DNA of 60,977 nucleotides, counting the filler, from Hausera hauseri (lineage: Eukaryota), in the NCBI GenBank assembly GCA_046269625.1. It is 12 parts of 12 records of this genome, joined end to end, with 100 filler letters (N's around TTAATTAATTAA, not from the genome) between each part and the next. Parts side by side here need not be neighbours in the genome. Positions count along the whole stretch, not along the records: positions 54,586 to 60,977 come from JBJURY010105543.1; 11 more parts are not named here. One strand, given 5' to 3'. Positions 1-60,977 of the stretch are shown piece after piece; position 1 is the first letter of the stretch; each line of letters starts with the position of its first letter. The notes beneath the pieces were generated by a model, which had not been told where the DNA came from, searched no databases, and was given only the letters and a program-made list of their open reading frames with translations. A program made the position numbers and the translations under genes.

Positions 1-541
1 ACTTACTTTTTGTTATTTTGACTGTAACGTTTGAAAGTAGGATTTAAGGAAATAAATTGCTATTTGAAAGAACTTTTGAATATTGCATGGGTATGTTCTA
101 ATTGTTGCTGATCATTTTATATTATAGTAAGGCATTTGCAGCAATTACATCGTTTTCTATCATGGAAATAGAGGATTATAACTTAAATTTTACATCCAGC
201 AATCAAAACTTTTTTATTTAAACAACATAAAATTGGTGTTCATGGATACGTCTTACACCCCCTCTTGATGTCTTCTTATAACTGGGAAAGCTCGCATTTA
301 TCGTGCCAAGCCGGAGTGCACTAAGGACTTTGTGATCTGTTCGATTCGTTAACCTGAAACGAGCTACCATCTAATACGGAATTTGCTTCTTCCATGTCTG
401 CATCATGATTTCTCCGCTCATGGTTTGTATGACGTGGAATTCCATCTACTTCCTGATATACTCTGGATACCATTCGCGATATCCACTGCTGTGTAAGCAG
501 GGGAAAAAGAGCGTTCTAGTTCAAGGGAGAAGGTTCCACCC

Positions 542-652
542 ACTCATCACGTGACCCATTACGTGATGAGTTGGCGGATCACGTGCTGCTCGTGACGCGT
601 GAGTGTATCATGTGACTATCACGTGATTGGTAAGTCACATGACATACATGAC
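542..652. repeat. Cluster of CACGTG/CATGTG (E-box-like) motifs including an 11-bp inverted repeat
   Basis: TCACGTGA 547-554, ATCACGTG 578-585, TCATGTGA 608-615, ATCACGTGAT 618-627, GTCACATGAC 634-643 plus variants. ACTCATCACGT/ACGTGATGAGT stem at 542-571. Confidence 0.7.
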
Positions 653-699
653 AGTTTTTAACATGTCAGCATTTTTGACAATTGTGATCACGGACAACA

Positions 700-850
700 C
701 CATTTCTTACCTATCTGATTGTAACAAACATTTGAAAAAAATTCTCTGACCCAGTTTCAGACAACCCCATTTCTTTACCTATCTGGCATTTGTGAAAAAA
801 ACACCTGACCCAGTTTCTGAAAACATTATTTTCCCCAACCTATCTGACTG
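700..850 (+). repeat. Imperfect direct repeat, about 60-70 bp unit, about 2.5 copies
   Basis: ACCTATCTG occurs three times and CTGACCCAGTTTC twice at regular spacing. Confidence 0.6.
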
Positions 851-1042
851 GAAAGGTCAGAATAAACAACATACATAAAATGAGGAACAGAAAAAAAAAC
901 AAAACTCATCAAAAGAATAAAAATATATTGACATAGTATGTACAAGTCATCTTTATAATTACCATAATCATCATCATCATCAGTTATCAATCAGATCAGC
1001 TTGTTGTTGTTGTTGATGATGATGACGATAATGAAGATCACA

Positions 1043-1204
1043 ATATCCATGGGCTCACGTACATATGCCATCATGTAAAATCAGTCTCTTGTTATTAAAA
1101 GAACTGAGGGATTTCTTGTTCTGGTCAACTGTTGCGACAAAATTCCGTAGAGATCGGATGGACTTCATCGATGAAAGGAGCACCGTTTCGTTCTTTAGGC
1201 AATC
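1043..1204 (-). pseudogene. C-terminal fragment of a Polinton-type protein-primed DNA polymerase B
   Basis: DCLKNETVLLSSMKSIRSLRNFVATVDQNKKSLSSFNNKRLILHDGICT*AHGY matches the Polinton pPolB tail (IRS..H.V.T..QNKKALS.FDDKR.IL.DGI.T..YGH), with one in-frame stop. Confidence 0.75.
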
Positions 1205-1955
1205 CACATTGTGGTGCCCACAGCAACCGGTGCCCTTTGGCCCATTTGGTCGGGCACGGCTGGGCCTCCGTTGCCGCCGCGTGGGGCCCATAGGCGGGCC
1301 CCCGATCCTCCGCCTCGAAGGAGTACAGAAAACTACAACTGAAATCCAATTTCACAAATTTCAAGTTAGCATTAGAAGGTACGTTTTATATGTATGACGT
1401 CAAAATTGAAAATAAAATTTTAAGAACAAAGCTTGAACCTTTTACTCAGTTATCAGCAAAAATGGACAGCCATTTTGTTATGACGGTCGTCGGTTGTTTA
1501 CCACCACGAAATGGAAGCAGATGGATATTGAAACGTTTACACTAAATGATGTGCAAATATCACTGAGATCGTTGACGGATTTTCTGAAGGATACAGAACC
1601 TTATTATTAGATGGTCAACATTATTCTCAATAATGTGCAATTTTTCATGGGTCAAGAACGTATTGGTCGGCAGTTTTTCATAAAATCTAGCTTGGAAAGC
1701 CAACAATTGCGAATCGGCCCTGCATTTTTTTGAATGGAGAATTTTAAAATATCAGGAGGTTTTACGACTACATTGTCAAGAGGAACCACCGACGGAAATA
1801 AACCATGTAACTTTTTATATTTGGAGCGATTCAATCGAGTGCTTAATGATAACACGGTGGCTAATGTGTGTTCAAGAAATGAAATTGACGGTCTCATCGG
1901 TCGAGATGTTATAACAAAACATAGCAATGACAAATCTGTTTTTCACATAATCATT

Positions 1956-2920
1956 ATGGTCTGTTCCTTTCTCAAAGCACTGAATGTCAGCAAAATTGTT
2001 CTTCGAAACTTATCATTGTCTACTGCACGCAATGATGCTATAAAGATATCTGATTTAAGTGAATTACAAAAACTATCTCGACTTTCCTTTCAAAATGTAA
2101 AGAAGCATTAGTAAAATTCCCAAACATCCAAGAGGCCCAGGAATGGTTGAAATCAGAAGCTTTGCAACATGGATGGACGAAAATTGGGAATTTATCCAAC
2201 AGGCCAATGTCAAATTGGTTAATTGGTCTACACATTGGAAACGTTGGAAAATACACAACAGATGCTGTTATGTTGGAATTGAATTGCGAAACGGATTTCG
2301 CTGCTAGAAATCAAAATTTCCACAAATTACTCAACAAAACAACATATGCTGTATTTAAACATTTTTTAGAAGTAATTTTTATCGAGAATCCCAATGGATT
2401 AATGCCCAGTTAGTTGGAACCATTTAGATGTCGCCGTCTCGATTCTGCGGAATTGGCTGATTTGCGATACGTCGATGAGGATACGTCAAAATCGATAAAG
2501 TTGAACGATGTAGTCGTTTCGGAAATCGGATTCGTTGGCGAAAATATATGGTTGCGAAGGGCGGTCGGTTTACGGACAGATCAAAAAACATTACACCATC
2601 AAAAATTCGAAAACTCAGAACTAAAGATGATTTTAAGAACTTTTATATTAACGTTGGGAAAAAACGAATGGAAATCAGTCTCACACTGAAACCCGAGTTA
2701 TTCAAGGACAAATCAATTCTAGCACTTTTGGAAACCAACAAAAAGGAAATGAATGCGTCGTCAAATGTCGAAAAACCTGTTCTAGAAAGTCAAGAAAGCG
2801 TGGGTAGATTCTGAATTAAATATTCCGTTAAGTTTGTCTGTAAATGATATCCTCTAAATTGTAACAAACATCGTGAACTACATTTTATTTGACATAACGG
2901 AATTGATGAACTTATGAGAA
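1956..2920 (+). pseudogene. TSFM: Mitochondrial elongation factor Ts, frameshifted copy
   Basis: Presequence-like N-terminus; UBA-like SKCKEALVKFPNIQEAQEWLKSEALQHGWTK; hallmark ELNCETDFAARN; IGFVGENIWLRRA. Frameshift near 2090 and more after about 2600. A probable phase-0 42-nt intron at 2372-2413 removes the TAG. Confidence 0.8.
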
Positions 2921-3472
2921 GCATTACGAGTTTTTTATTGAATAAAATTTATCACAAATTGTCGTTAGCATTTCCAAACAGCGCCAGATACTAGACGTCT
3001 GCGGCATTTTACACAGACACAGCAATGCACTCACTCATCCTTGTGTCACACACACACACGCCGGTCCGATGTCTCACTCAATAACGCCATGTGGATTTAG
3101 TCATTCAACCGATATTTATCCAATCTGTCTGAAATTTAGAAATGTGGTAAACTGCAAGGTGGTTCATTTTACTAGGACAAATCTTTCACAAACATGTGGT
3201 TGTACCTATTCCATAACCGGTAAAATCTACAAAATATACATGCCATGTTATAAGCCGGCTGTATGTTTATGACAATATTTTCAATGTCTTTGATGTAAAA
3301 TGAACAGGTTTTCGTTTGGATTATACACGAGATTTTAATGGATTTATTTATGAATGATTCTTTTTTATTGAATAGGATGTTCTTGTTTAAATAAAGTTTT
3401 TTTTACCATGGAGTTTAAATTTTTAAGTTGCATACGCCATGTTTACAGATTCAATTTTTGCAATTGTGAGTT

Positions 3473-3760
3473 TTGGCCATGGGCACGTTCGAATCCCATC
3501 CAATTCGCGAGTTGCGTCGACAGTTATGTTGTACATATTGCTCGACGTCGCTAAATTCATTTGGTACCTGTGTTGTTCATTACAATGACAAGAAACACAA
3601 ACGACGGATGGGACTTTTCGGTGATCAACATGTTTTATATTTTGATCCACGATTGCGACAAGATCGCTCGATGAAACTGGACAATCTCTACTGTAACGTT
3701 TACAATCAACTTTCTGACATTTGTATATGGTTTGTAGTACATGAGTAAAGTAAAATGGAC
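3473..3760 (+). pseudogene. Matrin/JAZ-type C2H2 zinc-finger gene fragment
   Basis: CTYCSTSLNSFGTCVVHYNDKKHKRR fits C-x2-C-x12-H-x5-H. A second degenerate finger (YCNVYNQ...VHE*SK) contains a stop. Confidence 0.55.
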
Positions 3761-4394
3761 GATGATAGATAGGATTTATATAGATCCGTCTCCAACACGG
3801 ACAGTAATTTGTGTCAGAAGATTTTTCCGATATGTCCTGCTGCTCGGACGTCTACAAGTTGGACAACCATTTTTTTACGAAGATAGGATTTTTTCGTTAC
3901 ATTTTCACGATTTCTAAACATTACTGTATCCTTGATAAAAAGTATGGATTGAAAGGAGAAAGCGTTAAATTGCAATTTTCTGGACATGTTTTTGAATAAC
4001 TTAGACCAGGTCCTCTTGAAACCGGCGAGACCATTTTTAAACTTTGTAAATACTATTGGCTGAAACAAAAAGCAAATAGTAATAAATACATTGATGATGT
4101 TAGAAACAAAAAGGACATCAAAATGTCAACGAACTCTGCCCCATGGCCTAATTATTATCGAACAACAATCAATAATGATTTAATTATTCGTGAATTGAAG
4201 GACGAATACTTTCGATTAAAATATTATGTAAAGAATATTGATCAACTGGCACAAATATTTGCCGATCCAAATTGCCGTCTTCTTGTTGATGAAAGTCCTG
4301 TTGATGTCTTTGTTACAAGGATGATAATAAGAAATTGTGAATTGGTAGTTCCTGTCGGATCTCGAATAATGAAAACATCGTCGGCTGTTTTTTA

Positions 4395-4494
4395 NNNNNN
4401 NNNNNNNNNNNNNNNNNNNNNNNNNNNNNNNNNNNNNNTTAATTAATTAANNNNNNNNNNNNNNNNNNNNNNNNNNNNNNNNNNNNNNNNNNNN
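4395..4494. other. Artificial contig spacer (first of 11)
   Basis: Exactly 44 N + TTAATTAATTAA (stops in all six frames) + 44 N. Identical spacers at 9204-9303, 14778-14877, 18951-19050, 23068-23167, 30490-30589, 35168-35267, 42121-42220, 46177-46276, 50283-50382 and 54486-54585. Confidence 0.98.
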
Positions 4495-6780
4495 AAAAGA
4501 AAATTCTCCAAAAACAAAAGATCGCAATAGCTGACGTATCAATAGGAAAAGTTCTGGACAAGCTGTCGATTATTTTCAAAGGTTGCAATCTCGAACAATC
4601 GTTGTTTGATACGACAATTCACGCTATATTCCGATTTTTCATCCGTTTTGAATGTTTTGAAGAATAGAGATTTTCTGACGAAACACAAGAAAAACCGTCT
4701 TCAAATTGCCATTGCATCAGATTTAATTGGCAACAATGAGTTTACCGAATCCGTCGAATTGGACAAACGAATGAAATTAATCAATTCGTGTTGGAATAAT
4801 TCCGAATTGTGGAAAAATTTGTTCTATCATGTTCAGAAAAAATCCGATCTCAAGAATCCATACAAAGAATTCGTAAATTCTCTTGTCAAGAAGACCAAAT
4901 CGAAACAAGCAACAGAAGAAACTGAAGAACAGAACATAACCAAACGTATCCACAACCGTCTATTGGGGATTCTCCTCACCCAATCCGATTTCATCGCCAA
5001 GGAATCGGCTGTTCTTCCAGTTTTGCGTATTTCCAGTGTATTACTGAACAACGCTAATGACAACAATCTTGTTCTATCGTATTTCCAGTTATTGAAACAT
5101 TGGAATGACAAAACCACCGAAACGACCAAAAAAATTTATTGTCTGGAACAAATGGCAGTGGCATTCTCACGTACCGGCGAACATACAGCCGAAATACTCG
5201 ATTATCCCGCTGTTCTAAATATCCAATTCAATCATACTGTCAATCAAACACCTGTCAACAGTTCTGTACAGTTGGCCGCCCGCCATGCACTGTACAACCG
5301 TCTCGATGTGTTAAAATTGTCACAACACCGACAATCTCAAATCTCTGCTCGTCAGTATAAAACGGGTGTACGAGCAAAATTCGATGGTATTGAAAGTCTT
5401 TAACAAAGTATTGACGTTCTGGTCGAGTTCGGAAAAGTGAAAAAAAAAAACGTTCGCATACCAAATTGTAACAGTTGAGTTTGGATTTGTCGAATGAACA
5501 GAACTTGATGTTTCTGTCGTTGATGGGCAGTTTGTGCTTTTATATTGGCTCTGGAGTTGGATGAAGAACTCTTCGAAATTATTGACGATTTATGAACGTC
5601 TGACCGAATCCATGTCATTCAAAGTCAATAGACAGCCGAGTAAAAAAAAACAAAAGTTAAGAACGAACAACGATAAGTCGGAAGTCGAAAATACCAATTG
5701 GAGGTTGGTATTTACTGACGTCTTAATTTTACTGTTGGAACAAGACTGTCACTATTTGAGAAATTCAGCCGTTCGAACATTTCAGCAGTTTACCAAAAGT
5801 GGCTATTGCAATTCATCCGTCATTAGTCATGTAGATGATTCAATTGCTAGCATTTTCCAATCAGAGGATTCAGGTGATAAGTCGATTAAAGGAATTTCTA
5901 AGGAAACGTAAGAGGTATCAAACGATAAGTCAAAAGAGGAATCAGACGAAGAGAGTGAGGATAATAATGAGAGTTGTGAAGGGGATGAGGAAGTTAGAAA
6001 TCGAATTATCTCGGCACTTGGATCCTTTCAGGCGGATGTAGATAGTAGTGATGATTATAACTGTCCAGATACTAAAGGTCATGATATCAGTGACGATGGT
6101 AGCGACAAAAATGCGGATACATCGCTCTTTAATGAACCAAAACAATCTTTGAAATAGACGAAATGCTTTGGTAAACAGGCAGTTCAGAAATCGATGCCTA
6201 GATATGCTGGAGATTGTTGTTGTGTATGATCCTCAATTTGATAACAGAATGCAAGCACTATCTACAATTCTATCTTTACTGCGAAAATCCGATGTTGACA
6301 TTGAAAATCATTTTGTCAAAATCGCCAACGATTTTAAACCCAAAGGCGAATATACCACAGAGCATATTACAAAGTATTTCACGAACCTCATCACCGTGGC
6401 TATGACATGTAAACTCACCGAATTTTATCAAAGGCACTGAACTATATTTTGTGCACTTGTTCCCGTTGGCGTTGTTTTTAAAATGGCGGTGTCTGTTCGG
6501 TTTTCTCAAAGCGCAGAGCTCTAACGATCCCGTGCTCTACAGCTGTTCTGGAGCCAGGACTTAAAAAAAGGTCGGTGAATTTGATATATTTCCATTCCAT
6601 ACATTTATTCATGGATCTTAGATTTCGTAATTTTGTCGTACATCTCAGCTCACCTGAGCATATTTACCGTCGACGCTTCATTAAATTTGCGGACTGAGTC
6701 GTTGGTTAACGAAATGCCTGTTGATTCATTGAGGGACAAATTGTTAGAAAGACATTCATCAAGATTATGGAAAACTAATG
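4495..6780 (+). pseudogene. MYBBP1A: MYB-binding protein 1A / Pol5-like nucleolar protein, frameshifted copy
   Basis: WRLVFTDVLILLLEQDCHYLRNSAVRTFQQF, an acidic D/E/S tract, then RQFRNRCLDMLEIVV, in the order seen in MYBBP1A/Pol5. Split over ORFs 4606-5403, 5534-5911 and 6168-6440 by frameshifts and stops. Probable 51-nt intron at 6571-6621. Confidence 0.65.
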
Positions 6781-6849
6781 CCGTACATAAACCGAGCTGC
6801 AGTCGCAGGACATCTTTCCTAGTGCTTACCGCCCTGGTTTGGCAAATCG

Positions 6850-9203
6850 ACTGTTATACCAAAGGGATTTTGCACGCGCCTGTACCGTACGCACCACACT
6901 GCACACCCGACTTATGCGACAATTTCGTCCCACTTGTCCTATTATTTGAAAATAAACACACAAACTTACTACATTCATAAATTAGCAACAATTGCAAAAT
7001 TATCAGGCGTCCTACAGCTACAAACAGCTTTCACTAATTTCCATCTCAGCTTTAACGGATTTTTCCTTAAACAATCAGACATAATAACAAGTTACACCCA
7101 TTTATCCTTAACACCTATACTGACCGCAAACCACCGTTTTTTATGCCAATCTGATCCAAATGCATCTCCAGAGGACCAACAAGATTTTGTCGATATTCCA
7201 ACTATAAGTATACCGTTAAATTCACCTCTACCTCCTGCGTCTACTGTAAATCTGCCTCGCGTAGAATACTTCACCGACAAACAACACTAGTCGAACGTTG
7301 TTGGACTTTCATGCAGCTTGGTTGAAGTCAAATAATATTGTCGATTTATTCCTTAAAGCAAACAGTTTGCTTATACTCTTGCTTTCTAACATTAAGCCGC
7401 AGCTTCCCAATTTATCGGAAATTTTCCATAATAGTGACTCATAAAACACTAATTCTATTTTAAAAATCACCGAACCATCTCTAGATAACATTATCCATAA
7501 ATATTTTAATGACAACACCATAGGAACAATGAAACCCTCAGAATTTCTACAAACCTAACTAACTCAATTGAATACCCTTTGCGTTAATCAAGCAAATAAC
7601 GCCGATTTACTACGGAAGTATTTTCTACAGTCTTTAACAAGAGGCATACGCGCACTATTAACAATAGTAGAGGACACATCGTCACTATAAAAACTAGCAC
7701 AACTGGCTGACAAAAGCCACGAGATATTACATGCACATACAGCCCCATTATTAGCCGCTACGTTGCATGCCCCAACTACTCAACAAGCTAGTGATATAGC
7801 TAATCTAAACTTAGATAAATTCTTTACGTGCCGAAAACGCCAACATACATGAAGTAATTTCTGTACTCACGTCAAAAATCGAAGCTTTGACCATGCCTAG
7901 AGGAAATCGCCCCGATGCGAGCCATAGCCGCACCTCATCACAAAATTCAAGGCATGCGAGATCACCTACACGGTCAACGGTGTGTTACTACCACACCAAA
8001 TTTAAAGCAACTCCACTAAATGCTGCTTAGGTTGCAGATTTTATGCTCCCCATTTCAAACGACCTGACATTATCTGTATTTATCATAAGAAATTTAATTC
8101 TAAAGCACTTAACCGCGTTACAGGTTGCACTTTTGCTAACTGGTCTAATTCACCACTACCTACCTTTTACAACGATATAAATCCTGTGCCTCTAAAAACT
8201 CAAAGCCTCCAGATGTTTCGGCACATGCTGGTACAGGCAAACGTTTTCATCATGATAGCCCTACTTATGCCGTTTTTACACTAAAAGCTTCTGTAACTTC
8301 CGTAGCCAATCAACCCATCAACTTCCTAATTGACGCTGGCGCTGCCGTTTCTTTGTTACCACATCACTCAAAACACCATTCATCTTACCATCTGAAACTA
8401 AATTATACATAACTGACAGCCAAACTTTACGCATTTTCGGCACGTCCAAGGTTTCATTCACTTTACCACCTTTCCCCGACATCTTCAATTGGCCATTCGT
8501 CGTTGCCGACAAAATCTCCAATACTTGGTTCTGATTTCTTACCTTTCTACAACCTCCTTGTAGATTGTAGACAACGTCGAATCATAAAAATCCGTTCAAC
8601 AAAACCTACCTCTACAAATAACCGACAAATCACGAAACCTATCTCGTCCATAAAATCGATATTAAAGGAACCATCAGACAACGCAAATAAGAACGCCATT
8701 AATATCAATATAAATAATTCAACGTTTTCGCTGCAATCCGGTAATAGAGGAACAAAAAGCGTTGACTCGATTTCTAGCGTTTCACACACTAAGTCCAATC
8801 AAACCACTGTCGTGACAGCAAGAGCCTTTACTTTGCTTAGCCAAGAAATGCAACAATATCTAACCAAATCGTGTTTCCATACAATTAAAAAAGACCCAGC
8901 ATTTTGACCGGCTAACACGACGTTCCATCATATCGTCACAGAAAACCTTAGGCCCGTTAGGCAGAAACTCCGCCAACTTTCACCACGCCGTCGACAAGCA
9001 GTACAAGCGGAATTCTTTGCACTCGAGAAATCTGGCATCATGAAACGCTCTAAATCACCATGGGCATTACCACTCCACGTCGTCCCAAAGAAAGATGGCA
9101 CATTCCGTCCCTGCGGTGACTATCGAAACTTAATAATGTCACAACCATGGATGCTTATCCTCTACCGTTGATTAAGGATATATTGCATTCTTTACACAAG
9201 ACT
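6850..9203 (+). mobile_element. Degenerate Ty3/Gypsy LTR retrotransposon, CsRn1-like, copy A (UBL-gag, protease, start of RT)
   Basis: Gag with two CHCC knuckles (7983-8130); protease FLIDAGAAVSLL ... PILGSDFL; RT start SPWALPLHVVPKKDGTFRPCGDYR. Many stops; truncated by the spacer. Confidence 0.9.
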
Positions 9204-9379
9204 NNNNNNNNNNNNNNNNNNNNNNNNNNNNNNNNNNNNNNNNNNNNTTAATTAATTAANNNNNNNNNNNNNNNNNNNNNNNNNNNNNNNNNNNNNNNNN
9301 NNNGTGAGTGTTGTTTATGAGGCAGAATGTTCCAATTCACTATTTGATATTTAATATCTCAACGCATTTTGTAATTCAG

Positions 9380-12300
9380 GTGCACGTTGATATCATCGAC
9401 CCCGATCTTGTATTTTGGCTGACAATGGGTGAACAAAAGTCATTTGAAGAGACGAGACTGCATTCAAGTACAACCATGTTGTATAATGGGGTATTTTATG
9501 AAATTTCAGGTCGACAACCGCACGACCTTGTACTGTCAATGGATGTTGGATGCACACAGAAAATCTGTGTCAATTTTCGTCCAAAACTGAGTGGAAAATA
9601 TTGTGCACACGTGAAGATCACAATAGTCAATAACCAATACGAGGACACGATCATTCAACTGGTGGATCATACACATAATTATTGATTATTATTGTTATTA
9701 TGGTAGATTGGTGAAGGATATGACGATTTCGTAACATTCGACAATTTGCCATTCGTAGAACCAGTATTGAAATCCATTCCAGCACCATCACAAAGCAGCA
9801 GTAAGAGTTCATCACAACAACCACAAGAAGAGGTCATCGAGGCGTCAAAGAACAATCTGCTGTATTTTGGCGACTGTTACATCAATCAACCACGGTCAAT
9901 TGGGTTCTGTCTGACGAATCATTCAACTGATACCAGTATTCGATTTGTATGGCCTAGTGGTGATGGACCAGGCAATATTCCTGTAAAATTCGTACCATCA
10001 GTTGGACATCTCCATGCTGGACAATCAGTGTACATCACAGCAACAATACATCCGACGCAATCGAAATCGTGGAATGAAAAAGTCATTCAATGCAAACTTA
10101 CAAAAATAAATCTCATTGAATTGGAGCCCGGTCAAAAAGTAATTGAAGGGATTTTTACATAAGTAGGTAGAAAATGGGAAGTCTGCACCACCCCCGGGAG
10201 GGGTGTGCGAATACCTTTGCTAGGCACATTTTTGCACATTTCACAAATCGATAGCTGCACAGTGCACAATTGATCGAATCGATCGGGATAAAGTGCTAAT
10301 CGATAGTGCACATCAAGTGCAAGAGAGGGGGGGGGTGATACAGACTTCGATTTTTGTACGATTTCAAAAATGTGGTAATTATTTATATTATTGAAAAATC
10401 GATTTTCTCTCAGCCATTAAACTGGAATGACAGCAAGAAGACCATGAAATGGGTAGACTCCGTTGTTGATGGGTACAATTGTAATAAATGTTGTATTGAT
10501 TATTGTGTCCCAGATCTGCCCTCAATAACAATACTGTTGCGCAATCTGTCAGGAAGAAAAAGGTCATTGAAACGGAACCGGAACCGAAGTTTGTTGAAGT
10601 TGCGGAAACGACACGCTCCTTGGACTTACTCGTTACTGCTAATGCCGACTACTGCAAATTTAAATGTAAAACGACTGAGATAAATTTTCTCGATACGATG
10701 CTGTTTGAGACAAGAACATTTGGGTGGGTATTAATTATGAGTAATATTACATTTTAGGGACAATTCTGAAATTAGATTTAACATCAAAAATGACGGGACA
10801 GTCAATTTTAAATATCGATGGCAAGTGAAACTGGATGAAAGTGACGTATTCACGCCACGTACTGGCAGATTGACCAGTGGCAGACACAGAAATGCAATGG
10901 ATGAGGAAATCTGTAATCCGTTCTTTGTAACTCCATTAGAAGGTGTTATTGTTGGAGGAGAGAAACAAAAAATAGAGGTACGGACGTTTGGTACATTACA
11001 TAGGGATTTAATTTGATGATATTGATCAAATGAAATATTCGCTCAATCACCAATTTATCATTCAGGTCTCCTTTAGCCCATTGGATGTTGACTTGTATCG
11101 AGCATCATTGACCTGCGCTATGGACAACCTCGATCCGTCTGCTGCCAACATTTCAATACCAATAACTGGACGATCACTTCAACCATTCTGCCATTTCGAA
11201 CTGATTGAATCAGATTATCTGGTTGCCGGTCGACGAGATCCAACATTGAGAGGACCTGGAGGTGCCCCACCAGGCAGCGGATTGAATCCCAACACGAGAG
11301 TTATCGAAATCGGTGTGATAGGCATTTCATCGAAAAATACGAAACGATTTGGGATTGTAAATCCTACAAAAAATGATTTCCATTTCCAGTGGGTGTGTGA
11401 GGATTTGCCAAATCTGAAAAGTCAGAATGCCATTCAATGTCTGACCACGAGTGGAACTATTGAAGCCGGGAAAAAGACACAGGTACCATATTCGAGTATC
11501 ATATATCGATTAATCCCTTCTAGACCGCCTTCCAATTCATTTCCCATTCCATTGGGGTGACTGAATCATTCTGGAAATTTGAGGTACCGGAAATTGGCAT
11601 AAGTGTACCATTTCTCGTCGTCGGGCAATGTTCTGAACCGAATATCACATTCGACAAATCCCATTTCACGTTCCCTGCCATTCTTGTCGGTCACGAATCA
11701 GTGAATAGTGTAGATCTGATCAATTTTGACAACCAGCCATACTCATTCTCATTCCTTGATGTCAGTCGTCATGCACCCGGGCATACAAATTCGCTGCGAA
11801 TTGAACCGATGACTGGCGTGGTGCCGCCAACTGGCACATTGCCCGTCCATATTGGATTCACAGCAAATGCCAATCAAAAATTGAATTTCAATTTGATCTG
11901 CACAGTAGAGAAGAAGACATTTCCATTAACGCTCAATGTTAAGGCAGAGGGGTATTCGATAGACAGTTCGATTTGGATGGAGGATGAAATGGGTCACAGT
12001 ACCGAGTTGGTGCCGATGATTGAGTCGACAAAGAATCCTGAACAAATTAATATTTTGGATTTCGGCAAAATGGAGGTCGGTGAAGAACAGAGTAGATGGA
12101 TAATTCTACTGAATGATGGCCGATTTAATTTTGATTTCAATTGGGAATTGAAATGGCAGGCTGATGCTAAGGGTCAGAAATTACTCACTCTGGAACCAAT
12201 GAAAGGGATGGTGATGGTCAATGATAAATTGCGATGCAAATTGACATTCAATGCTCATCAATGTCTCGGTAACGAATCAATCCAGGCCATTTTATCGATT

Positions 12301-14568
12301 GCCTATGGAGCTACATATCTTATCGACATTAAGGCAGATGTGAGACGACCAATTGTAACATTCTCATTTGACAAATTTGACTTTGGCCATTGTTTTGTGT
12401 TCCGTGCCGGGATGCAACCATTATCTACACAACTTGTCATTCAAAATCGCGACTCGAAATCCAGTGCACAGAAACCAGTGAATATCGAATGTCTAACTGA
12501 GTCCAATGACGTCATCATGCACAATTTTCAACCAAAGGTCATTTCTCCTGGTTCGTCAGTTACCATGGAAATAACATTCCTTCCTCGACATGCCCAACGT
12601 TACTCAGAAACATTGCTATTCGAGATCAATGGAATGTCCCGCTACATCGTAACAATTACTGGCCATTGCGAGGACCTGAAATTAGAGGCCATTGGTCTAT
12701 CGCACCACACTTTATCATTAGGAATGTTGAAGGTCGGAGAGAATATTTCAAAAAGTGTAGTTGTCGTCAATAAAAATCATGTTCCCATAACTGCAAAGGT
12801 GCTCTTTTCTCCAACTTGCGAAGAATTGCAGGAACGGGGAGTTTTCAAACTAATCCCACTGGAAAATGACATTACCATATCACCGGGGAAGAGTAACGCA
12901 ATGACCGTTCATGTTCATTTTTCCCCAAATCGTCGAATATCAAAGTTTACCGAGGAAGTATATTTTGAAGTATTCGGTGTGTCCTTGCCGGTATTTTTCA
13001 TCACCGGTGGTTGTCAGGCCCATGACATTCGATTGGATCTGGAGTCTATCTCGTTCGGTCTCGTCACAAAGGGCAGTCAGGTTACTCGAAAGTGTTTGAT
13101 GACGAATTACGGTGATATCGGGGCAAAGTTTACGTGGAATGCTGATGCCTTTAAACCTGATTTCTCCATTAAACCTTTAACCGGTTATATTTCTCCTGGA
13201 ATGGAAATTGTCTTCGACATTGTCTTTCATCCAATTAAGGCAGCACCAGATATTCGCTATGATGTAATAATTTCGTTTGACTGCGATAAATAAAATTGAC
13301 GAAAAATTTGCAACAACATTCGTAAAAATTTTCTCAATGACAAACCAAAAATTTTCACATGAGTTAATTCATTTAATCAACACAGAAATTTAAATTTAAA
13401 ATTTAAATTTTGGTTTGTCATTGACATATGAATATTGTGAGTGACAAATCCCCAGTCAATTCTATGATTGTATTTAATATTTAACAGTGTTGCCTATGTT
13501 GCCAGTGGCGTAGCAAAGGTTGTGCGGCAGGTGCTATTTGAAATTTGAAATTAATAGTTCAATTTTATTGATTGATTATTTGTCTAACTTATGTAGATTA
13601 AAATTTATTAATGGCAACCGTAAATAACTGTTGTTTTCAATTTGATCATTTATGGCGTAGGTCACAAAACTTTTCAATTTTTGCAGAATCTGGAATGTTT
13701 AATCGAAGGTTGGAAACCATTAAAATTGGTCTTAACTGGAGTCTGTCAGACTGTTGTACCTGTCAAAGAGACCCTTAATTTCACTGTCTGTGTTCGGCAG
13801 CATGAATCCAAATCAATCAAAATCAATAACAACACCAACGGAACATGGTCGTTGAAGCCGATTATTGAAGGTGAACACTGGACGGGAGCAGAAACGTTTG
13901 TCATTGAGCCACAGCAAACAAAGGCGTACGACATCACGTTTAGACCGTTGATCATGACGCAGGATGGAAAGAAGCATCAAGGTTATTACAATTGAATACT
14001 GATCGATCGATAAATCCCGATAGGGTCAGTATTCATTGCTCTACCAGATGGTACTGCCCTCATGTACAACCTCAGTGGCACTTCAGATCCGCCAAAGGCT
14101 GTTGCTAAAATTAATCGAGAGTTACCAGCAAAAACAACGTTTACCGAATTACTCGAAGTTCAGAATTGGTTAAAGCGGCCACAGAGATTCAAAGTATTGA
14201 AAGAAGTGACCAAACCAGAAAAATCAGATTCCGGAGTAGTGCTGAAAGGTTTCGACTATGTTGATGTGCCTGGTGGGATATCGAAAATGTACAAATTCAC
14301 ATTCGCTGCACAGAAGGAGGGTTTAGTTCAACTGAAGGTGACATTCATCAATGAAACAACTGGCGAGTACCAGTTCTATGAAATGATCATGAAGGCGACT
14401 AAACCGACAAGTACGCAACTCATTCAACTGACGAGCCCGGTGCGGCAGTCTGTTTCTCATTCGATAACATTGGAGAACAATTTGAATGTTCCTGTGACCT
14501 ACCAGATAAATAGTACGTCACAGGATATTCATTGTGCCAGTTCGTTCCAGGTTTTGCAGCAATCAAAG
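9380..14568 (+). CDS. HYDIN: Hydin (axonemal central-pair protein), internal multi-exon part with ASH/Ig-like repeats
   Basis: IGEGYDDFVTFDNL, WNDSKKTMKWVD, KKKVIETEPEP, PFCHFELIESDY, ESFWKFEVPE, GDIGAKFTW, NWLKRPQRFKV. Exons join in frame across GT-AG introns 9468-9509 (ambiguous, in frame without a stop), 9662-9706, 10139-10413, 10473-10513, 10724-10775, 10978-11065, 11483-11523, 13264-13686 and 13982-14023. No in-frame stops. Confidence 0.93.
10171..10354. mobile_element. MITE-like element in a HYDIN intron
   Basis: Imperfect TIRs AAAATGGGAAGTCTGCACCACCCCC / GGGGGTGATACAGACTTCGATTTT. The ATCGAT/TGCA-rich core is shared with 33731-33795. Confidence 0.6.
13334..13424. repeat. Short foldback (mini-MITE) in a HYDIN intron
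   Basis: Perfect 17-bp inverted repeat TCAATGACAAACCAAAA / TTTTGGTTTGTCATTGA. Confidence 0.6.
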
Positions 14569-15099
14569 GTATATATGTGTTTTGTAATTCGAGTATTGAT
14601 TTATCGACACTTCTGGAATAAGTAATAAAAATGCTATGCTCCTATTACTACTACTGACAACTGTCCAAGTGTAATTTGTGATTCTTTTAATATAGACATG
14701 AGCAAGTAATCATAATAATGAACAGCCCTGAAGTAATAATATTATCTGTTGTAAACTGCCCCTTCTCTATGAATGTGNNNNNNNNNNNNNNNNNNNNNNN
14801 NNNNNNNNNNNNNNNNNNNNNTTAATTAATTAANNNNNNNNNNNNNNNNNNNNNNNNNNNNNNNNNNNNNNNNNNNNACATCCTTTCATCGGAATCTCGA
14901 TATTTGTGAATCTGTAGAAACTTTCCCAACAATTTCGGTGGAAGATGTTTAATTACATTCCACGACTGTTGAAAATAATCGCATCTTGTCTGACATGGAA
15001 AAGGTTACGAAGAAGATCGTTCGAAGGAATGGAAAAGCCACGAAGCAATTGAAATCAACGGGTTCCCCCGACTTTTGAAATCACAATTGGTTCCCCGGC

Positions 15100-18000
15100 A
15101 ATTTCATAGCCGTTACCGTAGGATCGAGAGGCCGGCCATAAACCCTATACCAGTGGGCTCTTCTCCACCGTTCTTGTTGTTTGGACTTCACTTGCTAGGG
15201 CCTTTAACACTCCTCATTTTCCTTTTTACTAAATAACTGCCAAATATTAATACACACGGTACTTACACAAATTTGTACAACGCTTTACTAACCTCCGATT
15301 TTTTCCTTACCCTTAATAATTTACTACTAGTTAACGCTAATGTTCACAAACTTTCCTTTCCTTCAACCCCACATCTCGTTATCCATGTACACATTCGTAT
15401 TCGTGGTGACATGGATTCTTCCTATACAATTGATACAACGCACTACACCTATACCACACCATCCAACATGATTACTTTTACTACTATTCCCCCGCGATCT
15501 AAAAACGCTCCTTCCCAATGCACAGATTATTTTATAGACCATGAAAATTCAAGCAAACCATGGCTTAATTTTCATAAACTCTGGCTGAAGTCCAGTGGCA
15601 TTACTGATCCATCAGCCAAAGCTCATAGCTTACTTTGTCTCTTACTAATATCAGTAAAAACGTCTGTTCATGATTTGCTAGATATATTTCAACAATTTGA
15701 CCCATACACCCATCTATGTAATGCAGCATTAAAGCTTACGGAACCATCCATGAATTTTATTATCCACCGATTCTTCAATTACAATGCCATAGGTATGCAG
15801 AAACCGTCTGATTTTCTAAGAACCTCTCTAGCTCAATTGCAAACACTCGGTGTTACTAAACAACATAATGCAGACTTTTTACGACGCTACTTCCTAAACG
15901 CATTGTCCATCCAGATCCGAGCTTTACTTACCGTCGTCGAAGAATCGACAGCTCTTGACAAATTGGCCGATCCAGCAGATAAGGCATATGAAGTCCTGAA
16001 CCTACACGCACAGCCGTTAGCAACAATAATGAAACATTCGAACATCAATTAAACCAACTACGGGCTGAAAGTGCGACTTTACAAACAACAGTTAATAATA
16101 TTAATAATAGATTAAATAAAATTTCTCTGATATAACGAAGAGGCTTCGTAACTGACCGTAACCGTTCTGTATCCCGTGGCCGGTCATCTTCAACCGGACT
16201 ATCACTGATTTTCTATTATCACAATAAGTTTGATAATAAGGCACGAAAATGCCACCTAGGTGCAAATTTTATACCCAGAAATATTGTACAGATAACGTCG
16301 TTTGCATATATCATGCAAAATTCAGACATAATGCACGCAGATGCATTCCAGGTTGCACTTTTGAAAACAAACCCCATCATGCAAATGACTGACGCGCAAC
16401 ACTCCTTTCTAACAGCCGCCCTGGTTTTCTTCTTTCAAAAAACTAACTTCGCTGCCAGAACTTTCGGTAAACACTGGCGAAAGCAATTCTTCACTTTCTA
16501 ATAGCCGAAAAATTTCTTTCGCTGTGTTCACATTAAAGGCTTCTACCATCGCACCGATGCCTCAACATATAAACTTCCTTATCAACACAGGCGCAGCGAT
16601 ATCGCTTCTACCGGTCACGTTTTTCGTTCAAAACGTTACATCTAAAGTAGAATCTCTTTTCACAGCTTCGTGACGACCATTGCATGTTTCCGGAACTTCT
16701 AAACTTTCCTTCACCTTGCCACACTTCTCCTCCGTGTTTCATTGGACATTTGCAGTCGCAAATGTCCAGACTGCAATTCTTGGGTCCGATTTTCTGTGTC
16801 ACTACAATCTTTTGGTAGATTGTAAACAACGTTTTTTGTAAAGTACCTTCGATAAAAATCAAACCAAACAGATAAGTAATGTTTTAACCGTCGCACGGAC
16901 AAGTATCACAATTAAGTCAATTTTGAAAATGCCAGCTAATAAACCAGTTATTTCATATAATTACGATATATTTCGTAAATTAAGAAAATACGATAATGAC
17001 ATAGAACCAGGATTACACAGAGACAAGTGCGATTTCGTCACCAGAGTAAAAACATAGGGTAGATTCACTACCTCAGATTCATTCTCCAGCACACCCAGTT
17101 TACCTCAAATACTTCCAGATGTTGAGCCCCCGAATAAATTTTAAATTTCAACTATTAATGACACAACCATTTGGATCCCGTCTGATCTTCTACAATTGAC
17201 AAAAAATTGACAACAGTTTCTTAATTCGTCATGCACTTGCGTACTTAAAAAAGATGGGTCTTTTACACCAAAAAATTGCACTTTACACCACATTATTACA
17301 CAAAACCAAAGAACCATTCGATAAAAGGTACGACCATTATCGGCCAGACACAGACGGGCGGTTGAAGTCGAATTCGCCGACCTTGAATGCTCCAGAACTG
17401 TAGGTCGATCAAAGTCGCCATGGTCTTCTTCTCTCCATGTGGTGCAAAAAAGGAAGGATCGTGACGATCATGCGGCGATTACCAACAGCTTAATTCTTTG
17501 ACTATTACAGACGCGTACCCTTTACCATTGATAAAAGACATTACATTGTCTCAATTCCACCACTATCTATTCCACTACTGACTTGGCCAAAGCCTATTAC
17601 CAAATTCCTGTGGCACCTGAAGATATCAAAAACACAACCGTCACTACTCTTGGCCTTTACGAATATCTGTATATGCATTTCGGCCTGCGGAATGCTGCGC
17701 AGCCTTTTCCACAACACATCGATGCTATTCTTTCTGATTTCCCACATTCTCATCACTATATCAATGACATATTAATTGCTTCTTCTTCAACCCAGCAACA
17801 TGAAGAACACTTCAGATCGGATTTTCGTCGTTTACATCAGCATAACTTGCAGATCAATTTTGCAAAATGTCACTTTTTCCAAAAGCGTATAAATTTTCTT
17901 GATCATTTTATTTCTGCTGAAGATCACTCGCCTTAGCCCTATCGAGTTGAAGCCCTTAAAAACGTGCAGCTACCTCAAACAACAACAGAAATGAGAAGCT

Positions 18001-18950
18001 TTTTGGGAATTTTTCACTTCGTTCGCTAGTATGTGCCGTACTGCTCTGAACTTTCCGCACCATTTGCTCACTTAAGCAGCAGCAAAAAACATCAGCAAAT
18101 TCAGTAGACACCTGAACTAGTTGATAAGTTTGATAAGCTACGCGAAGGAATTAAGATCGTTGACATTTTCGGTTTCCCAAAGCCTGATGCGAAACTCATC
18201 CTTACTACAGACGCTTCAACCACTGTGGTAGGTGCTGTGCTTCATCAAATCCACAAAGGCGAAAATCAACTGCTAGAATGTTTCTCTCGTAAGCTAACAT
18301 CCCCTGAAACTAGATATTCAACGTTCGATCAAAAATTATTGGCCATCGTTCTCGCTTTAAAGCATTTCTCCCACCTACTTTTCGCCCGCCATTTTATCAT
18401 ACAGAACGATCACAAGCCCTTGCTAAACATCATGGCTATGAAACATCCTTCCTTACGACAAGAAAGACAGATATCATATTTTTTGACATTTAACTTTGAC
18501 ATAAAACATATCAACAGGGTTAATAATTTGGTTGCCGATTTCTTATCTAGGACGGTTGGTTCGATTAATTTTTCACCAATCTTCAAGCAAGTACAACTTC
18601 AACAGTACCAGCCACCTGAGGACATGCTTAATTCTTTTAAGTTTTGCACAGTTGTTGACGGCGTGGCTGTAGACACTTCCAAACCAGGTCATTACGTAAT
18701 AATTATCTCACCACCTTTACAACGACAAGCGTTTAACAGTATACATTCGCTACATCACCCTGGCGCTAAAGCCACCTTTCGTTTATTCCACCGATAAGTA
18801 ATTTGGCCGTCAATGCGTTCCGATGTGCAAACCTGGATTAAGGAGTGCGTGACATGCCAAAAATACAAAATAACTAAGCATTTAAAGTCACCACTATTCC
18901 ACTTCCCATGCACATAGCGTTTCTAATCCGTGCATATTGACATCGTCGAC
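15100..18950 (+). mobile_element. Degenerate Ty3/Gypsy LTR retrotransposon, CsRn1-like, copy B (UBL-gag, PR, RT, RNase H, start of IN)
   Basis: Gag ORF 15273-16052; twin CHCC 16210-16362; protease FLINTGAAISLL; RT DLAKAYYQIPV...FGLRNAAQ...YINDILIAS; RNase H LTTDAS...NDHKPL; IN HHCC HSLHHPG...CVTCQKYK. Confidence 0.93.
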
Positions 18951-19183
18951 NNNNNNNNNNNNNNNNNNNNNNNNNNNNNNNNNNNNNNNNNNNNTTAATT
19001 AATTAANNNNNNNNNNNNNNNNNNNNNNNNNNNNNNNNNNNNNNNNNNNNCTAAGAAGAGCTCAGAAAGATTCCTTGAAGCCTGTTCCAGCTTCAGGCTT
19101 AACACACAAGATGGGGAAAACATAAATCGCGCACCAACCAACTCCTGGTAAAATTTATATGGAGTCAACCCTCAGATCTGGAA

Positions 19184-19440
19184 TTGTGGTACCCTAATGG
19201 TTATTCGCTAGCCAATCATATTGCTGGGGGTTTAATCCCAGATGTGGCGGTTTGAATATGTTTGCACGAAAACCTGTTCCACGGACCCATCCAGGCTCAG
19301 AACATTGGTATCAGAGAAATTGTGTGAGACAGTTAAAAGCGGCCTGGCGTTATGCCGAAAACACAACTCAAATACGTGCCGTTGGTCAATATAAATTCTG
19401 ATACTAACACCAGATTCCCTTATACGATTCTAGTTGTGAA
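19184..19440 (+). mobile_element. Possible tRNA-derived SINE remnant
   Basis: A-box-like TGGTACCCTAATGG and B-box-like GGTTTAATCCC at tRNA spacing. It follows a short RTE-like fragment at about 19060-19170. Confidence 0.35.
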
Positions 19441-20029
19441 CCATTACTACCATCAGAGTAAGTGCAGAGAAACCGAAAATTGTTAATTGATTAACATGCC
19501 GTGGTAGTACACGTTCTCAGAACATTGCTAATGAGGCTAACACAAGGAACTTCAAAGCCACGGGCTGCATTTTTGACAGAATATACATTCATGTCTGGCA
19601 CATAAGTCTACAGATAAAGCTAATGACATGCTGAGCGGCAGTGGTTCCAGTGTTGCTGTAAGCATGATAAACAGACTTAACATAAATGCCACACAGCAAG
19701 AAATACAACTTCCATACAGCGTGTCTCAGAAAGGTTATAGAAATCAATCAAGGACCAAAAAAAAAAAAAATCACATATACTGCTGTTCTTGCTCCCGCAT
19801 TCCATACAATCCTGAAGCAGTCACAAAATCCTTGGAAGGTCACGTAGTTTGCATGGTAGACGATCGCTGACAGAAATGTTTTTAAATGGAGAGTGGTAAA
19901 CTTTTATAGTGGTCAATAAAAGCACTTTACAGATACACTAAATAATTTTACATGAACACTGAATCATGAGTAGCAAATGGCAGAACTACATTGGAACATC
20001 TCTATGAAAGGGTGCAAACTGATCTTAGG

Positions 20030-20700
20030 CATATAGAAAAATAGGCAATGGGACCCTGAAGACATGTAACGTTATCTACAAACATTGTCTATTCAAACAT
20101 GGACGAACATAGCCGCAAACATGTCTATTTCATATGGATAATAAGTTCCTTCAGATGGCAGATGTAATACGGAAATCATATGCAGAATTGCACAGGCACA
20201 GCATTTCAGAAAATGATAAAGCATATTATGTACGACAGATCTGTCATTACCATTGAGAAAGAGAGTCCTGTAGTGATATATCGAAACCATACTAAAGTAT
20301 AGCTGCGAATTTTGGACATTCAGTGAAAAATTGGAACGTTCTTTAAAAACAACGGAGATGTGGTTTCTCAGAAGAATGTTGAAAATCACTTGGACAGCAA
20401 AGAGAACAAATGAAGATGTTTTACAAGAAGCAGACACAGAAAGAACGCTTGTCAGTAAGATCAGAAGAAGACAAACATCCATAATTGGCCACTTTTTAAG
20501 AAGAGAAGGTCTCGAAAACTTTGTCATCACGGACGAAATACCAGAAAATAGAAGCTGTGGACGGCAAAGAATAAACTATCTGGAAGGTGTGCAAGAATGG
20601 CTCGAAGCAGGTTAAGAGCAGAGATTACTTGGGACTTTCGCGAGAAATGGAGATCCATGACGGCCTACGCTTTACAGAATGGCACCTGTTGATGATAAAT
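20030..20700 (+). mobile_element. RTE-clade LINE 3' fragment
   Basis: ILKYSCEFWTFSEKLERSLKTTEMWFLRRMLKITWTAKRTNEDVL...IIGHFLRREGLE...RSCGRQRINYL is typical of the RTE ORF C-terminus. Confidence 0.85.
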
Positions 20701-20789
20701 CAGTATCTCTAGTTTTTGATTAAATTTGCATACGAGCTCAACCCTGACCGCTTCTTAAACAGATATGGGGGAATGTCTACGCTTGCAGA

Positions 20790-21850
20790 AGGAGACATGT
20801 AAAATTCAGCCAAATTTGTGAGAGAGTCTTCAACAAAATCAAGTCTTCTTCCTAAAGGTGTTTGCGATCGTATCTCACCATACATTTTCTAGACAGTAGG
20901 ATACAGCATGTTCTGCAAGATAACATTCTATCCAGTCCCTACAATTTTTCTGCAGGTGTGCCACAAATATCAATTTTAGGTCCTCTCCTATTTAATTAGT
21001 TTGTTAATGATTGCCTTTGACTCCAGATGATTGACTTATGTTTGCTGATGACACAACTCAAACGGTCGCAGTAGAGAACATTCAAGTTGTCGAGCACTTT
21101 TACATCAGCAGTTGAACACTTTACATAGCTGGTGTAAAATAAACAAAATGTTCATAATAGCCAACAAGACTAAATCTCTAATTATTTCAATACGTCAGAA
21201 AAGTAAAAGCTGTCAAACACAACAACTGCAAATAACGTTGGAAGATACAGCTATTGCTGAAGTTTCAGAACATGCTTTACTATGTGTAACTGTTGCTCAA
21301 TCATTTAGCTGGAAGCCCCATGTCAACTCACTAGCCAGCAAGCTATACTAAAAACTATATCAGCTACGACAAATTAAAACCTTCTTAAATGTCAACACAA
21401 GGCTCACTTTCTATATGCGCAAAATTAAAGTCATCTTGCTTACTGTTCTAATGTATGTGGCGCAGTACCTTGAAACTCTTAGAATCCATAGAAAAGAGAG
21501 GTCATCGTACTGTGTGTTTGAGTTAAAATATTCGCAGTTGTGAATTATTCTAAAAGTCAATTATTCTTCCTGTTAAAAAAATCGTTATTTTTCATTATCT
21601 CTTATTTGTCCATCAGATCTTGTATAATAGGAAACCAGGCTATTTACAGCAGTTTCTTAAACTGAAAACATGCCCATATTCTATCCGTAATGAGCTGTTG
21701 TTAGATCTTTCCAACCTCGCACAGATCTCTTCCGCAACAGCTTCGGCTATGTTGCTGCTTTAACCTCGAACAGTTTACCAAATTCATTCAAATCTAAAAA
21801 TTATGCATTATTCAAAGAGAAACTCTGTTTACATATTACAGAATTATAAC
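20790..21850 (+). mobile_element. CR1/L2-type LINE reverse-transcriptase fragment, degenerate
   Basis: GVPQISILGPLLF, MFADDT, LHSWCKINKMFIIANKTKSL and FSWKPHVNSL, broken by stops and frameshifts. Confidence 0.85.
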
Positions 21851-21959
21851 ATGCTTGCGTTTGTATGGAAATAGCATTTATGTATGTATTACACTGTGAT
21901 TAGTGTCCTGTTGTTGATCATAAAATTCCAGGTTGTTGTCATCAGTGCCACACAGAAGA

Positions 21960-22400
21960 AACTTTTCATTATCTAAAGATCGCAAATTATCGGCGTTGGG
22001 TGGCACGTGTTGCTTTGGTTTCTGTAACAAACGCGGGCGCATCAAAATCATTTTTATAGCCATGGCTTAAAACCCAGCACGCCTTTCAGCACGTTCAATA
22101 TAGGGCCCAATAAAGCACCTATGAATACGCCTTGTAGTATCTGTTTCCACTTTTCGATCGAAATCTTCACCTTTTGGTGAAGGTTCGCAGACCCGTTTTG
22201 TAACGAGGCAAACGATTATTCTGATCCTTAGTGAGGGGAACGTTACCTTTTAACACACTGTACAAAGATACGCAAACACGGAAACAAGATTCGCGGACGT
22301 TGGTTTCAAAACAGCCTTGACCGCGGCTGGACTAGCCTCGCTCAAGACTCGCAACAATTCACCATGTTGCATCATTTTCTCTGCAATGTTACTTCGGGGC
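21960..22400 (-). pseudogene. Two small conserved Polinton/adintovirus genes downstream of the ATPase (PX-like and start of PW-like)
   Basis: LLRVLSEASPAAVKAVL...VLKGNVPLTKDQNNRLPRYKTGLR...KQILQGVFIGALLGPILNVL (QGGF.GALL.P-type motif), then MAIKMILMRPRLL...LRSLDNE. Confidence 0.6.
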
Positions 22401-22890
22401 ATAAACAGTATGATGGTTGTGAGGAAAAATAGCGCCGTGTAACTGCAAATGGTCTGGTGTTTCCTGATGAAGATCAAGTAACAAATAACCGTGACTTTTT
22501 GATTTTGCGTCTTTAAAACGTTCTTGTAGATATGAAACTCGACCCGGTACGTTTGTTTGGCCAAGTTGGTAATCTGGGAGCCGTCTTAGAGATTTTTAAA
22601 AAGAACAATGTAATGGGAATTTAAGCTTATAGTCCGTTGTTCCTTATTTTTACCAAAGAGGTTTTGGACAATGTACACGATGCTGAGATTCCGGTGGTGG
22701 CTACCTTTGGTAAATAATTTGGTTACTCGGTAGTCGGTTTCGGAAATTAGATCGTCTATAACTACTTAACGTCTCCTGTCCCCTCGCATTTGTTCCACGT
22801 CAGGAAGACCTTCATTAAATTGGACGCCCTTCATGTTTTCGTACATTGGTTGCCACTCCCCGTAACACGATATAATCTTCTCTGGGTCGT
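22400..22890 (-). pseudogene. Polinton/adintovirus packaging ATPase (FtsK-HerA/A32-like), C-terminal part
   Basis: EKIISCYGEWQPMYE..., a Walker-B-like IDDL, LFTKGSHHRNLSIVYIVQNLFGKNKEQRTISLNSHYIVLFKN, QITNLAKQ. Confidence 0.85.
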
Positions 22891-23167
22891 ATCGGGTCGC
22901 TATCGGTCGTAAAGGAATGTTTCCGCCTAGGATCCATATCAGCTAATGTTCCAGGTAGTGAGCAAGCAGGGCCTTCCTATTGTTCTTATCTGTCCTCTGC
23001 CATGTACGGTCTGCATTCTGGAAATCAGGGATGCCCCTGCGTTTGGCCGAACTGTTCATAGTTTTGTNNNNNNNNNNNNNNNNNNNNNNNNNNNNNNNNN
23101 NNNNNNNNNNNTTAATTAATTAANNNNNNNNNNNNNNNNNNNNNNNNNNNNNNNNNNNNNNNNNNNN

Positions 23168-26100
23168 AGATGGAGAACAGACGGTTAATATGATTGCAAA
23201 CAATGCATGAATTTGATTTGGATGTGACGTGTTGAACGCGTCATTAATGTATACATGCCAGTGTGGGTCGTTCTCCAATAAATTCAGAGCTTGATATGCA
23301 CTACGAAAAGTGGCATGTATAACGCGGTTGACAATTCTTAATTGCTGCAAAGACGCTGGACCGGGAACATTTACCAACAACATGCGAAGAAAGAAGCATT
23401 CATCTTGATTTGGATGCACGGTGTACAGTCTGCCTATCGTAGTTTCTCTGAATATGCCAGGTTGTCCGTGGACTCGCGCTCCTCGTTTGCGTCGTTCAAA
23501 TGATTTTCTACTTTCATACCATATGTAATTCGTAAGCCCTTCCGAATATAGCAATGTTTTCGCAAACGCGTCATTTTGACATAACGTGGAGAAAGCAGTT
23601 AACGTTGTAGCCGGTGGATTCAGTTCTATTGGTTGCACATGTGCAGCTGTGAAATAAACGCGTTGTCCATTTTCTAGATGTACTGCTAAGTGAACAACAT
23701 CTGGACTTCGTTCATGTATGGGAAATAAAAGAATTCGTCATACAGCTTCATTGCTGCTTATGTATCATACAGTCTTATACTGTGCAATTTCACCGATATG
23801 TATGACTGCATCCCTATCACATTTTTCTGGCTGCACGCCAAAAACTGCCATATCGCTGCCTTTATTCAAGTACTTACAAACGTATTTGACAGATTTAACG
23901 GAGTTACAGTATTCCACGTTTATGTGCGCTTTGTATGATTTTGATAGCAAAGGTGAATATAAACCAACGGTCCAGTTATCTACTTCGATATCACCGTTTC
24001 GCAATTGTATGGTTGCTAATTTACCGCCATCTTCTGCTGATCTTCTTCTGTATAACAGATATCCATTGTTTTTTGTAACTGTGTTGGATAATAATGCTCG
24101 AGGATATCGCTTAGGGCATTTTCCGTCTATCATGCATGGTGAATTTGGATTCAGTGTACCGCAAAGTTCATGTATCATAGTTTTCGTCACAACTTCATGC
24201 AAATCCTTATCGACGTCGGCATCGGGTACTTCAGCGCATATTACATCGTCAATTTCGTATGAAGAGCCAGATTAGTATGTGTGCTTGTGGCAATCCTCTC
24301 TTTTGCCATTCCACTGAGTACAACCAGCACCGTACAGACCCAAACACTTCATGTTTTACCATGAAATCCATCAGCAATTTCAGCTTCTGTCTGAAAACAC
24401 GTGCTGCGATGTCATACCTATCCATCGGCGATTGCTCAGGAAGTAAGAGTTGTTGTATATCTTCTCAAGCTGGATTGCATGTGAATGTAATGAATAGGTG
24501 TGGACGCCCATAGTGACAAACATACGCAATAGCATCTTGTGCGTACTCATGCATATGACGTGAACTGCCTATATATGAAGATGGTAAAATCAGTACTTTT
24601 CCAACATTAGTTGTATTCTTCAGATGGAAGCTTGGCCTCATTCAAACGGATGAATATCAAACGTTCTGTTTTGATTTTTGCATACATATCTACGACGTAT
24701 TGATGAAAACATTAATGGCATTTCAAAATGTGATTGTCTTCATTCTTTCCAATCATTAATCAGTATAAATAATAGATCATTGCGCCACATTTCTTATTTG
24801 TTTCTTCGCCACTAACTGGATTTATCATCTTAACGTTGAAGTGATATCTATCGGCACCATCCCGAAAATGATAGGATATTGCAAGGCATCGTAGCATTGA
24901 TGAGTTTCTGCAACTTCTGTCAACTGATCGTTTCTTCGATGAAGGACAATATCTATAGGTTGGAATTGATCTCCGACTATAACAACTGCCACGTCATCTA
25001 TAGTTGGAGCATTGAATCTTCGCACATGTTCTCCAGCAGGTGTTTTGTCAGTATGAATAACAATCTTGTGTGTATCAGATGGCATCACGTCAACTGCTGT
25101 TTTGGACAACCAACTAAATTGTTTTTTTTTCGTGAAGAAGCTCTACAGTTTGGAAACGATGGACCTTAGGGTGGTCCAAAATTTTTTTTGAAATTACGTC
25201 TGTATTGTGGGTAGATGTTTTACATTCATCATGACAATAAACCAATCAAAAAATCATTAGTTTTCGCCAGAATTTATTTGTTGCTCAAAGGACATGAAAT
25301 TTTATATGGTATCATTAATGCGATTTTACAGTCCTTTTTTACAAATTTACATCTGATGTCAACATTTGCTGAGAATCTATGCCATTCTATGGTTATTATA
25401 TCTCTGCAAATGACAATAAAGTTATTATCTACAAAAAGCAATCATCAAAGTCAGACAAAGTTCACAAAAACTATTAACGGTTCATGTCACAAGTCACAGC
25501 TAGTCTCAGTTCTGTAAAGTAGTCATTCTCAAATTACATGGGTGGTCAGTATCTGTTTGCTAAAGTCTGGAACCCGCTTTCTGTGATCTTCTACCACTTG
25601 AATTAGTCTTTGCATTTTACTTTCATTCTTGGGAATAGAGGTGTTGAAGTGTGACATTAGTGCTATTGAACGTTCAATAATATCGTGGACAACTTTAAGT
25701 GAATTGACAATGCGCTTGTTCTGGATGTACACATGTGAGTCATTCCAGATTTCTGGATCGGTTGTCATGATGAAACTCATGTCAAGATGTAGCAGCTGTA
25801 AAGTGTGTGCTGGTGCTGAACTAATCAGCTGGTGCAACTCTTTATTTTGTTGATCTGCACAGTTCGCAAGCCGGATGCCTAGTATGCTGACCTCTTGTCT
25901 ACATTGTTGCATTCGTTGAACAATTTGACGCTTTCCTCCACTGAAATCCTGTTGGAGGACAATGTCAGCTGAAGCAGCTCTAGGTAAACATACTACAAGT
26001 GGTTATCAAGTTTCTTCAGGGAAGCATCTGTCACAGCCTTGTTCATCTCAACATATTGATTGATGTTCCTAAGCAACAGCAAGTCATTAACAGCCGCATC

Positions 26101-28745
26101 ACTCACCAGCGGACATGAGATCCTAGTTGTCACATATACATGACAGACAAACAGAAAAAATTCTGTTAGATTCTTAAGCTCTATTGCTGCTATTTTAAAT
26201 TGTTCACGGAATAGCATCATCTTGAAACAATATATGACTTTGCCCATCCATTTGGCTTGGTGGACAGCACCTGGAAGTTGAAAGTGGTACTTGGTTTCAG
26301 TCTCATGTGGTTCATCAAGAATCAGGAGACACAAGTTGATGAGTTCTCTGTAATCATCTCGTGGTATGTAGGCACTATCTGATGACAGGTAGCTTTGAAA
26401 GAAAGAGACCACTTCTTGTCGCAGTTGTGTCATGACTGGCAATAACAGACGCGCATCTTCTAATGACTTGAAGTTCTGTTGATCAATATTAGGCCAAAAC
26501 GACTGGAAGCGTCCAAATTTGGCAATGTTTGTGCTTTTACTCGGTTCAAACAATGTGGTAAACACCCCAGCGACAATTAATTCATGAACATGGTGACTGC
26601 ATGCAAAGTACAGAAGCTTTCTGCCAAGTTGCTGTTCAAGAAGAACACATGCGCCGTTGTGTGCACCTGTGTTGCTGGCTGTTGTGTCGAAACACATTCC
26701 CACAATGTCATCAGCAACTTCCCAGAGATTCAGCAACCGAATGGTAGCAGATGCTTATGCTTTTCCGGTTCCTGATGACGTTTTAGTAATGCCAAGTGTT
26801 TTGCTAACCTCGTATCCACTAACAGCCACGGCAACCCTATCAACAGTAAATTTTTGGTTTTCTTAGAAACTGTTTGTGGTGGTGTCCCTCGGAGGATTGC
26901 CATCTCTGGGAACAACTAAAGGTGTCTTGTTACTCCTCTGGAATTCGCCACGTATGTAGCTGTCAATGTATGACCTGTAAGCTAAACGATCATGTTGAAA
27001 TGTTTGCCGTGAAAGTGCCACTGTACTTAAGTCTTCCCTGTTAACTTCAGCTATTGCTGCTGCCAGTATAGCAAACTTTCTGTCACTCAGATTGAATCGA
27101 CCTAATGCTTAGGAATCATCGGGACTCTAGTGTTTTTTCAAGTAACCTGAATCTTTTGGATTCTACCTCTGTCATATCACATTCATCATCATCATCACAT
27201 TCTGACTTTAGACTTGTCAAACATCGTTTGTAGTGTGTAAGTATCTCAAACTCTATCTTCTCACTATCATTCTCATCATTATCACCAGAAATATTATCTT
27301 GAGAGCTGATTTGTGAAATTAACTTGTTTTCTCGAACCTTTCTCTGTTCCTCTTTCTCTTTTCGCTCGAGTTCTTTTAGTCCGCGGTTTGCTGATTGTTC
27401 CAATTGTTTATCAGCACCGTCAATCACCATTTTTCTCAATGTTCTCTGGTCTTCTAGACTCCATTAGACCTAAATGACCGAATTATTGATTAAGGAAATT
27501 ATTGAATGGTAAACTAATACCTTTAAAGTAAACAAAACATTTTAAAATTTCAAATTAAAATTGCAGACATTTAAACAATAATGGCCGCTGCAAGTCAATG
27601 CATAGAATATCAATTTAGTCAATAATTAATTTGTAAATAAGTAAGTACTAGAATTAACTAAATAAGCCAAATATGGAATTGGTTTATGCATTGTAGATTC
27701 CATACTATCAATTGTGAAATGTTATACCGTTACAGTGTAGCATTAACATGCATTTGCACAATTATTGCAGTTCACATGTCAAATTTAGTAATTTTAAGTG
27801 CTTTGAGCAACCCTAGACCTCTGCTAATCTCTAAGGAATTCTGCACAGGCATTTAATGATGCAAAAGGAAAGAGAATAGACACAATGCAAGTTATTATGT
27901 GGCAAATAATTGTCCCACTGCCATATGGGCCACCCTAATGGACCTTTTTATAACGGCGGAAATTCCGCAGGCTGAATTCCATTCATCACTGTCATCACCG
28001 ATGAAATACATTTGTAGGAATTTATGCTGACCATCTGAAAATAGAAGCAGGAAGCCGGCTTTATGATAAATTTGTCTTTTCACTTTGAAAGTTGACATGA
28101 ATTGAGCTGTTACGATTTCTGCGCCGAACGACGTCATTTGGAAGCATGAGTTGCATTTCCTGATGTTAGATAGGAAATGCTTTGATGCGGCGGTATGTCC
28201 GGCAAGCAAAGATTTTAATGGCATTGGCGGTTCTCCAAGTTTAATTTTTCCGGCGGCGCAACACATTCATTAGTTTCGCCATTACATTTCAGATCCTTTC
28301 AATAAGTACACACTTCAGTCATAGTGCCGATGAGAACATGCTGGTAGAAACTCTAATCATCAGCTTGGTAATCGTGTGATTACGGAGTCGAGTTTGACGT
28401 CTTTCAGCCACTCTCAGCCTGTCTCATTCATTCTGTTGAGAACGAAGCAGACCTGAAGCTGCATAACGATATCGCCGGGCTCGCAACGGTGCATGCTGCA
28501 CGTTGCTCTGCTGCTTCCGCGGCACGTATTTGAGACACTCTTTGTCAGTTTTGCTCGTTCGCTGATGCCCGTTCTTCCTCAGTTTGATTTGCATTTATTC
28601 GTCACACTGCTTCCGCTCCATGAGTACGACGACATAAGTTTGATCTTCTGCGACGCATTATTTTGATGAATTAAAGCAGAACGATTGCACTGAAAATGGA
28701 GAAAGTGGTTTCGGCTATATATATATATATATATGTTTTAGATAG
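23168..28745 (-). mobile_element. Helitron, degenerate Rep-helicase gene (5' part), interrupted by a hAT element
   Basis: TC...(TA)n 5' region at about 28716-28745; ATG 28658 (MRRRRSNLCRRT); CCAAGKIKL; FQMTSFGA; RRFNAPT; YDALQYP; Rep motifs LFITFTCNP, VEWQKRGLPQAHIL and KYVCKYLNKGSD; IGRLYTVHP...FFLRMLL. Confidence 0.93.
25167..27937 (-). mobile_element. hAT (hATm-like) DNA transposon with degenerate transposase
   Basis: TIRs TAGGGTGG(T/C)CCA. Perfect 8-bp TSD ATGGACCT at 25159-25166 and 27938-27945. Transposase motifs GMCFDTTASNTG, ACSHHVHEL, PRDDYREL and PGAVHQAKWM in ORFs spanning 25529-27439. Confidence 0.92.
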
Positions 28746-29229
28746 AAAAACATACAAAGCCTTGTACAAAATGTTAGTATATGGGAAATTTTAAATACAG
28801 AAGTGGCAATATAATTTAATTTAGACATTTGTGTTGATAATTAAGTCCAACAAACAAATATTTAAAGTAACCAAACAATTTGAATGGCCGAAAATGTTGA
28901 GAAAAGAACCAAACAAGCAGAATAAAAAAATCCAAGTAGGAACAATCGAAATCTAGGATTAAACAAACACCCGAAATCCAGTAGAATCAATTTTACGAAG
29001 ACCATCAATTTCCTGTACAAACTGAAACAGACTACATATAGTGAATGATTTAGACTTATAGTTGCTGAAGGATAACGATAATCACGAAACTGTTTCAGTA
29101 ATCGAAAACAGTATTATTGACAGTCGAACATTGACAGATACTGTTGAAGTAGTTTCGAAGATAGTTGAGATCTTAACGACGTTGATCTATTGACGCAACT
29201 CATTATTGCGATATTTTCTAGAAGGAGAT

Positions 29230-30489
29230 AAGGTGATTATTATACGTATATATCTAGTTAAAGCCGTAGTAAGAAAAATTATCTGCACGTATGGACCTCT
29301 CAATCAGATTTTGACCGATCGAAGAAATTTTACGAGTGAACTATTCAGAAAAATGACTAAAATATTCGAAATTGAACGATTAACTACAACGGCATACTAC
29401 CACCATTGTAACGGAATGGTGGAAAGTATGAATGCAACCGTTATATGTAATCTATTAACAGTTGTCGCAAAAGACCAAAAGGATTGGGATGAATTCTTGG
29501 AAGGGACTCAATTTGCTATTAATACGACAGCACATCCCGCAACCAGATTCACACCATTTTTATGATGTTTGGCCAAGAAGCCATATTACCGACCACTGTA
29601 GGAATGACGCCATATACGATTAATCCTAAAGATTTGAAACAAAATTTCGCTGACGTGCTGCAGATACGGCTACAGAAGTGTCGGGAAATTGCTAAAGAAT
29701 TATCTCAAGAATATCAAAAACAATTTAAAAGCAGTATGAAAAGAAAGCAAAACCACAACATTTGGAACAAGAAAATTGGATATACGTACACTACCCAGTG
29801 GCCAAGAAAGGCACATCGTTAAAGTTGATCCGTACTGGAAAAGGACCGTACGAGGTTACCAGAACCACGCCGACTACATTTTATATTAACAAAAATGGAA
29901 GAGGTTGTGTTAATTCAAAGAGTTGTCAAAAGGGAAATAAAACCGAATAAACGTTAACATTTAATAATAATTGCCAGACCGATATCGTACAGTTTTAGCA
30001 CTATCATTAATCGCTTCTTATCTTCCAAAAGCCAAAATTCGATGGATGATGGACGAATCCACCTTAGAAGTTATCTAGGGAATCCGCCAAAGCGGACAGC
30101 AACAAGAACTAATCGAGAAACAACAACATGCAGAAACATGGATGGATATAGTAAACTTAAAGTCGTTAATGGTCTACGATATGAATTGGAATAAATCATG
30201 CACCTGGTTTAGGGCAAATAAATTCGTTAAAGGCCACGTAAAATTTCAAATACTGTTCACAGACAAAATCAACAACATAACAAAGATTTGTGATTTCCAA
30301 TAAGAAATACAGCAGAAAATGTTGCGAATTGGACTTCGGACGAACATACAAATATAAATTTCTAATGTATTACTTCCACTTTTATGGAATTAAAGCGAAC
30401 ATAAATCAGCAGTTTGAAATAGTCATACAAACAAGTAAAAGAGGAAATTGTCAATATAATCCAAAGTGCTAACCCACAGAAGCGAATGT
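29230..30489 (+). mobile_element. Ty3/Gypsy integrase fragment related to the elements at 36005-42120 and 54586-60977
   Basis: ILTDRRNFTSELF, TTAYYHHCNGMVE, QKDWDE, TPF-LMFG, and the family-shared HYPVAKKGTSLKLIRTGKGPY (GPY/F). Confidence 0.85.
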
Positions 30490-30589
30490 NNNNNNNNNNN
30501 NNNNNNNNNNNNNNNNNNNNNNNNNNNNNNNNNTTAATTAATTAANNNNNNNNNNNNNNNNNNNNNNNNNNNNNNNNNNNNNNNNNNNN

Positions 30590-32472
30590 GGGTTCTTTGT
30601 CCAGTCCTTTGACATACATGCAGTATGATGATAACTCATGGTACTGGTATGCTGTAGTACTGCTTTACTGTGGATTGGCGCTGCAGCTGCGAACTGAACT
30701 GAGGATGGCCTCAAAGTCACAATATATGACAATCGGTACCTTCTGTATCTTCTCAAACTCCTTGAATTCCAGGTAATCCTCCTTGGGGAATTCTGCCCGG
30801 ATGCAACATTTTGTATTGCAATAGGTCTTGTGCTCCTCCGGCTTTTCTGCGGCTGTGTCTCCATTAAAATGGGTAAAGCATCTTTTGTATATTTTCAGCC
30901 TTGATTTATGCTTGGCTATTTGGGATCCTACAAGGCGCTCAAAATTCTTGATCCAAATAAAATTTCTCGTTTCTCCATCATCTAGCAGCAGCAGATCCCT
31001 ATGATCCTCCAATTCCTCCCTGCATACTTGTAAGGGATAAAATTTGTCTTCCTGAAATACGAAGATTTTGATGGCGATGTTGTACATACTTTCAAATTTT
31101 GTCACTTCATCTAAGCTTGGCGGGAATGAAATACAGTTGAAGTCGTATATGTGATGCACTTTGTCATATATGCAAACTCGGAAAGCATTATGTTGATCCT
31201 GGATTAGTTTTGACAAAATAGAATACATGAAACACATGCTGTCCTCATTATGGACATTGATGCATGCTTTTTTCTTAACTATCCATTCAGAAAGCGGTAT
31301 GTATGAGCAGCCTTTCATGGGAGAATTCTTGTGCTTTCTTCCGCTTCGCGGATGAGCCTTGTGTAGTCCTCAGTAATGAAATACTTAATGTTAGAGGATT
31401 TCAATACTGGTCTGTTCTTTGTCTTGAAGGCTCTACTAGATAGCTCTCCTTTAACATTAGTGAAGGTGGCTTCCAATTTGAAGTTCGCCTTAAGGGCCTT
31501 CAGCTCCAACAAGTTGTTCTGAAGAATTCCTGCTGCCTCCTCCTTTGAGTATTCCAGGAGTTTATGGAACGATGTCTGTCTTACTGCTGCTATCAAGTAT
31601 CGCCGCACTTTGCTCTTCAGTGCAGCTACATCAACTGGTTGCTGCCGTTGATTTTTTCGCGATACATAATTTGCTTCCACTTTGCCTCGTTTACGCTGCT
31701 TTGAGGATCCATTATGCAGCTCCAGGGATCCAGGGCGCTGTGCCGAGCTTGATGCTGCAGGTGCCGCAGATATACAAGGCATAACCGGAACAATGCCTCC
31801 TGTGTCTGCAGATGGGATTGGTATAACCGGAACAATGCCTTCCATCTGTGCAGATGTTGAAGGCATAACGGGAACAATGGCTCTCTTGAATATGGCCTTT
31901 TTGGACTTATCCGTAGAATCGCGCAAGTGGGTTTCATGAAATTCACAAAACTTACAGTATTCACCTGTGCTGACAGTTTCACATTCTGGGCATATAAAGT
32001 GTTCTTCACTGATCCAGATCCGACCATAATATTTTCTCATATTTTCAAGGCATTTCTGGACATCATGTGAACCATTTGACACACAACATGTGTATATTTG
32101 ATATTTTTCAATGTTCTGTTTGGGCGCATTTGATAAAATTGACATCTGAATATATAATTAATTTAGTAAATGAAAATTAATAAAATCACCTTTTGTGCTA
32201 AAAATCTTTGGAATATTCCTTTCTTGGATATTTTGAACATATTGATATGATGTCTATCACCATCAAAGAAATCATAATAACTGACTCTGCTCACCTCCTC
32301 ACATGTTGGGCATATGTAGAATTGAAAGCCATTGAACGACCATTTGTAATATTTTTTCATGATACTGTGGCTTGTCTGACCACCATGGATGATGGATTGA
32401 CAATTTGGATAAAATGTACAATTCTAAAAACATCGTTAATAAAAAAAGCAATGAAGAACAAAAACTTACCAT
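30590..32472 (-). pseudogene. Polinton/adintovirus-type pPolB gene, spliced N-terminal half
   Basis: KGCSYIPLSEWIVKKKACINVHNEDSMCFMYSIL, FIWIKNFERLVGSQ, VPIVIYCDFEAIL. Introns at 32424-32469 and 32146-32189. Frameshift or deletion near 31316 and a stop at 30665. Confidence 0.8.
31763..31880 (-). repeat. In-frame 42-bp tandem repeat, about 3 copies (IVPV(M/I)P..SA... peptide)
   Basis: GG(C/T)ATAAC(C/G)GGAACAATG recurs at 31778, 31820 and 31862. Confidence 0.85.
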
Positions 32473-32649
32473 TTTTTTGGAAATAATGTATATTATTTTT
32501 TATTGATTATTCAAAATTTTATTTATAATTTTGATGCAGTAAAACAAACTGACTTGGATACCTATTGTTTATATACATTTAAAAATAAACTCTAAATACT
32601 TTTTGTTTTAATACACTACTTTGACCTATTACGTAAATGGCGGGTTATT

Positions 32650-33250
32650 TAAGGTTTTCAAACGTGGGGAATCTGATGGTGTAATCATGATGGTGTAAGG
32701 AAAAAATATATAGCAGTGTAAATCAGGCAATATATCATATTTCCTAATATTCTAGAACATTTTGTTTTAATGCATAAATTGCATACATTTCACAGTGCCA
32801 TATTTAAAATTTGAATAAGGTTTTCATACATGCGCAATAGAATGGAGTGATAAGATTATTCCCGTAATTTATTCTTAACCGAAAATTATCGAATTTTTCA
32901 ATGTTTTATTCATTTCGAGACACTAGTAAATGTTTTACACATTCAATTTTTGGTATACAAAGGTTTTCGGACATGGAAAATCCAATAGTACTATTCGAAT
33001 TTTCGAAATCGATCGAAAAAGCGGATGTTTTATTTAAGCCTTTTTCGAATATCTGACGTCATATTCGGATTCTCCATATATGGATTTCTATCACTCTACG
33101 CTTTTACATTTTTCGATTTTGCTTCTGTTCGAATAGCAAATCAATTGTTCGAAAAGTTCGACTTGGATTTGAGTTTTCCAATATCTGACACCTGATTCTG
33201 ATTCCTCACATGTGGGTTCCTATCTACCTACGCTTGTAGATTTTTCGATT
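32650..33250. repeat. Dispersed direct and inverted subterminal-type repeats of a DNA transposon remnant
   Basis: AATATCTGAC...GATTC...CTACGCTT...TTTTTCGATTT at about 33049-33120 and 33181-33250; related AAGGTTTTC... motifs at about 32651 and 32959. Confidence 0.45.
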
Positions 33251-33521
33251 TGCACTTGCTTGTGTGCTAAAATCAACTTTATAGGTTTTATCGGAAAATC
33301 ATTATTATTGATTAAAGCACATTTGTACTGGCGCTCTCGGATTTCTCAAGAAATTTATGCTTGTCAAGATATTTGACAATATTAGGTGAAAATCGATATT
33401 TATTCGAGTTGTACACCGAATTTCGGAAACCTGAGATGGAAGACCCGGGTTACAATATGACACTTCCTATATGTTCTCGCTTAAATAATTGTCGAATTTT
33501 ACTTCATAAGGGCCTAAACCT

Positions 33522-33932
33522 ATGCGGGTTCTCCCTCAGTTGAACTTGGCACGCACACTATTCAAAAAGTGTTTGATCGATTTAAATTCTAAGTGCAATG
33601 TTGTAGCCAATCAAACACGCTTGAACTGCACTCTCCAAATGTGCTAATCATTAATATTGGAAATATCGAAAATACGATATTATTGATTTTTGCACTGTAC
33701 TGATCGATGCGTCTCGATTTGCTCTATCGATGCCCGATCGATTCGATCAATTGTGCAATGTGCAGCGATCGATTTGTGAAATGTGCAAAAGTGCCTCTAG
33801 CAACGGTGTCAAACGGATTCGTTGCCTAGCACTTTACCGATCGATAGTGTTCCATGTGTACTACCGATTAGCACAGTGCACTATCGATTTTGCACTGTGC
33901 ATCGTCCCCTGGTAGCGAGGGAGAACCCGCAT
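33522..33932. mobile_element. MITE-like element
   Basis: Perfect 16-bp inverted repeat ATGCGGGTTCTCCCTC (33522-33537 / 33917-33932). The internal core is nearly the reverse complement of 10221-10290. Confidence 0.65.
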
Positions 33933-34094
33933 TTTTCCGCTAAGGTTATTTATGAGTCGACATAATAGTTTGTATTTCATATTAAAGGGGTTTTTTATTA
34001 GTGGCGTTAAACTGTATTAACAATACGATAAAGACGCCATTTTTACAGCATTTTGAAAACTGTTAATTAGTATTGCTGTTAAAATAATCTTCAG

Positions 34095-34634
34095 ACAGAC
34101 GATTCCAAAACGACAAAAGATTCAAAAAAGCGATCTCCAAAGGGGTCCAAAAAAGCAAGAATGAAATTAGAATTTCACGAAGTTCAATCATTTAATCCCG
34201 ACGATCCCGAGGGAGATGATGTGTATGTGTGGATTTACGAACCTTTCAGTCCATGGAAATTTCTGTTGGGTGGTCTCGTTTTGCTAGTCATTCTCGGATT
34301 CTGCTTGTTTCCCATTTGGCCAGCGCAGTTGCGAACAGTCGCCTACTATGGATCTATTGGGTGCATGGGGGTGCTGGGTGTTCTCATAGGTCTTGCTGTG
34401 ATACGCGCTGTGCTCTTTGCTTTCATTTGGACTGTGACTTTCGGTCAGCATCATTTCTGGTTGCTTCCAAATTTAACTGAAGATTGTGGGGTTATCGAAT
34501 CTNNNNNNNNNNATAACAAGGCGAATAAAGCAAAACGGTTAAAATCTAAAGAAAATGGAACCGATAATGGATTTGCCATAACTAACGAAGTTAAATCTCT
34601 TTATAATGATACACCAGAAAAGAAAAGTCAATAG
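34095..34634 (+). CDS. SEC62: Translocation protein Sec62, terminal exon (10-N internal gap at 34503-34512)
   Basis: YVWIYEP, two TM helices, CLFPIWP, HHFWLLPNLTEDCGVIES. Acceptor TTCAG at 34090-34094 is in frame. Confidence 0.93.
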   Translation, partial: TDDSKTTKDSKKRSPKGSKKARMKLEFHEVQSFNPDDPEGDDVYVWIYEPFSPWKFLLGGLVLLVILGFCLFPIWPAQLRTVAYYGSIGCMGVLGVLIGLAVIRAVLFAFIWTVTFGQHHFWLLPNLTEDCGVIESXXXXNKANKAKRLKSKENGTDNGFAITNEVKSLYNDTPEKKSQ

Positions 34635-36004
34635 TCGTTGTGATTTCTTTTGGAATTTTCTGAATATACTGTTTTTAAATTTTCATTTTTAAATATTCCG
34701 TATTTTGTCTTTCTAAATTTCATTCCATATGGTCCAAGGAAGCTCATAAGCCACGAAGGATATTTGCGCATTTGCTTCACCTAGGCGCCGTTTGATTCAA
34801 ATTGGACCAATATGGTTTCAAAGCATCGTGAATCGCATGTATTTCAAATAATCAACTATTTTTTGAATCGAAATATTAATTTCATACATAAGGTTTGTAA
34901 ATTTTACTAACGCATATGAGACATAATGGACGATGGACCCATCGGTTAAGAACGACAATTTTGATTTAACAATATGCCTGGAATTTCCATACTTTATTGT
35001 AATTTTGTCCAAAAATTACAAGTTTTATTTTTAAACGCTTTTGTTACTTGGCTGAAATTTGCTATATCGTTCATTTTGAGATATTGTTAGGGTTCTTTAA
35101 TAAATATAACAACCTAAGAATACAAAATTATTCCAATAACTCAAAAAATCTCAACGTAACATTCCCANNNNNNNNNNNNNNNNNNNNNNNNNNNNNNNNN
35201 NNNNNNNNNNNTTAATTAATTAANNNNNNNNNNNNNNNNNNNNNNNNNNNNNNNNNNNNNNNNNNNNAAATTTACTTGAATTGGGTTACTAAAATTAATA
35301 TAATAGTTTAAGATTATTTAACTGAACTAAAATTAATAATTATAATTTGATAGCATAATGTATTTGTAAAAAAATATACCATATTTTCGGACAGAAGAAG
35401 TATTATAATTTAACGTACAAAATTACCTTACAGGTAAAGTCGTGTCCCTTGTAAGTTTATTTTTCAATTTTTAAGATGCAAATTTTTCTTCTTTCACTTT
35501 TTTAGTTTCTGATGTTTTCTAACCTAATTCTGCACTTCCGATAAAACCTATGTTTCCGTTTTGCTTCCGACGAAAGGATGGAAAGAACCACTATAATATG
35601 GCCATACGACGGTCTGTGAGCCGTATGTGGCTCTTAACATTTTGATGCGGCGTACAGAAAAAATAAGTAATTTAACCCCATAATTACCGAAAATTACACA
35701 TACCTAGAATTACCAAAACGATTAATTGACCGGGAAATTTATTATCGTTTATTTTTCATTTCACAATGAGTAAAGTCTTGTAAAAATACTAAAGCACTTA
35801 CCAATAATACCGTTTGTACAAAAGTGAGTTTACTAATATCAACCAAGCACACTGACAAGTTACATTCAATAAAAAGTCTATTTGTCCTTCTTTAAGCATA
35901 ATTTACATACAGAATTAGAGCATGAATCGCAAACAAAAATTGAGCAGAGTTTACAGAAGTCCTTTGTTTTGTTCGAATGACATATACGACAAGTTGTACG
36001 CTTG

Positions 36005-37381
36005 TGTTGGTTCAGTGTCCAAAATTTCAAAATGTCTCACAAGTTCAAAAATTCGGATTCTTGTCTCTCCTAAGAATGTTTTTATGATTTTTTAGGTTTT
36101 GTTGATTAAGAAGATTTTCTCGTTGTTGTTTTAATTCTAATTGATGTTGAATTTCTTTGTCAATTGCGTTTCTTGCAAAAAAGAACTCTAATCGTTCTTG
36201 GATTCTCCAAATGTAATAATCGATTCTATCTTTTACACGTAGTAAAAATGCTTTAATGCACATTAATTTTCAAATAGATGTTGTTTAATTTAGTTGTTTG
36301 TTTGAGATCCCTTGTATAGGTTTTAAAACAAACTTTAAGAGGAATGTAATTCTATTACAAGCAGAAATTACTTGCCCTTAATGTTTAATTTTATTTATTT
36401 TTATGTAAAGACGTTGGCCTAATTTGACTTCGGCCGTCTGCGCAGTTAATTTGTGGGTAGAAGTTTTCTTAATTAATAAGAAGGAAATGAATTAACACAG
36501 ATAACTTTTACACAAATAAAAAATAAAAATTACTTTCCTTTGCTTGAGAAAGCAAAAACCAAGAATTGGCAAATGTATTTATTGGTTCCTTTCCGGAAAA
36601 TGTCTGATACAATCAAACAGTGATCTAAGAACAGGTGATCACTGAGGCAACGAATTTAGAAATGAAACGAGAGTATCAACCTCGCTATAAACTTTGGCAA
36701 AATTTTAGAAAATCAAAATCAATGATTTAAACTAAGAAAATTTGTGCGAAGGGTATTCTAAAGTTATTCTTTTTATAGGGTTTTATTTTATGTGGGAATT
36801 GCTTTTTTACTATTTTTAGAAGTTTTCTGGGGTTACGGATTTAACTGTAGGTGTTATCATTTATTTTTAGTAATGTTGCGGGGGCATTGTTTTAGCTAGA
36901 AATCTAAATCTGGTGGTGTTTTTCAATGCGAATTTTTATCGCACAAGTGCACAATAATGTTAAATATTGGCATATTTTACAATTAAATTAAAATTGCAAT
37001 ATACAAATTTTTATCGTATTAGATATTAAATTTGCTCTAGGTTTTATGTCATTATTTTAAAACTATTTCGTCGTTAAAATGTAGCGTTAGATTAAACATA
37101 ACTAGACGCAGTTATAACAGCTTTATTGTTAATTCAAGTACGAGTCGCAAATGATTAAGGTAAACTCATCTTATCTAACTGAGTACCAAAGCATAACTGT
37201 TTTCTACCGATTTATAGAACTGCATTACTAACGTGGTTTTTCAACCGACACAGTTTTTTCATTCAATGATCAATAACTTAATAACAGTAACATAATTTTA
37301 CACAATCATTGATTAATAAACTTAGTGCTATTCTTTCATCATTAAGAAAAATTATTTAAAATTTTAATTCATCCCTTAACA
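36005..37381 (-). repeat. 3' LTR (1377 bp, TGTTA...CAACA)
   Basis: Starts with TG right after the PPT and ends TTTTGGACACTGAACCAACA, identical to the end of the LTR at 54738. Confidence 0.85.
36045..36263 (-). CDS. LTR-encoded small basic protein (72 aa)
   Basis: Homologous to ORF 54779-55000 (QERLEFFFAR.AI.KE.QHQLELKQQRENLL), with several synonymous differences. Confidence 0.65.
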   Translation of the reverse strand: MCIKAFLLRVKDRIDYYIWRIQERLEFFFARNAIDKEIQHQLELKQQRENLLNQQNLKNHKNILRRDKNPNF

Positions 37382-37604
37382 TCTTCCCCCCCCCTTTACA
37401 AAAATTTTTTGTTTTGGTAAAGAAAAAATTGATTAAACTATTTAAACGAGGTTGATCTTCTCGCTGCACAAAATGAAACGTACATAAAAAATATTACAAT
37501 TTGGGTAAAAAATACTACAATGATAAAAATAAAAAAATAAAGGTAAAATACAATAAAGAAAGGAGATAGAGGGAACTAAAATTACAAATGAAGTATATAC
37601 AATG

Positions 37605-40600
37605 TTATACTGTAAAGATGTCTATTTCGTGATCAACTGACTGCTGATATATTTGGATCGTGAGGAGCGTTCCTTTCTGCAGATCGGCATCTGATTCTTT
37701 GATTGTGGGTATTCTATATAAGTTCTCCAAGATGTATTTGTTTTTTGTGGCAAATAGAATCATTCTGATTTTGACCTTTTCTGTATCTTTTAATAGTAAT
37801 GGTCGTCCTCCCCTTGGTTTAGGGAGAAGTGTTATATCCAGCTGTATCGGCATTGGCTGAGACGTGAGAATAGGTTTGTGATTGAGTTGTTTAATAGTTT
37901 CTAGATTCCCTCCTAGAAGTGCTAGATGGAGTGTATTATATGTTTTGTTCTTATATACAATACCAAATGGGATTCCGGAATTGTTATTCGGAATTAGGAG
38001 ATGATTATTTGTTATAACCGAACAAGGTTGTGATATGTATCGGACATTAATACATTGACTGATTTGACCATAAAGTAGTATTGATAATTCCGTCAGGGGA
38101 TTTTGATCAATATTTTTAGGTATACCATCAGTATTCTTTTTTAACTGTTCGATTGTCGATAACTCTGTTTTGAATTTTTCATTTTTGTAATTTTCGTGGT
38201 AGGTTGATGGTATCTTCATGAAACTGCCATAGTCGATTAAATTATTAGATGGGGTTCCCAGTCATAGATCCACTTCTCATTTGAGCAGGAATTTTCTATT
38301 TTATTATAAATTTGGATAATGCTTTGGAGGATTTGTTCGGCTGTTTTTGGAAAACTGTAGGCAAAGCCATATATTATTGGCATCTGGGTCAAATTTGCCT
38401 TGATTCCTTCTTCTTGAAACCTTTGCTTCGTATTTTTTGATGCTAGTAAATCTAGCTTTCCAAATATAAAATCTTCCGGAATCCGAAGGGCTTTAAGAAT
38501 AGTGCTTGTGTTAGCACTAATAACAATATACCCGAAGAGGTATTGTATTATCTCTTTCCGGACTTCATCTTCGTCAGGAGACTGTTGGATAATCTGTATG
38601 GACAACCCATGAATATGTTCATTTGTGTTGGCAATTCTCCTTCTTGGATTGATGAAGGATTGATATATTACTAATTGATTTTCGTCAGCTATAATGATCT
38701 CTATAGGTAGAGAATCTCCATTAGAGGCATAGGCCAATGATACTGCTAAGAATCGGTAATTATGGATTGTTGTTAGTCCATAATTGTAAATGTTTCCATC
38801 TGGCTGCTGATAAAAAATCGGTGAGGTAAATCCTGCTTTAATGTCAGTCCTTGTACACGACTCTATGCCTATCACGACTGGCGTAACTAGAATCCGGAAA
38901 TATAGTTTGGTTTTTAGTGCTACGGCCTTAATTTTCATAGTATTTTTTGCCGTAAGCACTGCCATTTTTTCTGATAATGCTTCATACATATCTGAATGGG
39001 CTCTCATTTGTATCCTTCCTTGAGCCAGATGAATTAGAACTTTTTTGGTGGAATCTTCTATCTGGAGTAAGCTCGTAAGATCCGCATTGTACAGCGGTTT
39101 TTCGTATTTTAATATTCGGAACGAGCGATCCGATACTGTATTAGTTTTTAGTGTATTATCGAGATATTTACATTCTGGATAAAGAATATCTGTGGATTCA
39201 TCCATTAATTCAACTAATCGGCTATAGAATTTTGTAGAGTAAAGATTTCTCTTTGCATCATAAACTTTGATAGAATTCTTTTCATATAACTCGCTCAAGG
39301 ATTTGTTCCGTATTCTGTATATTTCGTTTTGCTTTAGGTTTTCTTGTACTGTATCTTGCAGCTTTCGTTGCTTATTTCTAGGTAAGTCATTAAAGGTGAA
39401 TCCTTTTCGTCTAATCTCGTTTATAGACACAAGTGGTTTTCCGATTTCTATACTTTTAGTTGAGATAGGACGCGCTAGGATACCTCTATGCGTCGAATAA
39501 ATTGAATTTGGAGTTTGAAATGTGAATGTGACATTAGATTCCGGGTATATTATTTGTTGCTGAGGCAGTATAACCCTTCGTTTAGGGTTAGGGACTACCG
39601 TATCCATAGAATCATTGGAACTGGTCTCATCCTCTGACTTATCTAAGTCAATATCTGTTTCTGCTTCTTTTGACTGGTAGATTGGTGTATCCATTTGATG
39701 TAAACTGAAAAGAAGAACAGTATAATAGCAGGTCGTTTTTAATGGCCTGTTGTAAGGGTAGGTGTTTACCCTTCGATAGCTCATTGGTTTCGTATGTTGG
39801 TGCAAATCTATTGGTTTAGATTTGCTGGTGTAAAGTAATGTGTGCTTTAGTACTATGGTTTTAGTCAGTGTGTATATTTTAGTGTGTTTATTTTTAACCT
39901 TAAGTATTTTATCCCTTTCAACGTCGACTATCCACCCCACACATGTCAGACATAGTAGATGAGTTGACAATAACAAAGTTTTATTCATGATTGCTCGTTT
40001 TTTGGAAAATCTTTTTATTTCTATTACCACAAAGGGTGTGGATATGGATAGCAGAAGCACTATTATTATTATGGAAGGGATTATGACTTTTAACATATCT
40101 GCTTGTGTACTAGGTTTGGTCACTAATTGTAGTGGCGTGTAGATTGGAAATTCTTCATGTACTAAATATTTTTCGGTTCTTGTTTGAGTTCGGATTGTTT
40201 GATGTCGGGTTTTTGCATAATTTTGTATAAAAACAATCAGGTATTCTTCATCAGGCTGAAGATCGTTACATCTAGTTATTCGCTCATGTTCTTTTATAAC
40301 AGCATATATATTATGGTATTTTCCTACACAGGTGATGGAAATAGGCTCATTTACTAATTGCAAAGTTTTAAATTCGATGTATGAATCTGAGGGGTTGATG
40401 ATTACTTCAGGTATCTTGCCTAATTTGAATATAGTAATTTGGTTATTACTAGAGGCGGATAATATGGTCATGGTTAATGTAGTTATTTGCTTTACTTGAA
40501 AAAATTGCAATAATGGCATGTGAATATGAAAGTTGAGGGCTTTTTCGCCGGACTTATGCTTAAACAATCTAGGGAAATAATATGTTATTTGTAAGTCAAC

Positions 40601-41089
40601 TTCATTTGTTAAGGTAGGTCTTTTTATCATAACTTTGTCTATTAATTTCGGTTCATTGTCCTTTTCTTGAGTAAAGAAAAAGGTAGGGCCAATTCTTTCT
40701 ACGTATTCCTGTCTTGCTATAGGCAAAATTTTCTGTTTGGATTTCAATAACATTTCAGTTGTTAGGAAATAAAGATCTATAAGGCAAATTTCGTTTAATA
40801 ATGGGGTTGAACAACGTTTGGTTGATAACCAAATTGTGTCATTTATTTCTGGTGATAAGATTAATTGGGTGATTTCTTTGTATTTTGATTTTCCTACGAA
40901 TAATCCGTTTACTAACTCTAGTGAATTCTGCCAGGTAATTTCTACTCGTAATTCTAAATTTCTAACTATAGGGTCTGTTATCATAGTTTGTGCCATGGTT
41001 GATAGTATTAGACCAAAAATCATAATTATAAAGAATAACTGTTCCAGACTACAGGCTGGTTTTAAAACAGGTTGTTTCGATGATCGCAA
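37605..41089 (-). pseudogene. Membrane protein + NLS + inactive DEDDh-like cargo polyprotein, second copy
   Basis: Collinear with 56949-60420. Single-base deletions near 41146 and 38255 break what is one ORF in the other copy. Confidence 0.8.
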
Positions 41090-42541
41090 CGAATATCAAG
41101 ATTCTTTTTTAGCTTTTGGCTCTTCTGGTCCTTTCGTGACTCTTTGGCAGATATACATTCAATTATAGACTTTTTATTAGTGCCCTTTTTAATAAATATG
41201 TTTTCAGGTGTGACCTTTACTACTAAGTAGGGTCCTTTACCGGTGCATGTTAGTTTCAATGATTTTCCTGGTTTCGCTACTGGATAGTGTATCATTACTT
41301 TATCACCTGGTTGAAATTTATGGGGTTTAGCCTTTTTATTATAGTATTCTTGATAATCTTGTTTATATTGTTTGATGGCTTGTTTAGCTTTCTTTCAACA
41401 ATTTGCTAAACTGTTTACAATGCTTTCATGTATATCTTCATCAGACTGACCTTCAGGTATTTCCTTTTCTGGTAATAACTGGATGTCCATTGGGAGTAAT
41501 GGTTTTCTACCATACATTAATTCGAATAGTGTATATCCTGATGAGCTAGTAGGTGTAGTTGCAATTGCAAACTGCACGACTTTTAAGTGGGTATCCCAAT
41601 CCTTTTGAGTCTTTGTCTATTATGGCTGATAGTATACATTGCACTGTATAGTTCAGCCTTTCGACTTTACCATTGCATTGAGGGTGGTATGCTGTTGTTA
41701 GCAACCTATTAGTTTGTCATATGTCTGTTATTTCTTTTAATAATTCGCTTCGGAAGTTTGGTGCTCTGTCTGACAATAGGTAACGTGGAGCACCAAATTG
41801 ACAAACTATTTTGCTAATAAACTTCTTTGCAACTGTGATAGCTAACAAATCCTTTGTTGGTATTAGGATAGCTGGTTAAGTAATCCGTACATAATAATAT
41901 GTACTTATTTCCTTTTAGGGTTGTTGGAAAAGGTCCAGAGAAGTCCATGGCGCAAAATTCCATTGGACTACTCGGCTCTGGTAATGGTTTGAGTTCCGGC
42001 CTATACCGTATACCTGTATTTTTCATTGTTGCACACATTTTGCACTCGTCTACCCAATCTTTAACATCTTGTTCGATTGTGGGCCAGTAATATTTCTGGT
42101 TTATTCCTTTTTTAGTTTTTNNNNNNNNNNNNNNNNNNNNNNNNNNNNNNNNNNNNNNNNNNNNTTAATTAATTAANNNNNNNNNNNNNNNNNNNNNNNN
42201 NNNNNNNNNNNNNNNNNNNNCATTGAAGTTGAAAGGATACAAGGATCTGCACGGCGTTAAATTACCAATATGGAAGTTGGGAAAGTTTACGCTGATTATA
42301 CTTACTTTGGATTTGATTTTAGCTTATGAATAACAGATTTTATTGATTTTGTTTTTCATATTGTTTCTCGACACATTTAGCTAAATATATAAATACATAG
42401 ATAAGTTAAATTATAATAAAACAAAAGGCAAAAACAACGAATAATATACATTATTTACAAAACACAGATCACAATAAATTGTCACAGTAAATGGGTCACT
42501 TTGATCTTTCTTCATCCTTAGCACCGAATTTATTTGTGTTT

Positions 42542-45500
42542 TATTCCAAACACCAATGTCCGTAAGCCCAACTCTTATTCCACCCCACCGACTTACGCTT
42601 ATTATTATTACATGATGAAGCGACTTTGGTACTGGTAACCGTATGCAGCTGGTGCTCAATTGATTGGATGACCGTTTGAGGCACAACAACATTTGATTGT
42701 CCTCCTCCTTCTCCTCCACCGTTTTCTGCCCCGCCGTCACAGGTATGGCGATAATCACCATGGTTTATTTCCGTCTAGACCAACTTAACTCCTTTGGCGC
42801 TCATTATTGGTCCACTGTCTGTTAAAAGGCTATAACATTTCTGCTGTAGAAATAACCATTCCCGATATTGAACCTGACTTTCACTTCCATCCTTAAAGCA
42901 GCCGATTTTGTTTGTGATGACGTTGCTGTACAAAAGATGATTCTCTGGGTACTTAAACGCGTTTAGTAATTCGTCTGCCATCATTTGCCGCAGTAGTTTT
43001 TCGCGATTGACGTTTTTCAGTTCCAAGAAAAAACTACCTGTGTCACGGAAATGATATTGATCTTACATTCGCCGAACATTTGCCGGTATCGTACCAAATA
43101 GCGATACTGCAGCTTATACATTCCCGACTTTCTTAGATCTAATACCACTTATCCTATGTAACTTGGCTGGTCCAGTTTAAAATCTGGCAACCAATCCATC
43201 GGAAATGTGCATTGACCGCCTGAACTGCACCTTGCTGGTGTACGTGACTAACCGCTTTTTGCTATTGCATAGACGTACACTAAGCCGCTATTTTAGATTC
43301 TGTACTGTTTTTCCGTAGCGAAAATTGTTTTTCAGTTTGTATTGGTCTTTTTCAAACTTCGTGCAAGATGCAGCTCGTTTTTCCGAATTCCGACTGATAC
43401 ACGCCTTGAATATCGGAGCCTGTGCAAATCGGACTGCTTGATGTAATTGTGCGGCGCGTACATCGAGATGCATGTAAAATTGCAACAGACGCCAGTGAAC
43501 TATGTAATTTTGTTTACGTTCATAAGTCATAAGCAGCTTTTTCACCTTCGAGCCCTGCAGACATTGCCTAATTGGTGCGACCGGTAATTCATCCAGAAAG
43601 TCACGCAGCTCATCTGGTACCACGAGATTAACTTCCATCAGGTATCCGATTGAACTGTTTTCTGTTGTTTATGCTTTCAACAGATTTTTTACTATGTCGT
43701 CCAGGTTCTCCTTGTCGACTATACACTCGAGTGAACCGTGCGGAAAGGGTTGTGAAAGCGCCCAATAGTACAGGTTATTAATGTCGATATACAACAGTAA
43801 TTTGGTATCATCACTTGTAGCAGCAGCAGCACTAACATGGTGCTTGTTGACAAATGTCATGCTGCCACGAATACAAACATCAAACATTCCGTACAGTTCC
43901 GGGTTTTGCAATAGCTCGATATCCCAACTCATTCCGGATATTGAGTAAAAGTTGAGTGGCTCCAGCCTATATTCTGCCAACGCTTCAGCTCAAAATGTCT
44001 GAAACACATCGACTAATAAGTTAACGTTCAATTTCAGATAGTGAAGCATGTACTCCAACAGGTTTCTTCATCCGAACCTTGCCCAAAACGACTGTGCTTT
44101 GTGATATTCTTCTTCTATGATACCGGTCCATTGCGGTGGTAATTTGTCTCTCATCTGCAGCCTCTCGTACGATATCGCAAAGTCATACGGGAATATGCCT
44201 TTCCTACGCACAATGTGTACAGTGAACTGTGTCAATGTTAGTGGCACATCTGGCAAGGCATTTGCCAGCTTTGAGAAATTGCAGTGAGTCGAGGAAACGT
44301 ACCTGAAACTGTAGTCAGAATTACGGATAGTTCCTTATGTGGTAATCCGTTTATTGTTCATTTCAAAATATGGTGACAATCATAACCCTGAAGTTATAAA
44401 AGATCACCGGCAGGAATGGTAGCACACGCCTTGCCAAATTGCATGAATTACATGCGGCTCTGAGATATCAACAGGTAAAATGATCTTGATCCGTTACGAG
44501 CCGTTCCTTTGCATCAAACGGTAACATTTTGTGGCACAGATAACATTCATCTGTGACTGCAAACATCAGACGTTTATTTTCATCTGTCCACGTCAAGCGT
44601 TTATTACTATTATTACTGTACCAGGGTGCGACTTCCGTTTCTACTATTGTTTCCAACTGATGCAGGAAATCACAGATACAGTTCCAGCCGTGGAAAACGA
44701 AATACTACGGTTGACCAGTGGCTTTTATTAGGACTAGAAACATACCGACAGCAATTGGAAAGTGCTTTTGATAGTATACATTGTGCCATAGTAAAATGAC
44801 TTCAATATCCGCATATATCACGTATGGCGGACTGTCCGTTTTCGACCAGTCACTGAATGTCATCTTCATTTTGACTGGCATGACGTACATTGTTGTTCCC
44901 GAGGAATTTTGTCTGCATAGTGTCACATGTTTCTAACATATTGTTTCCAACATGAATCCATGCAGACATACAGGCCACTATTTACGCAATATATACACTT
45001 TTTGATGAACTGGTCATATTCCATATTCAACAGTCTCTCCAAATTTGTCACGGACAAGTAAAAGAATTTTCACCCTCCTTTTGCTAAAATTGCAACAAAT
45101 TTATTTGTTGTACATTCAGGTTCCGACTATATCTATACGTCATGTCCACATAGGGGTTCTTGTAAATCTCTTTGTCTTCCGGTATTTCTACGACTGTGTT
45201 GTAACAGAACAGAGAAACGTCGGCATGGTTTTTAGTTTCGTAGGCATCCAGCTTTCATCAAAGTCCAATTCGGAAAAATACTGTCGACATTTATTTGGAC
45301 GATATACACTATGTCTATCCACTTGGTCATATTTTAATACGGCCAGAATACTGTAAAGAAAACAGTGTTCATCGTTCTTGTTTTGCGTATTCACCACCGT
45401 CAGAGACTGCTTCAGACCTGCAGGTGTCAGTATGAATGATCGTCCAGACAAGTAAATTATATCAGTCGACTTTGTTATGAAAAAGCCGAGATTGGCAATT

Positions 45501-45700
45501 TTTATAATTCGCAAGCCACTACACTTTTCGGTATAGTTGGCGATTTTTTCGTCCAGGTTTTGGCCTACTACGGCAATAAAATTGTCGGATTACGGTTCGG
45601 CTCGATGTGACAGGAACCATTGTTTCCTATCACATTTCAAATTTTCAAATTCTGCCAGTATATAATACTGAACTTGAGTAGTTATATTACCAGGCTTATG
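42542..45700 (-). pseudogene. Polinton/adintovirus-type pPolB with EndoVII-like insert, degenerate
   Basis: VVNTQNKNDEHCFLYSIL, PYVIYADIE, TDQDHFT, RKGIFPYDF, YIDINNLY, YKLKNNFRYGKTVQN, C-terminal SWAYGHW. Confidence 0.88.
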
Positions 45701-46276
45701 GAATGGCCTCTCAAATTAAAAAAAATTCATTCGTTTGCCACCAACCACCGCTCGCGCATGAAAATTTTTTTAAAAATTTGAAAAACCGACCTATAGCCCT
45801 TGTAATATAACTAATCAAGTCATTAAAAAAATATTCAGTAAAAATGGCTTCAAATAACTCAGATTGTAAATTTTGTGCAACAGGTCGGATTATAATTAAA
45901 TCAGATAATAAGTACATCTGGAGTGAATGTACAATTTGTAAATGTTGTATTAACATTATAAAAATATACAATAAAAAGGGATAATCCGGAACCAATAATT
46001 TCAAATTTAAAGGAAACCAAATTTCAAAATAAACTATTCCCAAATAATTTTCGTTTATTAATGATTGGGAATTTAGAGTGTGGTAAAAATGTGTTATTAA
46101 AGCAAATGCTAACACAACCTGATTTCTTAGATTATGATAATTCATTACTTTTGAATACAACAATATATCAACTAGANNNNNNNNNNNNNNNNNNNNNNNN
46201 NNNNNNNNNNNNNNNNNNNNTTAATTAATTAANNNNNNNNNNNNNNNNNNNNNNNNNNNNNNNNNNNNNNNNNNNN

Positions 46277-49200
46277 AAGATCCAAATGCACGGTTTCAAA
46301 ACGGGAAGTGCAAAGGAAGTGGTAAAGTGGTGGTTTGAGGTGTTTGTTGATTTTATATTGCTGACATGCTACACATCCCTTGACCCAGATCTGTACATCC
46401 ATACGCATAGTTGGCCATACAACGTAGCGTTGCAATAGAAAAAATGTAGCTTTTGAAATCGGATGATGAAGAGAGTAAAAATGAGTGAAAGCTGTTTTTG
46501 TAACGATGGAGCAAGAATGATTTTTTTGTTGTTCCAGTTGGAATTGTCATAGTCAATGCCATCAATGATTTCAACAGATTTAAAAGCTTGGAGAATATCA
46601 GACGATGATTGTTTACTTCTAAAGATTTCAGATAAAAAAATTGGCTGAACTGTAATTGAGTCGACCGACGGCGAAAGAGAGTCTGCTACTAAATTTTCGG
46701 TGCCAAAAATGTACTTAATAGAAATACTAAATGGCGATGGGTATGATATCTGTCGCTCTTGTCTGGGTGATGGCTGTTTTAACGTCATGATATGAAGTAG
46801 AGGTTTGTGGTCGGTTTGGATGGTAAACTGGCGAGATAGAAGCAAATGCTTGAAATGCTTTACCGCTAGAACTACGGCCAGAAGTTCACGATCGAATGTG
46901 GAGCATCTACTTTCCGGTTGCGTGAGCTTTCGGCAATAGAATTCCAATGGCTCGTCAACACCGTTGCCTATTTGGTGTAATATAGCACCAGTGGTTGTGG
47001 TTGAGACATTGGTAGTTAATATCAGTTCTGCGTTTAGTTTTGGAAAAGCCAAAATTTTAACGGTTTTTAGACCTTCACGAAGGCGGTCAAATTGATTTAT
47101 TAAATCGGACGTCCAATAAATTAATTGTATTTTCTTCCCGGATGACAGGTGTGCGAAAGGTGCCGTTAGCTCGAAACAATGTGGCACGTATTTGTGTACG
47201 AAATGCAATGTCCCTAGAAAACTCGTCATATCGGTAGAAGTAGTTGGTATCCTCACATTTTTTAATTGATGTAAGCGATCAGGCTGCGGCGAATGCCCTT
47301 CGGGAGTAATTATGTGGTCTAAGAAGTTGACGCGTTTCTGGAAGAAATTGCATTTGGCGAAATTTATTTGCAGGTTGCATTCTAAGATGCTCACGATGTT
47401 GTTTGATCGAGGTGGAAGCGACTAATATGTCATCTACGTATGGGTGAGCAAAATCAAGACCTGAGAGAACGGTGTCAATGTGGCGCTGAAAGGTCTGAGA
47501 TGCGCTACGTAGGCCGAAAGGCATGAATATGTATTAATAAAGACGAAAGGGTGTGATGACAGCAGTTTTTGGAATGTCATCGAGGGTAACAGGAATTTGA
47601 TGGTAGGCCTTGTGTAGATCAATGGTAGAAGAGGTATTGGTGTTGTTGAGGCTATGAAGAATATCTTTAATGAGTGGTAATGGATAGGCATCTGTAATAG
47701 TTTGATTGTTTAATTGTCGATAGTCGCCATATGGCCTATAGGTACTATCTTTCTTTACCACCACATGAAGAGGAGAAGCCCAAGATGAATTCGATCTCCG
47801 AATGATGCCAAACCTTTCCAGTTCATTAAATTCCTGTTCATAGCTTTACGTCTGCGTGGCGACAAGGGTCTGACCTTTTGTTTCATCGGCCTCTGATGCT
47901 CTGCTACTACGTAATGATAAGTTTTGGATGGCGGCTTGAAGTTGACATCCCTTTTAACTATGCTAAAGCAAGACGTTGTGACGTATGGTTTAAAATTAGA
48001 GTCTAGAGACATGAATGAATGAGGCATGTCATTAGAGAGAACAGCTTCAGTGATTGACAAAAAGCAACTGACATCGATACGGTCGACGCCTAATTTAGAT
48101 TTTTGTTTCAGAATAGATTTATGATTGTCGTCCATAACTGAAATATTACCGACTTTATCGAAAGTTATTTTATAGATGACAAAGCATTCAACATGTTCAC
48201 ATATAAGTGCAATGAATTGCTCGCTAAGTTGTCTACGAGACATATGTTCGAAGTTGCAATTAAGTTTCTGCTTAATAGACAGCTGTATTTGCAATCGACC
48301 AATAGATCATGTGCGGCAAGAAAACTTATCTGGTCAATTCCGTGTTTCCTGCAAGATGCAACGGTTAACCACTGGCAATGAAAAGCGGTGGACAGGAAAT
48401 CATAATTGATGTAGGAACTAAGGACAAGAGAAGGAGCGAAAAGGCAGCTCCTGATTCTATAAGGTATTCGATATGTAAAGTATCTGTACATAACAGTACA
48501 GCTTTCAACAGAAAGAATGCAGAGGTGGTGTTGAAACGGCCATAAGGTTGAGCGATATTGCATGCGCCAGAATGTGCCATAGCATCTGGTGGCATTATTA
48601 GTTTTTTGAAGGTTTTGAAGAAAAGGAAGAAGAGAAAGAAAAGCGAGATTTATCGTTGTAATGTTTGCAACCAGACACGCATGATTTAGCCTGTGACTGG
48701 AACTTATTGTGGTAGACACAAATAGGGTTGTCCACAGCTTACCGTTCGCTGTAGAACCGACAACCCAAAAAGCATTTCCTAGCATCCCTTCGAAATTGCG
48801 TGTGATAGAAGCAAGTCATGCGTCCTCCAGGTGATATTAATCGAGTAGAGTGTCTAGAAATGCTTCTTTCCCTTGAAGATCTGGTTTCACTTTGTCGAGA
48901 TCCATTAAGATTATTTAGTTGGGTAGTAATGGCCGAAATCGACTGCTGTAACTTGTCAAACTGTTACTGCATCATTAGCAATTGTTGAGTAAAAATGTTC
49001 TGTCTGTAGTTGGAACACATGTGGCTGCAGCGCAATAGGGAGAGAACTGTTGACATGATGAATCTCAAAGGATTTGTCAGCCATTATTGCCAGTTTTTCG
49101 ATAGCAGTGGACTCGCGATAACGGTGAGTAAGGCTCTGATTGAGGTGGGCAAAGATGATAAGAAATAACGGCGAATAAAATCCGCGTTATTCGTAGGTGC

Positions 49201-49960
49201 CACTCCTAGAGCGCTAAGCTGCAGAATGGCCGTTTGGAGAAAGTTGGATGGCTTTTGGCTTCCTATCGCGTGGTCGGTAAAATACTTTTGTATTATATTG
49301 TCAATCGAAGGATCCGTAACATGCAGTACAGCTTCACAGAGTGTCTTGTAAGGTGTTGACGATTGTAGCAGCTCGGAGATAGTACTAATCTGCTGCTTGA
49401 CGTTGTCAGGCAGAATAATTAAAAGGCTATTGGCTCGCACAAAAGAATCCGTGATGTTGTTCGATTTTAGCCACTGTTGGTGGAATTAAAGCCATGGTTT
49501 GCTGTAGTTGTTTTTATCAAGGAAAATTCCACACAAGGCAAATTTAACGACGCACGTGATTGTTCAGGGTGTGGCAAACGATACACGTTGCCTGTATTCG
49601 TGGATTTATCATCCGAGAAAGATGGATTTGAGTCCGATCCACCCCGAAGGCGAAAATCAAGCACTAGTTGGATGATGGGACGTTTGCGGAATATGAAAGG
49701 CAAAAGGGAGTTGGAAGGATGTATTATAAGCCATTGACATGTAAAATAGAAATCAGAAGTGTTATATGATGAGGAAAAAGCCTTATATAAGAACTGTGCT
49801 GTCTCGTTCAGTAGAGCTTTTAAAGCTGTAGTGTGTTGGTTGTAGCTAAAGACCAGGAAAGATAATTGTAATGAGGTCATCCCAGGGGAACGATGACATG
49901 CACGGGGGCTTGGGCGCCTCCTCCCCCCGGTTCGAGCGCACAGCCCGGATAGCGGCAACA
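46277..49960 (-). mobile_element. Degenerate Ty3/Gypsy LTR retrotransposon, CsRn1-like, copy C (UBL-gag-PR-RT-RH-IN)
   Basis: UBL ending RLRGG; gag 49084-49600; twin CHCC; gag stop SKN*; PR YLIESGAAFSLL; RT PYGDYRQLN, IDLHKAYHQI, MPFGLRSA, YVDD; RH QTDHKPL; IN CVACQ. Confidence 0.93.
48566..48607 (-). promoter_or_regulatory. -1 ribosomal frameshift signal (A-AAA-AAC plus H-type pseudoknot)
   Basis: Gag ends TCA AAA AAC TAA. Six nt later come stem 1 TGCCA/TGGCA and stem 2 CCAGA/TCTGG. The -1 frame is the protease ORF 48365-48595. Confidence 0.75.
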
Positions 49961-50382
49961 AATGATGATTGAGATAAAGGAATATCCAAAGATGTTAAGC
50001 TTAGAAACCCTTTAAAATGAAAAATGGTTTGAGCCAGGAAGGGTCTGCATATGCCCAAAAAGTGGTCACACTGGTGTGGGCAAATCAGTGACAAAAATCT
50101 CACCACCTGTCTGAATGTTGTTTTACTGAACGCAGTGACAGCTTCTTCATTTCACCAAGCATTGACGATGTGATTTTGATGCAGAATGACTGCGCTGAGA
50201 AATTTTCACCGGGACTGAATGCTGTTAAATTGAAATGGGCACCATGTGACCTGATCTGTCCTTGTGGTGAGAGTATAATAGTNNNNNNNNNNNNNNNNNN
50301 NNNNNNNNNNNNNNNNNNNNNNNNNNTTAATTAATTAANNNNNNNNNNNNNNNNNNNNNNNNNNNNNNNNNNNNNNNNNNNN

Positions 50383-53101
50383 AAACTGAAATCCATCCCG
50401 ACATTTGAACGGCGTAATCCTACTCTGGACATTAACGTTTTCCGGTACAACACAATCGTAGGAATACTAGCAAACGAAGAGATATACAAAAACCCACACG
50501 TGGATATAATTTATCGCAGTCGGAACCCGACTGGACGCTCTGTAAATTTGTTGCTCTTGGAGCAAGCAGATAAATTTCACTACGTGGCAGTAACCAATTT
50601 GGACAGACTGTTGAACACGGATCACTATCAATATGTCCAAAAGCGTATACAATGTAAATGTTGTCTTGTATGTCTCCATGGTTTCAGGTCAAAAACAACA
50701 TGGGAGAAATATGTGGCGCTGTGCGATCAGAATTTAACGGAAACAACCATGTACGTTATGCCACTCAAAAAGGAGCACCTATTCAGTGATTGGTCGAAAA
50801 CGGACAGTCCGGCATATGTGGTATATGCCGATATTGAGGCAATTCTACCAAGGCATAATGTATATGATCAAAAACACGTTCCAATAGCCCTTGGTATATT
50901 GATTGATCCAATAAAAGCGGTCGGTCAGCCACAGTATTACGCCTTTCACGGATGGAACTGTGTACGTGATTTTCTGCAGCGTTTGGAAACAATAATGGAA
51001 ACGGAAATCGAGCCGTATTATCGCAATAATTACACTAAATCCTTTATTTGGACAGATGAATATGAACCGCTGATGTTCGCTGCGACCGATGAATGTTACC
51101 TGTGCAACTAAATATTGCCTTGTCATGCACTAGAACGGCTTGTACCGGACCATGATCATTTCACCGGTCGATATTTGGGAATAGCATGCTATTCGTGAAA
51201 TTTTGCAAGGCGTGTGCGGTTATTCCATCTTTCATAATTTCCAAAGTTATGATTGTCACCATACATTGAAATGGGCCATCAACGGATTTCCGCACTGGGA
51301 ACTGTCCATAATCCAAAAACAACAATGGAGAAGCACTTGTCCCTCTCAGCACGCATAAACCGGTTCCAGGTATGCTTCCTTGACTAATTGCAATTTCTCA
51401 ATGAGTCCCTAGCAAAGCTCATAAATGCCTTGCCGGATGTGCCGATAACCTCAACGCAGTTCCCCACACATATTGCACGCATCAAAGGCATAGACTCATA
51501 TGACTTTGCTGTGTCGTACAAGCGGCTTCAGACAACAGATGAATTGCCGCCACAATGAGCTTGAATCACAGAGGACGAGTACCACATAGCACAGGAAGCG
51601 TGGTTAAAGCTCGGTTGCAGAAACCTGTTGGAGTACATGTTCTAGTACATGAAACTGGACGTATACTTGTTAGCCGATGTGTTTCAGACATTTCGTGCTA
51701 AGGCGTTGGTGGAAGATGGGCTGGAGCCGCTAAACTTTTACTCCATACAGGGGATGAGTTGGACATAAGCACTAATGTCGCTGGACAGGGAAATTGAGCT
51801 TTTGCAAGACCCGGAAATGTACCGACTCTTTGATGTTGGTATTCGTGGCGGCATGACATTTGTCAACAAGCATCACGTAACAAGTGATGACGATGATACA
51901 ACGTCAATGTTCTACATAGATATTAATAACCTGTACAGCTGGGCGCTTTAGCAACCCTTGCCGTACGATTCATTTGAAAGGGTAATGGACAAACAAGAAC
52001 TGTATACACTGCTGGACAGTTTTTCAGCAGCACCAACAAACACGACAGAAAGCAGCTCAGTCAGCTACCTAATGGAAGTCAATCTTTTGGTACCAGATGA
52101 ATTGCATGACGCTCTGGATGAATTACCCGTGGCACCAATTAACCAATGTCCGCCGAGCTCAAAAGTAAAGAAACTGTTCATGACGCATCAACCCAAATCG
52201 AATTAAGTGGTTCATTGGCGTCTACTGCAGTTTATATGCAGCTCGGTGTACGTGTCAAACAGGTGCATCGCGCAATCCACTTCAATCTGACTTTGATATT
52301 CAAGCATACATTGATGGAAATTCTGAGAAACGAGCCGCAGCTTTTACAAAGTTCGAAAAGGACTACTAGAAGTTGAAAAATAATTCGCTGTACGGAAAAG
52401 CAGTAGAGAATCTGAAAAAGCGGCTCAATGTGCGCTTATGTAACAACGAAAAGCGGCTGATTACGTATACCAGCAAGGCTCAGTTCAGGCGGTCAATGCG
52501 CATTACGGACGGATTGGTCGCTATGCTTATAAACAGATAAGAAGTCGTACTGGACCGGCCAAACTATATCGGACAAGTACTATTGGACCTGAGCAAGTTG
52601 TGAATGTACGAGCTCCAGTATTGCGACTTGGTACGTTACCGGCAAATGTTTGGCGACTGTGAAATCAGTATCGTTGCCAGTGACACAAACATCTTTTTTT
52701 GAGTTGAAAAACGTCAATTACGACCAACTGCTCCGACAAATGATGGCAGATAGACTACTGGACAAGTCCAACTTCAAGGATGAAAGTGAAGGTCGGGTTC
52801 AGTATCGGGAATTATATTCCTACGCCCAAAGTGCTACAGACTTGTGACTGACTGTGGACCGAAAATGTGGGCAAAAAGAGTCCAGTTGAGACAGACGGAA
52901 ATCGACCACGGTGATTATCGCCGTATTTATGCAGAAGAAGAACAATCAAAGGCTGTTGTGTTTCAAACGATCTTCCGATCGATTGAGCACCAGCCTATGT
53001 AGGTTAACGAATAAAAATTCGCTTTATCATGGAATGATGATAAGCGTAACTGGGTGGGGCAAAATAAGAGTTAGACGTATGGACATTGCAGGTTGAAATA
53101 A
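50383..53101 (+). pseudogene. Polinton/adintovirus-type pPolB, degenerate; same family as 42542-45700
   Basis: HYVAVTNLDRLL, YVVYADIE, DHDHFTG, GIRGGMTFV, YIDINNLY, KLKNNSLYGKAVENLKKR, C-terminal TYGH. Confidence 0.88.
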
Positions 53102-53389
53102 ACCACGTTCGGTGGTGTCAGATCAGATCAGATCAGATATAGACTATTCAATATTGTGACAATTATTGAAAATTATCATTTGCACATTGTTTTATTTTAA
53201 TGTTAATAACGTACTTTGTTCAGTTTGTTTTGTGTTTTGTTTTCGGTTACTTACTTAACCTATTATTATTAAGTAAGATAAGATAATAGTATAACAATAA
53301 CCTTGCACGAGAAAACAAAATATGTAACACAAATACATTTATTTATTGATAGGAGAAAAACTAAAATCACAAAAACACACAAAGTCAGT

Positions 53390-53960
53390 CAGTTAAATCA
53401 TAGTAAACTTCCCCATTTTTCATATTGTGGATTTGACGCCGCTCCTTTCCTTGAATCCTTTGAGCTTCAGAGTAGGTAGCCTTTAGCTCTTTCCGGTGGG
53501 AAAACTGATGCTGCTGCTGTTTCTCCACCGCCATGTGAACTGACAATTTTCGCCATATTTCCTTTCAGAAAAATAGACTATGTATTTTTGATATCGTGAC
53601 TCAACGCCAAATCACTGTCAACTTTTTTAATTGTGTCGTCCATTGTATACAAATCATTGTTGCGGATCTTTTTCACCAACAGACCATATTTCACAGGTTT
53701 TATTTTGACCGTTTGCGTCAATGGCAATTGAATAGCGTTGCACAGATAATGAACAACCGGGAATTTCTGAGCAAATATTCCCTGTACCGTGGTTTTTTGA
53801 GAGACTGTCATCTGCTAAATTGTTCTCAACCAAAGACATTGTTTAAAAAAGACAAACGTGAACTGAAATTGCATCGGTATTTATATCAAATGTTTGTTTT
53901 CATTGTAAACAATAGATATTTAGTTTGTGAGTATTGTCTCATATCAAAATGATACAAATT
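53390..53960 (-). pseudogene. Unknown gene convergent with pPolB
   Basis: The C-terminus QRIQGKERRQIHNMKNGEVYYDLT matches ERIQGSARR*ITNMEVGKVYADYT at 42222-42310 (+), which lies in the same position relative to the other pPolB copy. Confidence 0.5.
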
Positions 53961-53978
53961 ATCTCCATGTTACTGAAG

Positions 53979-54450
53979 TCATTCGTAATAAATGTGTGCA
54001 ATTTCCATTATAGCACATTTACATTCTGGACATTGGTGGGTTACTTTGGTGATAGTGGTGGTGGAACACATTTGACAAACAACAAGATGGCCGCATATTA
54101 AGAGTACCGTATCAACTTTTCTTTGTTTACATAGTACACACATAAACTGACAGTATCGTACCTTGCCCACTATTTTCTCTTTCAAGTTCTTTGATTCACC
54201 GCGTACCTTTTCAACAGTAGTAAAGTAATCGGTGAATGCACATTTGATTTAATACAATAGTTAGAGTTTCTATAGAACTGCAATCTGTTGCTGTCATTAA
54301 TGATATTGACACTAAATCTTCTTTAAATTCAAAATCGCCTGTTGCACTCACAACCAGCTCATTATCAAGTATTTGCTATCATTGTACCAAGTCTGAAATT
54401 GATAATCTATCAAAATTTTGCAACTGCTTCAGTTGATTAACTATTTCCAT
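53979..54450 (-). pseudogene. C3HC4 RING-finger protein (IAP/Mind-bomb-like RING)
   Basis: CVLCKQRKVDTVLLICGHLVVCQMCS...CPECKCAIMEIAHIY. The upstream part contains stops. Confidence 0.75.
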
Positions 54451-54715
54451 GATGATGATTATGATTTATAGTTTGTGATGATGATNNNNNNNNNNNNNNN
54501 NNNNNNNNNNNNNNNNNNNNNNNNNNNNNTTAATTAATTAANNNNNNNNNNNNNNNNNNNNNNNNNNNNNNNNNNNNNNNNNNNNTCAAGATTTAAGGGT
54601 TCTAGTTCTATTACTAGTTCTTTAAGTTCTAGATTTTGTGTGGAGTCGACAGTCGCACGTTTATTAGGATTTTTTCTAGGTATGTTTGTGTTTTAATTTT
54701 AACTTTAGGAGACAA

Positions 54716-54733
54716 GTCCTGCTAGGGTCGCCA
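54716..54733 (-). other. Primer-binding site, tRNA-Arg-like
   Basis: TGGCGACCCTAGCAGGAC lies 4 nt after the LTR end CAACA and is complementary to a tRNA 3' end (...GUCGCCA). TGGCGACC-type PBS is used by 412/Mdg1-like elements. Confidence 0.8.
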
Positions 54734-54737
54734 GAAA

Positions 54738-56735
54738 TGTTGGTTCAGTGTCCAAAATTTCTAATTCTATTTAAGATATTAGGATTTCGGATTCTTGTCT
54801 CTTTTAAAAGAAAAAAGTTTTCGCTTTTTAACTTTTTGTTGAATAAGAAGATTTTCTCTTTGTTGTTTTAATTCTAATTGATGCTGATTCTCTTTATTAA
54901 TTGCGTGTCTTGCGAAAAAGAACTCTAAACGTTCCTGAAAAACCCAAAGGTAAAATTCAAATCTGATTTTTAAACGTCTCCAAAGAGTTTTAATGCACAT
55001 TAATTGTTTAGGCAATTTGTTTTTGCAGATCTCTTGATCTTTTTAAGCTGAATCAAATATGGATTCTTTGGAGAAGGTTATTTAAAACAAAAGCAGAAAT
55101 TATTTTCCCTTATTGTTTATATTTTAATTATTTTTATGTGATTCGCGTAGCCTACTGTGCTTTCGGCTGCGACCGCTATTAATTATTGGGCTGAAGTTTA
55201 TTTATTTATAACGAAGAAAATAAATAAACACAATTGGAATTTAACCAACAAAAATAAAAATTATTTACGTGTCTTCTGAAAAGCCAAAAGTTTTCGAGAA
55301 TAGTATATTTTCTCAACGAATAAACTGAGAGTACAAATTTGAATGATAACCAACTATGTTGATTATCGGAACCCAAGAGAGAGTCAGTTTCAAATATCGG
55401 AATTTAACCGGTAAAGGTTCAATATTTTATTGAAAACCCTTTAGATAAGAGAATTATTCTCTGTGACTTTTTCTGTTCTGTTCTGTTATTTTTAAGTTGC
55501 ATATTTATACCTTTGTTGAGTGTTGTGGGTGTTCTTAGCTGAGGGTCTCATTTTTCTAGGGGTGTTTGTTATCGAAGTTACTTATTTTAGTAACTTTTTG
55601 TGGATTGATTTATCTGGGGGTGTGGTTTTGATTAAATCCGAGGGTGTTTGTACCTAATTTTAATTAAGTTTGTGGGTGGTTTGTATATTAATTAATAACT
55701 TTTAATAATACGAATTTTTATCGTAACTTATTTCACTATTTCACAACATATTAACTTGCTAAATTATAAAGTCACATTCAACTAAAATTTAATAAATTCT
55801 TTTGTTTTATTCTAATTTTTAAATTGCTCTTAAAAAATGTTCAATTGTAAAACTAATTTGTCACAGAAGATAATCGATTAACTTCAGAACATAACTCTTT
55901 AAAATCACAAAATCAATATCTCAACTTAATTAAATTAGTATTTTTTGTTTTTGATTACGAATTGTTATCGTAATTTATTTTTTAATTTATACATCCGCTG
56001 TATATTTATACTTACTCAATGGTCTTAAATAAAAATCAAAAATTCTAATTTCAATGCAACTGCATGATTGTTATTTCAATGTGACTATGATTGTTAATTA
56101 TGTTTTGAAGTTAAACTACAGGTATGGTTTCATGCATTTAGCAAATTTCAAAATTATTTACAAATGCTCGTAGTAAAAAACTCATTTGTGTATTATAATT
56201 AAACTACTGGATGAGTGCAATAATCTATCTGCTTACAATATGTTTTTAACTACATCATGTTTTAACTCATCGTTTTTCTGTTACTGTAACATCTTTTCTT
56301 AACATCATTTCTGTTCATGTTTTAACTCATTGTTTTATTTTACTTTAACATTCTATTCTGTTACCTTAACACTTGTATTAACCATAACATATGCACAGTT
56401 ATAATGAAAAATTCTGTAATTAAAATTGACTGTACTTCAGACTTAAAACTAAGTAGAGCTAAACGGAAAACAATAAGGTTAGTTCACTGAGGCCATTTGT
56501 CTGATATGCATGCACATGGTAAGTGAATTCTGTTTAAGTGGCCTATTTCATTGATTTACACTTGTTTGTTTCACATGTTTTGGTGTTCATCTAAATTATT
56601 CAAACGATTGCATTGACAACACTTATGTGTACAAATAACAAATTGTTAATAGAATAATTGCAGCAAAACTTGCACAGTGCTGATCGTGACTAACAAAAAC
56701 ATTCATAACATTTAACTAACTCGTTAACCTCAACA
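54738..56735 (-). repeat. LTR (1998 bp, TGTTG...CAACA) flanked by PPT and PBS
   Basis: PPT AAGGGGGGGGGGGGAAGA at 56736-56753; 5-bp terminal inverted repeat; PBS downstream. Confidence 0.88.
54779..55000 (-). CDS. LTR-encoded small basic protein (73 aa from MCIK)
   Basis: Conserved with 36045-36263. The stop lies about 40 nt before the LTR end in both copies. Confidence 0.65.
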   Translation of the reverse strand: MCIKTLWRRLKIRFEFYLWVFQERLEFFFARHAINKENQHQLELKQQRENLLIQQKVKKRKLFSFKRDKNPKS

Positions 56736-56948
56736 TCTTCCCCCCCCCCCCTTAGAAGAAAATTTTCTTTTATAAAAATGAAAATTTTAATTAAATAATT
56801 ATGTGAAACTGGTTCTCTCTGGTTACAAAACAAAAAGAATAAAAATTATACAATTTTTTATGATAACATAAATTAGAAAATGTCACAATAAGTACAGATG
56901 TATCATAGTATGAATTGAAGCAAGAGTGTCATGAGTCAAAACAAAAAG

Positions 56949-59900
56949 TTATAATTGAATGAAAAAGTCTTTATGGATGTCCATTTCTTCCTCAGTTTGG
57001 ATCACCGTCGCGATCTGATAAAGATTTTCCAACGTATATTCGTCTTTTTTGGCGAATAGTAACATTTTAATGTTTGATTTTCCGGAGTTACGCAATTTGA
57101 TTGTTTTTCCTCGTGGATTTGGTATTGGTACCATATCCATTTGTACTGGTATTGGCTGATTAGTCAATATAGGACTGTGCTGTACTTCTTTTAAAATATC
57201 GAAATATATCCCGATCATCGCCAGATGTAAGGTGTTATAAATAGAATGTTTGTAGACTAGTCCCACTACTTTTCCGAATAATTGTGTTGGGACTATTTGT
57301 TTCCATTGATTAAGAGTCGTTTTTGGCTCTTTTGTGAATTTAACATTAATAACATGATTCATATGTCCGTAAACTAGAATGGACAATTGAATAAAAACGA
57401 TTTTTTCCTTTTGATTAAGGCTGTCCATAATTGCATTGGTTTGCAATTTTAATTTTTTAATTGGAGATTCAACTTTTCGTTCTGTGATTTCATTTTCTGC
57501 TAATTTTTCATATTTATAATTCATATGATACTTTTGCGGTATTGTTTCGAAGCTTCCATAGTCAATTAAATTGTGGTAAGGTGGAATCCAACTGTGTTCC
57601 CAATGCTCATTAGAACATGAATCGGTAATTTTTGTGTAGATATCCATTACTACTTGGATTATGGATTCAGCTGTTTTTGGGAAGTCTGTTTGAAATCCGT
57701 ATACTCTTGGTAACTGCGTCAAATTCAATTTCATTTTCCCTTCTTCGAACCTCTTTTTTGTATTGGGAATGGAGAGTAGATCGATAATTCCGAATAAGAA
57801 GGATTGTGGTATTCTTAAGGATTTGAGAATAGTGCTTGTATTAGCACTAATGACGATGTACCCATACAGATATTTAACGAGCTCCTTTCTTACTAGTTCT
57901 TCATCTTCTGCCTCTTCTATGATGGATAATGATAGTCCATGAATATGCTCGTTAGTGTTAGAGATTTTTCGCCTTGGATTTAGAAATGCGTGATAAATGA
58001 GTAATTTCGCTTCGTCTGCGACCATCACTTCTACTGGTAACGGATCTCCATTCGGAGCATATGCTAGAGAAACTGATAGATATCTGTAATTGCATGCTGT
58101 GGAGAGTTGGAAATTTGATATATCTTCTGGTGGTATTTGATGGAATAATGGTTCTTGAAATCCTAAGTTTTCATCCAATGTTTGACATATTTCAACGCCT
58201 AATACTACTGGGGTTAGTAGTATCCTGAAATAGAGAGGCGTTTTAAACGCAATGTTATTGATTTTCATTGTAGATTTAGAATCTAAAACTGATTGTTTTG
58301 GGTTGATACTTTCATAGGTATCCGTATGTGCTCGTAATTGAATTCGTCCTTTTGCTACGTGCAAGAGTATTTTTTCAAAAGGTTCCTGTAGTTTAAGGAA
58401 TTCTGTTAATTTGACATTGTAACATGGATTGTCAATTTTCATTATACGAAAGGACCGTTCATTAATGGTCGAGGTCTTTAAACTATTGTCTAGATATTTG
58501 CTTTGTAAGAATAGTACATCAGTTGAATCTTCTGTGAGTTCGATAAGCCTGTTGTAAAATTTGCTTGGATACATGTTTTTTCCGGCATCATATATGAGGA
58601 TAGACCTGTTATATAATTCGAACCATGGTTTGGTTTTTAATTGATGTTTTTTATTATCTGAGATATTTTCTTGGAGCTGTGATTGTAATTTGATCTGTTT
58701 GTGCTCTGGCAGATCATTAATATCCATTCCCTTTTTCCGAACTTCAACTATAGATTGAATTCGTGGTGTAGTTACCACTGCTGCTGGTGAATTTTGGGTT
58801 ATTTGGTTTGCTAATATCCCTCTTGACAGTCCAAGCCCTTGAGTAGGATTTTGAAATGTAAAGGAATTATAGCATGGTGGTATAACCTTTCTTTTAGGGT
58901 TATACACCACAGTTTCGGTTGATGCATCGGAGTTTGAATCATTGGCATCTAGATCGATGTCTTGTATTTCCATATCGTCACGTACTGGTTTGTTTGAGAA
59001 ACTCATCGTGCTGAAAGAAGAATGATTACTATGGTGGGTCTTATTTAATGGCCCATCTTTAGGGTAGGTGGTTACCCTACAATAATTTTTAATTGGTGTT
59101 ATTGTATTTCTAGTGTATCGTGATTTTATTGGTTGAAACTTAGCATTGCTTTTTAATGTGTGTATTAGTTCATGATATGTGTGTCTTTTTAGGTATTTGA
59201 AATTTGAATGGTATCCTTTAGGATTTTTAAATTTTTTATTTTCCTCGACGTCGACTATCCACTCCACACTCGTCAAACATATTAAATGCGTTGTTAATAA
59301 AAGGGTTTTATTCATAATAGCTTGTTTTTGGGAAAATCTTTTTATTTCTATTATTACGAAAGGTGCAGATATGGATAGTAGAAGGAGTATTATTATAATG
59401 GAAGGGATTATGATCCTCAATGTATCTGTTTGTATACTAGATTTGGTTGCTAGTTGTAACTGCGTATAAACTGGAACTTCTTCATGTATCAAGTATTTTT
59501 CCGTTTTGGTCTTAGTTCGGATTGTTTGATGTCGCGTTTTGGCATAATTTTGTGTGAAGACAATCAAGTATTCTTCGTCAGGTTGGAGGTCGCTACATCT
59601 AGTCATCCTTTCGTGCTTTTTTATAGCGGCGTATATTATGTGATATTTTCCTACACAAGTTATTGAAATAGGATCTTCTAATAATTGCAAGACCTTAAAC
59701 TCAATATATGAGTCTGTTGCTATCATAGTGACATCAGGTATTTTATTTAGGCTAACTGTAGTAATTTGTTTATTACTAAAGGTCGATAATGTGGTGATAG
59801 TTGATATTATTACTTGTTCTATTTTAAAGAATTGCAGTAATGGCATATGGATATGGAAATTCAGGGCTTTTTCGCCGGACTTATGTTTAAATAATCTAGG

Positions 59901-60977
59901 AAAATAATATGTTATTTGCAAATCAACTTCGTTCGTTAAGGTAGGCCTTTTTACCATGACTTTGTCTATCAGTTTTGGTTCTTTATCCTTTTCCTGAGTA
60001 AAGAAAAAGGTAGGGCCTATTCTTTCCACATATACCTGTCTCGCTATAGGCAGGATTTTCTGCTTTGGTTTCAATAGCATTTTGGTTGTTAGAAAGTAAA
60101 GGTCTATAAGACAGATTTCATTTAATAATGGAATTGAACAACGTTTAGTTGATAACCAAATTGCATCGTTAATTTCTGGTGATAGGATCAGTTGGGTTAT
60201 TTCTTTATATTTTGATTCTCCTAAAAATAATCCGTTTACTGAGTCGGCTGAATTTTGCCATGTAATTTTCACTCGTAGTTCTAAGTTGGTGATTATGGGG
60301 TCTGTTACCAAGGTTTGTGCCGTAGTCGACAGTATTAAACCAAAAATTATAATTATAAGAAATAATTGTTCAAGACTACAGGCTGGTTTTAAAACGGGTT
60401 GCTTAGATGATCGCAACGAGTATCGAGGTTCTTCTTTAACTTTTGGTTCTTTTGGTCCTTTTGTGACTCTTTGGGCTGATATACATTCAATTCTGGTCTT
60501 TTTACCAGTGCCCTTTTCGATGAATATATTTTCAGGTGTAACTTTTACTACTAGGTAAGGTCCTTTACCTGTACGAGTTAGCTTCAGTGATTTTCCTGGT
60601 TTTGCTACTGGGTAATGTATCATTACCTTATCTCCTGGTTGGAAATTATGAGGTTTAGCTTTTTTATTATAATATTCTTGGTAATCTTGTTTGTATTGTT
60701 TGATGGCTTGCTTAGCTTTCTTCCAGCAATTTGCTAGGCTGTTTACAACGCTTTCGTGTATTTCTTCATCAGACTGGTTTCCAGATATTTCTTTTTCTGG
60801 TAATAACTGGATATCCATTGGGAGTAATGGTTTTCTTCCATACATTAGTTCAAATGGCGTATATCCTGATGAACTGGTAGGTGTGGTTGCAATTGCAAAC
60901 TGTACCACTTTTAAGTGAATATCCCAATCCTTTTGAGTTTTGTCTATCATGGCTGATAATATACATTGCACTGTATA
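56949..60977 (-). CDS. Ty3/Gypsy Pol C-terminus (integrase, GPY/F) fused in frame to a membrane protein and an NLS + inactive DEDDh-like module; 5' truncated
   Basis: Uninterrupted 1340+ aa: QKDWD, TPFELMYGR, GKGPY; signal-like LFLIIIIFGLILSTTAQ (about 60316-60366); TM about 59351-59415; second hydrophobic segment about 59255-59305; PKRKV; REX4/ISG20-like pattern at 57625-58088. Confidence 0.9.
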   Translation of the reverse strand, partial: YTVQCILSAMIDKTQKDWDIHLKVVQFAIATTPTSSSGYTPFELMYGRKPLLPMDIQLLPEKEISGNQSDEEIHESVVNSLANCWKKAKQAIKQYKQDYQEYYNKKAKPHNFQPGDKVMIHYPVAKPGKSLKLTRTGKGPYLVVKVTPENIFIEKGTGKKTRIECISAQRVTKGPKEPKVKEEPRYSLRSSKQPVLKPACSLEQLFLIIIIFGLILSTTAQTLVTDPIITNLELRVKITWQNSADSVNGLFLGESKYKEITQLILSPEINDAIWLSTKRCSIPLLNEICLIDLYFLTTKMLLKPKQKILPIARQVYVERIGPTFFFTQEKDKEPKLIDKVMVKRPTLTNEVDLQITYYFPRLFKHKSGEKALNFHIHMPLLQFFKIEQVIISTITTLSTFSNKQITTVSLNKIPDVTMIATDSYIEFKVLQLLEDPISITCVGKYHIIYAAIKKHERMTRCSDLQPDEEYLIVFTQNYAKTRHQTIRTKTKTEKYLIHEEVPVYTQLQLATKSSIQTDTLRIIIPSIIIILLLLSISAPFVIIEIKRFSQKQAIMNKTLLLTTHLICLTSVEWIVDVEENKKFKNPKGYHSNFKYLKRHTYHELIHTLKSNAKFQPIKSRYTRNTITPIKNYCRVTTYPKDGPLNKTHHSNHSSFSTMSFSNKPVRDDMEIQDIDLDANDSNSDASTETVVYNPKRKVIPPCYNSFTFQNPTQGLGLSRGILANQITQNSPAAVVTTPRIQSIVEVRKKGMDINDLPEHKQIKLQSQLQENISDNKKHQLKTKPWFELYNRSILIYDAGKNMYPSKFYNRLIELTEDSTDVLFLQSKYLDNSLKTSTINERSFRIMKIDNPCYNVKLTEFLKLQEPFEKILLHVAKGRIQLRAHTDTYESINPKQSVLDSKSTMKINNIAFKTPLYFRILLTPVVLGVEICQTLDENLGFQEPLFHQIPPEDISNFQLSTACNYRYLSVSLAYAPNGDPLPVEVMVADEAKLLIYHAFLNPRRKISNTNEHIHGLSLSIIEEAEDEELVRKELVKYLYGYIVISANTSTILKSLRIPQSFLFGIIDLLSIPNTKKRFEEGKMKLNLTQLPRVYGFQTDFPKTAESIIQVVMDIYTKITDSCSNEHWEHSWIPPYHNLIDYGSFETIPQKYHMNYKYEKLAENEITERKVESPIKKLKLQTNAIMDSLNQKEKIVFIQLSILVYGHMNHVINVKFTKEPKTTLNQWKQIVPTQLFGKVVGLVYKHSIYNTLHLAMIGIYFDILKEVQHSPILTNQPIPVQMDMVPIPNPRGKTIKLRNSGKSNIKMLLFAKKDEYTLENLYQIATVIQTEEEMDIHKDFFIQL

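Follow-up and report, generated by a model that had tools for sequence, protein, structure and literature searches.

Long terminal repeats (LTRs) are routinely annotated as non-coding, and a published screen for small open reading frames (ORFs) filtered for transmembrane (TM) segments and myristoylation, so that an ORF of the kind considered here would be missed. A high-copy gypsy-type element of Hausera hauseri raises the question of whether a short frame lying inside an LTR encodes a protein, which bears on whether non-retroviral LTR elements carry accessory genes as complex retroviruses do. An example of new biology coming from small ORFs is MDG1 sORF2, which has been linked to cell-to-cell transmission. 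Among the papers listed by searches of open-access text, none describes a protein encoded by the R/U5 region of a gypsy-type LTR.

Two related elements with a frame inside the LTR

The window, that is the whole stretch of 60,977 nucleotides analysed, consists of 12 separate contigs with N-TTAATTAATTAA-N spacers between them, and adjoining contigs have no physical linkage. A gypsy-type element is represented by its 3' part in each of two contigs, S12 (54586-60977) and S8 (35268-42120). Both elements lie on the minus strand, so that this strand of the window is their sense strand; it also carries both ORFs (Table 1).

Table 1 Features of the two elements, in window coordinates (element orientation in parentheses).
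Feature	Position	Strand	Basis
LTR of element S12, 1998 bp, TG...CA	54738..56735 (56735-54738)	-	sequence
LTR of element S8, 1377 bp, TG...CA	36005..37381 (37381-36005)	-	sequence
Polypurine tract, S12	56736..56753	-	sequence
PBS-like sequence, S12, 4-nt gap after LTR end	54716..54733 (54733-54716)	-	sequence
TATA-like box, S12, 772 nt from LTR end	55502..55509	-	sequence
ATG-free leader, TATA box to ORF start, S12	55001..55499	-	sequence
TATA-like box (36777, 773 nt from LTR end) and ATG-free leader, S8	36264..36777	-	sequence
73-aa ORF in S12 LTR, ATG at 55000, stop ends 54779	54779..55000	-	sequence
72-aa ORF in S8 LTR	36045..36263 (36263-36045)	-	sequence
Small hairpin, then poly(A)-signal-like ATTAAA	55123..55176	-	fold prediction
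Predicted terminal hairpin over last codons and stop, S12	54747..54795	-	fold z -3.3
ORF of at least 1342 aa, S12: integrase end, two hydrophobic segments, cupin-like and ISG20-like exonuclease-fold domain	56949..60977	-
Matching long ORF, S8	37605-41394	-

A polypurine tract lies directly before the LTR in both elements. The S12 LTR is followed by a PBS-like sequence, which is presumably of the tRNA-Arg type, and the S8 LTR by unrelated, non-element flank. The TG...CA LTR with a polypurine tract before and a PBS after it, together with an integrase at the end of pol, is the arrangement of Ty3/gypsy elements; the integrase was recognised by tblastn (E 3e-11 and 2e-18) against P0004, an RT-RH-IN-chromo Pol, the matches falling on its integrase end. 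No RT is present on either contig, and the element is therefore not assigned to a gypsy clade. The two contigs match (blastn) at 83% across the end of the integrase and the first part of its extension, and at 65% further down. The LTR sizes given in the first-pass annotation are exact, and its statement that the 5' parts cannot be aligned by eye agrees with blastn, in which the alignment of the two LTRs is confined to their final ~530 nt, at 70%. Within 54586-56753 (minus strand), the one S12 LTR has a polypurine tract on one side and a PBS on the other, as in tandem elements sharing an LTR or in a collapsed multi-copy assembly. Short imperfect direct repeats, possibly enhancer repeats, are found in its U3 part (56255-56345, minus strand).

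Upstream of the LTR, the integrase continues in frame into ~1150 more residues. In S12 the hydrophobic, TM-like segments of this long ORF are at 60362-60306 and 59399-59343. A further domain has an ISG20/ISG20L2-like fold (Foldseek E 3.5e-6, for a model with pLDDT 55) and lacks the ExoI acidic residues, which are kept in the relative P0003. The dN/dS of the long ORF between S12 and S8 is mostly 0.03-0.2. Elsewhere in the window, decayed gypsy pol fragments (RT, RNase H and integrase) occur in four other segments (4495-9203, 14878-18950, 23168-30489 and 46277-50282) and have no DNA-level relation to the S12 and S8 elements. A 589-codon open stretch at 11524-13293 (plus strand) encodes Ig-like domains of the Hydin/CFAP65 type (Pfam E 5e-36), as fits an animal genome. 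Two contigs (42221-46176 and 50383-54485) share a 2.3-kb repeat that is ~70% alike and inverted between them; the ORF at 50335-51111 has no Pfam match.

Within the LTR, a sense ORF of 72-73 aa had been described as ending about 40 nt before the LTR end, and this is borne out by the 41 nt (S12) and 40 nt (S8) that follow the stop. The two ORFs are identical at 46 of 73 alignment columns, and the window contains no further copy. By length alone the ORF is only mildly unusual: a frame of 72 codons or more turns up within the final 770 nt of an LTR in 3-4% of shuffles (P 0.03-0.04). The evidence is the codon pattern and the ATG-free leader.

An ATG-free leader between a TATA-like box and the frame

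The TATA-like box is TATAAA at matching places in both LTRs, and the ORF is ~510 nt downstream of it. From 30 nt after the box to the start of the ORF there is no ATG in 479 nt (S12) or 484 nt (S8), where dinucleotide shuffles give expectations of 5.2 and 5.4 (P 0.0008 and 0.001); in the upstream parts of the LTRs the density is 23-24 ATG per kb. ATG is the sole one of the 64 triplets missing from either leader. The complete ATG-free gaps, 502 nt in S12 and 597 nt in S8, rank 3 and 1 of the 2398 in the window, and both end at the ORF's own ATG. Since a gapped alignment of the 5' halves of the leaders gives just 42-62% likeness, the S12 and S8 results can be taken as largely independent. The gap of rank 4 is antisense (481 nt, 55356-55837) and near the S12 leader. 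A leader of gag is expected to be without ATG anyway.

Over the final 765 nt of the LTR the ORF's own ATG is the only one. Beyond it there is none in the remaining 412 nt of the S12 contig, which ends short of the gag start, or in the 256 nt that remain of the S8 LTR. This ATG has T at both -3 and +4, a weak start context by the vertebrate rule. The first-pass annotation had proposed that, in the 5' LTR, no ORF of the genomic RNA would come before this one, which precedes the PBS. The matching TATA positions and the ATG-free leaders of both LTRs are consistent with that proposal, given a start site deduced from the box, and the ORF ATG is likely to be the first AUG of the LTR transcript.

S12 and S8 also agree in how far other motifs lie from the LTR end: a donor-like GTAA at 531 and 529 nt (55268 and 36533), a poly(A)-signal-like hexamer at 391 and 395 nt (55128, ATTAAA, and 36399, AATAAA) and an acceptor-like AG at 329 nt in both (55066 and 36333), all on the minus strand. 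If used, the hexamer would place the ORF in U5. A second AATAAA lies inside the S12 ORF at 54898 and has no counterpart in S8. The hairpin predicted beside the hexamer is not significant, the leader folding no better than shuffles (z -0.7 and -1.0), and Rfam has no match in the window.

The order of a donor before a poly(A)-like signal is reminiscent of the foamy-virus layout. In an alternative reading the source of the protein is not the genomic RNA; its message would be a distinct LTR transcript, short or spliced, coming from a 5' LTR, from 3' LTR read-through or from a solo LTR. A donor-to-acceptor splice would remove the poly(A)-like signal, 5' polyadenylation in foamy viruses is suppressed by a donor that precedes the signal (PMC3694450) and MDG1 elements produce a short sORF1 transcript (in those of PMC11952523). 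Such motifs are, however, common in AT-rich DNA, and no joint in the contigs of public runs, which are of DNA type only, skips 55268-55066, which leaves this origin improbable. The ORF as a spliced first exon of gag was rejected, the S12 ORF having no GTAA or GT[AG]AG donor.

Constraint on the codons of the frame

The test for selection compares two full copies, S12 and S8 (Nei-Gojobori, kappa 1-3). Between them dN/dS is 0.25-0.44 over codons 1-61, with constraint strongest in codons 22-55 (0.09-0.16 in this core, which was chosen by eye) and weak in codons 2-21 (0.4-0.7). The dS of the ORF, 0.35-0.7, is near that of the closest part of the long ORF (0.6-1.0) and indicates that the DNA itself is not frozen. 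The six synonymous differences listed for the core in the first-pass annotation are exact (codons 22, 24, 29, 37, 39 and 48). Its remark that substitutions elsewhere are often conservative does not describe them well: they are mixed, and several of the 12 differing codons in 2-21 are radical (I/D, V/R, R/L, W/L).

Because the core was hand-picked, codons 2-61 were tested whole, with no choice of window: the 38 differences were reassigned at random among sites bearing the same base. The observed 40 of 60 identical codons exceed the 33.9 expected (P 0.005-0.006), the BLOSUM score is higher than in the permutations (P 0.0003-0.0008) and the absence of a stop has P 0.03-0.04. Under a local null with moves of at most 10 nt, the BLOSUM result persists (P 0.001-0.003) and that for identity is only P 0.03-0.07. 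The indels between the two ORFs keep the frame (net -3). The ORF frame is the sole one free of stops, each of the other five having stops at 5-8 codon positions, and coding in antisense or in a shifted frame was rejected on this count. The purifying selection that had been suggested for the LTR ORF protein is thus supported, by the dN/dS, the permutation and the single open frame, beyond the hand-picked core.

The C-terminal RDKNP, common to the two peptides and identical at the DNA level, is a separate case. In S12 the last codons and the stop are in a predicted hairpin, of which S8 has the same outer stem (z -0.8), and the RDKN codons are predicted to pair with the sequence after the PBS (54690-54800, minus strand; with the terminal hairpin, z -2.2 and -3.3). 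As predicted pairing explains the identity, RDKNP was rejected as evidence for the protein and is probably kept by the RNA hairpin. The RNA of the ORF core is no better folded than shuffles (z +1.2 and -0.9).

Copies in public sequencing runs provide a second view. The ORF stretch is present in five runs (X1-X5), in DNA-type contigs, none of which is recorded as RNA; 933, 184, 14 and 19 contigs of X1 to X4 align to S12. X1 may be the source sample. In X1 the summed depth, which is not equal to copy number, is ~10,000 over the ORF vs ~150 at 55282-55467. Among the 24 of 144 rows listed, likeness to S12 breaks at 55003 (X1-X3) or 55005 (X4), in all four runs 3-5 nt before the ATG. One contig of X4 aligns without gaps over 54785-55005 and differs there at 17 sites. 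On S12, 10 of the variants are in the ORF (among the 40 of 169 rows listed) and 6 of these are synonymous third-position changes; three indels are in the ORF (among the 12 of 37 rows listed), all in the tail, where +5 and +1 at equal depth are likely from one contig, net +6. The third, a +1 insertion at 54801 in one contig, has a depth of 284/18,071 (1.6%).

On S8, at a share of at least 3%, the runs X1, X2, X3 and X5 yield 27 variant rows (14 in third, 8 in first and 5 in second position), nine of them synonymous; none makes a stop or affects the ATG. No indel reaches this share, and one contig has a net -51 joint. Removal of two rows beyond codon 61 and of 12 equal to the S12 letter leaves 13 independent alleles not common to S12, of which 9 are third-position (P 0.017) and 6 synonymous against 3.5 expected (P 0.09, not significant). 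In the well-covered codons 21-56, eight of ten are third-position (P 0.006) and six of ten synonymous (P 0.026). These P values are optimistic, as variants are linked within subfamilies. Codons 41-58 have no listed variant on S8, synonymous ones included, which fits nucleotide-level constraint or a gap in contig coverage.

It might be argued that the frame has no role of its own: cis signals would conserve the 3' portion of the LTR, the 5' portion would turn over, and the frame would have stayed open by chance. Divergence of the 5' halves is known from LTR families (PMC10787394), RDKNP is identical in DNA and predicted to pair, codons 41-58 are without variants and an ATG-poor leader would serve gag translation in any case. 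What this account leaves unexplained is the third-position bias, the restriction of stop-free reading to one frame, the indels that preserve it (net -3 for S12 against S8, and the +5/+1 pair of equal depth) and the retention of an ATG where every other ATG is absent; it is accordingly given little probability. The LTR frame is very probably truly coding.

The K/R-rich character claimed for the protein is evident in the 19 (S12) and 15 (S8) K+R among 73 and 72 aa; a basic NLS-like pattern is seen in the S12 peptide only. There is no TM segment (maximum Kyte-Doolittle 19-mer 0.51 in S12 and 0.37 in S8) and no N-myristoylation motif MGxxxS/T, the peptide starting MCIK, and a fusogen of the FAST/sORF2 type was rejected on both grounds. 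AlphaFold2, from a two-row alignment, gives one helix over residues 2-69 (pLDDT 89, pTM 0.48), which says little. A leucine zipper was rejected (best a/d hydrophobic share 0.42-0.46, no clear heptad).

Pfam gives no match to the peptide, and neither does a search of 5.8 billion proteins, restricted to lengths of 40-128 aa. Among viral contigs 2 of 14 stretches have 20-residue matches (E 3e-4), which were taken as chance, and none of 281 metagenome contigs matches; the best ESM Atlas score is 0.76, of lead level only, and the best E among PDB sequences is 0.14. These searches yield no homologue or family from which a function could be read. The lack of homologues in the protein search speaks against a captured piece of a host gene, whose codon pattern would be inherited and not maintained by the element, as do the fixed place of the ORF across relatives in four runs and the expectation that differences acquired after capture would be neutral and not biased to synonymous sites. 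Capture is very unlikely.

A different possibility is that the frame is translated and acts mainly in cis, as an upstream ORF (uORF) that sets the amount of Gag or sorts RNAs between translation and packaging. Its ATG, alone in the final 765 nt of the LTR, and its stop, which in both copies falls inside the predicted hairpin beside the PBS, would suit such a role, and leader ORFs of RSV attenuate gag initiation (PMC2657110, in the passages on the leader). Against this, amino-acid constraint peaks 18-50 codons ahead of the stop, whereas the tail varies. A length of 72 codons is also long for a reinitiation uORF. Control in cis, under which ribosomes arriving at the stop would in addition open this PBS-adjacent hairpin, is rather unlikely.

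A possible accessory protein and its comparison with known systems

The feature is real and is probably a coding and translated accessory ORF. On balance, the reading preferred here is that the selected frame of 72-73 codons, as the first AUG of the 5' LTR RNA, gives a small, soluble, basic accessory protein used in the life cycle of the element. A predicted promoter in the 5' LTR would drive a transcript starting ~30 nt after the TATA box, and ribosomes would scan the AUG-free leader of ~480 nt to the AUG of the ORF. With a weak context and no further ATG for at least 412 nt, part of them may pass on to gag by leaky scanning, as in vpu/env. The conserved helix face (codons 22-55) may engage a protein partner, and nucleic-acid binding or nuclear import may fall to the variable basic tail, while the last codons would double as the RNA hairpin beside the PBS. 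The peptide could act in trans, in the manner of sORF1, on the RNA, the particle or the transcription of the element; the role of trans-regulator proposed for it is plausible.

It is also conceivable, if doubtful, that the LTR is a self-contained mini-gene with promoter, AUG-free leader and conserved ORF, so that any copy, solo LTRs included, would make a protein that regulates or protects the family in trans at a dose that follows LTR number. Every LTR copy would then produce a retrotransposon protein without known relatives. A constrained orphan peptide located downstream of a promoter within the LTR would be copied to both ends of the element and kept in solo LTRs.

LTR-encoded proteins are known from complex retroviruses: MMTV sag and lentiviral nef are U3 ORFs that precede the promoter, and it is 3' LTR sequence from which they are read. 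The present ORF shares with them a protein-coding frame inside the LTR, but it is much shorter, near the PBS and, in both copies, downstream of the TATA box and hence of the putative promoter, so that the parallel drawn with sag and nef in the first-pass annotation fits poorly.

Based on the passages of PMC2657110 that concern them, the uORFs of the RSV leader and HIV-1 vpu/env present an upstream AUG before a main gene, with a weak context that lets ribosomes leak. The LTR ORF resembles them in both respects; unlike the RSV uORFs, which are short and regulatory, it has 72-73 codons under amino-acid-level constraint. With respect to the long ORF, gypsy elements of bdelloid rotifers encode an exonuclease (DEDDy) ORF3 (PMC5408684) and the planarian Burro elements encode polyproteins (PMC6431247). 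The present element is similar in having extra TM and DEDD-fold domains beyond pol, and differs in that its domain is ISG20-like, without the ExoI acidic residues, and in frame with the integrase. The passages concerned in these two accounts describe no ORF inside the LTR.

The closest comparison is with the MDG1 group of Drosophila (412, mdg1, Stalker, Blood and Tabor), in which sORF1 and sORF2 are located upstream of gag and translated (PMC11952523). In the passages of that paper and of PMC13486581 that describe the products, sORF1 is nuclear, ~110 aa long and predicted to form a helix-turn-helix, and sORF2 is a FAST-like TM protein of ~70 aa; in those of 10.1101/2020.09.24.311225, the sORFs belong to the internal region. 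As far as these passages go, the LTR ORF is likewise a small sense ORF (~70-110 aa) before gag, in a gypsy-type element and under purifying selection, and with 73 and 72 aa it falls within the 63-107 aa range of sORF2, with which it also shares a polybasic patch. Unlike sORF2 it has no central TM segment or myristoylation motif, and unlike sORF1 it is predicted, by AlphaFold2 from two rows, to form a single helix and no helix-turn-helix. The earlier comparison with 412/mdg1 elements therefore stands for the position on the RNA and not for the protein features or the location: the MDG1 sORFs lie in the internal leader, whereas the ORF described here lies wholly within the LTR, ending 40-41 nt before its end.

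Follow-up and report, generated by a model that had tools for sequence, protein, structure and literature searches.

A conserved 69-nt cassette, candidate splice acceptor for an accessory module, and a dispersed hairpin family in the polyprotein frame of two Ty3/gypsy elements of Hausera hauseri

The window analyzed here is the whole stretch of 60,977 nucleotides from Hausera hauseri (GCA_046269625.1), filler included, in which 12 pieces are joined by artificial spacers. Two of these pieces, copy A (35268-42120) and copy B (54586-60977), each contain, on the minus strand, the 3' half of a Ty3/gypsy-type element; the two elements are related, and both pieces start within the integrase. The order of the parts is the same in both copies: integrase C-terminus, hydrophobic segment, an ectodomain of ~300 aa, transmembrane (TM) segment, weak third hydrophobic segment, basic linker, 685-aa module, polypurine tract and long LTR. 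In both, the accessory coding region lies in frame within one polyprotein ORF; copy A is frameshifted in the integrase and near 38250. Identity between the copies amounts to 80-90% over the integrase and most of the ectodomain and to about 50-65% over the linker and the module. The frame and the hydrophobic segments of copy B are located as follows.

56949..60977, minus strand: reading frame of copy B, running without a stop over 1342 codons from the window edge, from the integrase C-terminal part to the accessory module
about 60306-60362, minus strand: H1 of copy B, hydrophobic, inside this frame
about 59343-59399, minus strand: H2 of copy B, TM, inside this frame
about 59247-59303, minus strand: H3 of copy B, marginal, inside this frame

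Judged by the features present, i.e., an integrase ending pol with a C-terminal motif of the GPY/F type, a polypurine tract, an LTR with TG...CA ends and a primer-binding site, both elements are assigned to the Ty3/gypsy LTR retrotransposons. The truncated integrase had no match in Pfam; a tblastn search recovered 13 distant, partly redundant integrase loci, none of which (0/13) was accompanied by the module or the ectodomain. Contigs from two contig runs (word shares of 0.69 and 0.50, thousands of related contigs) were compared with copy B. Over its piece (54586-60977), summed contig depth was 10,000-40,000 on the integrase and ectodomain, a few hundred on the module and tens on U3, a profile in line with many subfamilies that have a common 5' part and differing modules, depth not being copy number. 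Elsewhere, the window holds a Hydin-like host gene with long exons (9304-14777, plus strand), a Sec62 fragment of a host gene (34083-34634, plus strand) and other decayed mobile elements (14878-18950, 46277-50282, 23168-30489, 42221-46176 and 50383-54485), including two Ty3/gypsy RT-RNase H pieces and, as labels assigned by reading, a helitron-like helicase that carries the remnant of a gypsy integrase, as well as a pair of related pieces akin to protein-primed DNA polymerase elements.

Behind the integrase, 59250-60410 of the minus strand encodes in frame a signal-like segment, a 300-aa ectodomain and a TM segment, 80-90% conserved; copy B has no Met before its first hydrophobic segment. The ectodomain, only about 300 aa long, had no match in Pfam, and this unit is possibly an envelope or receptor-like protein. 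Errantivirus Env of the F or gB type is recognized by an F or gB ectodomain (PMC13524379). A fibronectin-III identity of the ectodomain was a guess and was dropped for want of support. On the Kyte-Doolittle scale, H1 and H2 are clear at 2.1-2.8, H3 reaches 1.5-1.8 and a stretch of the soluble module 1.4-1.5. The preliminary description had proposed a signal peptide and two TM segments, from which it reasoned that the module would be lumenal unless made on its own: H1 and H2 bear this out, whereas the third segment is marginal and scores like the soluble-module stretch. The topology argument is hence weak and adds little, the module possibly facing the cytosol within the polyprotein; if H3 does not cross the membrane, the module may already be cytosolic there. 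Moreover, no stop interrupts the linker frame in either copy (chance 0.003 and 0.008), against 7-12 stops in each of the alternatives to this frame, and the fused form is thus maintained too.

Regarding the module itself, two domains can be delineated.

56949..59006, minus strand: copy B accessory module, 685 aa, with an acidic N-terminus, a PKRK-type motif, two domains and an unassigned C-terminal 200 aa
about 58164-58628, minus strand: AlkB-like double-stranded beta-helix of copy B, from a predicted model
about 57597-58094, minus strand: dead DEDDh-like domain of copy B, from homology, catalytic residues replaced
37605..39694, minus strand: copy A accessory module, broken by the frameshift near 38250

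Among 1.8 billion representatives searched with HMMER, four distant relatives of the module were found (E 5e-6 to 9e-4), called as separate proteins and none fused to an integrase. One of them, P0003 (E 1.8e-4 to the module), matches Pfam RNase_T above the cut-off and has the DEDDh catalytic D-E-D-H-D residues, which alignment A3 shows to be replaced in both window copies. The label of NLS/pseudonuclease module given earlier thus stands for the pseudonuclease (RNase_T homology, catalytic residues lost), and the DEDDh domain of the module is, from its sequence, catalytically dead; the NLS is a motif match only, a PKRK/PKRR motif being kept near the module N-terminus in both copies. Against the PDB, the sole match of the module was the PolC exonuclease (E 0.4). 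A model built from six module sequences has a mean pLDDT of 45, with 70-82 over most of residues 191-270, and its residues 127-281 form a double-stranded beta-helix whose best match is ALKBH7 (Z 10.2, rmsd 3.6, 138 aligned); for this model of mean pLDDT 45, other fold matches were cupins (Z 7-9), and Foldseek gave E 8e-4 at best. An AlkB-like barrel is hence predicted with low confidence. In the sequence alignment, an HxD word is common to A and B and absent in the four relatives, and no distal His is conserved; the iron triad of AlkB is not evidently kept. Protein searches with the single module sequence or with alignment A1 gave no match and those with alignment A3 one weak named match, locus scans gave nothing in viral contigs and, with A1, nothing in metagenome contigs, and the atlas search no usable match for the module. 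We infer that the module may be a nuclear RNA-binding adaptor. Relative P0004 has an extra C-terminal RING finger, and the called N-termini of P0001 and P0002 contain stretches rich in Phe and Leu that immediately precede the aligned region, as a translated pyrimidine tract would.

Just upstream of the module ATG, inside the linker, both copies share the following succession of features.

59060..59079, minus strand: copy B hairpin 1, 7-bp stem and 6-nt A/C loop, member of a dispersed family
39754..39773, minus strand: copy A hairpin 1, counterpart of copy B hairpin 1
59033..59057, minus strand: copy B hairpin 2, 4-bp core 59055-59052/59038-59035 and outer pair 59057/59033
39727..39751, minus strand: copy A hairpin 2, with its core at 39749-39746/39732-39729; relative to B, both sides are changed in two core pairs and in the outer pair
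59011..59022, minus strand: copy B pyrimidine tract and CAG, candidate 3' splice acceptor
39705..39717, minus strand: copy A pyrimidine tract and CAG, candidate 3' splice acceptor
59004..59006, minus strand: copy B in-frame ATG, 4 nt after the AG
39692..39694, minus strand: copy A in-frame ATG, 10 nt after the AG

The preliminary description had already pointed to several of these, and they lie where it had placed them: the 20-nt hairpins (hairpin 1) at 59060-59079 and 39754-39773, with a terminal pair that is compensatory (U-A in B, A-U in A; pairing probability 0.42 in B and 0.92 in A), GGCCATTAAA starting at 59053 (B) and 39747 (A), the AG at 59011-59012 (B) and 39705-39706 (A), and the in-frame ATG, whose first base is 59006 in B and 39694 in A and from which copy B runs for 685 aa to the stop. 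The constrained unit exceeds that description and forms an ungapped 69-nt cassette of hairpin 1, hairpin 2, pyrimidine tract, CAG and in-frame ATG, set in both copies within the open integrase-membrane-accessory reading frame. From the start of hairpin 1 to the AG, A and B align with no gaps and are identical at 48 of 69 nt, against 19-20 of 69 in four flanking windows compared at the same offset. The synonymous-site difference, estimated for the cassette from 23 codon pairs with uncertain gap placement near the ATG, is 0.13, vs 0.49-0.90 in six protein regions and 0.41 in the whole linker; as the non-synonymous difference in the cassette is 0.35, the constraint acts on nucleotides and not on protein. 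The TTCTTCTTT word stands in a different codon phase in A and B. Among 40 of the 1264 variants and 15 of the 29 joints listed relative to copy B, none falls in the cassette or at the AG.

The folding energy of the single sequences is unremarkable (z -0.42 and -1.00 over 101 nt, -1.18 and -2.35 over 41 nt); for the fold of the cassette shared by A and B, 0 of 1000 column shuffles were equally stable, and in its paired columns every difference between the copies is a double change, altering amino acids. Hairpin 2, absent from the preliminary description, is a 4-bp stem located 4-5 nt past hairpin 1 in both copies. Its first two core pairs are U-A and G-C in B, C-G and A-U in A, and its outer pair, read directly off the sequences, is G-C in B and A-U in A; its pairing probability in a 300-nt context is 0.79-0.95 in B and 0.52 in A. 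For hairpin 2 alone, at least two compensatory pairs arose in 123/5000 and 61/5000 shuffles, so that its support is modest, and with only two copies the covariation rests on three or four pairs of a structure derived from the same two sequences. To the extent that these sequences can tell, the acceptor-specific structure is hairpin 2, not hairpin 1.

The loop of hairpin 2 holds the conserved CCATTAAA, about 35 nt before the AG, as a candidate branch or poly(A) word. For a branch site, the conserved ATTAA at this distance is a partial match, and no good branch word is common to A and B; between the loop and the CAG, copy B has two intervening AGs (59042-59040 and 59031-59029) and copy A none. 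As an internal polyadenylation signal, ATTAAA in the loop and a U-rich downstream element would end some transcripts before the module. The hexamer is indeed conserved in the loop of both copies, 20 nt before the U-rich tract, and in HIV-1 the poly(A) hairpin likewise carries its hexamer within a hairpin; we nevertheless regard this explanation as very unlikely, as it accounts neither for the CAG nor for the in-frame ATG and, the frame being open at the cassette, the product of the polyadenylated RNA would be made without a stop codon.

The pyrimidine tract measures 10-11 nt and is followed by CAG in both copies. It is one of just two pyrimidine runs of at least 9 nt in each coding region, the other one coding for a conserved TFFF peptide, without AG. 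When the codons were shuffled 2000 times, 2.8% (B) and 2.2% (A) of the shuffled coding regions had, at any position, an acceptor-like site with an in-frame ATG within 13 nt; under a looser acceptor rule, 6 sites were found in piece B and 3 in piece A, the cassette site being the only one common to both. If this CAG is an acceptor, the first exon base would be C or T and not G, which speaks against splicing. The same nucleotides could also be read as an internal promoter, with the CAG region as initiator and an AT-rich word about 35 nt upstream as a TATA-like element, producing a capped RNA with a very short leader in the manner of the Tor3b/4b env or foamy-virus accessory genes. The spacing between the AT-rich word and the CAG is the same in both copies, and copy A reads TCAGTT, which resembles the initiator motif; the initiator match of copy B is poorer. 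Although Tor3b/4b env RNAs begin at an internal promoter (PMC4402516), we consider a promoter unlikely here, as the leader would be 6-12 nt long and the compensatory pairs of hairpin 2 would not be needed. Alternatively, ribosomes would be brought to the ATG of the full-length RNA by both hairpins and the pyrimidine tract, through internal ribosome entry or re-initiation. Structured, covarying RNA does stand directly before the tract and the ATG, whose start context is moderate in both copies; such a mechanism seems quite improbable, as it leaves the conserved CAG at the tract end unexplained, the tract-to-ATG spacing differs by 6 nt and 69 nt is small for an internal ribosome entry element.

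Whereas hairpin 1 had been tied to the acceptor by the preliminary description, it turned out to be one member of a dispersed family of the same shape, other members of which are listed below; as an acceptor-specific signal, it was ruled out by these look-alikes along the element.

59759..59778, minus strand: family hairpin in the copy B ectodomain; the A counterpart lies at 40432-40451 and differs in the loop only
58883..58902, minus strand: imperfect (6 of 7) family hairpin of copy B over the PKRK motif; perfect A counterpart at 39571-39590
58202..58223, minus strand: family hairpin (8 bp), B only
57830..57849, minus strand: family hairpin in the dead DEDDh domain of copy B; A counterpart at 38500-38519, differing in the loop only
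57429..57448, minus strand: family hairpin, B only
55575..55596, minus strand: 8-bp hairpin of the family type, located in the LTR of copy B and upstream of its TATA word
39802..39825, minus strand: family hairpin (9 bp) in the linker, A only

Perfect 7-bp stems with six-base loops number 5 in the 4029-nt frame of B and 5 in the 2859-nt frame of A (the count for A leaves out the part beyond the frameshift), for an expectation per frame of 0.33 (B) and 0.24 (A) in synonymous shuffles and of 0.26 (B) and 0.21 (A) in codon shuffles; 5 such hairpins were reached in 0/3000 shuffles in any of the four tests and, when loop lengths of 3-10 were scanned, the excess appeared at 6 only. On the sense strand, all ten loops of the family begin with A and eight of the ten consist purely of A and C, and in the eight non-redundant loops, including the one in the B LTR, 45 of 48 bases are A or C, a rule formulated after seeing the data. 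Over the four orthologous hairpin pairs, A and B diverge at 4 of 24 positions in the loops and at 3 of 56 in the stems, two of the three stem changes forming a compensatory pair. The stem sequence varies from site to site with complementarity kept, which argues for a structure and not a DNA-binding consensus. As controls, the other pieces contain 6 such stems in 46,632 nt, two of them with an A/C-rich loop on one strand, and the 13 partly redundant integrase loci (about 149 kb) contain 22, none with an A/C-only loop. Rfam gave no accepted match, the 3 matches obtained being far below the gathering score. Within the integrase, a 6-bp stem with a six-base loop (60960-60977 in B, 41633-41650 in A, minus strand) is identical in A and B, and its loop is not A/C-only.

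It is likely that the family hairpins bind a protein, element-encoded or host, along the RNA. Protein binding might even be all that the region does, its hairpins being clustered in a linker that tolerates them and serving packaging, export or localisation, the tract and the AG being incidental and the module being freed by proteolysis on the cytosolic side. Several observations go in this direction, i.e., the membership of hairpin 1 in the dispersed family, the presence in copy A of three family hairpins within 260 nt around the cassette, the marginal H3 and the absence of stops in the linker of both copies (chance 0.003 and 0.008). We think it improbable, however, as the tract, conserved although the strand is A-rich and its codon phase differs between the copies, is in both followed by CAG and ATG. 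In addition, 5 of the 10 strict hairpins lie downstream of the AG and would remain in the spliced RNA, a poor fit to a pure packaging role.

On the 5' side, a donor has to be looked for in the leader, which was read from the 3' LTRs together with the donors, the start site being inferred.

54738..56735, minus strand: copy B LTR with TG...CA ends, preceded by a polypurine tract (about 56736-56751) and containing a TATA word (55509) and a candidate donor GT (55268)
36005..37381, minus strand: copy A LTR, preceded by a polypurine tract (about 37382-37394) and containing a TATA word (36777) and a candidate donor GT (36533)

From the TATA word to a small ORF in U5 (about 510 nt), A has no ATG and B one, inside the TATA region, vs about 8 expected. 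GTRA words in this stretch number one in B, 241 nt from the TATA word, and five in A, one of which is 244 nt from it. The candidate donors at 55268 and 36533 agree with 7 of 9 consensus positions each, with an offset of 3-4 nt between the copies, and are weak candidates. The small ORF, at the 3' end of the LTR (54779-55000 in B, 36045-36263 in A, minus strand), encodes a conserved basic, helical peptide of 72-73 aa; within the 5' LTR, it would lie upstream of the primer-binding site and be the ORF that comes first on the genomic RNA. A small GC-rich hairpin of the LTR leader (about 55147-55167 in B and 36414-36435 in A, minus strand) has one compensatory pair between A and B in an alignment read by eye. 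Directly after the B LTR, a primer-binding-site-like word and more element sequence (54586-54737, minus strand) correspond either to a tandem copy with one common LTR or to a collapsed assembly.

The interpretation that we favor, with a probability of about 0.55, is that the cassette is a spliceosomal 3' splice acceptor letting the 685-aa protein be made from its own RNA, with the unspliced RNA still giving the fused polyprotein. A non-coding first exon from the 5' LTR, with its candidate donor about 240 nt past the TATA word, would be joined to the CAG; this splice would remove the small ORF and the module ATG would become the first AUG of the spliced RNA. In a variant of this scheme, a spliced leader would be trans-spliced at the same AG. 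Hairpin 2 would present or hide the branch region and keep the acceptor weak enough for genomic RNA to survive, and the RNA left unspliced would continue to encode the fused polyprotein. Splicing explains the tract, the CAG, the ATG and the structured branch region together and has a close precedent in Cer1; in its favor too, all relatives of the module (4/4) are called as proteins of their own that lack an integrase. On the other side, the scarcity of AUGs in the leader is accounted for just as well if the small ORF of U5 comes first and, with H3 marginal, the module may not need a separate RNA.

Several known systems invite comparison. In Cer1 of C. elegans, a single long ORF is accompanied by a spliced mRNA, which may or may not carry SL1 and has its last exon in the polyprotein frame past a TTTCAG acceptor, and CERV is a nuclear pseudo-enzyme needed for genomic RNA export (PMC3315495, PMC10309623). 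The copies studied here are likewise Ty3/gypsy elements with one long ORF, an in-frame acceptor (here a candidate) and an accessory protein with an NLS motif and a pseudo-enzyme domain, the nuclear export role being CERV's. By description, which is what sets the likeness, CERV differs in being a five-exon fusion with Gag pieces and in its pseudo-GTPase fold (PMC3315495, PMC10309623), whereas the module has its own ATG after the AG and AlkB-like and DEDDh-like domains, and stands behind a membrane module. Repeated hairpins are not named in the sections of the Cer1 accounts at hand, 'stem-loop' having 0 matches in PMC10309623. The Ty3/gypsy Tor elements of Oikopleura express their 3' gene either through splicing of the RNA (Tor3a) or from an internal promoter (Tor3b/4b); it is a separate env ORF, whereas here the signal is inside a continuous frame and would serve a soluble module behind the membrane part (PMC4402516). 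The bdelloid LTR retrotransposons Juno and Vesta have as an extra 3' gene ORF3, a DnaQ-like DEDDy exonuclease, described as a separate ORF with intact catalytic residues and no TM domains (PMC5408684). The module of H. hauseri is in contrast DEDDh-like, dead, joined to an AlkB-like barrel and in frame with the integrase and the membrane module. Regarding the hairpins, STNV packaging signals are many sequence-degenerate stem-loops with a common A-rich loop motif across coding RNA (PMC5699041), and many degenerate stem-loops with a common loop motif are what we found in the hairpin family. In STNV, an RNA virus, these are AXXA tetraloops bound by the coat protein, unlike the predicted 7-bp stems with six-base A/C loops of a retrotransposon. 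Searches of an open-access library gave no account of a comparable hairpin family, nor of an LTR element whose module combines an AlkB-like with a dead DEDDh domain.

As a spliced accessory gene within a single retrotransposon ORF is known from Cer1, the acceptor alone would be a new case of a known device, and the hairpin family is the more surprising part. It is indeed unexpected to find a hairpin of fixed geometry repeated along a coding sequence and retained between copies that are nearly saturated at synonymous sites, and unexpected as well that the adjacent accessory protein combines two nucleic-acid-modifying folds, one of them clearly inactivated. Little is settled about the way in which LTR retrotransposons single out unspliced RNA for export and packaging, and for this question the element provides both a candidate RNA motif and a candidate binder, each of them defined. 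A Rev-like circuit, which we deem rather unlikely, would join the two: the structured acceptor would give a spliced RNA for a nuclear double pseudo-enzyme (AlkB-like barrel and dead DEDDh) binding the element's own 7-bp A/C-hexaloop hairpins, to export or protect the genomic RNA. If true, it would represent a complex-retrovirus-like circuit in a Ty3/gypsy element, in which the hairpins would be a distributed response element written into the coding sequence.
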